From Selaginella moellendorffii (Eukaryota; Plantae; Lycopodiophyta): DNA of 64,000 nt. Below are positions 1-64,000 of the stretch, one piece after another. The translations under genes were made by a program, and so were the position numbers. The notes under the pieces were generated by a model that saw nothing but the letters and a program-made list of their open reading frames with translations, did no database searches and had not been told where the DNA came from. Position 1 is the stretch's first letter. The number at the start of each line of letters is the position of its first letter. The stretch lies in NCBI RefSeq assembly GCF_000143415.4, contig NW_003314274.1, positions 2,276,623 through 2,340,622 on the forward strand. Direction: 5' to 3'.

Positions 1-348
1 TTCATACCAAAAGGGCTGGCAGTATCCGTGCACAATACCGTGATACAACACAGTGCCGAGATGTGGGGAGAGGACGCAAACGAGTTTAATCCCGGTCGCT
101 TTGCAAATGGGAGCGTGGCAGCGTGCAAGCATCCCATGGCTTTCATGCCATTCTCGTTTGGAGCGCGAGCTTGCATCGGCCGAGTTTACTCCCAAGTCCA
201 GGCCAAGATCGTCGTGGCTTTCCTGTTGCAGCGATTCCGGTGGAGCATGTCACCTGATTATCGTCATAACCCCATAGTTGCCGGGACTTTGGTTCCCAAG
301 AACGGAGTTCCAATTGTATTGACGCTGCTTGGCGCTAAAGGAGATTAG
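1..348 (+). CDS. Cytochrome P450 (CYP72 clan), last exon; gene starts upstream of window
   Basis: Translation has FNPGRF (PERF-equivalent) and heme motif PFSFGARACIG; nearly identical to the last exon of the P450 at 4389-4866 but in opposite orientation; stop TAG 346-348. Confidence 0.85.
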   Translation, partial: FIPKGLAVSVHNTVIQHSAEMWGEDANEFNPGRFANGSVAACKHPMAFMPFSFGARACIGRVYSQVQAKIVVAFLLQRFRWSMSPDYRHNPIVAGTLVPKNGVPIVLTLLGAKGD

Positions 349-691
349 TTCTTGGAGTTTCTTCTTGTCCAATATGCCAGTCTTGATTCGCTCGGAAAAT
401 ACTAAACTGTAGTTGGCACATCATAGCCAGGAAGTCAGCACTGGAGTGACATCTCATCCTCTCTCCTTGGCCTTTAATATTGTCAGTTTGGCAAAGCATG
501 GATAGTTTATAGATTGCTCTGCGCAAATTGTTAGTATCTTACATTGTTACAGACACTTACAGATCGGTGCGTTTTTCTTGTTTTTTCTTTTTCTTTTCTT
601 TTTTTTCCTGAAGAAGGAAAACGTCTGTCAGTGGTGAGGGAATGAAACGAGTAGGAGAGCTCTTACCGCTGGAGGAGCTTTTAGACTCGTG

Positions 692-1635
692 CTACTTCCC
701 CCATCTCGACAGTATCAGGAGGCCAACGATCGAGAAACACAACGACGCAAATGCCGCAACGACAAGCATGAAAGCAAACGCTTTACTGGGTAAGTTGAGA
801 AGCTTTTGCATTTTCTTGAGTGCCCGGTCGAGAAGTGGTGCCAATGCCGCTGCTCCGGCAACTCGGAATGGTCTCGTGACGTTGTTCCCAGTCCACATTA
901 GCACAACGATCTGGAACGAACGCATAGAAGATTGTAGCTAAGAGCTTAGAAAATACAAGGAAGAAACTCTTACGCCGAGCAGTGCCTTGAGGTTGGCGGC
1001 TGGATTTTGTCCTGTGCTCTTCTCGTATCCAAGGAAAGCTAGAACAAAGAACGTTGTGTATGTGATTCCATCAAAGAGACCATAGGCAAGAACTGCGGAT
1101 AATCCCAGCGCCGCTACTTTTGCTCGCAATGCTGTCGCGTCCATCTGTTCAATCGTGCGTTAAATCTCTGAAGAATGTCTAGCAACAAAGAACGTACAAA
1201 GAGCAAAGAAATTCTCACTTACAAGTAGCCAAGAAAATCGAAGTTTGTCGACTCAAAGACTACAAAGAAAGAAGTTTTACTTTTGGACGACGAAAGAAGA
1301 GTGTAGCTCTAGCTATGGACGAAGAACAAATGGGAGAACGAAGAAATAAATTCTAGCTCAAAAGAGACTTGAGACAGACGAAAAGAAATCGTTACCTGCC
1401 AGAGATTGGATCCCTGTGGCGATTGCTGCTGTGGATCGATCCCTCCAGCCGACGCTCCTGGTTGATCTTCTTGTTCCGGCATTCCCGATTCAGCACCAGC
1501 GACGCAAAATCGCGCTGTGATCGGATGCGATCCAGCAAGCGCTAGGCGTTGGCGCGTCAAAGAATGCCCGCATTGCAATGTGGAGTAGAATCGAGAGGAG
1601 AGAGGGGAGGGAGCGAGCAAAATCAATGCCGCCAT
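692..1635 (-). CDS. Conserved plant membrane protein of unknown function, probable plastid transit peptide (spliced, at least 3 exons)
   Basis: Ser/Ala-rich N-terminal exon (MAALILLAPSPLSSRF...), then exons LGLSAVLAYGLFDGITYTTFFVLAFLGYEKSTG and LMWTGNNVTRPFRVAGAAALAP...LSRWGK with GT-AG boundaries; hydrophobic segments. Confidence 0.75.
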
Positions 1636-1686
1636 AGCCAAAAACCCCCCCGAGCTTTAGGGTTTTAGGGAGATTTCTAGGGCGTA
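1636..1686. promoter_or_regulatory. Minimal divergent promoter with telo-box
   Basis: TTAGGGTTT at 1657-1665 plus further TAGGG copies in the 51 bp separating two divergent ATGs (1635 minus strand, 1687 plus strand). Confidence 0.6.
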
Positions 1687-2848
1687 ATGTTCCGCGCCTT
1701 GCTCTCGGTAAGCTCTTCTCTCTCGCCGCGATCACTCACGGATTCCGCATTCTCCAGACGGTGTTGCGCTCCTCCTCCACCTCCTCGTCCTCCTCCTTAG
1801 GCCAGCATTGCTGCAAATGGATCCAATCCAGGCACATTGTCGCTGCGACGCGAGGTAAAGAATGTGGCACTTAGATCGTTCGCGATGGATCTCTGCGCTG
1901 TAATTTCTTCTTTTATCCAGGAGAAATGAGAGATGTAGTGCTGCCAGTCACGAATTGGGAGCAAGAGGACAAAGGGACTGTGACGATCGCTGGAGACATT
2001 TTCGACGTTCCAATACGCAAAGATATCGTTCATCATGTCGTCAAGTGGCAGAGAGCTAAGAGACGTAAGGTCAGCTTCTATAACTTTCCTTCTCTACTTC
2101 TCTTGTTCTTCTGTTAGTTCTGCCTGGTTCTTACGCGTTTTCTTCGTTCTTCCTCCTTTCTTCTTACAGGGAACCCATAGTACGAAGACTAGAGGCGAAG
2201 TAGCGGGCTCAACGAGGAAGATACACAAGCAAAAAGGGACAGGAAAAGCTCGGCATGGTAGCAGGCGAGCACCTCAAGTGAGTCTTTCTTATTCCAGCTT
2301 TGAGTTGTCATTCCCTTCGTGTGTATTTTCAGTTTAGAGGTGGAGGAGTGGCACACGGTCCCAAGCCGAGAAGCTACGAGTACAAACTCAACAAGAAAGT
2401 CCGAAGGCTCGGATTGAAAATCGCTCTGTCCGCACGGGTGGCTGAGCGCAAGGTTGGAAAAAACGGTTTCTTCCTTTCTCCTTGGACTCATATGGCTTGG
2501 TGTGTGACTCGCAGCTGATGCTATTCGACAATGTTGATCTTCCAACTCACAAAACGCGACAGCTCATGAAGCTCGTTCCAAACTTGGGCTGCCGGAGAGT
2601 GCTGATTGTGGATGGTGTGGAGAAGATGGGGCGAGAGATCACGCTCGCTTGCCGAAATGTCAAGGAAGTTAACGTCATCCCAGCAAAGGTGCGTTATGCC
2701 GTCCCTTCGAGATTCGTTCGGAGAAAACAAACTTTCTTTCGTGCAGGGATTGAACGTTTACAGCATTTTATTGCACGACACTCTGGTGATGTCCGTGGCA
2801 GCGGTGAGGGAAATCGAAGACCGTCTTCACACACCCATCAACAGATAG
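1687..2848 (+). CDS. RPL4: Organellar (probably mitochondrial) ribosomal protein uL4, spliced
   Basis: Exons give [22 protein letters not shown] / [36 protein letters not shown] / [15 protein letters not shown] / [14 protein letters not shown], the bacterial-type L4 signature; Ser/Arg-rich presequence from ATG 1687. Confidence 0.92.
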
Positions 2849-2934
2849 TACTGGCAAATTGTTTATTTTTACTTTTGAACTTGTACATTAATGCAGATCC
2901 CAGGTCTTGCCATCTTCTAACTTTGAGCCAAGTC

Positions 2935-3950
2935 ATCAAGGGGATCAAGTTTAAGAGTGGAGCAGCGTCAATACGACTGGAACTTGGAACCAAAGTCGCG
3001 GCAACTATGGGGTTGTGACGATAATCAGGTGACAAGCTCCACCGGAATCGCTGCAGCGGCCTGGACTTGAGAGTAAGCCAGACCAACGCAAGCTCGCGCT
3101 CCAAACGAGAATGGCATGAAACTCAAGGGATGCTTGCAACGCTGCCAAGCTCCCATTTGCAAAGGGATCGGGAATAAAGTCCGGGACTGTGTTGTATCAC
3201 GGTATTGTGCACGGATACTGCCGGCCCGTTTGGAATGAAGAGGTGGTCAACGTAGCAATCCTTGCGTGCCACTCGAGGGATGATCGCCATTGGAGGGTGA
3301 AGTCGCAGCGTTTCCACCTGCGTGAAAGACAATAGTATAATGCTGAGAACACTATTGTCTTTTGTATTATACCTTGAGCTGTTCTAGTGCTTCCCTCTCG
3401 CGAAAACTCCCACGCGGCTTTCTCCTGCAGGCCAGGAGCAGCATCACCCACGAGTATAACGAAGTGAGCGAGGCGTTCCTGGTTATGTAGAAGGTCTTGC
3501 TCTTCGCGATGATAAGCTCGTCGTCCCAGTTGCTGTCGAGCATCGTGCCGAGCAAGTCACTCCCCGTGAGAGGAAGCTCCAATTTTGCGCGTGAGAGCCC
3601 GCCGGGAACCAATCTCCACACATCTCTTGCGATTCAGAGGAAGACTCCTGCCATGGAGGATGAAGTTTTGTTTATATATAAGAACGTGAACTTACCTGTG
3701 CCGTAGCAATAGACGCAGGAGCTTGACAGTGGCTATCGAGGTGCTAAAACTGGCCCCAAACCCGGCTTGTCCGAGCTTCACAAACTCAGGAAGATCATTG
3801 AGAGTTTTCTCTCCGGTGCCAGCATTTCGAACCAGCGTCTCCCAGTTGTCAGCTTTGGGTGTGCCTGGACATGGTTGCCACCATTCCCTGCAAAGATCTG
3901 GATCATGACACTCTAGATCTAGACTGATTCGAATGATCTTGTCAGCGTGG
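2935..3950 (-). pseudogene. Degenerate P450 copy with internal deletions and frameshifts
   Basis: Collinear fragments of the 4389-6184 P450 (FHADKI, LVRNAGTGEK, SDLLGTMLDSNWDDELI, ETLRLHPP, RFRWSLSPDYRHNP) scattered across frames; heme motif region disrupted. Confidence 0.85.
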
Positions 3951-3959
3951 AACGGATGC

Positions 3960-4352
3960 CCCTGGAAGATCGTGGCCACTACCGTGAGGTTGCGAGCACC
4001 ATCTTGGATTTTACGGATGTCTACCGTGAAGCGATGGGAGTGCCATGCCGAAGGCAATCTCCTGTGCCTTGCCGGGCAGTGCCGCGATCGTTACAATAGC
4101 ATTTTGACGAAGGTAGCGAGCCTGGATCGCGGCGAGTGGTTTTACATCCGTGGGGAGAATTAACAAGAGTGGCTGCGGCACGAGAGAGGACGTGCATTGC
4201 AGTCCAGGGTCAGGCCCGCTGGTGGAGGCGCTCTCAGGATGGAGGAGGTGGCGGGGCACAAGGAGGAGCAGCTAGAATTTCTAGAAATACAGAGGATTCG
4301 GAACCGGAGGATGGTATTTGACGGAGGCACGCGAGGACATCTTCTTATTGAA
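3960..4352 (+). pseudogene. Inverted remnant of the 3' part of the F-box gene at 7914-9197
   Basis: ECHAEGNLLCLAGQCRDRY and LDRGEWFYIRG match the F-box C-terminus; deletions and frameshifts present. Confidence 0.8.
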
Positions 4353-4388
4353 TGAAAACAGTAACGAAGAGTTGATCATCAATTCAGG

Positions 4389-6184
4389 TTAGGATCTCTC
4401 TCCCGTTGCCTTCATTCCATTTGTAACGATGGTTTTGGAATCCAGCAGCTTCAGGACAATGGGAACTCCGTTCTTGGGGAGCAAAAGCCCAGCAGCCACA
4501 GGGTTGTGACGATAATCAGGTGACAAGCTCCACCTGAATCGCTGCAACAGGGAGGCCACAACGACCTTGGCCTGGACCTGAGAATACGCCCGACCAACGC
4601 AAGCCCGCGCTCCAAACGAGAATGGCATGAAAGCCATGGGATGCTTGCTCGCTGCCAGGCTTCCATTTGCAAACCGACCGGGATTAAACTCGTTTGCGTC
4701 CTCTCCCCACATCTCGGCACTGTGTTGTATCACGGTATTGTGCACGGATACTGCCAGCCCTTTTGGTATGAAGAGGTGGTCGACGTAGCAATCTTCGAGC
4801 GCTATTCGAGGAATGATTGGGAACGCAGGATAGAGTCGCATCGTTTCCATGATTATCATCTCAACCTGCATGAAAGACAACAGTATAATGATGAGAGCAG
4901 TATTGTTTTTGTAGAAACAACGGACCAGCTTGAGCTTGTCTAGCGCTTGTGCGTTGTCCAGGGGCCCCTCTCTCGCGACAAGTTCCAAAACTTCCACTCG
5001 GGCTTTCTCCTGCCATTCTGGATTCACGGCCAGGAGCAGCATCACCCACGAGTATAACGAAGTGAGGGACATGTGCCCGGTTGTGTAGAAGGTCTTGCTC
5101 TCGGTGATGATAAGCTCGTCGTCCCAGTTGCTGTCGAGCATCGTACCGAGCAAGTCACTCCCGTGAGAGGCAGCACAGTTCTCCCGCGTGAGAGCCCGCC
5201 GCGAATCAATCTCCACACGGAGCAAACGATGGATTTCTCTCTTGATTCTCCATCTCTCGCGATTCGTGGGAAGGAATGGTAGACTCCTGCCATGGGAGGA
5301 TGGAATATGAAATAATCTCATAAACGTTGACTTACCTGATGAATGGAAATATCCACGCATATCTGACTTGCTGCCATTGCAAAGCAAACAAGAGACGCAG
5401 GAGCTTGACAATGGCTATGGAGGTGCTGGAACTGGCCCCAAACGCGGCTTGCCCAATGATGGGCGCAGTGAGCTCCACAAACTCGGGGAAAACGTCGAGA
5501 GCTTTCTCTCCAGTGCCGCCATTTCGAATCAGCGTCACCCAGTTCTCCAGGAAGCTTTGCGTGTTCTCATACATGGTTCTCACCATTCCCTGTAAAGATC
5601 TGGATAATCACACTCTAGCTCTATGACTGGTTTGAAGGTCGAGACCTTGATCTTGTCAGCGTGGAACACAGGCACCACAACGCGCCTTTGCTCCACCCAG
5701 TCTCGTCCGCTGGCGTCAAAGACACCACCACCGAAAATGTCGTCGGCAATCATCCCGAGAACAGGCGATTTCCCGAAAAACTCCGGACCTTTGAGGAGTG
5801 CCTTGCGCATGAGATCGATATCCGCAAGTTCCACCCGAGGCTCCACGCGCCACCAATTTATGTGTAGCGGTCCTGCGAGAGAATGATTTCAGAGAGAGAA
5901 GAGAGTGATCGATGGATCGATCTTTTACCGCATTTTTGCAAGCGTGCATGGTGGAATGGAATCGCGTGTGGAACAATGTCGTGACTTACTTGCTCCATAT
6001 CCGGGAGCTCCCAGATTTGCGTGAGGAGATTCTTCTGGGGAGGCCCGGTGACCCCCTGGGCGGACATGACCTTCTCCAGAACCTTGGGCCTCCACAAGTG
6101 GTACACGAGGAAACTACAGCATTGGAACCAAAGGATGAGGAGCAATCCCGCAAGAACAGCAAGTAGCACAAGCCACATTTCCAT
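4389..6184 (-). CDS. Cytochrome P450, CYP72-clan type, 5 exons, apparently intact
   Basis: N-terminal anchor MEMWLVLLAVLAGLLL, GVTGPP hinge, exons approx 6184-5929, 5873-5647, 5590-5336, 5284-4929, 4866-4389; ETMR (ExxR), PGRF, PFSFGARACVG; 5-exon layout typical of the CYP72 clan. Confidence 0.9.
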
Positions 6185-6469
6185 TGCCAAACGTTTCCTT
6201 TCCAAACTGATCCAAGCCCCGCGAGACTTAAGGCTTGGCCATGACAAAATTATTTTAATCTGATGTCTACGTTCTACGTGTTGAAGTTTGAACTTCAAAC
6301 TACAGCTGTAGGATTCTAGAAGAATTTCGCGATGATCCAGACACATGCATCCGAATAAAGAACAGGTACTATCTTTGCTTGGTTAGGTTTTAGTATGACA
6401 GGTTTATTCAGGTTTATTAGGTTTTATTGTCTTGCAGTGGGTTTAAAGCAATAAAAAATTGATGGTTTT

Positions 6470-6682
6470 TTGACAAGTTTATCATCAAGGCTCAGGACAA
6501 ACACCTTGAATCACAAGAAGAAGATGTCCTTGTATACCTCCTCCCAAAAGCCAGTTTCTTTGATCCTCCGTTGCCGGATCTTGGGAATTTCTAGGTGCTG
6601 CTCCTCCCCAGTGCGCTTGTGCCCTCCTCCCCGAGAGCGCCTCCACCGGACGGCCTGACGAGCGAGGGGCGGTAAACAACCC
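6470..6682 (-). pseudogene. Remnant of F-box gene 3' end and 3' flank
   Basis: Near-identical to 7871-8110 (gacaagtttatcatcaaggctcaggacaaacacc...gcggtaaacaacc) with an internal deletion. Confidence 0.85.
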
Positions 6683-6699
6683 ACCTAAAGAAACACTCT

Positions 6700-7255
6700 A
6701 CGTTTTGAATTGCGAACAACCCTGAATGACAACACAGTTAATCGCCAGTCACATCATGGAAAGAATGAACACTTTCTCAGGAAGATCTCAACACTTGCTA
6801 CTGATGGGCATTGTGATCGTGGCGGCAATGCCCACAGTTTTGAGGAGAGGGGTGATTTATCAGGTTCCTCTTCAGATCAAGCATGAAAAGCTTATTCCTT
6901 GATCACTTGGTGGAGCTGAGGAGTCCACTGACAACATGATCGTATACCAGTCCGTGCTGTGCAATCACGAGCGTGAGTGTGGAACTCAGGATCGATGAGA
7001 AGGAGCTGCTGGAACTCCAAGATGAGCCACTACTGGTTCCAGTGCTCCATGCTTAGAGTGCGAGCTACTTACGAAGGCAACTCTGGACACAGCAGTTCAC
7101 CACAACCAACCCAGGGTGAGTAAGTGAGACGATCTGATCTCTAGGATGGATCAGATCGAGGGGGAGTGTTGGAGCAGGAATCAAGGCGTCAAGGTGAACT
7201 ACTATAGAAGACTGTATACAACAAGCATTCAACAGTAGCTTTTCCCGTTCCAAGA
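6700..7255 (+). mobile_element. Decayed Ty1/Copia 3' end (RNase H remnant, PPT, short LTR)
   Basis: Frameshifted STDNMIVYQSVL...LRIDEKELLEL...LLTKA resembles the Copia RNase H tail; polypurine tract GAGGGGGAG 7158-7166 directly followed by TGTTGG at 7167; imperfect TTCCAAGA terminus near 7255. Confidence 0.55.
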
Positions 7256-7798
7256 GCGGTATTGTCTTTCGTAGAAACTACGTACCAGCTTGAGCTTGTC
7301 TAGCGTTTTTGCGTTGTCCAAGGGCCCCTCTCTCGCAACAAGTTCCAAAACTTCCACTCATGTATTTCTTGTTCAGCTCAAGAACCACGGCATTCACACC
7401 GAGGATGTGATGAGGTGCGCTCTCGAGTTCTTCAACTCGCCCGGGCTTTCTCTTGCCATTCTGGATTCACGGCCAGGAGCACCATCACCCAAGAGTCAGT
7501 TGCTGTCGAGCATCGTACCGAGCCAGTCACTCCCGTTAGAAGCAGCATAGTTCTCCCGCGTAAGAGCCCGCCGCGAATCAATCTCCACACGGAGCAAACG
7601 AATAGGCGGACATGAACCTTGGGCCTCCAAGTGGTCTACAGCATTGGGACCAAAGGATGAGGCAAGAACAGCAAGTAGCACAAGCCACATTTCCATTGCC
7701 AAAACGTTTACTTTCCAAAGTGATCCAAACCTCGCGAGACTTGAGGCTTGGCCCTTTTCTAACCTGATGTCACGTGTTGAAGTTTGAACTTCAAACTA
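7256..7798 (-). pseudogene. Heavily deleted P450 copy including 5' end and promoter
   Basis: MEMWLVLLAVLA start, RLLRVEIDSRRALTREN and GTMLDSN segments plus upstream gttgaagtttgaacttcaaacta, all matching 4895-6302. Confidence 0.85.
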
Positions 7799-7913
7799 GT
7801 ATGATTTTGTCTTGGATGTTGTTGTTCCAGTGAATGCGTGTGTCCCGTTTTACGTACGTCTTTCCAAGAAGACAAGTTTATCATCAAGGCTCAGGACAAA
7901 CACCTCTTGTGAA

Positions 7914-9197
7914 TCACAAGAAGAAGATGTCCTCGTATACCTCGTCCCAAAAGCCAATTGCTTTGATCCTCCGTTGCCGGATCTTGGGAATTTCTAGGTG
8001 CTGCTCCTCCCCAGTGCGCTTGTGCCCCGCCAGCCTCTTCTCCTCCTCGGGATCCAGCCCGAGAGCGCCTCCACCGGACGGCCTGACGAGCAAGGGGCGG
8101 TAAACAACCGCCCTCCGGTAATGCACCACCTCGCCGACACTGTACTGCCCCACCGTCTCGCTCTTGCCACGGATGTAAAACCACTCGCCGCGATCCAGGT
8201 CGTACACCGCGGGTGGCAAAGGCTCGCCACCGCAATCACCAAGCTTGTGGCTGTCATCGTAGCGATCGCGGCACTGTCCGGCAAGGCACAGGAGATTGCC
8301 TTCGGCCTGGCACTCTAACGTCAGAAAATCGTCCCAGTAGACATCCGTAAGGTCCAAGAAGGAACTTGCAACCTCACGGCAGTGGCCACTGCTCCAAGCT
8401 TTCTCAACGTCCAAAACGCAAGAAGCCTCTCTCTTACCCGCCATATCCATCGGCTCCTCCATGCTCCACACTCTGCACTGGGGATCACCCTCCTTGATCC
8501 GAAAGGCACCAGCCACATAGCGCTCGCCCTTGTGCTCCCATACGAAAGGGACACAAACCAGGGTCGGGTCGTTTAGGAGGGGCTCCTTGTGTGGCACGAT
8601 GATACATCTAGCAGTGTCGAACAAGAATCCTTCAGGGTAGTCCGCAACCCGTGTCCAAGCCCGCGACCTTGATTCGTAAAAATGGTAGTTGAAGGCGTCT
8701 ACAACCTCGAACTCTCCGGTAGCTGGGTCCGCGGTCATGCTGTAGACGCGACCGGAGTGCACCTGAGGCGCAAGGCGTGGGATCCTGACCCACTCGTTGG
8801 TTGCGGGATTTCCCACCACCAACTCCACGCCGGGAGAGGCATCGTCGGCCCAGGACGGGAGCCTGACGAGGACGAGGCCATTGGAGGAGGCGACGATGTC
8901 AAAGGAGCCGGGTGGGAGAGGTATCTTCATCCATGGTGGCAGCGGAGAGACTGTCCGCGATTTTGGGGTCCAAACGCAGATTTGCTGTGGTCGAGGGATA
9001 CGCTCCCAGTTGCCGTTGTAGGCAGTGAGGAGGACATAATACTCGCCGGGCTGCTGCGCCCGCGCTGCGCTAAACTCGGGGGATCTGATGATGGATCTCC
9101 ATTCCTTGCAGACGCCAAGAGCTGGCAACAACGAGTCCCAAGCGAGTAGGAGCAGGATGCGCACCAGGAGATCATGCCCAAGAAGCTCCGCGATCAT
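7914..9197 (-). CDS. F-box protein, intronless, 427 aa
   Basis: N-terminal F-box (LGHDLLVRILLLL...GVCKEWRSIIRSPEF) and plant F-box-associated motifs ASSNGLVLV and VVGNPATNEWVRIP; TATA-rich stretch upstream at 9229-9244. Confidence 0.85.
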   Translation of the reverse strand: MIAELLGHDLLVRILLLLAWDSLLPALGVCKEWRSIIRSPEFSAARAQQPGEYYVLLTAYNGNWERIPRPQQICVWTPKSRTVSPLPPWMKIPLPPGSFDIVASSNGLVLVRLPSWADDASPGVELVVGNPATNEWVRIPRLAPQVHSGRVYSMTADPATGEFEVVDAFNYHFYESRSRAWTRVADYPEGFLFDTARCIIVPHKEPLLNDPTLVCVPFVWEHKGERYVAGAFRIKEGDPQCRVWSMEEPMDMAGKREASCVLDVEKAWSSGHCREVASSFLDLTDVYWDDFLTLECQAEGNLLCLAGQCRDRYDDSHKLGDCGGEPLPPAVYDLDRGEWFYIRGKSETVGQYSVGEVVHYRRAVVYRPLLVRPSGGGALGLDPEEEKRLAGHKRTGEEQHLEIPKIRQRRIKAIGFWDEVYEDIFFL

Positions 9198-9484
9198 TCT
9201 TGCGAACCTAAAAGTGAATATATCAGCTACTATATATATATATAGCCCAACCTGTCCTTAATATTCTTAATCTTATTGTTGCCACATATTTTTTTGAGAG
9301 ATGTACTTTCATGCAATCCAAAAAAATGCAAATGTGGCGCGTTCCAAATGGTGAGGTTCAAATAGAGGTTATGGAATGCCATAGAGAATTTATAGAAAAA
9401 AAGAGAAAAGAAAGCAATGAGACCAAAGACATGTAATCATGCCCCTCTGATTTTTTTCTTTTTTGTTTCGATTGAAATCTCGTC

Positions 9485-11483
9485 TCAAGGATTTCCTAGC
9501 AGACGCTCAACAGCTGCATGTACATTGCCATTGGTTGCCGACAAGGCGCGGATGTTTTCTTGCGTGTCATAGAAACCCATGTCTTGAAGTTGCGATAACT
9601 GCGTCGCATACAGTTCCTCCGGGGGTAGAGCGTTCACTGCCAACACAAGAATCAAAGAAAAACACGATGTACAGCACTGGAAAAACAGTAAAATCAAAGT
9701 ACAAACCTTCGGGAGTCGCACCAAAATTGCTTCCAAGGCCGCCAAACATTCCTAGCAACGAGTTTAAATCGACATTGCCAGCGGCTCCTCCCAAGCCTCC
9801 TTGGCCCAAGCCTTGGTCCCTAAGAGAAGGAAAATGGTGTAAGTAAACCATAGAGTTTTCAAGAGTGACAACTTACTGCCCTGGCTGCTGTCGACCAAGG
9901 TGGCCTAGCAAACTCTGCTGGAGCGCAAGCATTTGCTGTGACCACAGCGTGAGGGAGAAGAAAGTTAACAATAGAAAAGGAGAAAAGGGAAAGGAAAACC
10001 TGTAAGCTCTCCGGACTGGTCATCTGCTGGAGAAACTCTGGGTTTTGCATCATTTCTCTGAACTGGGGGTTGGCATTCAGTATATTCCGGAGCTGCGGAT
10101 GCATGTTAAGGACCTGCAAGGATCACGAAAGCCATGACTGCTTTTCAATCATCAATCCGCAAACACACAGACCTGCTGAACGTACTGGGGGTTGGAAAGA
10201 ACTGACTGCATTGCCTGTAGCATTCCCGGGTTTTGCAACATCTGCTCGATCCCACCCAGTCCTCCAAGCCCGCCCAGCGCGCCCAAGCCTCCAGCGTTAC
10301 CATCACCCATGCCTCCGAGAAATCCCAAAGGCGGAAGCGTACCGAGTTGTTGTCCTGGGGTGGTGGTCGTCTCTCTCGCTGTACAAGACCAAAGGAAGTC
10401 AATGGAAAGCTCGAAAGAGAAGGAACCAAGTACCCGCGGGATTCCAAGGATTTGGAAGAGGAGCGGTGTTGGGAAGCACGGTAGCTCCCGTCCCCGCCGC
10501 TGGTGTTTGGTTCGGATCGCCAGTCCCGGCCGCTGGCGCCGTGGTAGCCGCTGGAGCTCTTCCCATCAAAGCGGCAAAAGGATTGGCCTGAGCGTCGGCT
10601 CCCTCGGCCCCGGTGCCACCCATGGTGGCGGCATTGAGCAGCGGCTCCTGGACGGTCTCATACATCCTCCGCAGCATGTTGAACCCCTCGGGCGAGGCCT
10701 CGATGTTGCTCATGGCCCGGTCGGTGTTCCTCATCATCTCCCTCATGAGCTCCGGGTTCCTGGCGGCGTCGAGCGTCTGGCGGAGAGTGGCGGGATCGTT
10801 GAGGATGTGCGCCAGGTCGGGGTTGCGGTCGATGATCTCGCGCATCTGCGGGTTGTTCATGATGAGCGTCCGCATCAGCTCCGGGTTGCTCATCAGGCTC
10901 TGGATGGCGGGCATGTTCATCATCTCGCGCATGAGGTTCGGGTTTTGCATCAGCTGCTGCTGGACCTGCTGGAACTCGGGCAGCGTCGTGGCGGTGCCCA
11001 GCGGCGCCGCGGCCCCGCCGAAGAATCCACCGTGCATGTTGGCCCCAATCCCGCCGGGAGGAGCTGCTGCCGGGGGAGCCGCTGCTGGGGATGGGGACGC
11101 TGGCGATGGCGCGGCCGGTGCGCCGCCGGGAGGCGGGGCGCCGCGGACGAGGTGGACTGTGTGATCGTTTTGTAGATCTGGAAGAATTTCGCGAGGGGAG
11201 AAGGGAGGAGTAAATACCCTAGCCAGAGAATCCCAGAGAGGAAAATTTCTTGCGGCTTACCGTAGCTGTCGAGGGAATTCTCATCCTTGAGCACGCGTCC
11301 CTTGTAGATTAGGCGCTGCTGATCGGCCGGGACCTCGGAGCGCTCGACGAGGAGGGATTTCAATCCGCGGACTGTGCTCTTGAGATCCACCGTGACCGAG
11401 AACTTGGTGCCGTTGGAGCAGCGAATGTGAACCGTGGCCGCCGCGCTGGGAGCTGCCGTCGTCGAGGCCTCCTCCGCGCTCAT
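9485..11483 (-). CDS. DSK2: Ubiquilin/DSK2 ubiquitin receptor (UBL-STI1-UBA), spliced
   Basis: UBL ([13 protein letters not shown]...HTVHLVRG), STI1 repeats ([34 protein letters not shown]), UBA ([28 protein letters not shown]...[10 protein letters not shown]). Confidence 0.95.
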
Positions 11484-11568
11484 TGCCCTATCGACGATCT
11501 AAAAACCCTAAATTGGCGAGAAAAAAGGAAAAGTCTACAAGGATTGGAAAAACTTTTTAGGGCGTGGA

Positions 11569-12706
11569 TTACGGGCAGTGGATATCCGCCGTCGATTGGG
11601 CATCATTCCATAGATCACCCATGTAGAAGTGGAGGATCTTTTCTACGATCCACTCGTAGTCCGTCTCGTCGCCGATGGATTTGAGTCCTTGTCTCACGAT
11701 CTCGTCCGTGACCCACCCGTTTTTCCTGTCAATCTCGAGCAGGAATTCCAGGACTTTGGGATGGTGCGAGTAATCTGGATGCCTAGAGCACGGAAAAACG
11801 GTCAAAACCTTTCCTTGGACAGAGGAAACTTACCCGCACAAAGTGAGAAAGTGGTGAGGTTTGTACTGTTGGTTCCACGAGAGCGATCGTTCGATCGATC
11901 CAGATGAGTGTTAGAACCAAGGAAAGCACTCTTAGTTTGCTTACCAATGCCTGGTACTGAGTTATATTGTTGGAAGCAAGCACCCAGAAGTCCGGAGGAA
12001 GCGAAAGGATCGCATCGTTGTGATGGTAGTGAAGCTTGAACGATTCCTTGCTTGTTTTGAATAGCTGCCTGGCCAAATCGGTGAGCTTGGCTTCTTTCAC
12101 GGACACCTCCGACCCCTGCCAAGCTGAGGCTATTTACTCAGTCCTCCGAGAGCCAAAAAGAGAATAAAAAAACGAAGAAAGAGTCTACCTTTGGATTCGG
12201 AGCCACGGATCCTCCAAAAGCAGCAGCAATCGCTTGATGCCCAAAGCTGATGCCGCAGGTCTTTACCTTGTTCTTGTCCAGCCATTGAATTTCCTGTTCC
12301 AAAGAAAGAAAGAAAAAGAAGGATTGGCTCTTTCATCGACGTGAAAGCAAGCTTGGAAACCTGAAGAAGCCGTCTGATCCACGGCTTTGGCTCGTACACG
12401 CCGCTGAGAGAGCCCGAGATGAGAACCCCATCGAAGTTTTGGAATCGATCAGGATATTGGCGCTCCGTGACATCGAAGCCTGCATGGATCTGATTAGAGA
12501 ACACGAATTTCTCCGGCATTTGTTCCTACTCAACTGGTAAGCGTGATCGATGAATGCGGGATAAAGCGCGCCGCAACGTGATCGAATGCCGCCTGGAGGA
12601 GCGCGAGATAGGATCGGCACGATTCCGAAGCTGTGCTGGGCAGATGCTGCGCCAGATGCTCGCATTCGTAGAGCGCAATCCGGAGTGCTCGGCGTCGCGA
12701 CCACAT
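11569..12706 (-). CDS. Class I glutamine amidotransferase-like / gamma-glutamyl peptidase-like protein, 6 exons, atypical active site
   Basis: Manual splicing from ATG 12706: RIALYECEH..., SFDVTERQYPDRFQNFDGVLISGSLSGVYEPKPWI, KTCGISFGHQAIAAAFGGSVAPNPKG, LHYHHNDAILSLPP, YKPHHFLTLCGHPDY; all GT-AG introns. Confidence 0.85.
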
Positions 12707-12959
12707 CTAATACCCTAAATAAAACAAAAGAAAACCCTAAAAACAGGATGCCGCCAATGCCAATGCTGATGCTTTGCCATGACCAAAGGATTTGAGCTCG
12801 CGTATATGGTTATCTGATCTGCTAATACTCTCATTAGACTGGTCTTCTTCTCCAAAAGACCACCCTGCCAAGGATGCTCTTAGCTGCTGCTGTTTCCATT
12901 ATGTGAGCCAATTCTTCCACATATATAAGCCTCTTTAGGGAACTGAAGAGGGCACGTCA

Positions 12960-13300
12960 TTTGTTTCAGTCCAAGTACCTGAATCTAGATCATACGAGAG
13001 ACTACTTACCCATGGCCAGCTTGACCACGGAAGTAGACACAAATATCGAGTCTATGAGTAATGTGATCACCTCACCAGACTCCACAGAAATTTCCTCAAT
13101 TCTGAACTTACACTTCCGTTCCACATTGAACCACACCATGTAGAGCTTTCCCCTCCAATTACTAACAAGGCAGACCGACTCGCCCTTCTTGACATTCAGA
13201 CAGAGATTTGTATATGCAACAGAGTCGCTTTGCAACATCAAACTGGACAGCATAAGCCGAACACTTCCTATGACCATGGGCCATGTTTCACAGCACACCG
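12960..13300 (-). pseudogene. Remnant of an F-box-family gene, paralogous to 44867-45614
   Basis: FNVERKCKFRIEEISVESGEVI vs LNVELKCKFVIEEISVGTGEMI; near-identical atgatctagat(t/g)caggtacttggactgaaacaaat in both. Confidence 0.65.
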
Positions 13301-16300
13301 TTATAGTTTCTTATTAAACGCATAGCATCGTGGTAGTTTTAATTTATATGTCTTATGCGTTTGATGAAATCTATGTCATTAAATTTTGACAAGTTTTCTA
13401 GCATGAAGGAATAAAAAAATTAAAAAAGACCATATCACATATTATTGTGATAATTTTCCTAAAGTCAATACTTTTTACACTATCTCTTATTAAACCACGA
13501 ATAATAAACTTTTCCGTTTGATTTAGGTGGTAGTGAATAGATCTAGAATATGCTTGAATATTCTAGGATATTCTATTATCTAAAAATTGTTATTCATTTA
13601 GAATAATCTTGTATTTATAATTTATAAACTTTCCTAAACACTTTAGTATATACTTGTTTATTCTACTATCTAATGGTTCTACCATAAGGGCATTGATCTG
13701 GGGAAACCACAGATTGACCTTAATAATGGTTTTGAGTTCTTGAGCCAGAATGCATGGACGCTCATGACTGGAATGGTTGATATGCAATATAATTAATCTT
13801 GCTTTATAAAATACAAACATCTTTATTATTATTAAAAAATATTAAATATATCATTAAGCACGCCAAAAATTGAATAAATTATTAAAATTAGACCTTTGTT
13901 TGTATATTTAGATAGTTATTTTCATTTGAAAAACGTATTAGGTAAATCATAAAATCACAACATAATGATTTCTTGCATTGCCTCAACTTTAAAATATATT
14001 GCAAAACTATAATTAAATAAAGGCTTGCTACAGGGTTTGTGAAAATTCTAGCAACTTCATATGATTTTAGTACATTATATCTTTTTGTGTTTTCACTTTT
14101 CATATATGTCATTTCTTGTTGATCTCTCATTTCATGTCATAAAGTATCTATATATATATATATATATACATATAAATTTCTAAGCACACAAATAAAAATC
14201 ACTTAATATTCTTAGGTAATCATGATTTACATACAATATTGCTACAAAATTAAGATGTAGTAAAGAGATTTTTAATCAACAATTCATATGAATGAAAAAC
14301 TTTCTTAACAACCCTTATTTTGGCTATAAATAAATATTTATAATATAAACTACTTCATTATAAAGGTCTTTGTAAACAACATGAAAATGGCATAACTACA
14401 TAAAACTTTAGATATTGTGTTTTTAAATATAATTGTTTATCCTAGATTTTAATTTAGCGTATTCCTTATCCCATAACAATATAATATCTGTTTGGGGATG
14501 ATATTGTTCTAAACTTTGAAAAATATTACACTTTGAATTATCAGGAAGCCATCCCTAAGCTAGAAAATAGTTAAAATTAATTAACAAATTTTAAATATTT
14601 ATTTGTAAAACTTACTAAACTTTGAAGTTGTTTTTGTTTGGGCCTCAAAATGATGTTATGGTTATAAATTAGTGAAACATTGATCAAAATTATAAAAATT
14701 TAGTTTTTGATAAAAAATTAAAATTTTGCAACTAGTTTTATTCTAAAAATAAATGTGAATATAAAACAATTGTATAAAACTTTATTAGGTAATTTTAAAG
14801 TCACTTTAAATACATTTACATACATACCTTAAATGGTGGCAAATAGATATAGAATGTAAACTTTTAGTGATGGATTATTCAAGTTTAAAGTTTATAAAAG
14901 TTGTAAGGTATTCTTTCCAAAAGATTTTATTCAAGTAACTTATAAAAGAAACTAATATAACAATTTACATATGAATTCATCCATGAAATTTTAACTTTTA
15001 TATTTGTTGTAAGCCCAAAAAATTTATATCATTTGATATAGACAAACAATTTAAATTATATGCAGTGAGTGAGTTTAATTAAGAAAACACTGATTTTTTT
15101 GCTTGCTCACTGTTGCATATGCATGCATCATAATGTTCTAAGAGCCAATAGTTATATATACTAATTAATAATTTTTTTACACTAGTAAAGTTTTATATAA
15201 TAATATTTTTCATTTTCATTCATTTTAGTAAGTTTAACCAAGATATTTATGAATATTATATTCCAAAATAATTAATAAAAGTTATTGTGCATTTACTTGC
15301 ATAACAATCAAAATTTATCGACATTATGGTTTGGTTGTCATATACAATAAAAAAATAGCTTGCAATATCAATAATAACTAATTTATTATTATAATAAATA
15401 AAATAACTTTTTAATAAAATATAGTACATAAAGTAATAAAAAATTGTCTTTTAGTAGGGATGAATGTTAGCTTATAAGTACTTTATTCCCAATATAATAG
15501 CCAATTTATATTGAGCCAGAAAAAAAAATTATATTAGTTGTTTTTAAAATGATTTATAACCTTTTTTTTAATCATGAGACTTTATTAACTTTACTATAAA
15601 TTTCTCTTTAATGTTTTTTCCACTTTTACTCTACTTTTTAAAAGTTCTTTAACATCTTTAAACTTTTCTATATTTTAGTATTAGGAAAAAATTTGTGTAT
15701 AAGAAAGCACTTTTTGCATATATCTTTCAAACTTCATAACTCTTAATTAACATTAAAGAGAGTTATAAGCATTTGGAAATACTAAATAAAAATTTCCATG
15801 TATGCCTTTATATTCCCAAAACTATGCTATTTTAAAAAAAACAAAAGAGCATTTAAAATTTAAAATGTAAACTATTCTAACAGAGGTGTGATATCTACAA
15901 ATGTTTGAGTAATTTATGCAGCAACTCTTAATTTTCTTTGGTTTTTATATACCTTTTACTGACAATGGGCAAAGTGTATTATTGAAATCATGAAAAACTA
16001 GCTGCTAATGGATTTAGAAGAGGATTTAAAAGTTTAGAAAGGCCTTAAATGCTACCATTCATGTGTTGCTTTCAAGCTACATGGCTATATCAAGCGTACT
16101 AGCAAGGAATTATCCTTGAACATCAACATAAATCCAAGTTTATCTTTCTAAGCTACCACATGTTCACCAACAATGGTGATACAGCATGTAGTCATTGGAC
16201 AAACATGTCTCTTTCCCCTCAAAGGAAGTCCCGGCACTTGTCCAAGGTTTTCCAGGCATGCATAGGAACAGTGGAAGGTGACTCTCATTCATGGCTCTTC

Positions 16301-17651
16301 TTGTTGTGAGAAGTTGGTGGAGACCTTGGAGGAACAGCCACCTTGATCTGGAGTTTAGGATAGTCACAATGTGAGAGGATTACTGCTTTTGTGTCAAGCT
16401 TCCAGACTGAAACAAGCAGATTAGCCATTGATAAAAAATTCAAGACCATAGATACATAATTTTTCAAGAAGATAGCTGCTCACGACAAATTTCACACTTT
16501 GGGATTAGGATAACATGATGAATGCAAACACAGATGAGGAGCATGGCCAATTTACCTTGAAAGAGAGGGCAGCCTTATTTGATGGGATATGTGTTTGTTG
16601 CTTATAAGAAGATCCTTACATGTCAGACCTTAAGGACCTTAAGGACATATTACTTTCATTCCTCAGAAGAGTTTACTTCCATGGAGAGCTGTTTGATGTT
16701 GCAAAAGCACATGTTTGAGATGAGTATAATGTGCTGGCAGGAGTGGGACGAAGAACTCATTGCCCCTAGCTGCACTTAACTTTGAAGCTACTGAGTTCCA
16801 CTACTGCTGATTATAATTCTAACCCTACTTTTTAGGAAATATTTCACAGTCATTAACCCTGATTAGCAAGTTGCCTAGATCATCCTCATTGACATTTGGG
16901 ATAGAGTATATGGCAAATCTCAATTATTAATTGCTAAGCCATGGCAAACATATTGAAGCATATGTTGAGAAGATCAAGATGGTAAGGTAGAAACTATTTT
17001 CTTGTTGTTTTTCTAGGAAAACTATGCAAATATGTGAGATAAGCTCAAACCTTCTACCTCAAATGCCAATTTTGAGGATCTCACTGAAACTCTAGTTCCT
17101 TGAGAAGAGACAAGTGAATTTTTATTAAAATTGACTTTCTCAATTTAATTTAATTTGATATTATTATTACATGTTTTAACACACATGGTATTCAGCCTTG
17201 ATTACAAACGAATTAAAGAGAAGTTTAACAGCAGAAAATTGAAACCATTGGTATCCTAGAATATACTATATTCCTTACACTTAGTTATAGCAAACTGAAA
17301 TGGAGCAATGGTCACAAGCAGAGAAAAGCTTTGCAACCGGCGAAACTCCAAGTCCCAGTTGTGTGGAAGATACTGGATAATTGGAGGACTTCTGATCTAG
17401 ATACAGCCTTAATAAAAAACAAAAATCGATCGAACATTTCTCATTCCTTCTATTTGCTTTAGTCGTTTTTTTTCCACTGTTATGCACGAAGAGGATGAAT
17501 GCCACGAGCAAGTAGAGTTGCTCTATAAGTACATGGCGAGAGTAGAAAACTAGTGTGGAAAAAAAGAGTATGCAATAGCAGAACATTCTATAATGGAAGG
17601 ATTAGGGCTCTAGACCCGAAGTAGGGTTCTTTCCCAAATTACGATCGATCG

Positions 17652-18309
17652 ATGAGGAGCGATGTGTGGAGCGCACTGGGCCCGTCGCTGGCCGGCGCAG
17701 TGTTTGGCGCGGGATGGTGGTTCTGGGTGGACGCCATCGTTTGCAGCAATGTCACGGTGCCCTTTGTACAGTATTTGCCAGGTCCGCAGCTAGCTCTGGC
17801 TCTTTCTGTGGTGCTCGAATTTGTCCTTCTCTTCCTCTGGCAGGGATCTGCGCGTCGCTCGCTGCGCTCATGTTCAATTGCGTGAGACGAGAGGAGCTTC
17901 AGGATTACTCTCCCTACGATGATGAGAGCTGCAGGTACTTTGCGTGATTTCTATCTCTTAGCTTTGTTTTGTGTGATTTCTATCGATCTCTCGAGCTTGA
18001 GTTGGACGTCTAGATATGAAGGTAACCAATTGCTATGTTTTGGCAGATCGAGGGCATGGCTGTTCATCGCCTACGTTGTTTCGTTTGTGTCATTGGCTGG
18101 ATCCGTTGGAATTCTCATCCAGGATTCTTTGCTTCCGACTGGTCCTAGCGCGTGGACGGGCGTGGCTGGAGTGTTGCAATGCTTCTTGGTACTCGTGAGG
18201 TAATCAAACACGATTTTTCATCTCCTGCCTTAAGTTTTTAGAAAACTTTCTTCTCGATTGCAGTGGTCTCATATTCTGGACTTCAAGATCGCCCTCTGAT
18301 TACTACTGA
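17652..18309 (+). CDS. Vps68/TMEM50 (UPF0220) endosomal membrane protein, 4 exons
   Basis: AGAVFGAGWWFWVDAIV...LPGICASLAALMFNCV...RAWLFIAYVVSFVSLAGSV...GVAGVLQCFLVLVSGLIFW; stop TGA 18307-18309. Confidence 0.88.
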
Positions 18310-18366
18310 GACAATGTGATTCTGAAGTGTAAACTAAATGTGAAAAGCGTTTTTACCAGATACATC

Positions 18367-18429
18367 CAGGGGATAGCGAGGGTCAGACTGAATCTGAAGG
18401 TCGAGAGTGTTCGATCCACGCTCATCACA
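18367..18429 (+). pseudogene. tRNA-Phe pseudogene
   Basis: ggggatagc...gtcagactgaa-tctgaaggtcg.gtgttcgatccacgctca matches the tRNA-Phe at 30661, with D-arm and anticodon-arm deletions. Confidence 0.8.
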
Positions 18430-20413
18430 TCATGGTGATGTTTCATTTTGATACCAAAATTTACCACATGGGTAAACTATACATCAATTTAAACATAACA
18501 CATTGGAAAATCATATGGGGTTGCTACGATTGCGACACCTTATATAACATTTTATTTGAGGTTCTCTTTCACTGTCCGATTGAAAACCACTTTTGTCGTG
18601 AGGGCCAAGACAAGCAGATGAGAGGAAGCAACGCCAGACGAGGCCGAGAAAGCAGCTACACCACAACAAAGTTGTGACAATGCCAGTTGACAAGTCAAGG
18701 AAGTAAACGCACCTAGAGTGGAGGAAGAACCAAGACCAACCGAGGTGGAGAATCCAACAGCAGCAGAAGATGTTCCAGCCAAGGAAGAAGAAGCAAACGG
18801 CCGCTGACCCTGAGGAGGCAAAAGTTGATCCTGTGGAAACCACTCGATCCTGTGGAAGCGGCCACAGTATCTTGCCACTTCCTTTGCTGAGGAGGCAAAG
18901 TTGTCACGGCGCGCTTGTAGTTTGGATCTGGCCACGTCTTCCCGCTGCCGTATTTGCTAAACGAAGAGCCGTCAAGCCGCACGAGAAGCTCTCGTCCGAC
19001 GGCTTGTACTTGGCCAGCCGTCTTCGTCACGAAAACGAGGCCCCCGATCGCTGGAGACTCGATCGCCGTGGAAGAGGTGGCGGCAGTGACAGTGCGCCGT
19101 AGTACCCCAGAGTGAACTTGAAGCAGTACTCCCTGTAGCTCGTGGTTACGGAAGAGTTGAATTCCAGCGGTAGTGTTAGAGCGGGAGCAGCGGGAGTAGT
19201 GGTGTTTGTGACAACAATCACAGCATTGGCAGCGCTGCTCCACGAAGAACCGCCACTCGACGTACTTTGGTTCCACTCGTTGGTTGTTCCATCCAACCAG
19301 TGCTCTGCGGTTTCCAAATCTGCTGCGAGCCAGCACCGCTTCTCCAGCGATTGCGGCTGCTGGCCGTTGCCTCCGGCGGCATTTTGGTTGTTCCACTGAG
19401 AATCCCGCCTGATCCAGCATCGCTATATCCCGGCCCTGCCCGAGCTGAGTGGAAGATCAGCGCAAACCTGCATTGCTGCTGCTGCTGCTGCTTGGATGCT
19501 TGGATACCGCATCCTTGTCCAGCGCCGCGCGAATCCCCGTCTGTTTGACGCTCTAGGGTTCTTCGCGTCAAATATCTCTGCAAGAATATTCTGGAATAAG
19601 CCCATAAGCTAAACAAATATACTTTTTCTCTAAAGGCATATTCAGGAATAAACCCGTTCTTAGACTGCAAACAAATATTTAAAAGAAAATGGATGAAAAC
19701 AAAAGAGCATCCGACCAGATTCAATGGGATTCTTTGCAGTGATGGCATCCACGGCAAAGACCTGTGTCAACTTCGAAGTGCAAGCTCCTCCCGTCGTTTC
19801 GGAGCATAAGGGACTGGATGTAACACAGATCGATGCACACACCATCGGCAGGGAAGCAAGCAGGAGCAGGCTCGTCATCCATGACCATGTCCATAGCCAG
19901 CTTCAGCTGGAACGCTGGAATCCCCACCCTGTCACATGCACCATCGCCAAGCCCCACACCCCGCAGCGATCCCCCTCGCTCTGCAACCAATATCAACGCT
20001 GCTGCTCTCCAGGTCTGCGGTCCCAAAGCTCACTGCATCCCTCAATACAATCCTCACACCACCGCCACCGCCACTGCTGCTGCTAGCACCACCAGTGCTC
20101 TTCACTCTCTCGAACAAGAGTGCCAGGAGCTGTCCCCTCCCCACGTACTCTTTGAAGCCCAGGTAGAATCGGATCCCTCGACCGAAGCTGCCATCGGCTG
20201 AGGCAGCGAGGAACTGGTCCGCGTCGGCCACAAGCTTGGGCACGGTGCGCGACTTGGCAATGCTAAGCACTCCCTGCGGCCAGTCATGCCCAACCAGCAT
20301 CCTTCCCATCTTCACATCTGCTGGCGACACATGAGATCCACAAGGAGCAAAACGCGCAGAGGTGCCACTCGCGTTCATCTTCACCATGCTGCCAACATCC
20401 AGTGCGAAAGGCA

Positions 20414-20805
20414 TGGATTTCTATTTTTGGATGAAGTGTACAGTTCATATACATTAGATAGGGATTTTGGGCTAATGGAATATACATATTTCTGTATTCT
20501 ACACAATCTAGGCAAATTGGAAAAAATTTTATTTTACATATCAATCTTGTATGGAAAAGCAACTAACTTGCTACTGCTCCCACTGTTGTGGATTTGGCAC
20601 TGGAGGTTGCATACAAGAGACATTTGGTCTACCTTTGAGATGTAGCATACCTTCCAAGGTTGATTTTTTTATGAAGTGTGCAGTTACAATGCCATATTTT
20701 AATAACCATTAGATTGAGTTCAATCAAAACCATTCACTTTTATATATCAGTTAGGGTTTTTGGGCTAATGGAATATACACATTTCTATATTTTATACAAA
20801 TCCAA
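20414..20805. repeat. Imperfect direct repeat
   Basis: tagggattttgggctaatggaatatacatatttctgtattctacacaatc (about 20459-20508) recurs at about 20752-20801; atgaagtgt(a/g)cagtt occurs upstream of both copies. Confidence 0.6.
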
Positions 20806-21124
20806 TCACTCCTCAATGATAATTCAAGTTGCCCCTCACCTTCAACAATGTAAGTGCATAAAATATATATTATGTTTAGATCTAGCTTTTGCATTATGTA
20901 TATCTCATTTTCCTTATAACTTTTGAATATCTTCTCTTTTTTTTTTCTTCTTTTCATTCATTTTCATGGTAGAATAACACTTTCCTCCTCTTTTGACTTT
21001 GAAGTAACATGTAAACTCCTTGAATTTAAATTTTTAATACTATTCACTCAAAGACATTTAACCCCAAATTTAATCCCATTTAAGAGCATTTTTAGCTGAG
21101 GGTGCAGCTAGAGGTTTAGAAAAT

Positions 21125-21245
21125 GCTATAGATATGAAAAATGCATTTTATTACACAGGGAATTAGAGGGAAGTTTATATGGTACAACCACAAGGATTTG
21201 AAGTGCCAAGAAAAGAGCATTTGATATGTAAGTCAAAAGAGGTCA
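21125..21245 (+). mobile_element. Ty1/Copia reverse transcriptase remnant (N-terminal part)
   Basis: Frameshifted DMKNAF.../EVYMVQPQGFEVPRKEHLICK matches the Copia RT motif DVKTAFLHGELEEEVYMxQPxGF. Confidence 0.75.
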
Positions 21246-23299
21246 ATCACCAAGAACATACCATAAGACTATACATGATCTTTGGGATTTATAGATAATG
21301 GATAGTAAAGGTTTCCCTTTTAAGGATAGTGGGGTTTCCTTTTTTCTGCCTAGCCACATCACTAAATATTCTTTATATATTCTAAAAAAGAGAATATACT
21401 TGTATATACCTTATAAGATTTAAATATATTAATAACAAAGTAGCTTTTTGCATTTGATCACAAAAATGTATGATTTGTGTATCTAGTTATTTGAAAGGCA
21501 TGCTATAGATCAAGATCACCAATCACATAACTATTGTCTCAGCAAAAGTAGAAATGCCCACACTTTGACTTGATTATAAATAATAACATGAAGAAAAAGA
21601 AGTTGGCCCCAGCCAACTCGCTACTTTGCTCAACCTCTTAACCATCTCTTTAGAGCAACTAAATAGCCAAGCCTCTAAATAACTCCACTCCTATTGCCTA
21701 GATTAGCAATCTCTTATTATGTAGCCACCTCAACAAATCCGCTAGGCAAAAATACTTGCCTCTAGCTAAATCATAAAGTCCTAGATTGTGATGCTCACTA
21801 ATCCATAAGACCATTTTAGTTTGAGGCAGTTTGAATTCTTATTTATCAGCTTGGTCCTCAAACCATTTGGTCTTATTTTTTTTGTTTCGAAAGTGCTTAT
21901 TTACTCAAATGCCCCTTGGCACAAGAAAAAAATGATGTAGGATAGCTTTTTTCAACCAAAACTAAAAAAGCAACATTTGAGACTAAATAGTTTTATTGTA
22001 AATTCTTGAATTTAGACTTCCCAAGAGGTTACCCAGCATAGTACTATACAAACCCAAGGTTATTTAACCCAAGTATCCTATAATCTTTAATTGATTGGAA
22101 AAGAAGGTGCATTTTTTTTAAAAAACCCTTTCCTTTTATATTTGAATCATTATGGATCGTTTTTCAAATTATTCTCTTTTGTTGTTTATGATTTATCATG
22201 CTTCCCTGCAAGTTTACATCCTCATGAATGGAAGCTAAGAGCCACATCTCTTCTTAAAACTCCACTCTCTTAACACCCTATCCTTTAAGTCAAGCTTAGT
22301 CGGAGGCAAACTAAACTTACCAAATATCAATATCAATATATGATGTGATTCCCTTAACTAACCAATAGAGTCAGACATAAGACTTCTCTAATACCAAATA
22401 AAAGCTTTTAAATTTCAAACTTCCTGAGAGGTCATTTAGTTTAGTACTATATAAATCTAATGATGCTTTGATTGAAAAAGGGGGTGCACTTTTTGTTCAT
22501 GGGTTCTTTCTTTTTATATTTGAGCCTTTATGAATCATTTTTTAAGTCATTCTTTTTAATTATTTACACTTAACTTATGGTGGCTTTTTTTTTTTTTTTT
22601 TAATATGCACTTCTTAAAAAGTATTTGGTGGCCAAATGTGTGATGTTGCCCACCCTATTGTTGTGGCCCTTTGACAAAAAAAGGATTGTGATTGAATTGA
22701 TTAGCTAATACAAGTTATTTATGCAACCAATGCTTAGCAATTCAATTAGGGGTTTCTCATACACATTAGTAGCAGCAGGAGGATACCACTTTAATCTAAT
22801 GTAGAGCCACCACTTTGCAAAGGGATTTACATTTAGATGCTTAAGCCTAAATGTGTTGAGAACCAAATCAACTTTTCTAGTGACATCTAATATTTATTAT
22901 AGGGGTGGTGTGTGACATGATTAATAGTGTTAATTACATAGCTCTCATCTATAGCATCCACATTCTCATGTGGCTGGGTAAAAAGATGAAAAAGCATAGA
23001 AGGTGGTCCTCTTAACTAGATTGATCTTATAAAAAAAGAGATGATAAACTTGAAAAATTTCTGATTTTTATAATTGTATAGATTTTAAATAAATTCATAG
23101 ATTTAAATTTTAAAATTATTAAATAATAATTTATATTTTATAAGAATAAACTAGAATATTCAGTGATGACTACCAAGCACCAAAAACCCTTAAAGTGGAC
23201 ACACTCATGGATAGCTGACCATTATAGATGACCTATATTGGAGCAAAAAAAGAGTTTTAAACAAATTAAATCTACTTTATCATAAAGATTTAAAATGAC

Positions 23300-24345
23300 T
23301 GGTCTTGGAGAGATCTTATATTGTCATAGTTTACAATTTGTAAGAGATAGAGGAAAAAAATTAATATTTCTCCATCAATAAAAATTTACAATGAAATTAA
23401 TTGATTATTATTTTGTTGGAAGCTTGAAATATATAGTTCATACACCAGCAAGTACATCCCTCAACCATATACCATGTGCTCAAATGAGGCTTTGGGATGA
23501 GGGGGAGAGAAAAAAAATGGAAAGTAAGCCATTTAGGAATATGGTGAGAAACTTCTTGTACTTATCGACAATATCAAGTCCTAATTTTGCAATAGTTGTA
23601 TTATTTGTAAGCCAATACATTCAGTTTGTAACTATAAATATTTTCAAATACCTTCATGAAACTCCAATATAGAGAATAAAATACTCAGGGAGTATAAGCT
23701 CATAGGGAACATTACTAACTGGATTTGCTAATGCAAATTTACATACGAGACAAAGACATTAAAAAATCTATTTTAGAATGGTGTTTCAGAATGTATGGAA
23801 GAATGTATGAAAGAGTTATAAGTTACATGTGAAACAGAGTATATAGCTATAGCATCTGCTACAAAAGAGACAATTTGGACTAAGCTTTTAGTGGACTTAG
23901 TTGTGGAACAAGGGATACCCACCCAAATTTACAATGATAATACCTTTGCCATTATATTGGCTCAAATCTAGTGCTTCATAGCACCTTTCTACCTTATTCA
24001 AATCATCCATAGACAGGTAATTTTAGATTACATACCTGCTAATGATATGGTTATAGATATTTTAACATAGTGTTTTAAGAAAAAGATCTCTAAATTCAGA
24101 GCAATCTTAAAAGTTTTACTTAAGGGGGAGTATTACAAGTAAGATTGTTATGTTAGCCAGTTGGAGGTGAGTAGTGAGCAACTTGGAGAATGAGTAAGAA
24201 TGGGCAGCTAGAGAACCAAATGACACTCAACAAAGAATCACTAGGGGATATAATTATAAATTAGAGAGGGAATCAGAGTGGACCTTACTTCAATAGAAGT
24301 TTGGTAGTTTTCTTCACATTCATTCATTCATATACTATTTGCACA
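23300..24345 (+). mobile_element. Ty1/Copia RT-RNase H remnant, PPT and probable 3' LTR
   Basis: LGEILYC..QFVRDRGKKLIFLHQ; KPFRNMVRNFLYLSTISSPN; TCETEYIAIASATKETIW; PTQIYNDN; YIPANDMVIDILT; PPT AAGGGGGAG 24122-24130. LTR end approximate. Confidence 0.8.
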
Positions 24346-26126
24346 GTCTGCCCCTTAAAAACCATTAGCGTTTTAGGAGTATAATTAAATGATTTTTTTT
24401 TCTAAGCTACTTAGCAGCATTCAAATTTCTTGAAAGGGTACAATGATTCATCAAATCACTATTAGAACTGCATAGACATCATTTCATTTGAGTTGGCTAC
24501 TGAAGCATTATAAGACTTTATAAATAATCTATGAATGAATGAATGAAGAGATCTTTCACAATATGAAGAAAAATTGTGGCAATTGTGAACTGAGTTAAGT
24601 ATTTTCTTAAGGCTAGGGTTAGAAAAGTGATCTTAGAAATATTTGGCACAATCATAATAAAAAATTTAATTAAGTAGGGATAGATCAATTGGGAGAGTGT
24701 TAGATTGAAGTGTGTTTGATCCATGCTCACGTAAAAAATACAAAATTGGTGTTATTCTATTATGTTTAATGATGAAATATTATTTTTTACATTTTATTTG
24801 AAAATTTAATATTTTTTAAAAACAATTGCATAAAAACCCCTCAACGTTTTTATATTTACAAATATGCACATTCGAAGTTTTAAAATTTCAACTTTTTGAA
24901 TTTTGAATAAAAAAAGTTTTAGATAATGCAAAATATCAATAAGAAATTCATAATAAGTTTAAAAACTTTAAATTAATGTCATGAATAGGCATCAATTATG
25001 ACCATATCAACCACCCCACAATGAAATTATTTTATATCTTTCTTAAGAATTTAGTATAAATACAATTCCTTTCTAGATAGAAATCTATGGCACCAGCATA
25101 CCATATATTTGCAAATGTTCAACATCAATAGGATAAAACACACCCATATATATTTTGCAATACAAATTAAACAAATAATACATGTTAGCATAAGCTTCTT
25201 CCTCCATAAGATTTCATTAGTTATATATGCATAAGGCAATCTATTTTTTTAAAATTCAAAGCATAACTAATACCATGCTAATATGTTCACCACATGAGTG
25301 TAGTCTTATGTCTATATTTTGAATATACTAGGATTCAAGGGCATAATAATATAGTAACGAGCTTGAGAAATCACATCATAAAAAAGTTTTTCCGCATTGT
25401 TCACTAACTTTAGTTACACCACTTTTGCCATATGCTTCATCACATTTTAATTGGTGCTGAAAAAATCAATTGATAACTTTGCATTGAATGTGCTCAACAT
25501 TTTGAAATGTTGGAAGGACTAAATTCAAGTATCATTATTTTCAACATTAATTGTGCCAAATGCAAGAGGGAATAATAAGTGTTCAACATTCAAACAAGCA
25601 TGCATCTTATGTATTTCGACTTTAAATGTGTATCAAGATTGCTCAAAAGTTTACAATGCACAGAACTAATGAAATTAACACCATATAGGATAAATAGGCT
25701 TTTAAAAGTAAAACTTTCATGGTTATCTAAATTGCTTGAAAAGAAAATTTCCATATAAGTAAACTGTATCATGTCTTGAATTTCTCTTCTCTTTTCCTCT
25801 CTGAGCAACAAAATAAAAAACATCATACTTTTGATGCATTTCAGTTATCATGCTTTTTGGACATTATTTAATTCATCCCTCACTCATTGTTTGAAATTAT
25901 TTATGATCCAATGCTACCATCTTGATCAAGCAAAACATATTTTTGTCAACAAGAGAAGGATGAAGTTTCTATAGACACTTTGGATTGAATTGTGCATCAT
26001 TTTCACTCTACAATCAATTCAAAATACCTAATAATAACTACTGCCATTTTTAGCTCGTTCCGGTATGAAGTTTAAATGATTTCCACCAAATTTGGGGGGA
26101 TTTTAAATAGCAATAACAACCAGTGT

Positions 26127-27040
26127 CAGCTGACATTGGAAAAGTATCCTGGGTCCTTGAGATAGACGAAAAACACTGGGAAGAAAATCAACGATGGCTC
26201 TCGGGTCGTCGATGAGGTAGACTGCCGTGATCGACTTCCCGGCAAGCGATTATGAGAACCGGGAACCAGTCGCCCAGAGCTGCCGAGTGGACGTCCTCAG
26301 TGAGGAAAAATCGAGGTGTGACGAGGTAGACGAGAGCGAGGGACAGCAGCGGTCTTTTGTTCTGCCTCCAAACTCGATGGAGAAGCTCACTCAGCGTTGA
26401 GGCGTGGAATTTGGTGAAGTTCCTCCTGGATGGGAAGAGTGGTGACGAGGCAGATCACTGCAGGTGATGAAGAAGACGTTGGCGCTGCTGCGAAGGCCGT
26501 CGGATTTGGAACGCAATGCGGCCTTGGTCACGACTCGCACTAGAACTCCTGCTGTTAAAGAAAAATGATGAACTTGTGAGAATGCGGATGAATGAGCTCA
26601 AACGAAGAGGTTGCAAAGAAGAAATCCTAAAACACAGTCACACAAGGCCACTCGAACAAGAATGAATAGAAGAATAGATCGAAGTAACAAGGAAGAAGAA
26701 AGACACAAATCTCAAACAGTAGAGTGAAAACGATCTAGCGAATCCTATGACAAAGAATGGCGATGAAACAAAAGCAAAGCCAAGCGAAACAAGAATGACT
26801 AGAAGAATAGATCGAAGAAACAAAGGACTAGATGCAAATTTCAAACAGTAGAGTGAAAACGATCTAGCGAGCATGGCAAAGAATGGCGATGAAACAAAAC
26901 GATCTAGATCGATAGAGTTACCCAGCAGTGTCGGCAACGAGCGCTTGCATGTAGCGCTGAGGTCCCCCGCCGATCACCAGGCTGCCCTGGACGACAGCAT
27001 CGGCGAGCCCAGTAGCAGCGATTGTAATGCGCTGGACGGT
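26127..27040 (-). pseudogene. Deleted duplicate of the ENT nucleoside transporter gene
   Basis: Blocks collinear with 31010-31975, including the repetitive intron, with many short deletions. Confidence 0.88.
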
Positions 27041-28333
27041 GAAACAGCTTGACAAAGTCCTGAAAACTCCAGTTTTGACTGAAAGGAAGTGTTTGCGAAG
27101 CGTTTCTGCAGGAAAGATTTATTTGCAGTGTTGTATATGTAAACACTGGACAAAATGTGGACTGAGTGTCGGAGTCGGCTACTCTGATCAAGAACAAAAA
27201 GGAGAGATTTTAGCTCTTTGACAAGGTAGAGAACAAAACAATTTAATTTGCCAAAAGTTATTTGCTTACTTGGAGAACCACTTTGCCTGCTCTCTCCGTG
27301 TGAGCTTTCGAATTCATCCAAGCAGAAAGCTTCTCCGACTGGGATCTTGACGCGTCGTACCTCTTTCGCAAGCCGAGCTATTTGTTCCAGGCCTTCGGCA
27401 TCCGTCCTCATGATTAACCAAGAGTAGTCTGCGCAGGCTCCAATGTTAAAACGTATGCTGAGGAGAGATCAAGCTTTACCAATGCCATGCGACTGAGTGT
27501 ACTGCATTCGCTTCCGCAAGAGCGTCGCTGTCGCAATGCCGCCTCCAACAATGAGGCCGTATTTGTCTGCCAGTTTCACCGCTTCTCCCTGCGACGAGTG
27601 CTTCGTTTGAGCACAAGACATTATCTAAGGAGAGAGTGTAAGCGTTTACCTGTAGCGTCATCTAGTGCTTCAAGAGCTTTACTCCAAGTGCTTCCGTGGC
27701 CTGCACACCAATTGTGTCAAGCACAGCATCGAATCACCAGGTAAGTTGTGTTCTGGAACGTAGAAGTTTTTCGAAAGGTTTGTACTAACGGTGGATGGTA
27801 CCTCGGAAAGTCCGAGGACACGTCCATAGCTTGTAGTTCCTCAGCGCCAGATTCCTCGGCGGGACTGCAACTTCGTTTGCCACAAGTGGCAGCAACCGAG
27901 CAGCCAGTAGCTAGAGCGAGCTGAATGACCGCTAAAGCCCACCGCCCCTCCCAGCCCATTATCAGCACCTTCTGCCTGCATCCAAAGTCTAAGATTGCGA
28001 CTGCAACAACCATATCACAGACAAAAAACCTCTGCTCTCTCATTCATGGTACACGCAGAACGTTTACTCGCTCTTCATTCTGGCAGTGCTGCGGCAAAGG
28101 GAATGGCAGCTGCTTCCTGGAACAAAGACACAGCAGTGCTTAGTTTTGACGAGACAAACAAGTGCAAAGTGAAACAAGCAAGAAGAAGTTGGAAAGAACG
28201 AGAAAGAAACAGCAAGAAGAAAACGGAACAACGAAACACGAGATACTTGGAACGCAGAGAAACGAACAAAGGAAAGAAAGAAAAAAGGCACATACCACAT
28301 GAGTGAGTTGAGGACAAGCTGTTCCTCTTGGAG
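27041..28333 (-). pseudogene. Deleted duplicate of the orphan-ORF tail and RTN4IP1-like oxidoreductase (5' exons missing)
   Basis: 27370-27615 is almost identical to 33488-33735; EAAAIPFAA and QKVLIMG exons present with deletions; similarity ends at about 28333. Confidence 0.88.
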
Positions 28334-28902
28334 CATAGAAGACATATGGAAAACATATGGAAGTTAAAAATGCATGTACTATGGACAGATAGATCTATGT
28401 CAATGGATATGATAATGAAAACACGAATGTGGCATCCCCAGAAATGCAAGAAAATAGAAACTAGAAAACACTTACTGGATGGCGTAGCGGATTACTTCGA
28501 TTATGCTACCCCGCCAATCTTCTGCCACAATAAAAGTCCGATCAATCTCATTGCTGCCCCTGCTTACATTCCATCGCGATCGCCTTGCCCTCGCTTGCCG
28601 AAGAAGCCCCGTGACTTTGCCCTAACTATCGACGATCAAATTTGGCTACACGTGGACGGCTGTCAGGCTTTCTTCCTTCCTTCGTTGTTGCGAAGATTTA
28701 TAGTAGCTCTTGCATTGTCCAAAGCTCTGTGTAGAGGCTAGGGCAACGCTGGGGCGAGACCGTGCGCGATACCGTGACAGGGCGAGGATATTTCGATCGA
28801 ATGCGGGTGATCGCGAGCTCGGCTCTTTAGTTTTTCGAGGTGAAAGAACTGTGCTTTTGCAAGCGATGGCAAGTTCTAGTCTTCCTTTGCCGCAGGGAAA
28901 CC

Positions 28903-29598
28903 ATGACTCCATGGTGCTGCTGCTGGCCGCGGGAGAAGAAAGCTCCTTCCGAGGAGCAGGGACCTCCGCCCAATGCACACGACGATGCCGCCGTGGATCC
29001 GGAGGAGAAGCAGCCAAGCGCTATGCGGCTCGACGAAAATGCGGTCTCTTTCGGTGTCTCTGGCGCTCATTGTGACCGCACCTTTGTTGCAGGATCGAAA
29101 GCGGCTGCCCACCACCAGGTAAACTCTCGATGATCACAACGCTAGTATGGTATGATTTCTTTCTAGCAGCCCTGATAGTTTCGCACTGTGTACCAGGCCG
29201 ATCACGAGGTAACTCGGGTCTTCGTTGCCATATACACCACACTCGACGAGCGCGACCACTGGGCAATCTGGCTCCAAGATGCCCAAGGGAATCCCACGAT
29301 CCTTCAGATTGAAGACGATTGTGGCAACCGAGGCTACTACGTTGCTCAGCCCGTCTACAAGCGACCGGATCGATCGGCGAGGCTTCTGGAGGCTCTGGAG
29401 TGCGGGGAGATCGATGCAATCCATCACGAGATGGCTGTGGCGACCATCCAAGGAGAGCCTGTGGATAACGAGAGCGAGACGTGGAATTGCCAGGCTTAGA
29501 TTGAGGAGGCGCTCCACACCCTCGCTAAACGAGGATTCATCCGGCTGGTTCCAGGCGCTTTGGACGAGCTCAAGGCACGGAGGCAATACTGGCAGTGA
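28903..29598 (+). pseudogene. Fungal-type HW...NCQxW (DUF6540-like, permuted papain-fold) protein with a premature stop; possible 5' exon 28903-29118
   Basis: VFVAIY...DHWAIWLQD...ILQIEDD...VDNESETWNCQA*IEEALHTL...RRQYWQ*; TAG at 29497-29499 sits where the conserved Trp (TGG) is expected and the frame stays open to 29598; candidate 60-nt GT-AG intron 29119-29178. Confidence 0.6.
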
Positions 29599-29720
29599 CC
29601 GAATATTCAAGCCATTTGAACGAGAATTCCGTTAGTAAATATTCCTGAATATGCTTTAAGACCTTTTCTGTTAAGCTTAAATGGATGTGCGTTGACCAAA
29701 GGATAATTAGGGCTTCGGAC

Positions 29721-30591
29721 ATGAGCTATCCGGCGCCATTCGTTCGCGACGCTACCGCCGAGCACAGGCACACGGTCATCCTTCTCCACGGGCGTGGAAG
29801 CAGTGGCAGCGAGCTCGCCGAGGAGCTGGAGGAGACGCTGGGCTCGGGCAGCGCCAACCTCTTCCAGCGCTTCCCGGGCGTGCGCTGGGTGTTCCCGAGC
29901 GCGCGCCCCCGCTGGTCGAGCGTCTTCGTGGTTTGACGCGCCATCGCTGTGCGATATAGGCTATAAGCAGCACCTCCAGGTCGAGGGCCTGCGCCAGTCG
30001 GTCGACTTCCTGCTGCGCGTGATCGAGGAGGAGATCGATCGCGTCGGGAGCGCGAGCAAGGTGGTGCTGGGCGGGATCAGTCAGGGGCAAGCAACGGCCT
30101 TGCACGCGCTAGTCTGTGGGCGACACAGGCTGGGAGCGTTTGTGGGCGCCAGTGGATGGCTTCCCTTCGCTGACAAGATTGAAGAGGTTCTGGCCGATCA
30201 TGATCAAGGGGAGGACGCGGACCCGAGGCCGATCGCAATCAAGCGCGTGTCCGAGTTCTTGCGAGGCGAGCTCGGTCTAGAGGTTGAGGATTTGGGCGAT
30301 TCGTTTACGAGTTTGCGGGCCACGCCGGTGTTCTTGGGCCACGGTACGGATGACAACCTGATCGAGTTGGATCTGGGAAAGCAGGCCCGTGATCTGCTGA
30401 CCAGGATGGGGATCGAGTTGGTTCTGGGAAAGCAGGCCCGTGACATCCTGACCGGGATGTGGATGAGCGTTGCGGGGAAGGAGTAGGAGGGCGCGGATCA
30501 AGACGGCCATTGGATCAACGAGCCGGAGCAAGTTGATGACACCGTAGCGTCCTTGAGTGATGCGCTCGAGGACATTGTCAAACAAGACTAG
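29721..30591 (+). pseudogene. Fungal-type phospholipase/carboxylesterase (acyl-protein thioesterase-like alpha/beta hydrolase), intronless, disrupted
   Basis: HTVILLHGRGS, RWVFPSA, WFD, GGISQG (Ser), TPVFLGHGTDD (Asp), KE*EGADQDGHWINEPEQVDD (His); frameshift near 29930, 51-bp in-frame duplication 30361-30462, TAG at 30484-30486. Confidence 0.82.
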
Positions 30592-30660
30592 CTCACGCCA
30601 AAGGTTGAATCTTAGTCAATTGAAAATTCATTAACTACCAACGTAATGAAGTAATTATAA

Positions 30661-30665
30661 GCGGG

Positions 30666-30706
<41 letters not shown>

Positions 30707-30733
30707 CCGCGTGTTCGATCCACGCTCACCGCA
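30661..30733 (+). tRNA. trnF-GAA: tRNA-Phe (GAA), cytosolic plant type
   Basis: GCGGGGATAGCTCAGTTGGGAGAGCGTCAGACTGAAGATCTGAAGGCCGCGTGTTCGATCCACGCTCACCGCA; full cloverleaf, A and B boxes. Confidence 0.96.
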
Positions 30734-30827
30734 TTCCTATTGTTCTCCTTATTCATCTTTGATCACTGGAAATTATATTTGGAGAATCAACGTTGTGCAT
30801 TGTATTGAGAAATAATGTACATACAAA

Positions 30828-32312
30828 TCATAGCACCCAAACCCATCCTACTATAGAGCCAAGGGAGAGTCCGGCCACGAGGAACACAACCAGTAAGATC
30901 CCAGTCGTCTCGGACTCCTCCACGGGCACGAGCTTTGGTGCCTTGATCATGATCGCGCTCGTGTAGTATCCATTTGTGATCCCCAGCAGCGCTGACACCA
31001 AGAACACCGGAACCTCGGTGCCAAGTATCCTGGGTCCATGGAGACAGACGAAAAACACTGGGAAGAAGATCAGCCTCGCGATGCAGCCACCAACGATGGC
31101 TTTCGGGTCGTCGATGAGGTAGACCGCCGTGATCGACTTCCCGAGGAGGTCGCAAACGTTGTAGCAAGCGATGATGAGAACCGGGAACCAGTCGCCCAGA
31201 GCCGCCGAGTGGACGTCCTCGGTGAGGGAGCCGGGAAAGATCGAGAGTGTGATGAGGTAGACGAGAGCGAGAGACAGCAGCAGTCCTTTGTTCTGGCTCC
31301 AAACCCGATGGAAGCTCACTCGTCGATGAGGTGTGGAATCGGCTAGGAGAAGTGAGTCCGAGTCTTCCTCTTGCCGTGCTACTTTGGTGGAGTTCTTCTT
31401 GAGGTGGTAGCGGATGACGGGAAGAGTGGTGACAAGGTTGTAGGAGACGAGGCAGATCACCATGAAGATGACGGTAGTGATGAAGTAGACGTTCGCACTG
31501 CTGCGAAGGCCGTCGGGTGTGGAAGGCAATGCGGCCTTGGTCACGACTCGCAGGAACGAAACTAGAACACCTGTTTGCGATAACTTGTGAGAGTGTGAAG
31601 CAAGTTGCAAAGAAGAAATCGTAAAACACAGTCACACAAGGAGAATGAATAGAAGCATAGATCGAAGTAAAGGAAGAAGAAAGACACAAATCTCAGACAG
31701 AAGAATAGTGATGAAACAAAAGAGCAAAACAAGAATGCATAGAAGAATAGATAGAAGAAAGAAAGGACTAGACGCAAATCTCAAACAGTAGAGTGACAAC
31801 GATCTAGCGAACACTATGGCAGACTTACCCGACGCAGCAGTGCCGGCAACGAGCGCTTGCATGTAGCGCTCCGGTAGCTCCCCCGCCGATCCCACAAGGC
31901 TGCCCTGGACGAGGGCATCGGCGAGCCCCGTGACTCCAGTAGCAGCGATTGTGATGTAATGCGTGGCGCTGGACGGCTTGCTCACGCTCTCGTCCATGAT
32001 TGGAACGATGAGCATCATGAGGAGGAAAAGGACAAGGCCCAGATTGATCCGGATCCGCGGCTCGATGGCGCCGGCCTTGAATGTGAGGTAGAGCAGCAGC
32101 AGGAGGGCCGGGAACATGTAGAAGATCGAGAATACCCGATCGATGTGCGTGCCAGGGTAAAGGAAATCGAAATAATCCACCGCTGTGATGAAGGCGTTCC
32201 ACGGGAGGAGGAATCCGGCGCCAAGGATGAAGAAGCTGATGTAGGCAAGCTTGAAGTGATCGCGCGGCTCCTTCTCATCCTGGAAATCCAGCTTCTCCTC
32301 GTCGTTCTCCAT
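30828..32312 (-). CDS. ENT1: Equilibrative nucleoside transporter (ENT1-like), 2 exons
   Basis: LAYISFFILGAGFLLPWNAFITAVDYF, LVQGSLVGSAGELPERYMQALVAGTAASG|VLVSFLRVVTKA, TLSIFPG, LLGITNGY; intron approx 31572-31828. Confidence 0.92.
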
Positions 32313-32383
32313 CGCGTCAGACGACCTCTTGGAAGAACCCTAAAATCTGGGATCTAGGGCTTTGAAAAAATTATATTTTGGCT

Positions 32384-33106
32384 ATGAAGAGGAGGGCCCC
32401 AACGGCGTCGTGCGGCGCCAGGCGCGCAATCACTCCGGGTAAGAAATTCGTGGCCGCTGCAAATGACGCACAGCCAAATCCCGTCACGCCGCCCCTCCAG
32501 CAATCGACATCGCCCGAAATGCCGCTGCCAGAGACTGGATCCAAGCGGAGGAGGATGAAATTGGGGGCTGCGAGCAGGGATTCTACCGCTTCGTCTAGCC
32601 GATCGATTTCTTCCAGCGAAGTGGTTTACGGGAGCCCCGTGATGGGCCTGGCAGTGGGGCGTTTCAGAGATCGGCGCAAGACCAGGCCAACGGCCATTCT
32701 CACCACGATCGATGGGAACGATTGTTTGACTTTGAGGCCTGCCATGGCGTCCGTCCGCTGGCTGAGCTCCTCCACCCTGGACAGGAGCTCCTCCAGGGAT
32801 GGCAGTGGCGACAAAGAGAATGAGACTAGCTTTGAGTTTCCATTGGCCGGAGGTGAGGGAGGAGGATCGATCGAGCAAGCTGACAATCTTTCTCCAGAAA
32901 CTCTGGAGGAGACAAACGTTTTTCCCGGGACTCTGGAGGAGACAAACGTAACTCTGGAGGAGAATCTCTCGAGAAACAGCTCGACAAAGTCCTGGAAAAC
33001 TCCACTATTAACTCTTCCAGGAACTCTGGAGGAGAATCTCTCGAGAAACAGCTTGACAAAGTCCTGGAAAAAGCCACTTTTAACTTCTCCAGAAGAGAAT
33101 CTCTAG
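32384..33106 (+). CDS. Orphan Ser/Arg-rich ORF with tandem C-terminal repeats
   Basis: About 240-codon ORF divergent from ENT, telo-like motifs upstream, basic KRRRMK stretch; no recognisable domain. Confidence 0.45.
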   Translation: MKRRAPTASCGARRAITPGKKFVAAANDAQPNPVTPPLQQSTSPEMPLPETGSKRRRMKLGAASRDSTASSSRSISSSEVVYGSPVMGLAVGRFRDRRKTRPTAILTTIDGNDCLTLRPAMASVRWLSSSTLDRSSSRDGSGDKENETSFEFPLAGGEGGGSIEQADNLSPETLEETNVFPGTLEETNVTLEENLSRNSSTKSWKTPLLTLPGTLEENLSRNSLTKSWKKPLLTSPEENL

Positions 33107-33122
33107 AGAAACAGCTTGACTT
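32899..33122 (+). repeat. Coding minisatellite (actctggaggaga... units)
   Basis: TLEETNV x2, TLEENLSRNS.TKSWK.PLLT x2, plus a third degenerate unit carrying the stop. Confidence 0.8.
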
Positions 33123-33360
33123 TTAACTGAAAGGAAGCGTTGGCGATTTCTGGAAGATGGATTTATTTGCAAAGAACCTGGACGACGAGAGCTCTCTATA
33201 CGTAAACTCTGGACAAAATGTACAAACTGCTGGGGCTGAGCGTCGGAGTCGACTACTCTGATCAAGAAAAAAAACACATGAAGAGATTTTAGAGCTCTGA
33301 CAAGGTAGAGAACAAAACAATTTACCTTGTGTAAGTGCATTATTTGGAAAAATCCTTTGC

Positions 33361-34949
33361 TTACTCCTGCTGGACTTGGAGCACCACTTTGCCCTGTGAA
33401 TCCTTGTTTTCTCTCGCCGTTTGAGCTTTCGCGGCTTCATCCAAACTGAAAGTTTCTCCGACTGGGATCTTGAGGCGTCCTTCTTTCGCAAGCCGAGCTA
33501 TTTGTTCCAGGCCTTCGGCATCCGTCCTCATGATTATCCAAGAGTAGTCTGCGCAGGCTCGAATGTTAAAACGTATGCTGAGGAGAGATCAAGCTTTACC
33601 AATGCCATGCGACTGAGTGTACTGCATTCGCTTCCGCAAGAGCGTCGCTGTCGCAATGCCGCCTCCAACAATGAGGCCGTATTTGTCTGCCAGTTTCACC
33701 GCTTCTCCCTGCGACGAGTGCTTCGTTTGAGCACGAGGAGGCTATAATCTAAAAAGAGATTCACCTGCAGCGTCATGTAGTGACCACCACGCTTCAGCAC
33801 GTTAACTCCAAGTGCTTCTGTGGTCTCCACACCGATTGTGTCAAGTACAGCATCGAATCGCCAGGTAAGTTGCTCTCTTGTGTTCTGGAAGCGTAGACGT
33901 TATTCGAAAGCTTTGTAGTAAAGGTGGATTATACCTCGGAAGTGTAGTCCACGATAAGCTCGGCGCCAGCTTCCCCGACGCGACTACAACTTCGTTTGCC
34001 ACAAGTGGCAGCCACCGAGCAGCCAGCAGCTCGAGCGAGCTGAATGGCTGCTAAGCCGACCGCGCCTCCCCCGCCCATGATCAGCACCTTCTGCCTGCAC
34101 CCCAAAGTCTAAGATTGCAACTGCAACAGCCATATCACAACGAAATGATAAAACCTCTGCTCTCTCATTCATGCTACACGCAGAACGTTTACCCGCTCTT
34201 CATTCTGGCAGTGCTCCACAGTGCTCGCCACGCAGTCAGTGCGGCAAAGGGAATGGCAGCTGCTTCCTGGCACATAGACACAGCAGCGTTTAGTCGACAA
34301 AGCAAACAAGTGCAAAGTCAACAAAGCAAGGAGAAAAACAACGCTAACACGAAGAAACAGCTAGAAAACGGAACAGCGAAGCATGGAACCAAACTTCGCG
34401 AAGAAACAGCAAGAAACCAGCAAAAGGAAAAAAAAAAAAAAAAAAAAACATCACATACCACATGAGTGAGTGACTTTGGCTTGAGGGCAAGCTGTTCCTC
34501 TTGGAGTATCGCGTAGTCACTGTAAGTACCTCGCACAGCAGTCGGATGAAGCGCTCCAAAGACATGCTGGCCTACGTGGAGCCGCTTCACTCCATTGCCG
34601 ATGGCCACAATCTCTCCACTCACATCTCTTCCCAGAACGATTGGAAGAAGAGGCTGGAAAAGAGACCTCCCGTATCCTTCTCTCATCTGTGACAAACAAA
34701 CAGTAGTTAGATAAATTTCTGGTGGAGATTGCTACACGCTCGATCGTTTCTTACCTTGATATCCAGAGGATTCACGCCGGCGGCGACCGTGCGGACAAGC
34801 ACTTCCTCGGCCTCCAAATGCGGCACGGGCACATCCTTGCGCAGCTCCAAGACCTCGGGGCCGCCGAATCGCGGCAGCACGACCGCCCGGCATGTCGAGA
34901 TGCTCCTGCTGTGGCCACGGCAGTAGGGCGAAGCGAGCCAGCGCCTCAT
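33361..34949 (-). CDS. RTN4IP1-like mitochondrial NAD(P)H quinone oxidoreductase (MDR superfamily), spliced
   Basis: RAVVLPRFGGPEVL, GVNPLDIK|MREGYGRSLF, LGRDVSG, EAAAIPFAALTAWRAL, GGGGAVG, FDAVLDTIG, GKVVL; mitochondrial-type presequence. Confidence 0.9.
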
Positions 34950-35145
34950 GAATCGATCGCGCGGAAGAGGAGGAAGAAATTTAGGGTTTATGGCAACTGA
35001 GCAAACAGAGCTAAAAACCCCGTGTCGGGTTTAGGGTTGAGGAGAAGAAAGCGGAGAGAGCGAGATAGGGGGGAAAAAAGAGAGAGCGCGCCGACGATGA
35101 TGGCGATGGCGATGGCGATGGCGCTGTGTGTCGCGGAGATTGGCA

Positions 35146-38100
35146 ATGGCAGCAGCGGCATCGGCCAGGTTTTGCAGACAAGCGCTCCCCAGCTTGTGCG
35201 ATAATGCTGCCAATGGTTTCAGATGGGAGCGTGTGGGCGGCGCTGCCCTCCTCCTCTTCCTCGTCCCTGGCCGTCGCTGCGATACTCTCGGCAATCTTCT
35301 CGCATCGCTACTTCACCATGCTATGCTCAACCCTTGGGATAGGAGTCGTATCGTCGTCCGTGACTTAGAACAGGGAAGAGATTCCGACGCGCGTGGCGCT
35401 TGTACAGAGAAGGGGAAGGAAACGAATTTGTTGGATGGGATCAGTGCTGGAGGAGAATGTCCGATGATGGAGATCGCTACTCCCGATGATACAGAACCGG
35501 GCCAAAATGCGGGGCCGTCGCCCCCAGGTGAAGAAGACCAGCATGGCGACGAAGCTTGCGGTGTCTTCGCCCAGCACTGTACTTATCTCGCGGATCTTCG
35601 CCATCACTCGCTTCAAGCTTTGATCTCTTTCGGCCCTCCCGACACCGGGCTCTTGTCAAAATGGAGGATGAAAGACCGGGTACGCTGCTTCGGTTAAGAA
35701 AAAAGCTTAATCGGTTTGTATCCTTTCCGTCTCTTGCGTTTCAGATGAAGACTGTATCTGTAGCACTGGTCGTATGTCTGAATATCGGAGTGGATCCACC
35801 TGATATAATCAAGGTATCACCATGCGCAAGGATGGAGTGCTGGATAGGTATTTCTTTCTTCTTTTACTTTGATGTTTTTGCTGTTCCTTGTGTTTGATGG
35901 CTGTTTCTGTTGATAGATCCGTCATCTCTGGCGCCTCAGAAGGCTCTTGATACAATTGGCAAAAATCTGCAATCGCAGTATGCGCTCTGGCAGCCGAGGG
36001 TATGGCTATGCATGTTTTGCATTGAAGGGTTAAGTTCCAATACTTCCATGCAGGCCCGCTACAAGCTAGCGCTGGATCCTACAGCTGACGAGGTGAAGAA
36101 GCTGTGCTCACAGTGCCGGAAAAATGCGAAGTCGGACAGGGTCTTGTTTCACTACAACGGGCATGGTGTGCCTAAACCCACTGTCAATGGCGAGCTCTGG
36201 TTTTTCAACAAGGTAGGCGTGACGTAGCTGTTGCTCCTGGCTGGTTGATGGATGAAGCTCTTCTGTCACAGAGCTATACGCAATATATACCGCTCTCGGT
36301 TTATGAGCTGGAGTCTTGGCTTGGCGTACCGTCTATCTACGTTCTTGATTGCTCGGGCGCTGGTGTCGTTGTCAATGCATTTATCGAGGTAGAAAGGTTT
36401 GTCTTGACTGATTTGTTTTTCCGTGACATTTCTGTATGTATAGAGACCCGATTGGGCACTTGGGAGTTCATCAGTTTCGGCAAAAGACTGCATATTGCTT
36501 GCAGCCTGTAGAGCAACTGAAATGCTTCCGCAGAGTTCGGGAATGCCTGCCGACGTGTTCACAGCATGTTTAACGACTCCAATCAAAATGGCGTTGAGAT
36601 GGTATTGCCTATGATTTCAGTTGGATTGCTTATACGTCTTCCATGCAGGTTTTGTTCGCGGTCTTTACTTGAGTTCGACCCTGAGCTGATTGACAAGATC
36701 CCTGGAAGTCAGAACGATCGGAAGACCCTCCTTGGAGAACTAAATTGGATCTTTACGGCAATCACCGATACCATAGCATGGAATGTGCTTCCTCCAGGTG
36801 CAAATCTCACTCTATATGTTTTGTTGTGTGTACTGATTTAGAATGTATGCAGACCTGTTTCAACGATTGTTTCGACAGGACCTTTTGGTGGCTACCCTCT
36901 TCCGAAACTTTTTACTGGCAGAACGGATTATGCGATCCGTGAACTGCTCTCCTGCTTGTTACCCATGCTTGCCTTTGACACATCAGCACTCAATGTGGTA
37001 AGCAAGCATACTGAATCTTATGTGGACTTGAACGCTGACGTTTCTTAACAAGGTTTGCATGGGATATGGCTGCGGAAACCTGTCTTTCGCAACTTCCCTC
37101 TTTAGTCAAAGATCCAAATGCTGAATTTCAGGTATTGAGCATTATCCTTGTGAAAAAAGCTGAAAACGTGTCCTGCGCAGCCGAGTCCATTTTTTACGGA
37201 TCAGTTGACAGCGTTCGAAGTATGGCTTGAGCACGGATCAGCGAGTAAAAGACCACCAGAGCAGCTTCCAATAGTTCTTCAGGCAATTGTCCACGTTGCT
37301 TATCCTAAGCCTTTTTTGTGTTTTCAACAGGTTCTTTTAAGTCAATCTCATCGTTTTCGGGCTTTGGTACTTTTAGGAAGGTTCTTGGATATGGGGGCAT
37401 GGGCTGTGAACCTGGTATGTATATGTTTAATTTCTTTTGTTTGTGTATAAATCCCTTGATTGATTTTATTTTCGTTTTCAGGCTCTTTCGGTTGGCATTT
37501 TCCCTTACGTGCTTAAGCTGCTTCTGACAACCGCCACTGAACTTCGGCAAATTTTACTATTTATTTGGGCCAAAATTCTTGCCCATGACAAGGTAATGGC
37601 ATTACTGAGCAGTAGATTGCATCCTGCTTCTTGAACTGTTTTGCAGTCCTGTCAAGTTGATCTGGTTAAAGATGGTGGGCACAAATATTTTATCAGATTC
37701 CTGGACAGTCCAGACGTGTACGCTGAACAACAGGCAATGGCAGCTTTCGTTTTATCAGTTATTATCGATGGACTTCCTCGGGGCCAAATTGAATGCTTTC
37801 AATCTGGATTGATCGACATTTGCTTGAGACATATCGTTCCTGCACGTGGAGAACCGTTGCTCATGCAGTGGTTGTGCCTGTGTGTTGGTAAGATCTGGGA
37901 TGGTTTCGCCAAAGCACAGCTGCTAGCTCTTCACACAAATGCGTCTTCCACGCTAGCACAACTCCTGTCCGAGCCTCAACCAGAGGTATACATTGGAAAA
38001 GCTGACTTTGTCTGACTTTATAATTTTCACAGGTTCGTGCCGCAGCAGCTTATGCTCTGGGAACGATAATAAAGGCTAAGAGCGTTAACGAAGAGGATTC

Positions 38101-40525
38101 GGCCCTTGATGACGACGACGAAGAGGCTAGGCTTAGAATGGAACAGGATGTTATGAAGACATTGTTGAAAGTAGTAAACGACGGGAGTCCTCTCGTTCGG
38201 GCTGAACTTGCCATTGGTAAGGATTTTTCTATCTCTTTTCCTCACTAACATTGCAATTTGTATCCTCACTAACGTTGCAATTTGTATTTCAGCGTTGGCC
38301 AGATTAACTGTCAGACATGACCAGAATCTGCGATTTGCTGCCGCAGCGTACTTAAAGCCTCCGTCGAACCCCGGAATCATGGCTTTGGCAGGATTGAATT
38401 CCAACAGAACTCCGACGAGCAGTGTAAATATTTCCGGTCAGTTTTTCTTCTCTGGAAATGCTCGTGGTACCGCTTCGGCTCCTGCTTCACCGGAAGGTTT
38501 CAACTTCGTCGAGAATGAACTTATCAATGGGTTGATGCGGCCAAGAAGACTGCAAATGGAAGAGAGTGGCGTTTACGTTCGGTGCGTGGCAGCTGCTTAT
38601 TCCCTGGTAAGGGATCCTTGCCCGTGGGTTGCTAAACTCGGCCACGAAGTTTTGAGGAGAATAGGTGTCGAAGCGTACGTCATGCAGACAGGCAAAACTC
38701 TCAAGTCCGGAGCCAAACAAGCCACCAGTGCTTTTCCACGTTCTTCTTCCTGGTTTGACAGCAATATAGGTGAGCAGGGTCACATGTTGTTACTTTTTAC
38801 TGAGTCTTCGCCGATTTTGCAGGAAGTTTAACAATGCCATTCAGAGGTGCTTCCAGTTCTGCTAGTCCTCCGTCTAATTTGCTTTCGGGAAGTCCAATGA
38901 ACATGAGACGCGTACCTTCTCTCGAGTTTCCTTCGGAAAGTGATTCCGGACTTGGTTCATCTCAAGTTCCCGCTTCGGACGATTTCAAAGAACTTCCAGA
39001 GTCTGTTTTATACAGGTGGAGCTGCGGGCATTTTGCTCGGCCTTTACTCGAGACTTCCCACGACGAGGAGGAAACGGCATTAATTGCCAGAGAAGCAAGG
39101 GAAAGGACTGCTTTAGAAGGAGCATCCAAATGCCGACATTCGAGTGAGTTTGAAACAGATTTCATCAGTTTTAATTTGGTATATGGTTTCTGCAGCTGTC
39201 AACGTAGTGACGTACCAAATGGCAACATGGGATATGAATTCTGAGTACGGTACCAAGGCTGTTCTCCTCCATCCATTTCTTCCGCTTGCTTGTACCGCAG
39301 ATGACAATGAAACTATCAGGTGAGCATTGGTTGGAATTCTGAACTGGCATTTATGTTATGAAAGCAGAATTTGGAGTCACGAAGATGGATCTTTACTAAA
39401 CGACTTTCACAATCACGAGTCGCATAGTAAGGGTTTTTCTCGGCTTTGCTTAATCAACGAGCTTGATGAGAGCTTGCTACTCGCAGCATCAAGTAGGATG
39501 AAATCACCGTGATTTTTTCTCGAACTGAAGTGTGCAATTCTCAGGCGACGGAAGCGTTCGAGTGTGGAGAGATTACCTTGTGAAAGGTGAACAGCAGCTT
39601 GCAACTGCTTGGCAGGCCATACAGGGTCACAGGCCTGGCGCTCGAGGAATTAACGCAGTTGTGGAATGGCAGCAATCGACTGGATATCTGGTATGCACTG
39701 CGTCCTTTAAATAGACATTACGATGGTCCTTGCAGTACGCGTCTGGAGATATTTCGTCGATCATGATATGGGACGTTGATGCCGAAACACTCGTGTTAAG
39801 GCTGCCTTCTCAACCCGATACAAGTGTTTCTGCGATGGTAAGACCGTGTTGCTAACTTATTCGCTTAGTTTTTAAGAAGTTCGTGTTCTAGGCTGCCTCG
39901 CTGATCCATAATGGCCTTTTTCTGGCGGGTTGTGGAAACGGGTCTTTCATGATGTTTGATGTTCGGAAGCAAGACAAGTAAGCTGTTTTTGGATTATTCC
40001 GATTGTGAGTTAACTGTGTCTTGACAGGCAAGTGTTCTCCCAGAAGGCGCATTTCCAGAGAGTCGCGGGCATAGATTTTGTCCAGTCAGGAATAGACACA
40101 ACCGAGGTCTGGATAATCTGTCGCTCACACTCCTCAAGAATCCGTGACACGGATATCCTTTGCAGGTGGTCTCTGCATCTCAAGCCGGGGACATAAAAAT
40201 ATACGACGTCCGCAAGCTGGACCTCCCGGTCGTGAGTGTCGAGGCTCACAAGGGGCACTTAACGTCGCTGGCAGCGCACCGCTACGCGCCAGTCCTTGCC
40301 AGCGGCTCCTCCAAGCAGTCCATCAAAGTTTTCAGCGCGACCAGTGGCGACCAACTTAGCATGATACGCTACCACCAGAGCATCTTTGGGAAGAGTATCG
40401 GCCCCGTGAGCTGCTTGTCGTTTCACCCGTACAGCGTTCTCCTAGCTGCTGGTGCTTCCACAGACTCCATCGTTTCCATTTACGCCGAGGACGGTGCTGC
40501 CGCTAGTAACTCGTCCACCTCTTGA
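35146..40525 (+). CDS. RAPTOR: Regulatory-associated protein of TOR (RNC, HEAT, WD40), multi-exon; start codon uncertain
   Basis: KWRMKDR|[68 protein letters not shown]-terminal WD40 ([11 protein letters not shown]). Confidence 0.96.
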
Positions 40526-41433
40526 GGCCAGGCAGGGAGGAAAAGAGCGGCAAATGGCGCTCCTTTCTTTGTACAGAGTCTCTGCTCGCGCGGCCGCTCG
40601 CTCCTGCCGCTCCGAGCGTGACTTGTATTATAATTGCGAAGGTATACCAGCTGCTCATTTGATACCTGCTGTTGGTTTTTTCTTTAAATCCTTGACTTAC
40701 TGAGAGTTTGATTCCACAATAAAACAGGTTTACTACTACTATATGCTCTACTTCTACTCGCTCGTTCTACCTCGGTGGCTGCGGTCTTTAAATAGTCTAA
40801 AGTTGACCCAGCATTTAATACCAGCACCAGCAAACTAGGCTCTTCTTCTGGGAAACTTTGGGAAAGATAAGAAGACCATCTCTTTCTTTCTCTCATCTTA
40901 ATCTTCAGCGGTCACGAACGACGACGGGACCGAGTCCAGCTCTTGGTCACTTGCTGCTGCTACAAGTATAATGTGACTACGAGGAGACTGTGACTTAAGT
41001 TTTTGCTCCGGTCAACAGCAAGGTGCAGCATGGGTAGTGCATGATCAGCCAAGGTTGGTGACTGAGAGGAGCATAAGACAAAGACTTAGCCGGGGGTGTT
41101 TTGTCATCTCTCTCCTTCCAGAGATGGTATAAATATGCTCCTTCTATCGAGCTGGCTTGGGGGCACGACGAGCAGAGAAGAAGATATCCGATCTTGTGAA
41201 GCAAAGTTTTGACAGGGACTTTTTGAAAAGCTCTATGCTGCTCGTGAAGTGATCGGTATCAAGAAGATCTTGTCTCGTGGAAGAAGAAGAAGCCGCCTCT
41301 CTGAAGAGAAGGGACTCTTTTAAGTTCCCGGCTATTCGAGGAAGAAGAAGGCGGGATGGTAATCTCCAGCAACAGAAATCAGCAGTGAGAGAACTTCGAC
41401 TTCAGGGTCAGTCTTGTCAAGGGGAACCGAGAA

Positions 41434-44121
41434 ATGGAGCGAGCTGGTTCCGACGGGGTGATTTTCGCGAGCAAGTTTAGTACCGTTCCTGCTGCTGGTG
41501 ATGGAATTGGAAGGGCGTCAACCGCCAACAGCAATGGTGTTGGTGCTAGCCCCCTTACGAGAACAGTGTGGAGGGCGCTCACAAAGCAGTCCAATGTCCA
41601 AGACTTCGTTGCAAAACTTACATGGACGGATTTAAGCGTCAACGTGTTGACGGACAAGGGAGCTTGCCGCACTGTTCTGGATAGTCTCACAGGCTTTGCG
41701 GAGCCCGGATCGCTGACCGTAGTCATGGGTCCTTCCGGATGCGGCAAATCAACTCTGCTGGATGCTTTAGCTGGTGAGTGGAAACTTGTTTTGAATTCGG
41801 TCTGTGTGTCTCACAAAAAAGCTCTTTTTTCGTTCTTTCTCAGGACGACTGGCCAAGAACGCTATTCAAACTGGAGACATTCTTCTCAACGGGCACAAAA
41901 GGAAGCTGTCATACGGGATTGCTGTGAGTTTTTTATTGTTTCTAAAGTTTTCTCTTCAATGTGCTAGATTTCTGCTGACAAACAGGCATACGTTACTCAA
42001 GATGACACGCTCATTTCTACACTCACCGTGCGAGAGACAATCTTCTACACATCCAGGCTCCGCCTTCCAGACGCAATGCCAAATTCGGAGAAGCAAGCAA
42101 TTGTTGAGAGGGTGATAATAGAGATGGGACTACAAGACTGTGCGAACACACCGGTTGGAAACTGGCATTTAAGAGGACTGAGTGGTGGCGAGAAGAGGAG
42201 GCTGAGTATAGCAGTGGAAATACTCACTCGTCCGAGGCTACTCTTTCTAGACGAGCCGACCAGTGGCCTGGACAGTGCTTCAGCTTTCTTCGTAACAAGG
42301 ACCCTTCGAAGGCTTGCTAGGGACAAGAGGACCGTGATTTGTTCCGTACATCAGCCCAGCAGCGAAGTTTTCCAGCTCTTTGACAATCTTCTTTTGTTAT
42401 CAAACGGAAGAACTGTCTACTTTGGTCCGGCTGTCAATGCACAGCAAGTACGTATGCGCCAGTAGTCTTTCTCATCTTTTTAGTTTTCTTTTTGAATTGG
42501 TGCTTCGTGCAGCACTTTGCGAGTGTTGGATTTCCTTGCCCCCCGATGCGCAATCCTTCGGACCATTTTCTTAAAGCCATCAACGCGGATTTCGACAGAG
42601 TAAACGAATCGTTGAAGGAGTCCTGCCTCCCACACGAGGTAAGCATGCCTCCATGTCACATTCTCAACCAAATCCTTTCAAAATATTACCCACTCGTGAG
42701 TTGTTAACTTTGCCTTTTTCCCGTTCCAGGATGAGGAATCTGCCGATGTGTTTGAAACAACCACCACAGCCGAAGTGATCTCCGCTCTTCTCACAGCCTA
42801 CGAATCCTCCGAGCAAGCCCAGTCTGTGATGGAACGGGTGGAAATAATGACCTTAGTGGTAAGTGAGTGGCTCACTTATTCCCTGGTTTACTCGACTAAC
42901 AGTTTTATTTTGTTTTCTATCGATTGATAGAAAGGAGATTTTCTGGAGTCCAGTGGAAGCCAAGCGAGTTTCTGGATGCAGTGTGCTACTCTCACACGAA
43001 GGTCTTTCACCAACATGTCCAGGGACATGGGATATTATTGGCTCCGAGTTCTTGTCTACATACTACTGGCGATCTGCGTTGGAACCATCTTCTACCGGGT
43101 TGGAACAAGCTACGACTCTATATTCGTGAGTAAAAAACACACAGTTTGTTTCCTTTTTCTAACGGGGATGGAACAACTTTTCCAGGCTAGAGGCTCCTGC
43201 ATGGGCTACCTGTGGGGATTCTTGACGTTCATGGCAATCGGAGGCTTTCCATCTTTCGTAGAAGACATGAAGGTCTGTGAAGCTTAAGCACTCCCAGAAG
43301 GCCTCATACTTTTTGGTTGTTCCAGGTGTTCCATCGAGAAAGATTGAATGGCCACTATGGAGTCGTCGCTTTCGTTGTTGGAAACACCCTGTCTTCTATC
43401 CCGTTCCTGCTCCTCATGTCGCTAACTTCCGGCGCCATCACTTACTACCTCGTTCAACTCCATCCGGGCGTCACTCACTTCCTCTATTTTGTTCTGGGCT
43501 TAGCGACGTGTGTGACGCTAGTGGAGGGGCTGATGATGGCCGTCGCGAGTGTAGTTCCAAATTACCTCATGGGGATCATTGTGGGAGCAGCAGTCCAGGT
43601 CAGAAAAATCACATCAAACTTTTGTCCCTGCTCATCCTTTATGCGCTTTTGTCCTTCCAGGCCGTTCTCATGCTAACTGGAGGCTTCTTCCGTCTACTAA
43701 GCGATTTGCCTAAGCCTGTGTGGCGATACCCAATCTCCTACTTAAGTTTCCACAGCTACGTTCTTCAGGTGAGGAGTTCTTTCCATTTTCCAGGCCCGGT
43801 TTCTAAAGTTTCTACTCGTTCTTCCAGGGAATGTATCAGAACGATTTCCTTGGCATCCAATTCGATAGCAAGTACCCGTTCCTCCCCAAGATCAATGGCC
43901 GAGACATCCTCATCAACAACGACGTGGATATGAGCCGGACAAAGTGGGACAACCTGGGCGTGCTGGTAGCCATGGTCGTGGGATACAGGCTCCTTTTTTT
44001 CGTGATGATCAAGCTCAGCGAGGACGTAGTTCCACACCTCCGAGCCTTGCGCGCCAAGCACAACGCGAAGAAGGCCACTGCTATAAACAGCCAGCCGGAT
44101 CCATCCTTCTCGCATGCGTGA
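41434..44121 (+). CDS. ABCG half-size transporter (ABCG11/12/15-like), spliced
   Basis: Walker [76 protein letters not shown]. Confidence 0.93.
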
Positions 44122-44866
44122 AAAAAGCTTTTGTTTCAGCTTCCTTGGTTGACCAATCTTCTCAAGGGAAAAAATTATTTGGAGGACGATACAAGTTGTG
44201 CTTAACAATAAAAAGTAAAAAGACTTTAAAAAATGGAAATTCAAATGGCTTGCTTAATCATGAGATCCCAGCTCCACAACATGGATCAATACTTTTTTGC
44301 TAATTATAGTCTTATTGCATAGCTATGAGGATCATCCTTTGCACACGTGCACTTCAAGGACTATGCTTTAAGGTCTTCCTGTCACTTTGCTTGATCCACT
44401 ATTCATTTATTCATATGGTCTCATGCTTCATGGTGGGCGGTGGGGGGTAAACAGTAGATCCTGACTTTGATAGAGTTTTCACCATGACCTGAGTAAGGAG
44501 TGTGATGTTGCAGGTAGCAAAAACAACAGAGCCACAAGCCAAAGCCAAGCCTAGCCGAACTCACCAAGGTGGACCTGAAAAAGATTTAGAAATGCTGTTT
44601 TTGCAGTTGTAGTTGCAATGCTCCCACCGTTGCTGTCCATATTGATCTTGGATGCCTCTGCTCCGTGCTCCATGTAATCTTGAAGTTTAAGCTCTATACT
44701 CCATGATGAAAATCTTTGCACTCTTATTGACAAGAAGCTTTCTTTTCCTTTCTTCGTCAATTTTAAACCAATATTTACAGGTTTTTTTAAGAAAATAAAA
44801 GTTTTGTAAGTGTTTCTTAAAGTGCCAAGCAAAACAAAGCTATTTGGAAGAAGGTGGCATAGCTTG

Positions 44867-45614
44867 ATGCCCGAGCTTGTGGGACAAATCCTTGGCAGAC
44901 TCCCACTTTTGAGGAAAGAAGCGGTGGACGAGCCCAGGTTCCGGAGGTGCCTCAGCTTGACGACGTTCCCGACTGTTTATGCGCCATAACTCGTCACAGG
45001 CTGGAAAACTCTACGTTGGGAATTCTTTTGTGTGGGAGGAAATCCCAACTTGGAATTCTGGGACATGCCAAGGCCCGTCCTCTTGGAGCAGCAGTACAAG
45101 ATCGTGGTGTGGTTGTGGGATGGTGATATCCACACCTTCACTCGTGGCCAAGCGGCAGTCGCTTCAGTGGGTGAACCATGGCCCGTCATAGAAAACAAGT
45201 TGGCTTCTTTGGCTTCCTTCCATACCCACTTGATCCAGTTTGATGTCGCAACCAACAGTTTGCATATACAAATCTACGTCTCAATGTCAACGCCGGTGAG
45301 GCCGTCTGCCTTGCTAGTTGGAGGGGAAGCCTCTCAACGTGGAACTCAAGTGTAAGTTTGTAATTGAGGAGATTTCTGTGGGAACTGGTGAGATGATAGT
45401 GCATGTGAGCACTTATTCCGTACCTCCTAGACCGGATTTATGTCTCTCCTTCCGTTGTCATACTGGTAACTATTTGAATTTTGAAGGACGTGGAAGGTAT
45501 CCTAGGTTCAATAAGTCATTCTGGTATGATCTAGATGCAGGTACTTGGACTGAAACAAATACAAGCCTTCCTTGGATGTGTAGGATTCCAGCTGATATAA
45601 AATACCAAATATAA
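44867..45614 (+). pseudogene. Degenerate F-box gene
   Basis: WHSLMPELVGQILGRLP F-box start, followed by stops and frameshifts; C-terminus WYDLDAGTWTE; paralog remnant at 12960-13300. Confidence 0.65.
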
Positions 45615-46101
45615 TTTCTATATCAACCACGTAAAAGGTTTGTAATCATTAATTTTGCTGCATATTAAAGGAAAAATCGGTCAACTCGAGATCTTGGCCA
45701 CTTACAATCCCCTCAAGAAAGGTAGTCTAGTCCCTCGAGCTCGTTGATATATTTTTGCGTTATCTGTTTTGACGTTGTTCGTCATCAGCTGCACCAGGAA
45801 CAAAACACGAAGTGAGGCTTTTTGGCAAGCTTTTCAAAAGCAAGTGGAGAAATTTTTCTTTCACACCTTGTGTAGGTGCAGGATCCCCTCGAGTATTCTA
45901 AGGAGGTGATCATTGACGCGGTTCCTCTCCACTGCTGGGATTGCTGTCAGTTCGAGTGCAAAGGTACTTGCGGTTTGGTTGTCTTTCCTTTGAGACAATG
46001 CGCAGGCGACAAGCTTGTTATCAACTGGATTAGCTCCTCCTGGAAAATTTTGTAAATCTTATCCGACTAAAACGAGTAATGTGTACCTTAGAGTTCCATT
46101 T

Positions 46102-48336
46102 TTAATCTTCCAGAAAATCAGTTGGTAGCAATGGAAGCTTGGAAACGCTCGTTCCACCTTGAACTCGGCCCTGAGATGATTCTTCCTTTGTATTGTTACT
46201 GCTCGAGGATTGCCGAGAACCTTGCTGTAGAAGTGGCAGGATTCTCAGCCGTACTTTGGGCTCAATGCCTGAAGTTTCCGATGCGAGCTGGTAGCTCTCG
46301 GCTAGACGTATCTGGAGTGCTGTGATTCCTGCGGACCTTGGAAGTAGCTCCACTGCTTGGCCTTTAGCAATGACAATTTGCTCAATTGCAAGCCTCGCTT
46401 CCTGTGTAAAATAGCAATCATGATTATTTGTAAACAGCAGTTATTCCAGAATTCGTACCTCTAGAGCGTCGATCTCATCCTCAACTTTAGATTTCCTGGT
46501 TGATGACGAAGTTCCTCTAAGCATTTCCATTTCCAGGACAGCTCTTGTTGCTCGGATCATTTGAGCTAGAGTGTTTGCCTATGAGATAAAAGCTGAAGTA
46601 CATAAAACATGCACATTTTAGTAGAGTTCACCTTGATTGCAAAGACTGGAAGTTGTCGAAACTTGGCAATGTTTCGCACCCATACATTCTCTCGCAGCTT
46701 TGACCGTAGCGTTAACACGGCGTCTGCTGCACCTATGTCAGAAGCAACACCGATTGTTTCTTCCAGTTCGAGAACCTCAATGGCCTGCTTGAGCAACTCC
46801 TCCGAAATCTGGAACAAAACATATAATGTTAAGCGAAAAACGTAATGTTCAGGTGTAGACAAACCTGGTATGGATACAAGGAAAAGAGTTTGCCCTCACT
46901 TCCATTGTCTTGGAGCTTCTTAAAAAAATCTTTGTCCTCATTCTCGATTTGATTCAATACCGGCAGTTCTTCTGGAGCAGTCCCTTCTTTGTCCTTCATG
47001 TTTCGAATTTCTATAGAAGGGGATCGTCCTGTATAATAGTATTACGTATTAGCTACCGTAAAGAGATTACAAAGATTATATTTACCAGCGAGAAGAGCGT
47101 CTATTGTTGCCGTCAAACTGTGATGTATTCTCCACTCAGTTCGAGAAGCCATTTCAATCGCAGTGCTAAAAGCGGGAGGTCCCTTCCTTTCCAAAACACT
47201 CTTTTGGACTCCCCTCCTGCGAGCTTCATCGTCACCCAGCGTCACACTCTATAACAAAACAAGATCCTCGCGTCATGGGAGCCATGCAATGCCACTTTGA
47301 CAGTACCTGAATGCCACCGACAAGAATTTCCAGCGAAGGATTCTTTATCAGATTCTCGACGCTGGTTCCATGAGCAGTAGCAACCAGCTGCACGCCTCGC
47401 TGGGCAATTGTCACCGCTGCTGCAGCCTCAAGCTCGGTACCGATCTCGTCAATCACGATCGTCTCCGGCATATGATTCTCCACAGCCTCGATCATTATCT
47501 ATGCAAAACCTTCTTGTGCTCTAGAAACAAACAATAATAAAGGACCCAAGACTTACCTTGTGCTGGAGACCAACGTTGGTGACTTGCATTCTTCTGGCAC
47601 GGCCGATTCCCGGGTGTGGGATATCTCCATCGCCAGCAATCTCATTCGAGGTGTCCACAATCACAACTCGACGATCGTAATCGTCGGCAAGCATCCGGGC
47701 CACCTCCCTGACTAGTGACGAAAGAGAAAGAGGGAAAAATCAAAACCATACATGCAAGGAAGAAAGAAAGAACAAGTACCTGATGGCCGTTGTCTTGCCC
47801 ACGCCAGGAGGTCCCATTAGCAGCAAAGAAGCTCCACTGCTCACGAGATCTCGAGCCATCTCGGCGCTTCCAGTCACGGCACGCCCCACTCTACAAGTGA
47901 GACCAACGATCCGGCCTCCGCGATTGCGAATCGCGCTAATCCGGTGGAGCGTCCGGTCGATTCCAGCGCGGTTATCATCCGCGAAATCCCCGACCTAGAG
48001 AATTATTTCAATCAATCACAAGACTTCTTGCTTCTTTGATCGATCGCGTACCATGCAAATCGCGTCCTCCAGGTCGGCGATTGTCACCGGCTCCTGCGAG
48101 ATGGACCAGTCCCCGCTCGGGAAGCGAGCGATCGGTCGGCGGCCAAGATCGAGAACAATCTCGACAATCTCCTCCAGCTGCGGGTGATTCTGGACGCTAC
48201 GCTCCAATCTCTCGGGAAGAACGCTGAGAAGCTGCTGGAGCTCGCATCGCCTGGAAAACACGGCGTGGGCATTTGCGGCAATGGCTGCATTGGCACAAGA
48301 GACATAGCCCCCAAACGAGAGACACAGAGCAGCCAT
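46102..48336 (-). CDS. Ycf45-like / SpoIIIAA-type AAA+ ATPase, probably plastid-targeted, spliced
   Basis: [82 protein letters not shown]3H-like ELLPRS...RLRI. Confidence 0.9.
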
Positions 48337-48362
48337 AGCCAAATCCCCTGTTTTTAGGGTTC

Positions 48363-48478
48363 TTGGCTATATTTAGGGCACTAGATGAAAGCGTATCACC
48401 TTTAAGGGTGAAATTTAAGGAATCTCTTGGCTTTATTTAGGGCACTAGATGACCTTTAAGGGGGAAATTTAAGGAATC
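48363..48478. repeat. Tandem duplication of an approximately 55-63 bp promoter segment
   Basis: cttggct(a/t)tatttagggcactagatga...cctttaaggg(t/g)gaaatttaaggaatc occurs twice. Confidence 0.8.
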
Positions 48479-49400
48479 ATGCCACTCTGGAAAGATTTCG
48501 TGGGGTGACGATCACAGCGCAGGCACTTGAAGAGGAATTATATTTGGAGGTCGACTGGAGACCCTCTTTGTTTCTCGTGTTTCGAAGGGCACTGGGTCTT
48601 ATGCCTTCCGGACGGGGCTTGTTTGTCACGTTTATGGATACAAATGCTGAAGTTGCTCGAGAGCTATATCCTACGGGGAAGCATGAAGATGAATTATACA
48701 CGCCAATACATATTATAGGATCTAGCGATGTCTTCAGCAAGACTCCATCGCTCCGATTCGACGTTACAGAGAACGAAAACCTGTTCAAGCATGGGAGGAT
48801 GCATTCCAAGCTTTCCGGAGGCATGAAAGTGGAGGACTGCTGGGATTTGCGAAGTATAAGCTGATTGGTTGCTAGGAACAGCATAGTGTAAGTACGAGTC
48901 TGACCTTTCCTGCTTGACAAGCTCGGACAGGACATCTAAAGCGGGACTTGTCATCATGCATAAGACGTGCCGCTGCCTTATAGGGGGCTTGCTGGGGGAA
49001 CGATTTCTGGACGACGTGGGTGACTACCTGCAGCAGCTTGGAGACCGAAGGACTGCATTCCTCGTAAGTTTCGTCATTTCAATCACTTCGTTCCGTGCGC
49101 AAAGGGTGTCAAGCTTTCCACGCAGAAACTGTGAAACTTTGGGTTCATAAAGCTGCATTAGTATACAGACTGCCAGAGGAGTTCGCAAGTGACATGGGAT
49201 TTCCTTGGGTGGAGTTTGACGGAAATCCTTGGTCTGCGAAGGGCAGAATTTTGATGACTAAGTTGCGTTGATTATGAATCTGAAATACACTTATCCGTTC
49301 CTGAAAGGTGATGTTATCCAGAGCCTGACCGCTTGCTAACTATTTGCAGATCCTGACGTTCTCAATGCGGAGGACTTTGGTCAGGCAGAGAATGTATGTC
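48478..49400 (+). pseudogene. Decayed gene resembling fungal/oomycete Crinkler-type NTPase-nuclease proteins
   Basis: SLFLVFRRALGLMP..GLFVTFMDTNAEVA, LYTPIHII..SDVF, LFKHGR, KLSGG and a downstream FNHFV motif (about 49078); no in-frame ATG, multiple stops. Confidence 0.4.
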
Positions 49401-52400
49401 GTTTGTGCTTGTGATACAATATAATGTGAATTCAATAATCCTTATTACAAGTTTAAAACATACATGTTCTTAAACTATCCTTTTTAACTTGAGCCCTTTA
49501 TCTCATTATTTATTATCAATGCTGCTGAAAAAGCACGAGACAGACGTCCCTATGCAGAGATCCCAAGCCCAAATAATAATAATAATAATAATAACAGCTA
49601 TTTCAAGTCACAAGGACCCACAAAAGGCATCAAACCATCTTATCTACTGTTGGTGTGGAGTGCAGGTTTAAGGATAGCAAGCACCTCATTGTGGAAGTTT
49701 GTGGTGGCAGTGAGGTACTCACAAAGTGGCTGATGTTGCCATTGCTAAAGGAAGAGAGGGAGGGGCAGCTCAAAATTGAGGAGTAGTTCTTTGTCCTGTT
49801 GTTGTCTGTAAAGCATTTAAGAAGCAGGAATGGGACAAAGTCCAATGGCAAGTGCCTCTTCTAGTGATATCAACGTTGTGTTTCCTGGACAAGGATCTCC
49901 TCAATGTCATGCCTCCACATCATGTCTTGATCATTTCATACATTAATTAATGCCACCTGTAGCATTTGTAGTGTGGAACGTCCATCTTGTACTGCCGAGG
50001 ATGACATGAAGGTTCATTATATCAAGGACTAGCAGCTTATGTAAATCCCTTCGTCTCATGCTTCTTACCAGAAGACCATGTAAACAGCATATGAATGAGA
50101 AGTTGGCATTTCTAAGTTCATGCTCAAGTCCACATAAATCAAGATGGAGCATAAACTGCTTATCAATGTCCATTATAAGATTACAAAAGCAGGTGAAATT
50201 CCTGAATTTTTATTATTATTAGTACATGTTAAGATCATTAGTGCCCAGGCAATTGCACATCTTGCACATTGCATATAAATAGGCATGCTGTCTTTCGTCG
50301 AACAGGAGCACGACATTGCAATCACACAAATATGAGATATCAAAATAAAAAGACTATATCTTGCCCTTAAATAGTTGCCAGAGTGGAACGCTCTTGTGAA
50401 CGTTTTATGTTGCGATCTTTTAAGCTTCCTTCGCTGAACCACAATTGAATCAAATTTCCAAGTCAGAAAAGAGCAGCATTGTGCAGTACCTGATGAACAA
50501 AAGTTGAAGTTTTCTTCCTTGGCACTCTAAGCTTTTGCATGCTTCGAGAACTTTGTTGTACTCTTGGCCAGAACGGGTGGCTAATGCCTGGCTATCAAAA
50601 TGAAAAAGCAGAATAAAAATCAGTGGAAGAATTTTGGAGGTAATGTGAATAACCTGTGAACAAAAAGTGGCTCAGTTTTTGTGTTGTTTCAACTCTATAA
50701 TCACTATCACATTTCTTATCCTCTACCAAAATCCAGCCTATCACCCTACAAAGAATATGTGTCCACGATGACCATAAGAAAAAATAGAGAGAAGAAACCA
50801 CTTTCATAAGCAATGAACTTGAAATAAGATTTTCTTCTTACTTTGGATGGAGCTCTTGCTTCGTCTGTGAGAGACTAAGGAGCAATCTTGCTAGAACCAG
50901 TCGTCATATTATGTACAGCACCTCTGGTGGTTGTTATATCATGACAACAAATATGAATATTTTTAGTTAGAAAAACAAGAAATAAAGTACCTTAATTTAA
51001 TCCATTAAGACTCTAGTGAAGATGAGCTAGTGCACTTGTCTCGTGTGGGAGGCAAGGTAACACACTTTAACCTTATATTACATTAACACTCTTTTTCAAC
51101 TATTTTCAAGATTTAGTGATTATTAGTTATTTTGCAACTAGTAATTACTCATAGACTTTGTTGAGGATTATTTAACATTTGCTTCACTCAATGAAGGTTC
51201 TTTCTCTCTCTGTCTCTCTCTCTGTCTCTCTCTCTCTGTGTGAGAGATTATTTTTAAATCTAATCATCCACAATTGATCAATTCAGGCCTTGATCTGTTC
51301 AGCTCCTCTAGCCACAATGGTATATGTACGGGTAGCTATAATTTCTGCAAGCTCGCAGTGGACACAGCTTTTTTTCTTTATAATTGTGCGGAATAACTGG
51401 TTAGCCAATGTTCATCAACACACACTTCATGTAGTTATGGTTAGTTTGAAGGTCGATGGATATGTTCTAGACCAGCTGCCTTCAATCAAGCCGTCCAACA
51501 TAGGAACTTGAGTAGTTGCAATGGGTCTTTGCATCTGCATTTACTTAGATCTCAAGTGTACACATAGTGGTTATCATTGGATCATCTCTTGAGCAGTTGA
51601 AATGATCGTCGCATGGACAAGATGGTTGCAGACATCAAATCCCTTTGCCTGCTGCTGCTGCTGGTTGTTTGTGTGTTTCCCCATCTCAAAGTCAATGATC
51701 ACAAGAGAAAAGAATAGATTGCATGCAAAGCACTAGTTATTTTGTGGCAAGCTAAGTAACACTCTGGAAGCAGCACTAATAGCTGAATGATGGATCTTAT
51801 AGAGATCCAAACAGATCTCATGAGCTGTACTGGATTAAATCATGAGAAATACAAGGAAAGAGAGAACAGGAAGAAGAAGAAAGAAAGAGGAAGAGAGAAA
51901 GAACTATGATAAAATGTGGTATGCTTCCCCCGGTATGTTTCCTTCCACCTTGTCTAGTTGTACAAAGCTTTGCCTCCACAGATCACTCCTAACAGATCTC
52001 TTGGTCCCTAATGTGATTGATACAAAGTTCGAGACATTGCCATGGCTTAAAGAAGGACAACATGCAAATTCTTGTGACAAGTCACATACACAATACCTAG
52101 CAAGAAGTCACAAAAAATCATGCAAAAGCAGCTCGCTGCAATTCCAAAAGTGTGTTCCAGATTCCTCAGTGACATTTTTTAAAGCTTTATACATTAGTAG
52201 ACCTTAAATCTTCATTCTCAGGCAAGAAAATATATCTTTTGCAGATCCCCTATCAACCTCGTAAAATGATCACCTACAATCCAGAAAAAGAGTTTGTTCA
52301 AGCAATTTGGCTGCTGTGTCCCCTCTGATCAATGGTATTGGACAGCCAGCTTGTGATGATACATTGTTGGGTATTGGCATCTGTGAGACTTTGATCACCA

Positions 52401-54542
52401 TAACCGTAACAAAGGTCTTGAACACCCATGAAGAGAGAAGTTTAAAAGTAGGGCAATCTCATACCTTGTATGACAAGAGGATGCTGTAGAGAACAAGTGT
52501 TAAAAACACTTAAAATACCAAATCAATCACCATGCCACTTATTAAAACATTTCTGAACTTTAAATAGTATTTATTAATATTGAAATGGGATTTTGGCAGG
52601 TTTATATTGAAATTTAAAAAAATTCTCTTTATGAAAATAATTCTTTACTTAAAGCATTATAATAATTAATGTTTTTTACTATCTCAAGGTCTTATAAAAT
52701 GTTGTAGTGTGCTTTGTGTTTTCAAGTTCAAGTTCAAGTGGTAATATTCTTTGGCTTTCAAGTCTGAGTCATAATGTATAATAGTATTCAAAATCTAGAT
52801 CATATAATATTTGAATATGTCAAGAGAAAAAAATATTGTACATGAGGAAGGAACACTAGGCTTAGAATGAAAAATAAAAAATGGCTGGAAAGAGCAAAAA
52901 GGTAAAAAGAGGATCAAATAGTAGATTAAAGGATTGATATTTACCCCTTGAAATCTCTAACTCATCTCCAAAGCTACTTTCTTAATAATCAAATTCCTCG
53001 TCACAATTTAGAATCAATTTAAATTATAAATATCATCTTCCTATAAACTTAATCCTCAAACATTTTCCAAGAATTAGATTGCATCATTTATAGCTTACCA
53101 GTTGATGTTATAATCATGCTCTACATCAATAGAAAATTGTAAAATATTGAGAATAGGACATCAAAAGAAAGAACAGATCTAAGCACAATAATAACTAGAA
53201 TTCTAGATCTTGCAAAAGACCAATACAAATCTAAATCTAAAAGAGAATGAAGAAATAAAAATAAAAAGTATAATCCCATATTGGTGGAATTGAGGGGCAT
53301 TACAATTTATCTTTGAAATGCAAAGTTTTTTAGTAGTGCTTTGCTTTAGTGTTCAAGTGCTCAAGATATAAGAATAAATATATTAATTGGGGTTTATACC
53401 CTTTTTTATATACAAGAATGGATGGATTAGATTTAGTCCTAAATAAACAGTCTATATGTTATAGTACCATAATTAGTGTATTACCTAGCCAAGATAATAC
53501 ATATATATTTGCAAAAGTTTCATCAAGGAAAGTTTGAGTCAATCGAGAAATATACAACTTGATTTAACAAAAATTATAAGCATTGTAAAGACTTAGTATC
53601 TAAAGATTAAATCAAAATTGTTTGCCAACTATTTATTTCAAACACAATTACTACAATTTTATCTCTTCTATACACACTTCAATAACATCCATATATTAGT
53701 CACAATGTCAGTGCTTGAATATCTAGAACAACTAAAACATGACTCTCTCTCTTTCCCTCTCTCCCCCTTTCCCTTTCTCTCTCTATAAATGTAAAGGAAT
53801 ATCCTATAATATAATTTCCTTAAAAACTTTATGTAATGCTCATTAATGCAAGTGTATCTATGGCAAAAGCTTTGAACTAGTCTTCAGTGGCTAGAAATAT
53901 TATCTAATTCCTATTGAGATTACTCTAATTCCTTACCCAAAAGCTATGTGTACTCTCCAAAAACTATATTATAAGCATCAAGGAATTGGAAAGTAAAGGC
54001 TAAATTCTAGATGATTTTCTTGATCTTAGTTGCATGAGAAGTGAGAGAAATATAAAACTCTAATTATTGATTTTGACCTTATATTTGATAGTAAATTAAC
54101 CACAAAATGGAATTTAGCCCTTGGATACATGTGCCAAGGACAATAGAATAAGACCGAGTTTTAAGGCTTTGTGTTACTAAATGAAGGGATGGAAAGCAAG
54201 TGAAGGGTTAGGAGTATAAAGTAGCATTCAATATCCCAATGCTAAAATTAGCATATAAAATGGAGTTTAATAAAGTTTGACACTATTTTAGCATACTAAT
54301 GGCTTATCATAAATTATACCACTTATAACTCCCCCCCCCCTCTTCCCAACACACAGGAAACCCACCAAGACCCTTCTATATATAGTTAAATCATCTACTT
54401 TTATAAACTATATTTATGGAACTATGTTAATTTATTATCTATAGATGGTCATATACTATATATAACATAAATTTTCTTTTTATATTATTATGCAGAAATT
54501 GTTCTTGAAATCTATCTTATACAGTATATATAATTTGAATCT

Positions 54543-54544
<2 letters not shown>

Positions 54545-54591
<47 letters not shown>
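54545..54591. repeat. (TA)n microsatellite
   Basis: Perfect TA run. Confidence 0.95.
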
Positions 54592-54596
<5 letters not shown>

Positions 54597-56784
54597 TGTA
54601 TTGAAAGAAAATGATGTGTACCTATCTAAAGCTCATGTGCACCAAATGCTTTAGAGGCTATTGTATGAAAAAAGGCATTAGGCTTCATATCCAATGAATC
54701 TATCTATATTGGCCTCTAATTTTTTCAAGCCCAATCAATTTGCATTCTTAATTGCTAAGGGGACACCACTCATTTCAATGGAGCTGTGGTATTAAAGTGT
54801 TAATAAATGAGCAAAAACTTCTTTGAGGAGCTAAAGTTGAGTTGCAAGTGTTGATCATCAGAAGGCTTAGGACAAGAAAATAATCAATGCATTATAACTC
54901 ACCTTTAGCAAAGCTAACATCATTGACTAGTGATCTTATTATGTGCTTTTTGCATGTCTCATAGATTTTCTTACTCATCTATGAGTAAAGTGAGAGCTGA
55001 AAGTATAGAAATTCTAAATCAAGCCTAAAGGAGCAGAGATTATTCTTATTGAACCTTTGTGAGAAAAGAGTTTCTGAAATGACCACACTTCTTGATTTTA
55101 TATAAGTCATTGTAGTAAAACTTTTATAGCTCAATAAAAAATAAGAGAGACAAGTCTATTTGCTAAAGCATGGATAGTAAGTGCAAAACTACCCCCCTTA
55201 TATGGAGAAGAATAAATAAAAAGAATGTATAAAGCCAAAAATAACTAAAGACATAGTCAAAGGTGATTATATAAATTGGGAATGAGGAATCAAATAAGAA
55301 TTCAAGGGTTTGCTATTTACAAATATGGTACCATAAAGAAACTAAAGTATATAAGTATTCATATTAGACCACATGCAAGTAAAAAACTTGTGAAGGGAAA
55401 AACCTTAAGAAGTGAAGGGGTGGAATCCCCTCAATGTTTCAAAGGCAAATTTGAGTATGTTGAGTATATCTAAGGCATTTTTTGTGGGGAGTCACACTAA
55501 GGATTTTATATAGGGAATCACGCTAAATATTTTGTATGAGGTGTCATGCTAAAAATTTATATGATACCATAGATGCATATATGGAGGTTGGGTTAGAGTC
55601 CCAACTATTTAATACTTAGAGGGCACTAAAGCGTAGTTATGATTTGGAATAAGAGGATATTCATTTTTCGGTGGTTATAAACTTTTGACAAGGAGGTTGG
55701 TGGGAGATGCTTTGGAGTTGTAATCCACAGTTAGTATGTTTAATATGAAAACTTGACATATCTAACTTGAATACTTTAGTACAAATGGCACAAATGATGT
55801 GGTGAATGGGATAAGGATATTCAATCTCCATTGCTATAGGCCAAATAGGCTAGCTTGGGCATACTACCAAGTGTGGGGGTACCCCTGAATCAACAACTCA
55901 AAGATTGAGTAAACTTAATATTTATTAGTAAATATATTGAAGTTTTTATTTGGGATCACTAAATGATCTTATGGTTGGTCAAGGACAAGCTCTTTACTGT
56001 GTTTAAGAAAAAGATTTTTAATTCAAATTAATGATTTAAACAAATGGTATGGTGTAACTAAGTTAAGGTAATTGAGTGGGAAAGACATTTAAGATGAAAT
56101 GGTCAGATACAATATAATGATATTGTGAATTCAAGAAATAGTCTCTAAAAAAAGGACTTATAAAGGTTAAGAGATTAAGCAATAAATAGAGCCCACTAAT
56201 GAAAAAAGTGAATACCCTATAGACTTAGAAAAGTAAAGTCTTTGTTGTGGAATAACAAAATACCCTAAATATGAAGGTGGTGATTCTGGTGTAAATAACC
56301 AAAGGATAGGAGTAAAAGACTAATAGTTATGAATAGCCTAATAAACTGTTGAAACAAATCTAAATGATAAATTATATGAGAAACTATTAAAGGGTGGGTG
56401 TTGATGGATGTATGGGAAAAGTCATAGAGTTCCAAGGGAAGGAAAGCCTTAATGCTCCAAGTTGGTGAAAAGTGAAAGTTTTAAAAGATGGAGTGGCAAT
56501 GTATAGAGCCATGAGCAACCCTAGTATAAATTATAGATCTAAAAAGTGATAATAACTAAGTAACCTAACAAATAAGTAAAAGTATAGGATTAAGAGATTC
56601 TAAGATAAATCCCAATTATGTGAAAGGGGGTAGATGCAATCAATTTTGGAAGATAGCTATGAGAACACCATAGGTGATAGAGTTGTATTATGGATATTCT
56701 AAAAGAGAAAACTCTATAGAAAGTTCTACCATATGATAAGTGGAACTTAGTGCCTAAGTTAGCATAGAATAAAAGAGAGAACAG

Positions 56785-56865
56785 ACATCCAAATAGAAAT
56801 TTACAAATTAGTATCATAAATAGCTATAAATCCTTCATTATTTACACACAAGACCCAAATATTTT
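56785..56865 (-). pseudogene. Fragment duplicating the 3' end of the lectin gene
   Basis: ccaaatagaaattt.caaattagtatcataaa.agctataaatccttcattatttacacacaa matches 57875-57938. Confidence 0.75.
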
Positions 56866-57856
56866 TCTAATGAGCAATTAGAAAATATTTTTCTAAATAT
56901 TTTGTGCTTGCAAGTATCCTAGTAAATATTTTATTCTTCAACTTACTCAACACATAATTTCATCCTTTACCAATAAGTTTATCAATTTAATTAAAGTTAT
57001 ACAAAAATAGTAATTTCAAATAAAACTTATTTGTATATCCTGACTTTTATATCACTAAGGTTACACATAAATTAGGATTGAATTGTGAGAATCAATGCAA
57101 TAATTGATAAAAGGTGCTAGGGCAAGATTGAGGATGACTGTACCATCTTAATTCACTTGTAATTGGGTATTTCTTTAGTAGGAATATTTTATAGAAAATC
57201 CATTACAAAGCAAAGAGATTTTGTAAGTTGTATAAGGTAAGTTCTAGATATAAATTTGAAAGCTATAAAAAAAAGACTTTCTTCTTTGTTTTCAACTGAT
57301 GGAGCTACAGGAGCTACTTTCTACTGATTAATAAAGCATGTAACTCTTAAATTTTGATAACTAAAGGTTCTAGTATGCTAATAGTCAAACGGACCTTGAT
57401 AAAAAAATGAAAGACAAAGAAGACGATTTAGTTTTTTGTTAATTTTTGCAAGTTTCTTAACTCCACTTCCTTTCATTCCACATAATCTGAAAAGTTTAAA
57501 TATTAGAATTTCTTACTAATGAAAATACTTAAGAAGTGACATATTCTCATTCTTCTTTCAATTTCAGAATTATCTAATTTAAAAACCATCTGTAAGGTAT
57601 GTTCCCTCATGGGTATCTATTCAATTTACCTGAGAGCATTATTACTGATGCAAATTACACAGCTATTATTGTGGGGTTACATAAAAATGTAAGCAATTTT
57701 TTCTTTTTTTTCTCATCCACAAGCCATCACCATGGTTGTAAATTATACTATGAATTCACACTAGCACAAAAATACCACACATGTGGATGGACTCTTACTA
57801 TATGAAGGAATTCATAATAGTATTTTAATGTGGGGGTTATTAAATAATATTTAAGT

Positions 57857-58741
57857 TTAATTAGTTTTAGACCTCCAAATAGAAATTTGTAAATTAGTAT
57901 CATAAACAGCTATAAATCCTTCATTATTTACACACAAAGAAAACGTGACCCAAATTTTTTTCCAATACAAATTATAGGACCATATAAGTTTAAAATATTT
58001 ATCATAAATTACTAAATTACCATCTTTTTGTAAGTGAAGAAAACATTTAATTCCTTTACCATTAGTTTTGGTATCCCAGATATTAATTTTTTTAAAATAA
58101 AGCACTAAGTTACAATCAAATTGCATAATCAAAATAAAAAACATATTAGGTGATTGCAAAAATTCTCCAGTATACAATTTTGAAAAATAAGAATAATGTG
58201 GTCCACTTTTAATACAAGTTTTATGAATGTCACAATCTGATATTAATTGATTTTGATGATAATTATAAAAAACTGGGACTATAGTACTAAATTCATTTAA
58301 TTCAAAATCTACAGTATATGATATTGAATATCGAGAAGATATATACTTTACAGAGCTATAAGTTATAAAATCATTTATAACATATGTATCTAATATATGA
58401 TTAAATTCACGTTGCAAAGCTGTTCCACTATTTAGATTATACAAAAAAGGAATAATACTACAAAGATAAATATAATATTTTCTATTTTCTTGTATATCAT
58501 AAGCTTCTATTAAAACTATTAAACTCTTTTTTTCTTCATATAACACTCTAGAAAATGAAAATCCCAAGAATATTTCTTTACGTTTTCCTACTTCTTGAAT
58601 AAGATTTTTTATGATAGGTATTATAACATTTTGTCTATATTCAATTGTTATACCTTCTTTTGGTCCTTCATAATATTTTATTATACATTCAATAGATTGC
58701 ATGATTAAAACTATTATAACAAATATTTGATTAAAAAACAT
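57857..58741 (-). CDS. Secreted protein with unknown N-terminal domain and C-terminal bulb-type (GNA-like) mannose-binding lectin domain, intronless
   Basis: Signal-peptide-like MFFNQIFVIIVLIMQSIEC; LYTGEFL, MQFDCNLVLY, IWDTKTNGKG, LQKDGNLVIY (QxDxNxVxY motifs), IWRS; 294 codons open despite very low GC. Confidence 0.8.
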   Translation of the reverse strand: MFFNQIFVIIVLIMQSIECIIKYYEGPKEGITIEYRQNVIIPIIKNLIQEVGKRKEIFLGFSFSRVLYEEKKSLIVLIEAYDIQENRKYYIYLCSIIPFLYNLNSGTALQREFNHILDTYVINDFITYSSVKYISSRYSISYTVDFELNEFSTIVPVFYNYHQNQLISDCDIHKTCIKSGPHYSYFSKLYTGEFLQSPNMFFILIMQFDCNLVLYFKKINIWDTKTNGKGIKCFLHLQKDGNLVIYDKYFKLIWSYNLYWKKIWVTFSLCVNNEGFIAVYDTNLQISIWRSKTN

Positions 58742-59183
58742 AGTTTAAGAAAGTTAATAAATTTAAGCTTCTAGAGTTTGGAAAACAATATAGCAAGAAT
58801 TGTTTTTAAATATTTTTTCTGTATACTGTTTCTTATTTTATTAAGTATTTTTTATTTTAAAATGTCTTTTAAGTAGAATGTTTGTTAGGAAGCTATGCTT
58901 AGACATATGGCAATATATGCCTACCTATATGCCTATATATATAGTTTGTATTTAAGAATAGTGTCTTAAATTATAGCAGATCGATATTCAATTGTGCCTT
59001 TGAAATTTGAGGTTATTAGCAACTCTTTTATTGCTATTTCAAAGGTTGCTCAGTGTGACACCATGTTTTTATTGAAAGGGGCTTGAAAGTCATCATGTGT
59101 GTGTCTAAAAAGCCTAAAATATCTATTTTGTTAAAATTATTTGATACATTTTGCATGAAAAGTTAGAATGAAAATATGAATAT

Positions 59184-59222
59184 GAGAGAGAGAGGGAGAG
59201 AGAGAGAATATGAATGTGTGTT

Positions 59223-59253
<31 letters not shown>
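59184..59253. repeat. Compound (GA)n/(GT)n microsatellite
   Basis: GA and GT runs seen directly. Confidence 0.85.
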
Positions 59254-59254
<1 letters not shown>

Positions 59255-59706
59255 TTCTCCTCACATCTATATAATGGTTATTACCCACCATTGTTGCAAG
59301 ATTTAGAGTTTGCCTTCTCTTAATAACATTGAAAATCAAGGTTACTATAAATAGTTTCTATAGCAAAAAAATTAAAACGAAATTGTCATAGCCAATTTAC
59401 CATGCCGGACATGCATGAGGAAGTAATGCCCTCATCATGGAATCCAGGTGTATACGCCCAACTCAATGGAACAGCAGGGTGCTTCACGTTGCTAAACAAA
59501 GATGTTTGAATTCATCTCCAATGTTTTGGGGTCAAATTGATAATTGTGAAAGAGGCCAAGGTCTTAGCGGTTATCACAAATGTCAAGGCTATGGGCAACA
59601 AAAAGAGGCACCAGTGCTTCCCATTTACCCTTTATTACTGAAAGCCATAAAAGTTAAAACGCTCGCCAAAAATTTTCGTAGCCCTAAAGTTCTATTTCTT
59701 CTCATC

Positions 59707-62700
59707 ATGCTGAGGCTACGCGCGTTCCGCCCCAGCAACGACAAGATCGTGAAGATCCAATTCCATCCCACGCAGCCCTGGCTCGCAGCTGCCGATGGAT
59801 CCGACGCCGTCGTCGTCTGGGACTGGGAGAATCGTCAGGTGAGCTGCTCCTGCTCGGGAAATCTCACAGATCTGGGGTTTTAGGTCCTGTATGAGCTCAA
59901 TGCCGGGGGTGTGGACGCCAAGCGCCTTGTCGGAGCACAGCTCCAGAAGCTTGCGGAGGGAGAGTCGGGTAAATATTTTAGGATGCTCTCGCATTTTCTG
60001 CTGCTCTTGATCCATTCTATCCTCTCTTCATAGAGTCCAAATCCAAGCCTACCGAGGCGATTCGTGGAGGAAGGTACCCAAGTCTGTGACCAGCTTACAC
60101 TTGGTTCTAATGGTGTTCTCCTTTATTTCCTTGGCAGTGTGAAGCACCTCAGATTTTACGATGACGATGTCCGCTTCTGGCAATGGTGGATCAGTCGAAC
60201 AGCAGCAGTGGACGCTCAATCCTCTCCAGCACAGTTTTCTCCACCCGGTTCTTCGGGTAGTTCTGGCTCCACGCGAGGCCGGCGCTTCCTTGTTATCTGC
60301 TGCGAAAACAAAGCCATCTTCTTGGATCTGGTCACAATGCGTGCTCGAGACGTTCCCAAACAAATCCTGGAAAACAAAGCTCCTCTTTGGTATGGCTTCA
60401 AGTTTCAGTTCTTTTTATCTAGCGTCGTTTTGGGATGACAGTGTCGAGTTTCTTCCACGCTTTACTTCTGGAGATGGCACTTTTGCGGCATTTGGTGGCT
60501 CCGACGGAAATATTCGCCTTCTGTCTCTTACAAATTGGCAGGTTCCCGGACTATAGTTACTTCGTATCGTTGTCATGTTGTAGTTTCGTTTGTTTTTCAG
60601 ATGGCTCAAAAGTATATTGGCGGCCACAAGGGATCAGTTGTGTGTCTGATGACTTTTATGACGTCTAGTGGGGAGGTATGTTGAGAGCTCTTGGATTTAT
60701 ACCGAGCTTAGCGTAACTCTCTGAATTCCAGACGCTTTTGGTGTCTGGGGCTACCGATGGTTTTATTGTTGTATGGAATGGCGACAATCCTCTGGCATTA
60801 CGAGAAATTTCTCCAAAGCTGTCGTTGAAGGTAGTCCCTTAGAGCTTATTGTTCATTCCTGAATATTACATGTTCCCTCTACAGGCTCACGATGGTGGTG
60901 TGCACGGTATGGAAATGGCAAAAATACAAGGGGGACCTCCTCAGCTTATAACCATAGGTGCTGACAAAACATTGGCCATCTGGGATATCACTTCTTTCAA
61001 GGTAAGAACGGTTGCTCTTGGAAATTAATTTTCAAGTTATTGCTGCAGGAACTAAGAAGAATCAAGCCCATTCCAAAAGTTGCGTGTCAAAGTGTTGCCT
61101 CCTGGTGCCATCCTCGTGCCCCCAACGTGGACATCCTGACTTGTGTGAAGGACTCACATATTTGGTACGTGCTTTTGGTATGTCTATTGGTCTACAAAGT
61201 TTTTGTTTCTGCAGGGCTATTGAGCATGCAACTTACATGGCCATGACACGACCATTATGTGACTTGAGCTTACAAGTTCCCTCTGCATTTATAGCAGCTA
61301 CCAAGAAACTTAAGGTTTTCCTTGTGATGGTCTTGTGTTTACGTTCTTACGATGAATTATTTGCTTTTTGGCAGGCATATTGCATGACAGTACACCCGTT
61401 GCAACCCCATTTCGTTGCAACAGGAACAAACATTGGAGTTATTCTGAGCGAATTTGATGCGAAATCAATACCACCAGCAGCTGCCTTGCTACCCGTGCCT
61501 GGAACCAAGGAACATTCTGTTGTATATACTGCTGAGAAGGACCTCAACCTGCTTTCTTTTCAACTCTCATCTCCTGCAACAGACGGACGGCCGAGGACAG
61601 ACATCGGGGAGGCACCTCAGATACTCAAACAAGTGAGGACCAGAGTTTGCCCCGTGCCTCATGAGACCTTTTCACAACTTAGTATAAGCAGTTCTGGGAA
61701 GTACGTGCTCTAAAACTTTTGTAGGATTGCTAACATGCTCTTTGTGCAGGTTTGTTTCGGTTGTGTGGCCAGATGTGCCATATTTCGCCGTCTACAGAGT
61801 GAGTGACTGGGCGATGATAGACTCGGGTCAAGCAAGGTTTTTTGCATGGGACTCGTGCAAAGAAAGATACGCACTTGTGGAAGCTGTTGCAGCCCCCAGA
61901 ATACTTCCTCTGGGAAAAGGTGGATCATCAAAGAAGGCTAAAGAAGCAGCTGCGCAGGCGGCCGCTGCTGCCGCTGCTGCAGCAAGTGCAGCAGCTGCTG
62001 CTACAGTTGAGATACGAATTTTGCTGGACGATGGAAGCCCAAACCTCCTAACGAAGAGCCTGGAAGGGAGACCCGAACAGGTATTGTATGCACGTCGAGC
62101 TCGTAAAACTCAATTGCCTTTTTTGAATTTCAAGGTTATCGGACTTCAAGGAGGTGCATTATTGGGTGTAGCCTATAAGCTCCCTCGGATGTCAATCGTT
62201 CCTAGCTCATCGACATTTTCTACCCTTGAGGATATGGGAAGGACAACGATCGCAGAAACTTCTGCAAATTTCGTGCTTTACAGGTACTGGTTGCAGTGTT
62301 AGTATTTAGTTAGTATAACAATGCATCGCTCTTTTCAGCTGGGAGACGTTCAAGCCTATCAGCGGCATGCTCCCTCAGCCTGAGTGGTCTGCTTGGGATC
62401 AAACTGTGGAGTATTGCGCTCTTGCATATCAACGTCACGTTGTTATTTCGTCTCTACGTCCTCAGTATCGCTATCTCGGTAATGTAGCAATTGCAGGCGC
62501 CACTGGTGGTGTATGGCATCGTCGGCAACTTTTTATTGCTACACCAACAACTATCGAGTCAGTTTGTGTATTCTATGAATGCACATCTGACTTTTATTTT
62601 TATTTTTTTTTTCGTGCAGGTGTGTGTTCGTCGATGCGGGAGTAAGTGCCATTGATGTTGAAAGAATGAAGAGGAAGGAAGAGATGAAAAATCGTGCAGC

Positions 62701-64000
62701 TCAGGGAGCCTCCACGGCAGAGCACGGGGAGCTTGCTTTGTTGACAGTGGACGCTCCAAAATCTTCATCACAGGATCGAATTGCTCTTCGACCACCTATG
62801 TTACAGGTACGTTGATTGTTGGCCTAAGTTGCTCGTTAAATTTATTTCTCTTGCAGGTTGTCCGACTTGCTTCATTCCACACTGCTCCTTCGATTGCACC
62901 GTTTGTATTCACCAAGCACACCAAAGGGGAGGTCGAGGCCACCGGCAGCCAAAAGGATTTGGAAGACAAGAAAGTTGCAGACGTTGCGATAGGCGGAGGT
63001 GGCGTCGCTGTAGCCGTATCAAGATTACCTATAGAGCAGAAGCGTCCTGTAGGACCTCTGGTGGTGGTGGGAGTCCGAGATGGCGTCCTTTGGATTGTTG
63101 ACAGGTAACTGGATTGCATACATTTAACGGAGCGTAACTTGAGTATGGACGTGCACTTGTCCTACAGGTTCATGGTTGCCCACGCGATATGGCTTAGTCA
63201 TCCTGGTATCCGCTGCCGATGTCTTGCTGCTCACGGAGACGCTGTTAGCGCTGTGAAATGGTACGTTTTTCTGCATGATAGTACTTACTTTACCGGCATT
63301 TTATGTTTGCAGGGCTTTCAGGCTTGGACGAGAGCACCATGACGACCTTGCTCAATTTATGCTAGGCATGGGATATGCTACTGAAGCTTTACATCTGCCG
63401 GGCATTTCGAAGAGGTTTAGCACTTACATTTGGTTCTTTTGTTGAGTGAGTTCCTGTTCTGTAGGCTGGAGTATGAGCTCGCGATGCAGAGTGGGGATTT
63501 AAAGAGAGCTTTGCAATGCCTCGTCACGCTAAGCAATAGCAAAACTCTTGGACAAGAAGCTGATGCAGTCAGTCTCGCCTTGACAACGAAGGAGAAAACA
63601 AGCGACGCTTTACAAGGCATTGTGAAGTTCTCTAAGGAGTTTCTTGAGCTGGTAGATGCCGCCGATGCCACCGCACAATCTGAGATCTCAACTGAAGCGC
63701 TGAAGAAGCTGGCAGTGGCTGGTGCGGTCGAAGGTGCTCTAGATCCTACCGTTCTTCGAGCACTGTCTCTGAGGCTTGCTGCACACGGAGAGATGACCCG
63801 TTTAGCGGTAAAGCTTTATACTTCTTTTCGGTTTTATTGCTCGATATCTGATCGCCTTGCCAATGCAGCTACTGGTGAACAGCATGATGGGAGCAGGCCA
63901 TGGTCGGGAAGCAGCCATTGCAGCCGCACTTCTAGGAGATCCTGCTATATCAGAAAAGGCATGGCAAGAGACAGGCATGATCGCAGAAGCGACACTTCAC
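59707..64000 (+). CDS. TPLATE/TSET complex WD40 subunit (TWD40-2/TTRAY-like), multi-exon, runs off window end
   Basis: MLRLRAFRPSNDKIVKIQFHPTQPWL, YELNAGGVD, KPTEAIRGGSVK..FYDDDVRFWQ, WCHPRAPN, PQPEWSAWDQTVEYCA, LSHPGIRCRCLAAHGD; TWD40-1 versus TWD40-2 assignment is from memory. Confidence 0.88.

Follow-up and report, generated by a model that had tools for sequence, protein, structure and literature searches.

A class I GATase-fold protein of Selaginella moellendorffii with serine and aspartate at the catalytic cysteine and glutamate positions

Introduction

Class I amidotransferases and the C26 gamma-glutamyl peptidases (GGPs) are textbook cysteine enzymes whose engineered Cys-to-Ser mutants are dead, and plant GGPs have a role in glutathione turnover. 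A minus-strand gene of Selaginella moellendorffii, at positions 11569-12706 of the window (the whole 64-kb stretch of DNA analysed), encodes a protein of this fold with serine at the nucleophile position, and raises the question of whether it is a decayed copy, a non-catalytic binder or an enzyme of changed chemistry. An earlier note on the locus had proposed the last, reading two coordinated substitutions that would turn the Cys-His-Glu triad into Ser-His-Asp. The gene is already in public databases, labelled simply as hypothetical or as a GATase-domain protein, and the literature search found no paper describing a Ser variant of the class I amidotransferase/GGP fold; the sole related remark found concerns a moss GGP homologue without R206 (PMC9804317). 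The comparisons presented below indicate that the chemistry of the enzyme has probably been changed in a whole clade, not lost to decay.

Gene structure, expression and product

The RNA-contig-corrected gene model runs from ATG to TAA on the minus strand (11569-12706) and comprises six exons, with a CDS of 813 nt encoding 270 aa; the span is supported by the RNA contigs, by identity to the database protein P0024 and by a PF00117 match. Splice evidence came from contigs of four RNA-type runs (X5, X7, X9 and X16; four studies), which were compared with positions 11300-13000 of the window. The intervals skipped in these contigs (12480-12534, 12294-12360, 12116-12188, 11866-11944 and 11783-11833) correspond to introns of 51-79 nt, all bounded by GT..AG, so that the splice sites are intact and the transcripts are spliced as modelled. 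A 52-nt GTTGCG first intron (12526-12577) was also considered and is contradicted by the RNA contigs, which place the intron at 12480-12534.

Exon 1 (12535-12706; aa 1-57 and the first base of codon 58) encodes the N-terminal strand RIALYECE and the first helix, and the skipping of 12480-12534 beside it was found in all four runs. Exon 2 (12361-12479) holds FDGVLISGSLSGVY (RNA contigs, profile alignment), and exon 3 (12189-12293) the nucleophile elbow KTCGISFGHQ followed by NPK (RNA contigs, HMMER). Exon 4 (11945-12115) contains GSEVSV and LHYHHNDAILSLP, with His163 at 12023-12025 (RNA contigs, profile alignment), and exon 5 (11834-11865) encodes YKPHHFLTLCG, with Cys199 at 11836-11838 (RNA contigs). 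Exon 6 (11569-11782) encodes His201 (11779-11781), Asp203 (GAT; 11773-11775), His206, the C-terminal helices and the stop codon, as supported by RNA contigs, alignments and the structural model. Also on the minus strand, the 5' UTR is at least 11 nt long (minimum 12707-12717), the X7 contig reaching 12717, and a TAG stands in frame immediately 5' of the ATG at 12706. The approximate 3' UTR (11515-11568, from the X9 contig breaks) ends about 30 nt short of the start of the transcript of the next gene, a ubiquilin with its ATG at 11483.

In about 17 RNA-like runs, drawn from 10 studies, about half of the sampled words were present, which is approximately the share expected for a spliced mRNA. 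The Selaginella gene is thus expressed and is an ordinary nuclear gene, and no second copy of it was found by tblastn in the 64-kb window. The RNA contigs of the four runs differed at six positions, two synonymous and four non-synonymous, none of them at signature residues or active-site codons; six polymorphisms do not suffice to test for selection.

An alternative acceptor adds 8 nt to exon 4 (12116-12123, minus strand; exon start at 12123 versus 12115), the joint 12123|12189 being present in X5 and X16. Its use causes a frameshift and a premature stop, giving a 140-aa product that ends just past the elbow and has lost His201 and Asp203. The productive junction 12115|12189 was seen in X9, and the X7 contigs are broken at the same point; contigs are no measure of the ratio between the two splice forms. 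The 8-nt alternative acceptor may represent unproductive or regulated splicing.

The spliced 270-aa product is P0024 (100% identity over 270/270 residues), named by NCBI 'putative glutamine amidotransferase-like protein C13C5.04' of Selaginella moellendorffii. When exon 6 (70 aa) was used as a query against a representative library of 1.84 billion proteins, 14 proteins were retrieved, the full-length ones carrying GISFGHQ and GHPDYSH, and P0024 was reached by a word search seeded with the best full-length match, P0004 from Riccia sorocarpa. P0024 matched PF00117 over aa 66-209 with 54.3 bits against a cut-off of 22.8 (E = 1.8e-14), and matched no other Pfam domain, S51 included, at E <= 1. Isolated exon pieces matched weakly (exon 3 alone against PF00117, E = 1e-4), exon 6 alone had no useful match in Atlas or PDB sequences, and every NCBIfam match of P0024 was far under its cut-off. 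Its Atlas neighbours were generic GATase clusters only, among them one Ascomycota cluster (score 0.96). Overall, the Selaginella protein is a standalone, GGP-like protein without an N-terminal extension and is presumably cytosolic.

Residues and fold of the active site

The product carries FDGVLISGS (aa 73-81), KTCGISFGHQ (aa 108-117), HYHHNDAILSLP (aa 161-172) and LTLCGHPDY (aa 196-204). The motifs picked out in the earlier note, namely an elbow with an AGC serine codon, DGVLISGS, an HxDxIxxLP region and LTLCGHPDY spanning the last intron, are therefore all present on RNA-supported splicing, with the serine codon shifted by one base, from 12247-12249 to 12246-12248 (minus strand). The assignment of this codon to Ser113 is supported by the HMMER and profile alignments, the structural model and the residue table described below.

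The cysteine of the G-x-C-x-G elbow is absent, the protein having GISFGHQ instead, and so is the His-x-Glu pair (HPE), His201 being kept and Asp203 standing for Glu (HPD). In phmmer and HMMER alignments, Ser113 was paired with the catalytic Cys of TrpG (GICLGHQ), GuaA and GGP1 (GICFGHQ), and the family profile placed Ser113, His201 and Asp203 on C100, H192 and E194 of GGP1. In the AlphaFold2 model (pLDDT 91.5, pTM 0.90), strand 109-112, Ser113 and helix 114-122 form the nucleophile elbow. The upstream Cys110, whose placement in the elbow would have undone the reading of a serine nucleophile, lies inside strand 109-112 in the model and is Val in mosses and Owenia, and HMMER, profile and model all put Ser113 in the elbow.

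A Foldseek search with the model as query gave GGP1 as the best match (TM 0.80 on the query and 0.87 on the target; rmsd 2.4 A over about 255 columns). The top matches were all class I GATases, TM1158 and DnfC ranking after GGP1, and the profile match to GGP1 reached 109 bits (E = 2e-30).

Distribution and conservation of the Ser-type clade

Alignment A1 comprised 18 clade members, and further members were obtained from an A1 profile search and cluster look-up. Within A1, the Selaginella protein was 41-61% identical to the other 17 members, which extend from lycophytes and bryophytes to Owenia, and the invariant columns gathered in GSLSGVY, GISFGHQ, NPKGSEVSV, LHYHHND and GHPDYSH. The clade includes lycophytes (Selaginella, Diphasiastrum), liverworts (two species of Riccia, Marchantia polymorpha, M. 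paleacea, Calypogeia), mosses (Physcomitrium and Ceratodon, with two paralogues each, and Sphagnum) and streptophyte algae (Mesotaenium, Chlorokybus), as well as the annelid Owenia fusiformis and a group drawn from marine metagenomes and a Picozoa single-cell assembly. Its members include P0114 of Marchantia (NCBI tag MPTK1_5g15450) and UniProt A9SIN8 of Physcomitrium. No fern or seed-plant proteins were among the clade matches, although orthologues at 44% identity were recovered; close orthologues are apparently missing from ferns and seed plants in the database.

Residue identities were tabulated for 101 sequences of at least 195 aa, i.e. 50 clade sequences and 51 distant relatives from outside it, largely of the bacterial 'GMP synthase-like' kind. 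Ser113 was present, within GISFGHQ, in 49 of the 50 clade sequences, the exception being a Ceratodon paralogue with Gly, and CGHPDYSH was carried by nearly all of them. Tyr162, His163, His164 and Asp166 were invariant in the clade, and Asn165 was replaced by Gly in two sequences and by His in the Ceratodon paralogue. Cys199 occurred throughout, except for Ser in Chlorokybus and in the truncated transcript P0028, and Gly200-His201-Pro202 was invariant in all clade sequences complete there. After Pro202 followed Asp203, replaced by Glu in the Physcomitrium paralogue-2 cluster and in the Ceratodon paralogue, then Tyr204 (Phe in the Ceratodon paralogue), Ser205, His206 and Arg219. The distant relatives had Cys at position 113 in 51 of 51 sequences, Glu at 203 in 49 and Asp in two, and Gln at 199 in nearly all.

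Besides Ser113 and Asp203, the clade-specific residues were Tyr162, His163, Cys199 and His206. Asp203 was the least strict of the set, since Ser occurs beside Glu in one Physcomitrium paralogue, and Asp in two relatives of Cys type. The proposal of two coordinated substitutions thus stands as regards conservation, Ser being kept from Chlorokybus to Selaginella and Asp almost always, and falls short as regards extent, since more residues were changed; on alignment evidence, the change of the site is a coordinated rebuilding wider than two substitutions.

Two paralogues depart from the pattern. P0025 of Ceratodon purpureus has Gly (GGC) at the nucleophile position and HPEF, with His and Glu kept, indicating that the scaffold can persist without a nucleophile. 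Physcomitrium paralogue 2 (P0132) has kept Ser and reverted Asp to Glu.

The histidines and cysteine gathered around the site could also be read as a metal- or redox-sensitive site made of His163, His164, Cys199, His201, Asp203 and His206, in a metal-dependent or redox-linked protein where Ser113 would be secondary. Such a site would be consistent with the fixation of these His and Cys residues only in the Ser clade, with the position of His163 next to residue 113 by homology to GGP1 (PMC12958103), and with the placement of Cys199 and His201 on one face of one strand (195-198) suggested by the model. Chlorokybus, however, has Ser for Cys199, no known metal-binding family was matched in Pfam or NCBIfam, and His164 and His201 are conserved in ordinary Cys-type members too, which makes a metal or redox site quite improbable.

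Descent, introns and codon usage at the elbow

In a quick IQ-TREE phylogeny of 21 Ser-type and 34 Cys-type proteins, a sample that leaves aside GGPs and fungal proteins, a branch with SH-aLRT support of 99 and a length of 0.93 separated all Ser-type proteins from the rest. As this one long stem branch is common to the clade, the co-occurring substitutions would represent one evolutionary event, or two, and not many. Inside the Ser clade, internal branches were short and lycophytes, liverworts and mosses grouped as the species do, with Mesotaenium and Chlorokybus outside the land plants and Owenia beside the marine sequences. The five intron positions of the Selaginella gene (after aa 57/58, 97, 132, 189 and 199/200) were all common to Sphagnum and Ceratodon. 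From tree and gene structures together, the Ser clade is monophyletic, old and vertically inherited in streptophytes.

A recent fungal or bacterial transfer into Selaginella is ruled out by the introns common with mosses and by a tree that follows the species tree. The microbial or fungal affinity that the earlier note had seen in the N-terminus therefore does not extend to a transfer, and the closest solved structure is that of a plant protein, GGP1. What remains of it is a matter of distance: by profile bits, the bacterial Cys-type proteins (125-141) are no farther from the clade than GGP1 (109).

A reading of the gene as a degenerating GGP-type paralogue, as a pseudogene of that type or as a transferred copy adrift would account for the absent catalytic Cys and Glu, for the out-of-frame splice variant and for an N-terminus of fungal or microbial appearance. 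It conflicts with the intact frame and expression in runs of four studies, with the 41-61% identity to 17 clade members whose active-site motifs are invariant, and with a clade that follows the species tree and has five introns in common with mosses. Since splicing is as modelled, Ser occupies the elbow, and Ser is retained, with Asp in all but a few cases, in orthologues from Selaginella down to Chlorokybus, decay is excluded, and conservation, tree and common introns refute the pseudogene reading; this explanation as a whole is given next to no credence.

The Marchantia and Owenia genes were intronless. In Marchantia polymorpha, the orthologue (L005:1501-2295) has no introns versus five in Selaginella, Sphagnum and Ceratodon, which suggests that the liverwort line has lost every intron or carries a retrocopy. 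The Owenia fusiformis gene (L001:8001-8801) is a single-exon member of the Ser clade on a 62-Mb chromosome, flanked by amino-acid permease and PhyH-domain genes. No other named animal was found among the clade matches, and the Owenia gene may stem from an ancient transfer or from patchy retention. The marine contigs had eukaryote-type neighbours with PLAT/EF-hand, CUB and GH116 domains.

The elbow codon was AGC in Selaginella and Physcomitrium, AGT in Marchantia, Sphagnum and the alga-like contig P0023, TCA in Owenia and TCG in four marine contigs, the Ceratodon paralogue having GGC (Gly). No single-base route that stays Ser connects AGY with TCN, and each is one step from the Cys codons TGY. 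This leaves two histories: separate gains of Ser from Cys on two occasions, or a switch of codon class by way of Cys or Thr. Selection acting on a nucleophilic side chain, and not simply on small size, would be consistent with both codon routes, although this is suggestive only.

Comparison with GGP1 and other relatives

GGP1 of Arabidopsis (MEROPS C26; PDB 9K7I/J/K/L) was the best solved-structure match both by profile and by fold. Like GGP1, the Selaginella protein is standalone, about 250-270 aa long and has the same motif order; it differs in that the identity is only 23-24% and that Ser and Asp replace C100 and E194. According to PMC12958103, C26 members keep the GGP1 triad C100, H192 and E194 without exception, a rule that the Selaginella protein breaks. 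The engineered C100S mutant of GGP1 is inactive (PMC12958103), so that Ser alone does not rescue catalysis on the GGP1 scaffold.

In GGP1, the Glu of the substrate is bound by S68, H70, Q104, Q156 and D157, with S68 in both the oxyanion hole and the S1 site (PMC12958103). These residues align with Ser81, Ser83, Gln117, Asn165 and Asp166, of which three are identical, and the two differing S1 positions act via main-chain atoms in GGP1. C154 of GGP1, which lines the S1' pocket and lies near enough to C100 for an inactivating disulfide (PMC12958103), is His163 in the clade, and Cys199 takes the place of the Gln that GGP1 has two positions ahead of its catalytic His. As C100 and C154 are replaced by Ser and His, any activity of the clade would be insensitive to oxidation of the GGP1 type.

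R206 of GGP1 recognises the Gly of glutathione; it is not conserved in the moss GGP homologue, for which glutathione is probably not usable (PMC9804317). In the clade, the HMMER column of R206 contains Tyr or Ile, and a conserved Asp-Arg (Arg219) follows two residues on, four residues farther from the catalytic His than R206. Arg219 may be the equivalent of R206, an equivalence made uncertain by an insertion of 2-4 residues relative to GGP1 in the helix after HPD.

The nearest non-clade sequences were the bacterial standalone 'GMP synthase-like' GATases (for example NCBIfam PRK09065; Thermotoga TM1158, 1O1Y; P0068-P0073), with 125-141 bits by profile. They have the same domain, the same length and the GxxFGHQ and HP(E/D) motifs, and P0070 (Bacteroidota) even has LHYNHHD. 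Unlike the clade members, they all have Cys and Glu, with Gln two residues before the His, are only 25-36% identical and lie beyond the branch with SH-aLRT 99. For the fungal 'C13C5.04'-type GATase-like proteins, the likeness consists of the NCBI name and the Atlas Ascomycota cluster, and is general within PF00117; the one fungal-looking relative retrieved, P0077, has GICWGHQ and HPE and is Cys-type.

Serine peptidases with a class I GATase-like fold, namely S51 dipeptidase E and cyanophycinase, show that an elbow of this type can support catalysis by Ser together with His and an acid. These enzymes have no detectable sequence relationship with the Selaginella protein, and their triad residues are placed differently along the sequence; S51 triads are discussed in PMC11078827.

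Proposed chemistry of the Ser-type proteins

The gene model, expression, residue identities, fold, conservation, clade monophyly and vertical descent are established by these results; a working Ser113 nucleophile and a gamma-glutamyl or glutamine-like amide substrate are inferred. We slightly favour, among the possible functions, an active Ser113-His201-Asp203 hydrolase, possibly a transferase, on a gamma-glutamyl-type or amide substrate. The site has been rebuilt through Cys to Ser at the elbow and Glu to Asp after the catalytic His, with Tyr162-His163, Cys199 and His206 fixed around them. Ser113 would act as an oxygen nucleophile and form an O-acyl (gamma-glutamyl-type) enzyme intermediate. 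The amino-acid part of the substrate would be bound in an apparently retained S1 pocket (Ser81, Gln117, Asn165-Asp166), and a different leaving group would fit an S1' pocket reshaped by His163, Tyr162 and Cys199, the bond attacked being of gamma-glutamyl type or another amide or ester. The out-of-frame acceptor in the assembled transcript of two of the four runs was counted against an active enzyme, and so was the single stem branch that reduces the co-occurring substitutions to one or two events.

The main rival holds that the fold and the glutamine/gamma-glutamyl pocket were kept for a metabolite or a partner protein, Ser113 being non-nucleophilic and the protein a sensor, regulator or scaffold. 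Such a pseudoenzyme or ligand binder would agree with the Cys-to-Ser mutant of GGP1, which loses activity yet folds (PMC12958103), and with the Gly at the nucleophile position of one moss paralogue. The apparently retained S1 residues, and the finding that the clade members retrieved carry no fused partner synthase domain, point the same way. Against it, His201 and an acidic residue accompany Ser invariantly in all sampled lineages (Chlorokybus, land plants, Owenia/marine). Aside from the Gly paralogue, position 113 is always Ser, never Ala or Thr, with both Ser codon classes in use, and the extra polar residues His163, Tyr162 and His206 fixed around the site resemble catalytic retuning. A pseudoenzyme is accordingly regarded as unlikely, albeit far from negligible.

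If the favoured serine hydrolase or transferase were to apply to the whole clade, it would be the first natural Ser-nucleophile (Ser-His-Asp) lineage in PF00117, an oxidation-proof gamma-glutamyl/amide hydrolase or acyltransferase with a rebuilt S1' pocket. Its Ser would perhaps have been gained twice (AGY in streptophytes, TCN in Owenia and marine sequences). The lineage would have been kept by streptophyte algae, bryophytes and lycophytes, and would apparently be lacking in ferns and seed plants, which have Cys-type GGPs. This wider proposition is put forward tentatively, its combined parts being rather less assured than an active Selaginella enzyme. In either case, the clade is a natural experiment in which a thiol hydrolase scaffold either took up oxygen-nucleophile chemistry or became a conserved binder without catalysis. 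It bears on the sulfur and gamma-glutamyl metabolism of bryophytes and lycophytes, and Marchantia and Physcomitrium are easy systems for studying these genes.

Genomic neighbourhood

The neighbouring genes were ordinary plant genes, encoding a ubiquilin (about 85 nt downstream; so called by its ubiquitin and UBQLN1 domains), an F-box beta-propeller protein, a P450 and a nucleoside transporter. Only about 85 nt (11483-11569) separate the stop codon from the same-strand ubiquilin ATG, and RNA contigs were continuous over both genes in three runs, those of X9 breaking between 11488 and 11515. Telo-box-like AAACCCTAA motifs were found on both flanks of the gene, at 12720-12750 in the putative promoter and at 11500-11515 near the start of the next gene. 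Elsewhere in the window, positions 14001-16000, 22001-26000 and 52001-60000 were very AT-rich (GC 0.22-0.33) and alternated with gene-rich regions of GC about 0.5, and an ORF at 29794-30486 on the plus strand encoded an Abhydrolase_2 (phospholipase/carboxylesterase) domain.

What the first reader, a model, noticed from the sequence alone, without database searches (positions are those of the whole stretch)
28335..30660. Two-gene fungal-type island next to tRNA-Phe: candidate multi-gene fungus-to-plant horizontal transfer
Seen: two adjacent co-oriented GC-rich genes with uninterrupted core coding regions, unlike the intron-rich host genes. They lie between the two copies of a local duplication and end about 70 bp before tRNA-Phe. 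Knowledge: the esterase motifs (HTVILLHGRGS, RWVFPS.R.RWS, SL.DI...Q.LQ.EGLR.SV, EGADQDGHWINEPEQVDD) resemble filamentous-ascomycete phospholipase/carboxylesterases rather than plant APTs. The upstream HW...NCQxW protein resembles fungal hypothetical (DUF6540-like) proteins. From memory, a phospholipase/carboxylesterase family has been reported as a fungus-to-Selaginella transfer; this needs checking. Inference: a second linked fungal-type gene implies transfer or assembly of a multi-gene block, which may be undescribed.
Basis: partly seen in the sequence, partly recalled or inferred. Interest (0 to 1): 0.85.

Follow-up and report, generated by a model that had tools for sequence, protein, structure and literature searches.

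The report
Decayed two-gene fungal block in Selaginella
A spikemoss (Selaginella moellendorffii) locus holds two neighbouring genes of fungal type, both broken in this copy, and the same two gene families also sit side by side in many fungal genomes, so they probably entered the plant together on one piece of fungal DNA.

Summary
Window 29188-29598 is a DUF6540-type gene (SELMODRAFT_410870). Window 29721-30591 is an Abhydrolase_2 esterase (SELMODRAFT_410871), ending 69 bp before tRNA-Phe.

Both genes are pseudogenes in this copy:
- DUF6540 has a TAG on its near-invariant Trp.
- The esterase has a 17-nt deletion, a 51-nt tandem duplication, and a TAG before the catalytic His.

A syntenic second scaffold, probably the other haplotype, has an intact intronless esterase but a gutted DUF6540 gene and a broken tRNA.

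The three Selaginella esterase paralogs form one clade nested in ascomycete sequences, beside Pezizomycetes. A fungus-to-plant transfer of this esterase family was already published (Richards 2009).

What appears new:
- All named DUF6540 relatives are fungal.
- In about 10 of 12 independent fungal loci examined, DUF6540 lies within 3.5 kb of the same esterase subfamily, often with an APH-type kinase.
- One Pezizales-like contig has the Selaginella order and orientation.

Co-transfer of a two-gene fungal fragment is therefore the best reading (about 0.7).

The local duplication and the tRNA look incidental. Read-level junction checks could not be run. The scan separately noted the intact esterase on other DNA of this genome (s1-361366).

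The parts
28903..29118 (+). 5' exon of the public gene model SELMODRAFT_410870 (72 aa), with no counterpart in fungal DUF6540 proteins
   Evidence: P0066 sequence mapped. No Pfam hit. The fungal HMM does not cover it.
29119..29196 (+). GT-AG intron implied by the gene model
   Evidence: Junction HHQ|ADHE of P0066 read on the sequence.
29188..29598 (+). DUF6540-homologous coding region (permuted papain / PPPDE-CLN5-LRAT-like fold). It is a pseudogene in this copy.
   Evidence: phmmer E 1e-24 to Thermothelomyces DUF6540. Fungal-only HMM: 130 bits, plus a colinear tail. H-box His and NC-motif Cys are present.
29497..29499 (+). Premature TAG replacing the near-invariant Trp of the NCQxW motif (TGG in L001)
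   Evidence: Alignment A1; family alignments A3 and A4.
29599..29720 (+). 122-bp spacer between the two fungal-type genes
   Evidence: Sequence.
29721..30591 (+). Abhydrolase_2 (APT/lysophospholipase-type) esterase, SELMODRAFT_410871. It is a pseudogene in this copy.
   Evidence: Pfam 53 bits. 100% identity to P0001. Compared with the intact L001 ORF.
29927..29936 (+). Site of a 17-nt deletion (before 29928) that shifts the frame into a TGA at 29934-29936
   Evidence: window lacks 17 nt present in L001; ORF end.
30360..30461 (+). 51-bp tandem duplication inside the esterase (17 extra codons)
   Evidence: Repeat family D16. One search places the extra 51 nt at 30410-30460.
30484..30486 (+). TAG replacing Tyr244, upstream of the catalytic His (DGHW)
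30661..30733 (+). tRNA-Phe(GAA), intact here and broken by a 17-nt deletion in L001. Probably an incidental host neighbour.
   Evidence: ARAGORN; alignment A2.
30828..31610 (-). Last large exon of the host equilibrative nucleoside transporter gene that flanks the island
   Evidence: ORF. PF01733 on the syntenic L001 gene.
26142..28336 (+). Partial upstream duplicate of the downstream transporter and alcohol-dehydrogenase genes (66-98% identity to 31091-34471)
20647..28835 (.). About 8 kb present in this copy but not in L001: an AT-rich block plus the partial duplicate
   Evidence: blastn of L001 against the window; composition.

Best explanation
This is the Selaginella moellendorffii locus where a fragment of fungal (Pezizomycotina) genomic DNA carrying two neighbouring genes became integrated between ordinary plant genes.

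The two genes are:
- A DUF6540 protein, a small Cys/His enzyme of the permuted papain fold (the fold of CLN5, DeSI/PPPDE and PLAAT/LRAT).
- An APT/lysophospholipase-type serine esterase (Abhydrolase_2).

In fungi the two families, often with an APH-fold kinase, form a conserved neighbourhood. I infer that they act on a common acylated substrate.

After the transfer the esterase duplicated to two further Selaginella loci and stayed intact there. At the original locus the DUF6540 gene was kept long enough to remain about 50% identical to fungal proteins, and is now decaying.

- In this window's copy, DUF6540 has one nonsense codon. The esterase is dead: a 17-nt deletion, a 51-nt duplication, and a nonsense codon before the catalytic His.
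- In the syntenic copy, probably the other haplotype, the esterase is an intact 278-codon intronless ORF. There the DUF6540 gene has lost 326 bp and carries a frameshift.

Shown: gene identities, the lesions, synteny of the two copies, fungal affinity, and fungal linkage.
Inferred: a single co-transfer event, the donor lineage, and any biochemical coupling.
For: Identity and lesions.

Integration in the plant genome:
- The same island lies between the same plant genes on two scaffolds (a 483-aa gene upstream; nucleoside transporter, ADH and Raptor downstream).
- Substitution identity is 98.3-98.6% in the flanks, 96.7% in the esterase and 93.7% in the DUF part.
- The two copies carry different disabling mutations.

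Fungal affinity of the esterase (ML tree):
- The three Selaginella paralogs are monophyletic (99/93).
- They are sister to a Pezizomycetes clade (88/79).
- They sit inside an ascomycete-only clade (100/99).
- The best non-Selaginella match is Rhizina at 60% identity. Solved plant APT-family proteins reach only about 50 bits.

Fungal affinity of DUF6540:
- 44 phmmer hits and 88 profile hits. All named ones are fungal except one firefly transcriptome entry, and no other plant appears.
- Rooted on basidiomycetes, the Selaginella sequence falls inside a Pezizomycotina clade (SH-aLRT 97), in the same unresolved group as the Pezizales-like copy.

Linkage in fungi. The esterase of the same subfamily lies within 3.5 kb of DUF6540 in:
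- Thermothelomyces fergusii, Xylaria nigripes and Aspergillus glaucus.
- A Logan contig (L007) and a JGI contig (L008).
- 8 of 14 metagenome loci; 11 of the 14 also have the APH kinase.

L008, whose esterase groups with Sphaerosporella (100/100), has DUF6540 upstream of and co-oriented with the esterase, as in Selaginella.

Fold: AF2 pLDDT 94. Best structural matches are CLN5 (Z 8.5), DeSI-1 (7.5), TseH (7.3), Aichivirus 2A (6.4) and PLAAT4 (5.0). This agrees with the published classification (PMC10318531).
Against: - The DUF6540 tree is poorly resolved (139-153 columns), so no sister group is supported.
- Most fungal loci have the pair divergent or convergent, not co-oriented. The one matching arrangement (L008) is an unnamed metagenome contig with a 3.2-kb spacer against 122 bp here. 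Its DUF6540 copy has Gln for the H-box His.
- Three named Pezizales esterase loci (Rhizina, Maublancomyces, Sphaerosporella) have no DUF6540 within 10 kb.
- No trace of the APH partner is in the Selaginella loci.
- No read-level confirmation of the junctions or of the stop codons was possible.
Confidence: 0.7

Rival explanations
1. Two independent fungus-to-plant transfers (or a later second insertion) happened to land next to each other. The fungal linkage of the two families would then be irrelevant to the plant arrangement.
For: Gene orientation and spacing in Selaginella differ from most fungal loci. The DUF6540 tree gives no resolved sister. The esterase paralogs at L002 and L011 have no DUF6540 remnant.
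Against: - The genome has one DUF6540 locus and three esterase loci in roughly 100 Mb. Landing 122 bp apart by chance has odds of the order of 1e-4 or less (my inference from genome size).
- The same two families are neighbours in about 10 of 12 independent fungal loci.
- One Pezizales-like contig shares the plant's order and orientation.
Confidence: 0.08
2. Vertical inheritance: both families are ancient eukaryotic genes kept in Selaginella and fungi and lost from all other plants.
For: Abhydrolase_2 as a superfamily is universal.
Against: - The Selaginella esterases are nested inside ascomycete sequences rather than outside fungi.
- DUF6540 falls inside Pezizomycotina when rooted on basidiomycetes.
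- No named plant or algal sequence appears in any of three large searches.
- This reading needs many parallel losses plus retained linkage.
Confidence: 0.05
3. Fungal contamination or a chimeric misassembly of the Selaginella genome.
For: Read-level junction support could not be obtained.
Against: - The island sits in the same plant gene context on two different scaffolds.
- Flanks diverge at haplotype level, and the two copies have independent lesions in the island.
- Contigs from 17 runs in 7 studies hold parts of the stretch.
- Two further intronless paralogs lie among plant genes such as KNOX, a receptor kinase and RCC1.
Confidence: 0.02

Closest known systems
Fungus-to-plant transfer of a phospholipase/carboxylesterase family protein (Richards et al. 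2009, Plant Cell 21:1897; seen only through reviews PMC8227670 and PMC12448838)
   Same: Same protein family (Abhydrolase_2) and same direction of transfer. The second review lists lycophytes as recipients of three of the five fungal genes. My tree reproduces a nested position within ascomycetes.
   Different: That report, as summarised, concerns a single gene. This report adds a second fungal-type gene physically linked to it, donor-side linkage of the two families, and the decay state of the locus in two copies. I could not read the original paper to see which gene models it used.
Acyl-protein thioesterase / lysophospholipase family (human APT1/LYPLA1, APT2; Arabidopsis SOBER1; maize APT2)
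   Same: Same alpha/beta-hydrolase family. The GxSxG Ser, the Asp and the His are present in the intact L001 copy.
   Different: Only about 35-50 bits to the solved members. This is a distinct ascomycete subfamily with the HGRGS and RWVFPS motifs. No activity has been tested. The window copy is a pseudogene.
Permuted papain-fold thiol enzymes: CLN5, DeSI-1/PPPDE, PLAAT/LRAT (H-box/NC), NlpC/P60
   Same: - The predicted DUF6540 fold matches these best: Z 8.5, 7.5, 5.0 and 7.3.
- The His comes before the Cys in the sequence, with an NC-type motif.
- DUF6540 is listed with LRAT and NlpC_P60 as a Cys-His-His family in PMC10318531.
   Different: Sequence identity is 9-14%. The Z values are only moderately above background for this tool. 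No substrate is known. The family is essentially confined to fungi.
Multi-gene fragments moved between grasses (Alloteropsis; recalled from memory, not checked here)
   Same: Several neighbouring genes are transferred on one piece of genomic DNA and keep donor synteny.
   Different: Those are plant-to-plant and recent, with DNA-level identity. Here the donor is a fungus, the event is old, and only protein-level similarity and gene adjacency remain.

Membership tests
Abhydrolase_2 (PF02230) esterase | Profile match above Pfam's gathering score | tested here: met
   53.3 bits against a cut-off of 23 for 29929-30483. The N-terminal piece scores 20.5 bits.
Abhydrolase_2 (PF02230) esterase | Ser-Asp-His triad encoded in one open frame | tested here: not met
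   Window copy: the Ser (GISQG) and Asp (GTDD) codons are present, but the His (DGHW) lies beyond TAG 30484-30486 and a frameshift at about 29928. The triad is complete in the syntenic L001 ORF.
DUF6540 (PF20174) | Profile match above Pfam's gathering score | tested here: inconclusive
   22 bits against a cut-off of 27 for the 103-aa piece before the stop. A profile built from fungal PF20174-bearing proteins gives 130 bits, E 7.8e-39. phmmer gives E 1e-24 to a PF20174 protein.
DUF6540 (PF20174) | Conserved H-box His and NC-motif Cys (HWA ... WNCQxW) | tested here: met
   His24, Trp99, Asn100, Cys101 and Gln102 are present. The following conserved Trp is replaced by TAG.
Fungus-to-plant horizontal gene transfer | Recipient sequences nested within the donor group in a supported phylogeny | tested here: met
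   Esterase: ascomycete-only clade 100/99, Selaginella clade 99/93, sister to Pezizomycetes 88/79. DUF6540: inside a Pezizomycotina clade (SH-aLRT 97), but the immediate sister is unresolved.
Fungus-to-plant horizontal gene transfer | No orthologues in other plants or algae | tested here: inconclusive
   No named plant other than Selaginella appears. However, many hits are unnamed, two of the searches depend on shared words, and lycophyte genomes were not searched directly.
Fungus-to-plant horizontal gene transfer | Physical integration among host genes (not contamination) | tested here: met
   Two scaffolds carry the same plant flanks with independent lesions. Read-level support could not be obtained.
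Multi-gene block transfer | The same genes are neighbours in the donor lineage | tested here: met
   Esterase within 3.5 kb of DUF6540 in L005, L006, L007, L008, L012 and L013-L020. Absent in L009 and L021-L026.
Multi-gene block transfer | Same order and orientation as in a donor-lineage genome | tested here: inconclusive
   Only one contig (L008, Pezizales-like by its esterase) has DUF6540 upstream of and co-oriented with the esterase, with a 3.2-kb spacer.

The most novel reading that the evidence does not exclude
A single fragment of Pezizomycotina genomic DNA carrying at least two functionally linked neighbouring genes (DUF6540 thiol enzyme plus APT-like esterase) was transferred into the Selaginella lineage. 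It still shows donor gene linkage. As far as I could find, this would be the first fungus-to-plant transfer documented as a multi-gene block. It would also reveal a conserved fungal esterase-DUF6540-APH kinase module of unknown function.
Probability: 0.55. Interest if true: 0.65.

Novelty: new variant of a known kind. Interest (0 to 1): 0.55.

Why it matters
- Fungus-to-plant gene transfers are few and have been described gene by gene. A block that keeps donor linkage shows that a stretch of genomic DNA was taken up, not a single processed transcript. Linkage is also evidence for transfer that is independent of the tree.
- The locus is a natural record of what happens afterwards. One gene was kept and multiplied. 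Its partner was kept for a long time and is now being lost, with different lesions in two copies of the same species.
- The work gives the uncharacterised fungal family DUF6540 a first functional context: a conserved neighbourhood with an APT-like esterase and an APH-fold kinase, and a CLN5/PPPDE/PLAAT-like fold. This is testable in Aspergillus or Neurospora-type models.

Tried and rejected
- **Read laying:** No read-level check of junctions, stop codons or expression was possible.
- One local script translated the whole window in six frames for an offline HMM scan, which included that stretch.
- **Original paper:** Richards 2009 could not be read. I relied on two reviews. Ma et al. 2022 is not held. 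No paper holds the four SELMODRAFT ids.
- **APH remnants:** none in the window, L001 or L002.
- **DUF6540 remnants beside the other paralogs:** none in L002 or L011.
- **DUF6540 near named Pezizales esterases:** none within 10 kb in L003, L004 or L010.
- **tRNA genes at fungal loci:** none relevant, so the tRNA-Phe is not part of the transferred block.
- **Foldseek against PDB:** nothing at E <= 0.001. The exhaustive aligner was needed.
- **The search for related loci with the broad alignment A4:** failed for lack of a conserved stretch. It worked with the closer set A5.
- **Local duplication as part of the island:** rejected, because L001 lacks the upstream copy.
Full report
**What is there.** The window comes from Selaginella moellendorffii. 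The esterase piece at 29929-30483 is 100% identical to SELMODRAFT_410871, and the upstream piece is 99% identical to SELMODRAFT_410870. ARAGORN finds one tRNA in the window, tRNA-Phe(GAA) at 30661-30733. The esterase's last stop codon (30589-30591) lies 69 bp before it. Pfam gives Abhydrolase_2 at 53 bits against a cut-off of 23 for the esterase. It gives DUF6540 at 22 bits, below the cut-off of 27, for the 103 residues at 29188-29496. A profile built only from fungal DUF6540 proteins scores 29179-29496 at 130 bits (E 7.8e-39). It also matches the 32 residues after the stop (29500-29595) colinearly at E 0.013. In the second copy of the locus the same region reads through without a stop. The two-gene observation is therefore real.

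**Both genes are broken in this copy.** I compared the window with locus L001 (GL377631.1:780893-801729), which carries SELMODRAFT_121880.
- DUF6540: the gene has a TAG at 29497-29499 where L001 has TGG. Fungal homologues have a near-invariant Trp there, in the NCQxW motif.
- Esterase: it lacks 17 nt just before 29928, a frameshift that runs into TGA 29934-29936.
- Esterase: it carries a 51-nt tandem duplication (30360-30461).
- Esterase: Tyr244 is replaced by TAG (30484-30486), ahead of the catalytic His.

In L001 the esterase is an uninterrupted ORF of 291 codons, 278 from the Met shared with fungal proteins. There the DUF6540 gene has lost 326 bp, has a 2-bp frameshift and a 12-bp deletion, and the tRNA-Phe has a 17-nt deletion.

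**The second copy is probably the other haplotype.** L001 is colinear with the window over its whole 20.8 kb. Substitution identity is 98.3-98.6% in the flanking plant genes, 96.7% in the esterase and 93.7% in the DUF6540 remnant. That flank level is what I recall for the two haplotypes in this assembly (my knowledge, not tested). The higher divergence inside the island fits relaxed constraint.

The window has about 8 kb that L001 lacks (20647-28835). This comprises an AT-rich block and a partial duplicate of the downstream transporter and ADH genes.

**Not contamination.** The island sits between the same plant genes on two scaffolds: an unnamed 483-aa gene upstream, and nucleoside transporter, zinc ADH and Raptor downstream. 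The two copies have independent lesions. Two more intronless paralogs (SELMODRAFT_79756 in L002; an "APT1" entry in L011) lie among plant genes such as a receptor kinase, RCC1 and KNOX. Contigs of 17 runs from 7 studies hold parts of the stretch. Junctions and stop codons are therefore not confirmed at read level.

**Fungal affinity of the esterase.** After the Selaginella paralogs, the best matches are Pezizales: Rhizina undulata at 60% identity and 321 bits, then Maublancomyces and Sphaerosporella. Other Pezizomycotina follow. Solved plant members of the APT family (Arabidopsis SOBER1, maize APT2) reach only about 50 bits.

In the ML tree (66 rows, LG+C20+F+G4):
- The three Selaginella paralogs are one clade (99/93).
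- That clade is sister to a Pezizomycetes clade (88/79).
- Both lie inside a clade of 55 rows in which every named non-Selaginella sequence is an ascomycete (100/99).

This fits one acquisition followed by duplication. The Pezizales genes and all three Selaginella paralogs are intronless. A fungus-to-plant transfer of a phospholipase/carboxylesterase family protein was reported by Richards et al. 2009, according to PMC8227670. PMC12448838 lists lycophytes as recipients of three of that paper's five fungal genes. I could not read the original. The esterase part of the finding is thus already known.

**Fungal affinity of the upstream gene.** An exhaustive phmmer search of 1.84 billion representatives found 44 relatives of up to 57% identity. 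Those that carry names are from Thermothelomyces, Xylaria, Aspergillus and Penicillium. A profile search found 88 more. Every named one is fungal, mostly Pezizomycotina with two basidiomycetes, apart from one firefly transcriptome entry that is probably fungal contamination. No plant appeared.

Rooted on the basidiomycetes, the Selaginella sequence (read through with X at the stop) falls inside a Pezizomycotina clade (SH-aLRT 97). It sits in an unresolved group with the Pezizales-like copy and a large, mostly sordariomycete clade. With about 140 columns no sister can be named.

**The two families are neighbours in fungi.**

| Locus | Arrangement |
|---|---|
| Thermothelomyces fergusii (L005) | esterase(-), APH(+), DUF6540(+) within 4.5 kb |
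| Xylaria nigripes (L006) | APH(+), esterase(-), DUF6540(+) |
| Aspergillus glaucus (L012) | esterase(-), DUF6540(+), APH(-) |
| Logan contig L007 | esterase(-), DUF6540(+) |
| JGI contig L008 | DUF6540(+) upstream of esterase(+), the Selaginella order and orientation |
| Penicillium (L009) | no esterase within 10 kb |

The L008 esterase groups with Sphaerosporella at 100/100, so this contig is Pezizales-like.

A pattern scan of JGI metagenome contigs returned 14 DUF6540 loci. Eight have the esterase within 2 kb and eleven have the APH kinase. After collapsing near-duplicates this is about 10 of 12 independent loci with the pair. All partner esterases that I placed in the tree fall in the same 55-row clade as the Selaginella genes. 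Arrangements vary (divergent, convergent, co-oriented), as is usual for fungal functional neighbourhoods.

Against the simple picture, three named Pezizales esterase loci lack DUF6540 within 10 kb. Sphaerosporella does keep the APH neighbour.

**What the proteins probably do.** The intact esterase has the GxSxG Ser, the Asp and the His of APT/lysophospholipase enzymes. An AlphaFold model of the Xylaria DUF6540 protein (pLDDT 94) matches best:
- CLN5 (Z 8.5, 125 residues aligned)
- DeSI-1/PPPDE (Z 7.5)
- the NlpC/P60 effector TseH (Z 7.3)
- Aichivirus 2A, an H-box/NC protein (Z 6.4)
- PLAAT4 (Z 5.0)

All are permuted papain-fold thiol enzymes. Foldseek gave only CLN5, at E 0.012. This agrees with a published classification of DUF6540 as a Cys-His-His papain-like family alongside LRAT and NlpC_P60 (PMC10318531). 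Known members of that fold remove or transfer acyl groups. I therefore infer that the fungal module (thiol acyl-hydrolase or transferase, serine esterase, kinase) processes one acylated substrate. This is inference only.

**Best reading.** A fungal genomic fragment with DUF6540 and the esterase entered the Selaginella lineage as one piece. The esterase spread to two more loci. DUF6540 must have been under selection for a long time, since it is still about 50% identical to fungal proteins and carries only one lesion in this copy. It is now being lost, with different lesions in the two copies.

Chance adjacency of two separate insertions, 122 bp apart in a genome of roughly 100 Mb, is very unlikely given the donor-side linkage. 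The tRNA-Phe and the flanking duplication look incidental: there is no tRNA at the fungal loci and no upstream duplicate in L001.

**Novelty.** The esterase transfer is published. I found no paper naming these gene models, and only one paper mentions DUF6540 at all. The linked second gene, the donor-side linkage and the fungal three-gene module appear undescribed, within the limits of the held library. Another first-stage note of this scan (s1-361366) flagged the intact 837-bp esterase elsewhere in this genome. That is the L001 copy, and I confirmed it is intact.

Noticed in passing
L005 6694-11187; L006 6157-10414; L012 8341-12070; L013-L017; L010 10001-12316; L021-L026: Fungi have a conserved three-gene neighbourhood: an Abhydrolase_2 esterase of this subfamily, DUF6540, and an APH-fold (PF01636) kinase, in varying order and orientation. 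Some loci keep only two of the three (esterase+APH in Sphaerosporella; DUF6540+APH in the JAABU* contigs).
   Followed up: partly
window 20647-28835: About 8 kb present here but absent from the syntenic copy L001. It comprises an AT-rich block (23-35% GC, 20500-26000) with no long ORFs, plus a decayed partial duplicate of the downstream transporter and ADH genes (26142-28336).
   Followed up: partly
L001 about 10880-10960 (counterpart of window 30661-30733): The tRNA-Phe next to the island is intact in the window but has a 17-nt internal deletion in L001, and ARAGORN no longer calls it there. Each copy of the locus has thus lost different elements.
   Followed up: yes
L001 10001-10837 (SELMODRAFT_121880 model, P0002): The public 255-aa model splices out 23 codons that lie in an uninterrupted ORF. 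Pezizales homologues have residues in that region, so the annotated intron is probably an artefact.
   Followed up: partly
L008 2915-3463: The Pezizales-like DUF6540 copy has Gln in place of the H-box His, Gly in place of the Trp before NCQ, and an insertion near the N-terminus. It may be inactive or decaying.
   Followed up: no
P0067 (2560 aa): A very long protein matches residues 28-63 of the DUF6540 piece in 14 separate stretches (E 2e-29). It appears to be a repeat protein built from a fragment-like unit. Origin unknown.
   Followed up: no
P0144: A UniRef entry assigned to the firefly Photinus pyralis is a typical DUF6540 protein that groups with Epichloe. It is probably fungal contamination of a transcriptome.
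   Followed up: partly
window 32950-33092: Two tandem copies of a 71-72-nt unit (92% identical) within the host gene region downstream of the island.
   Followed up: no
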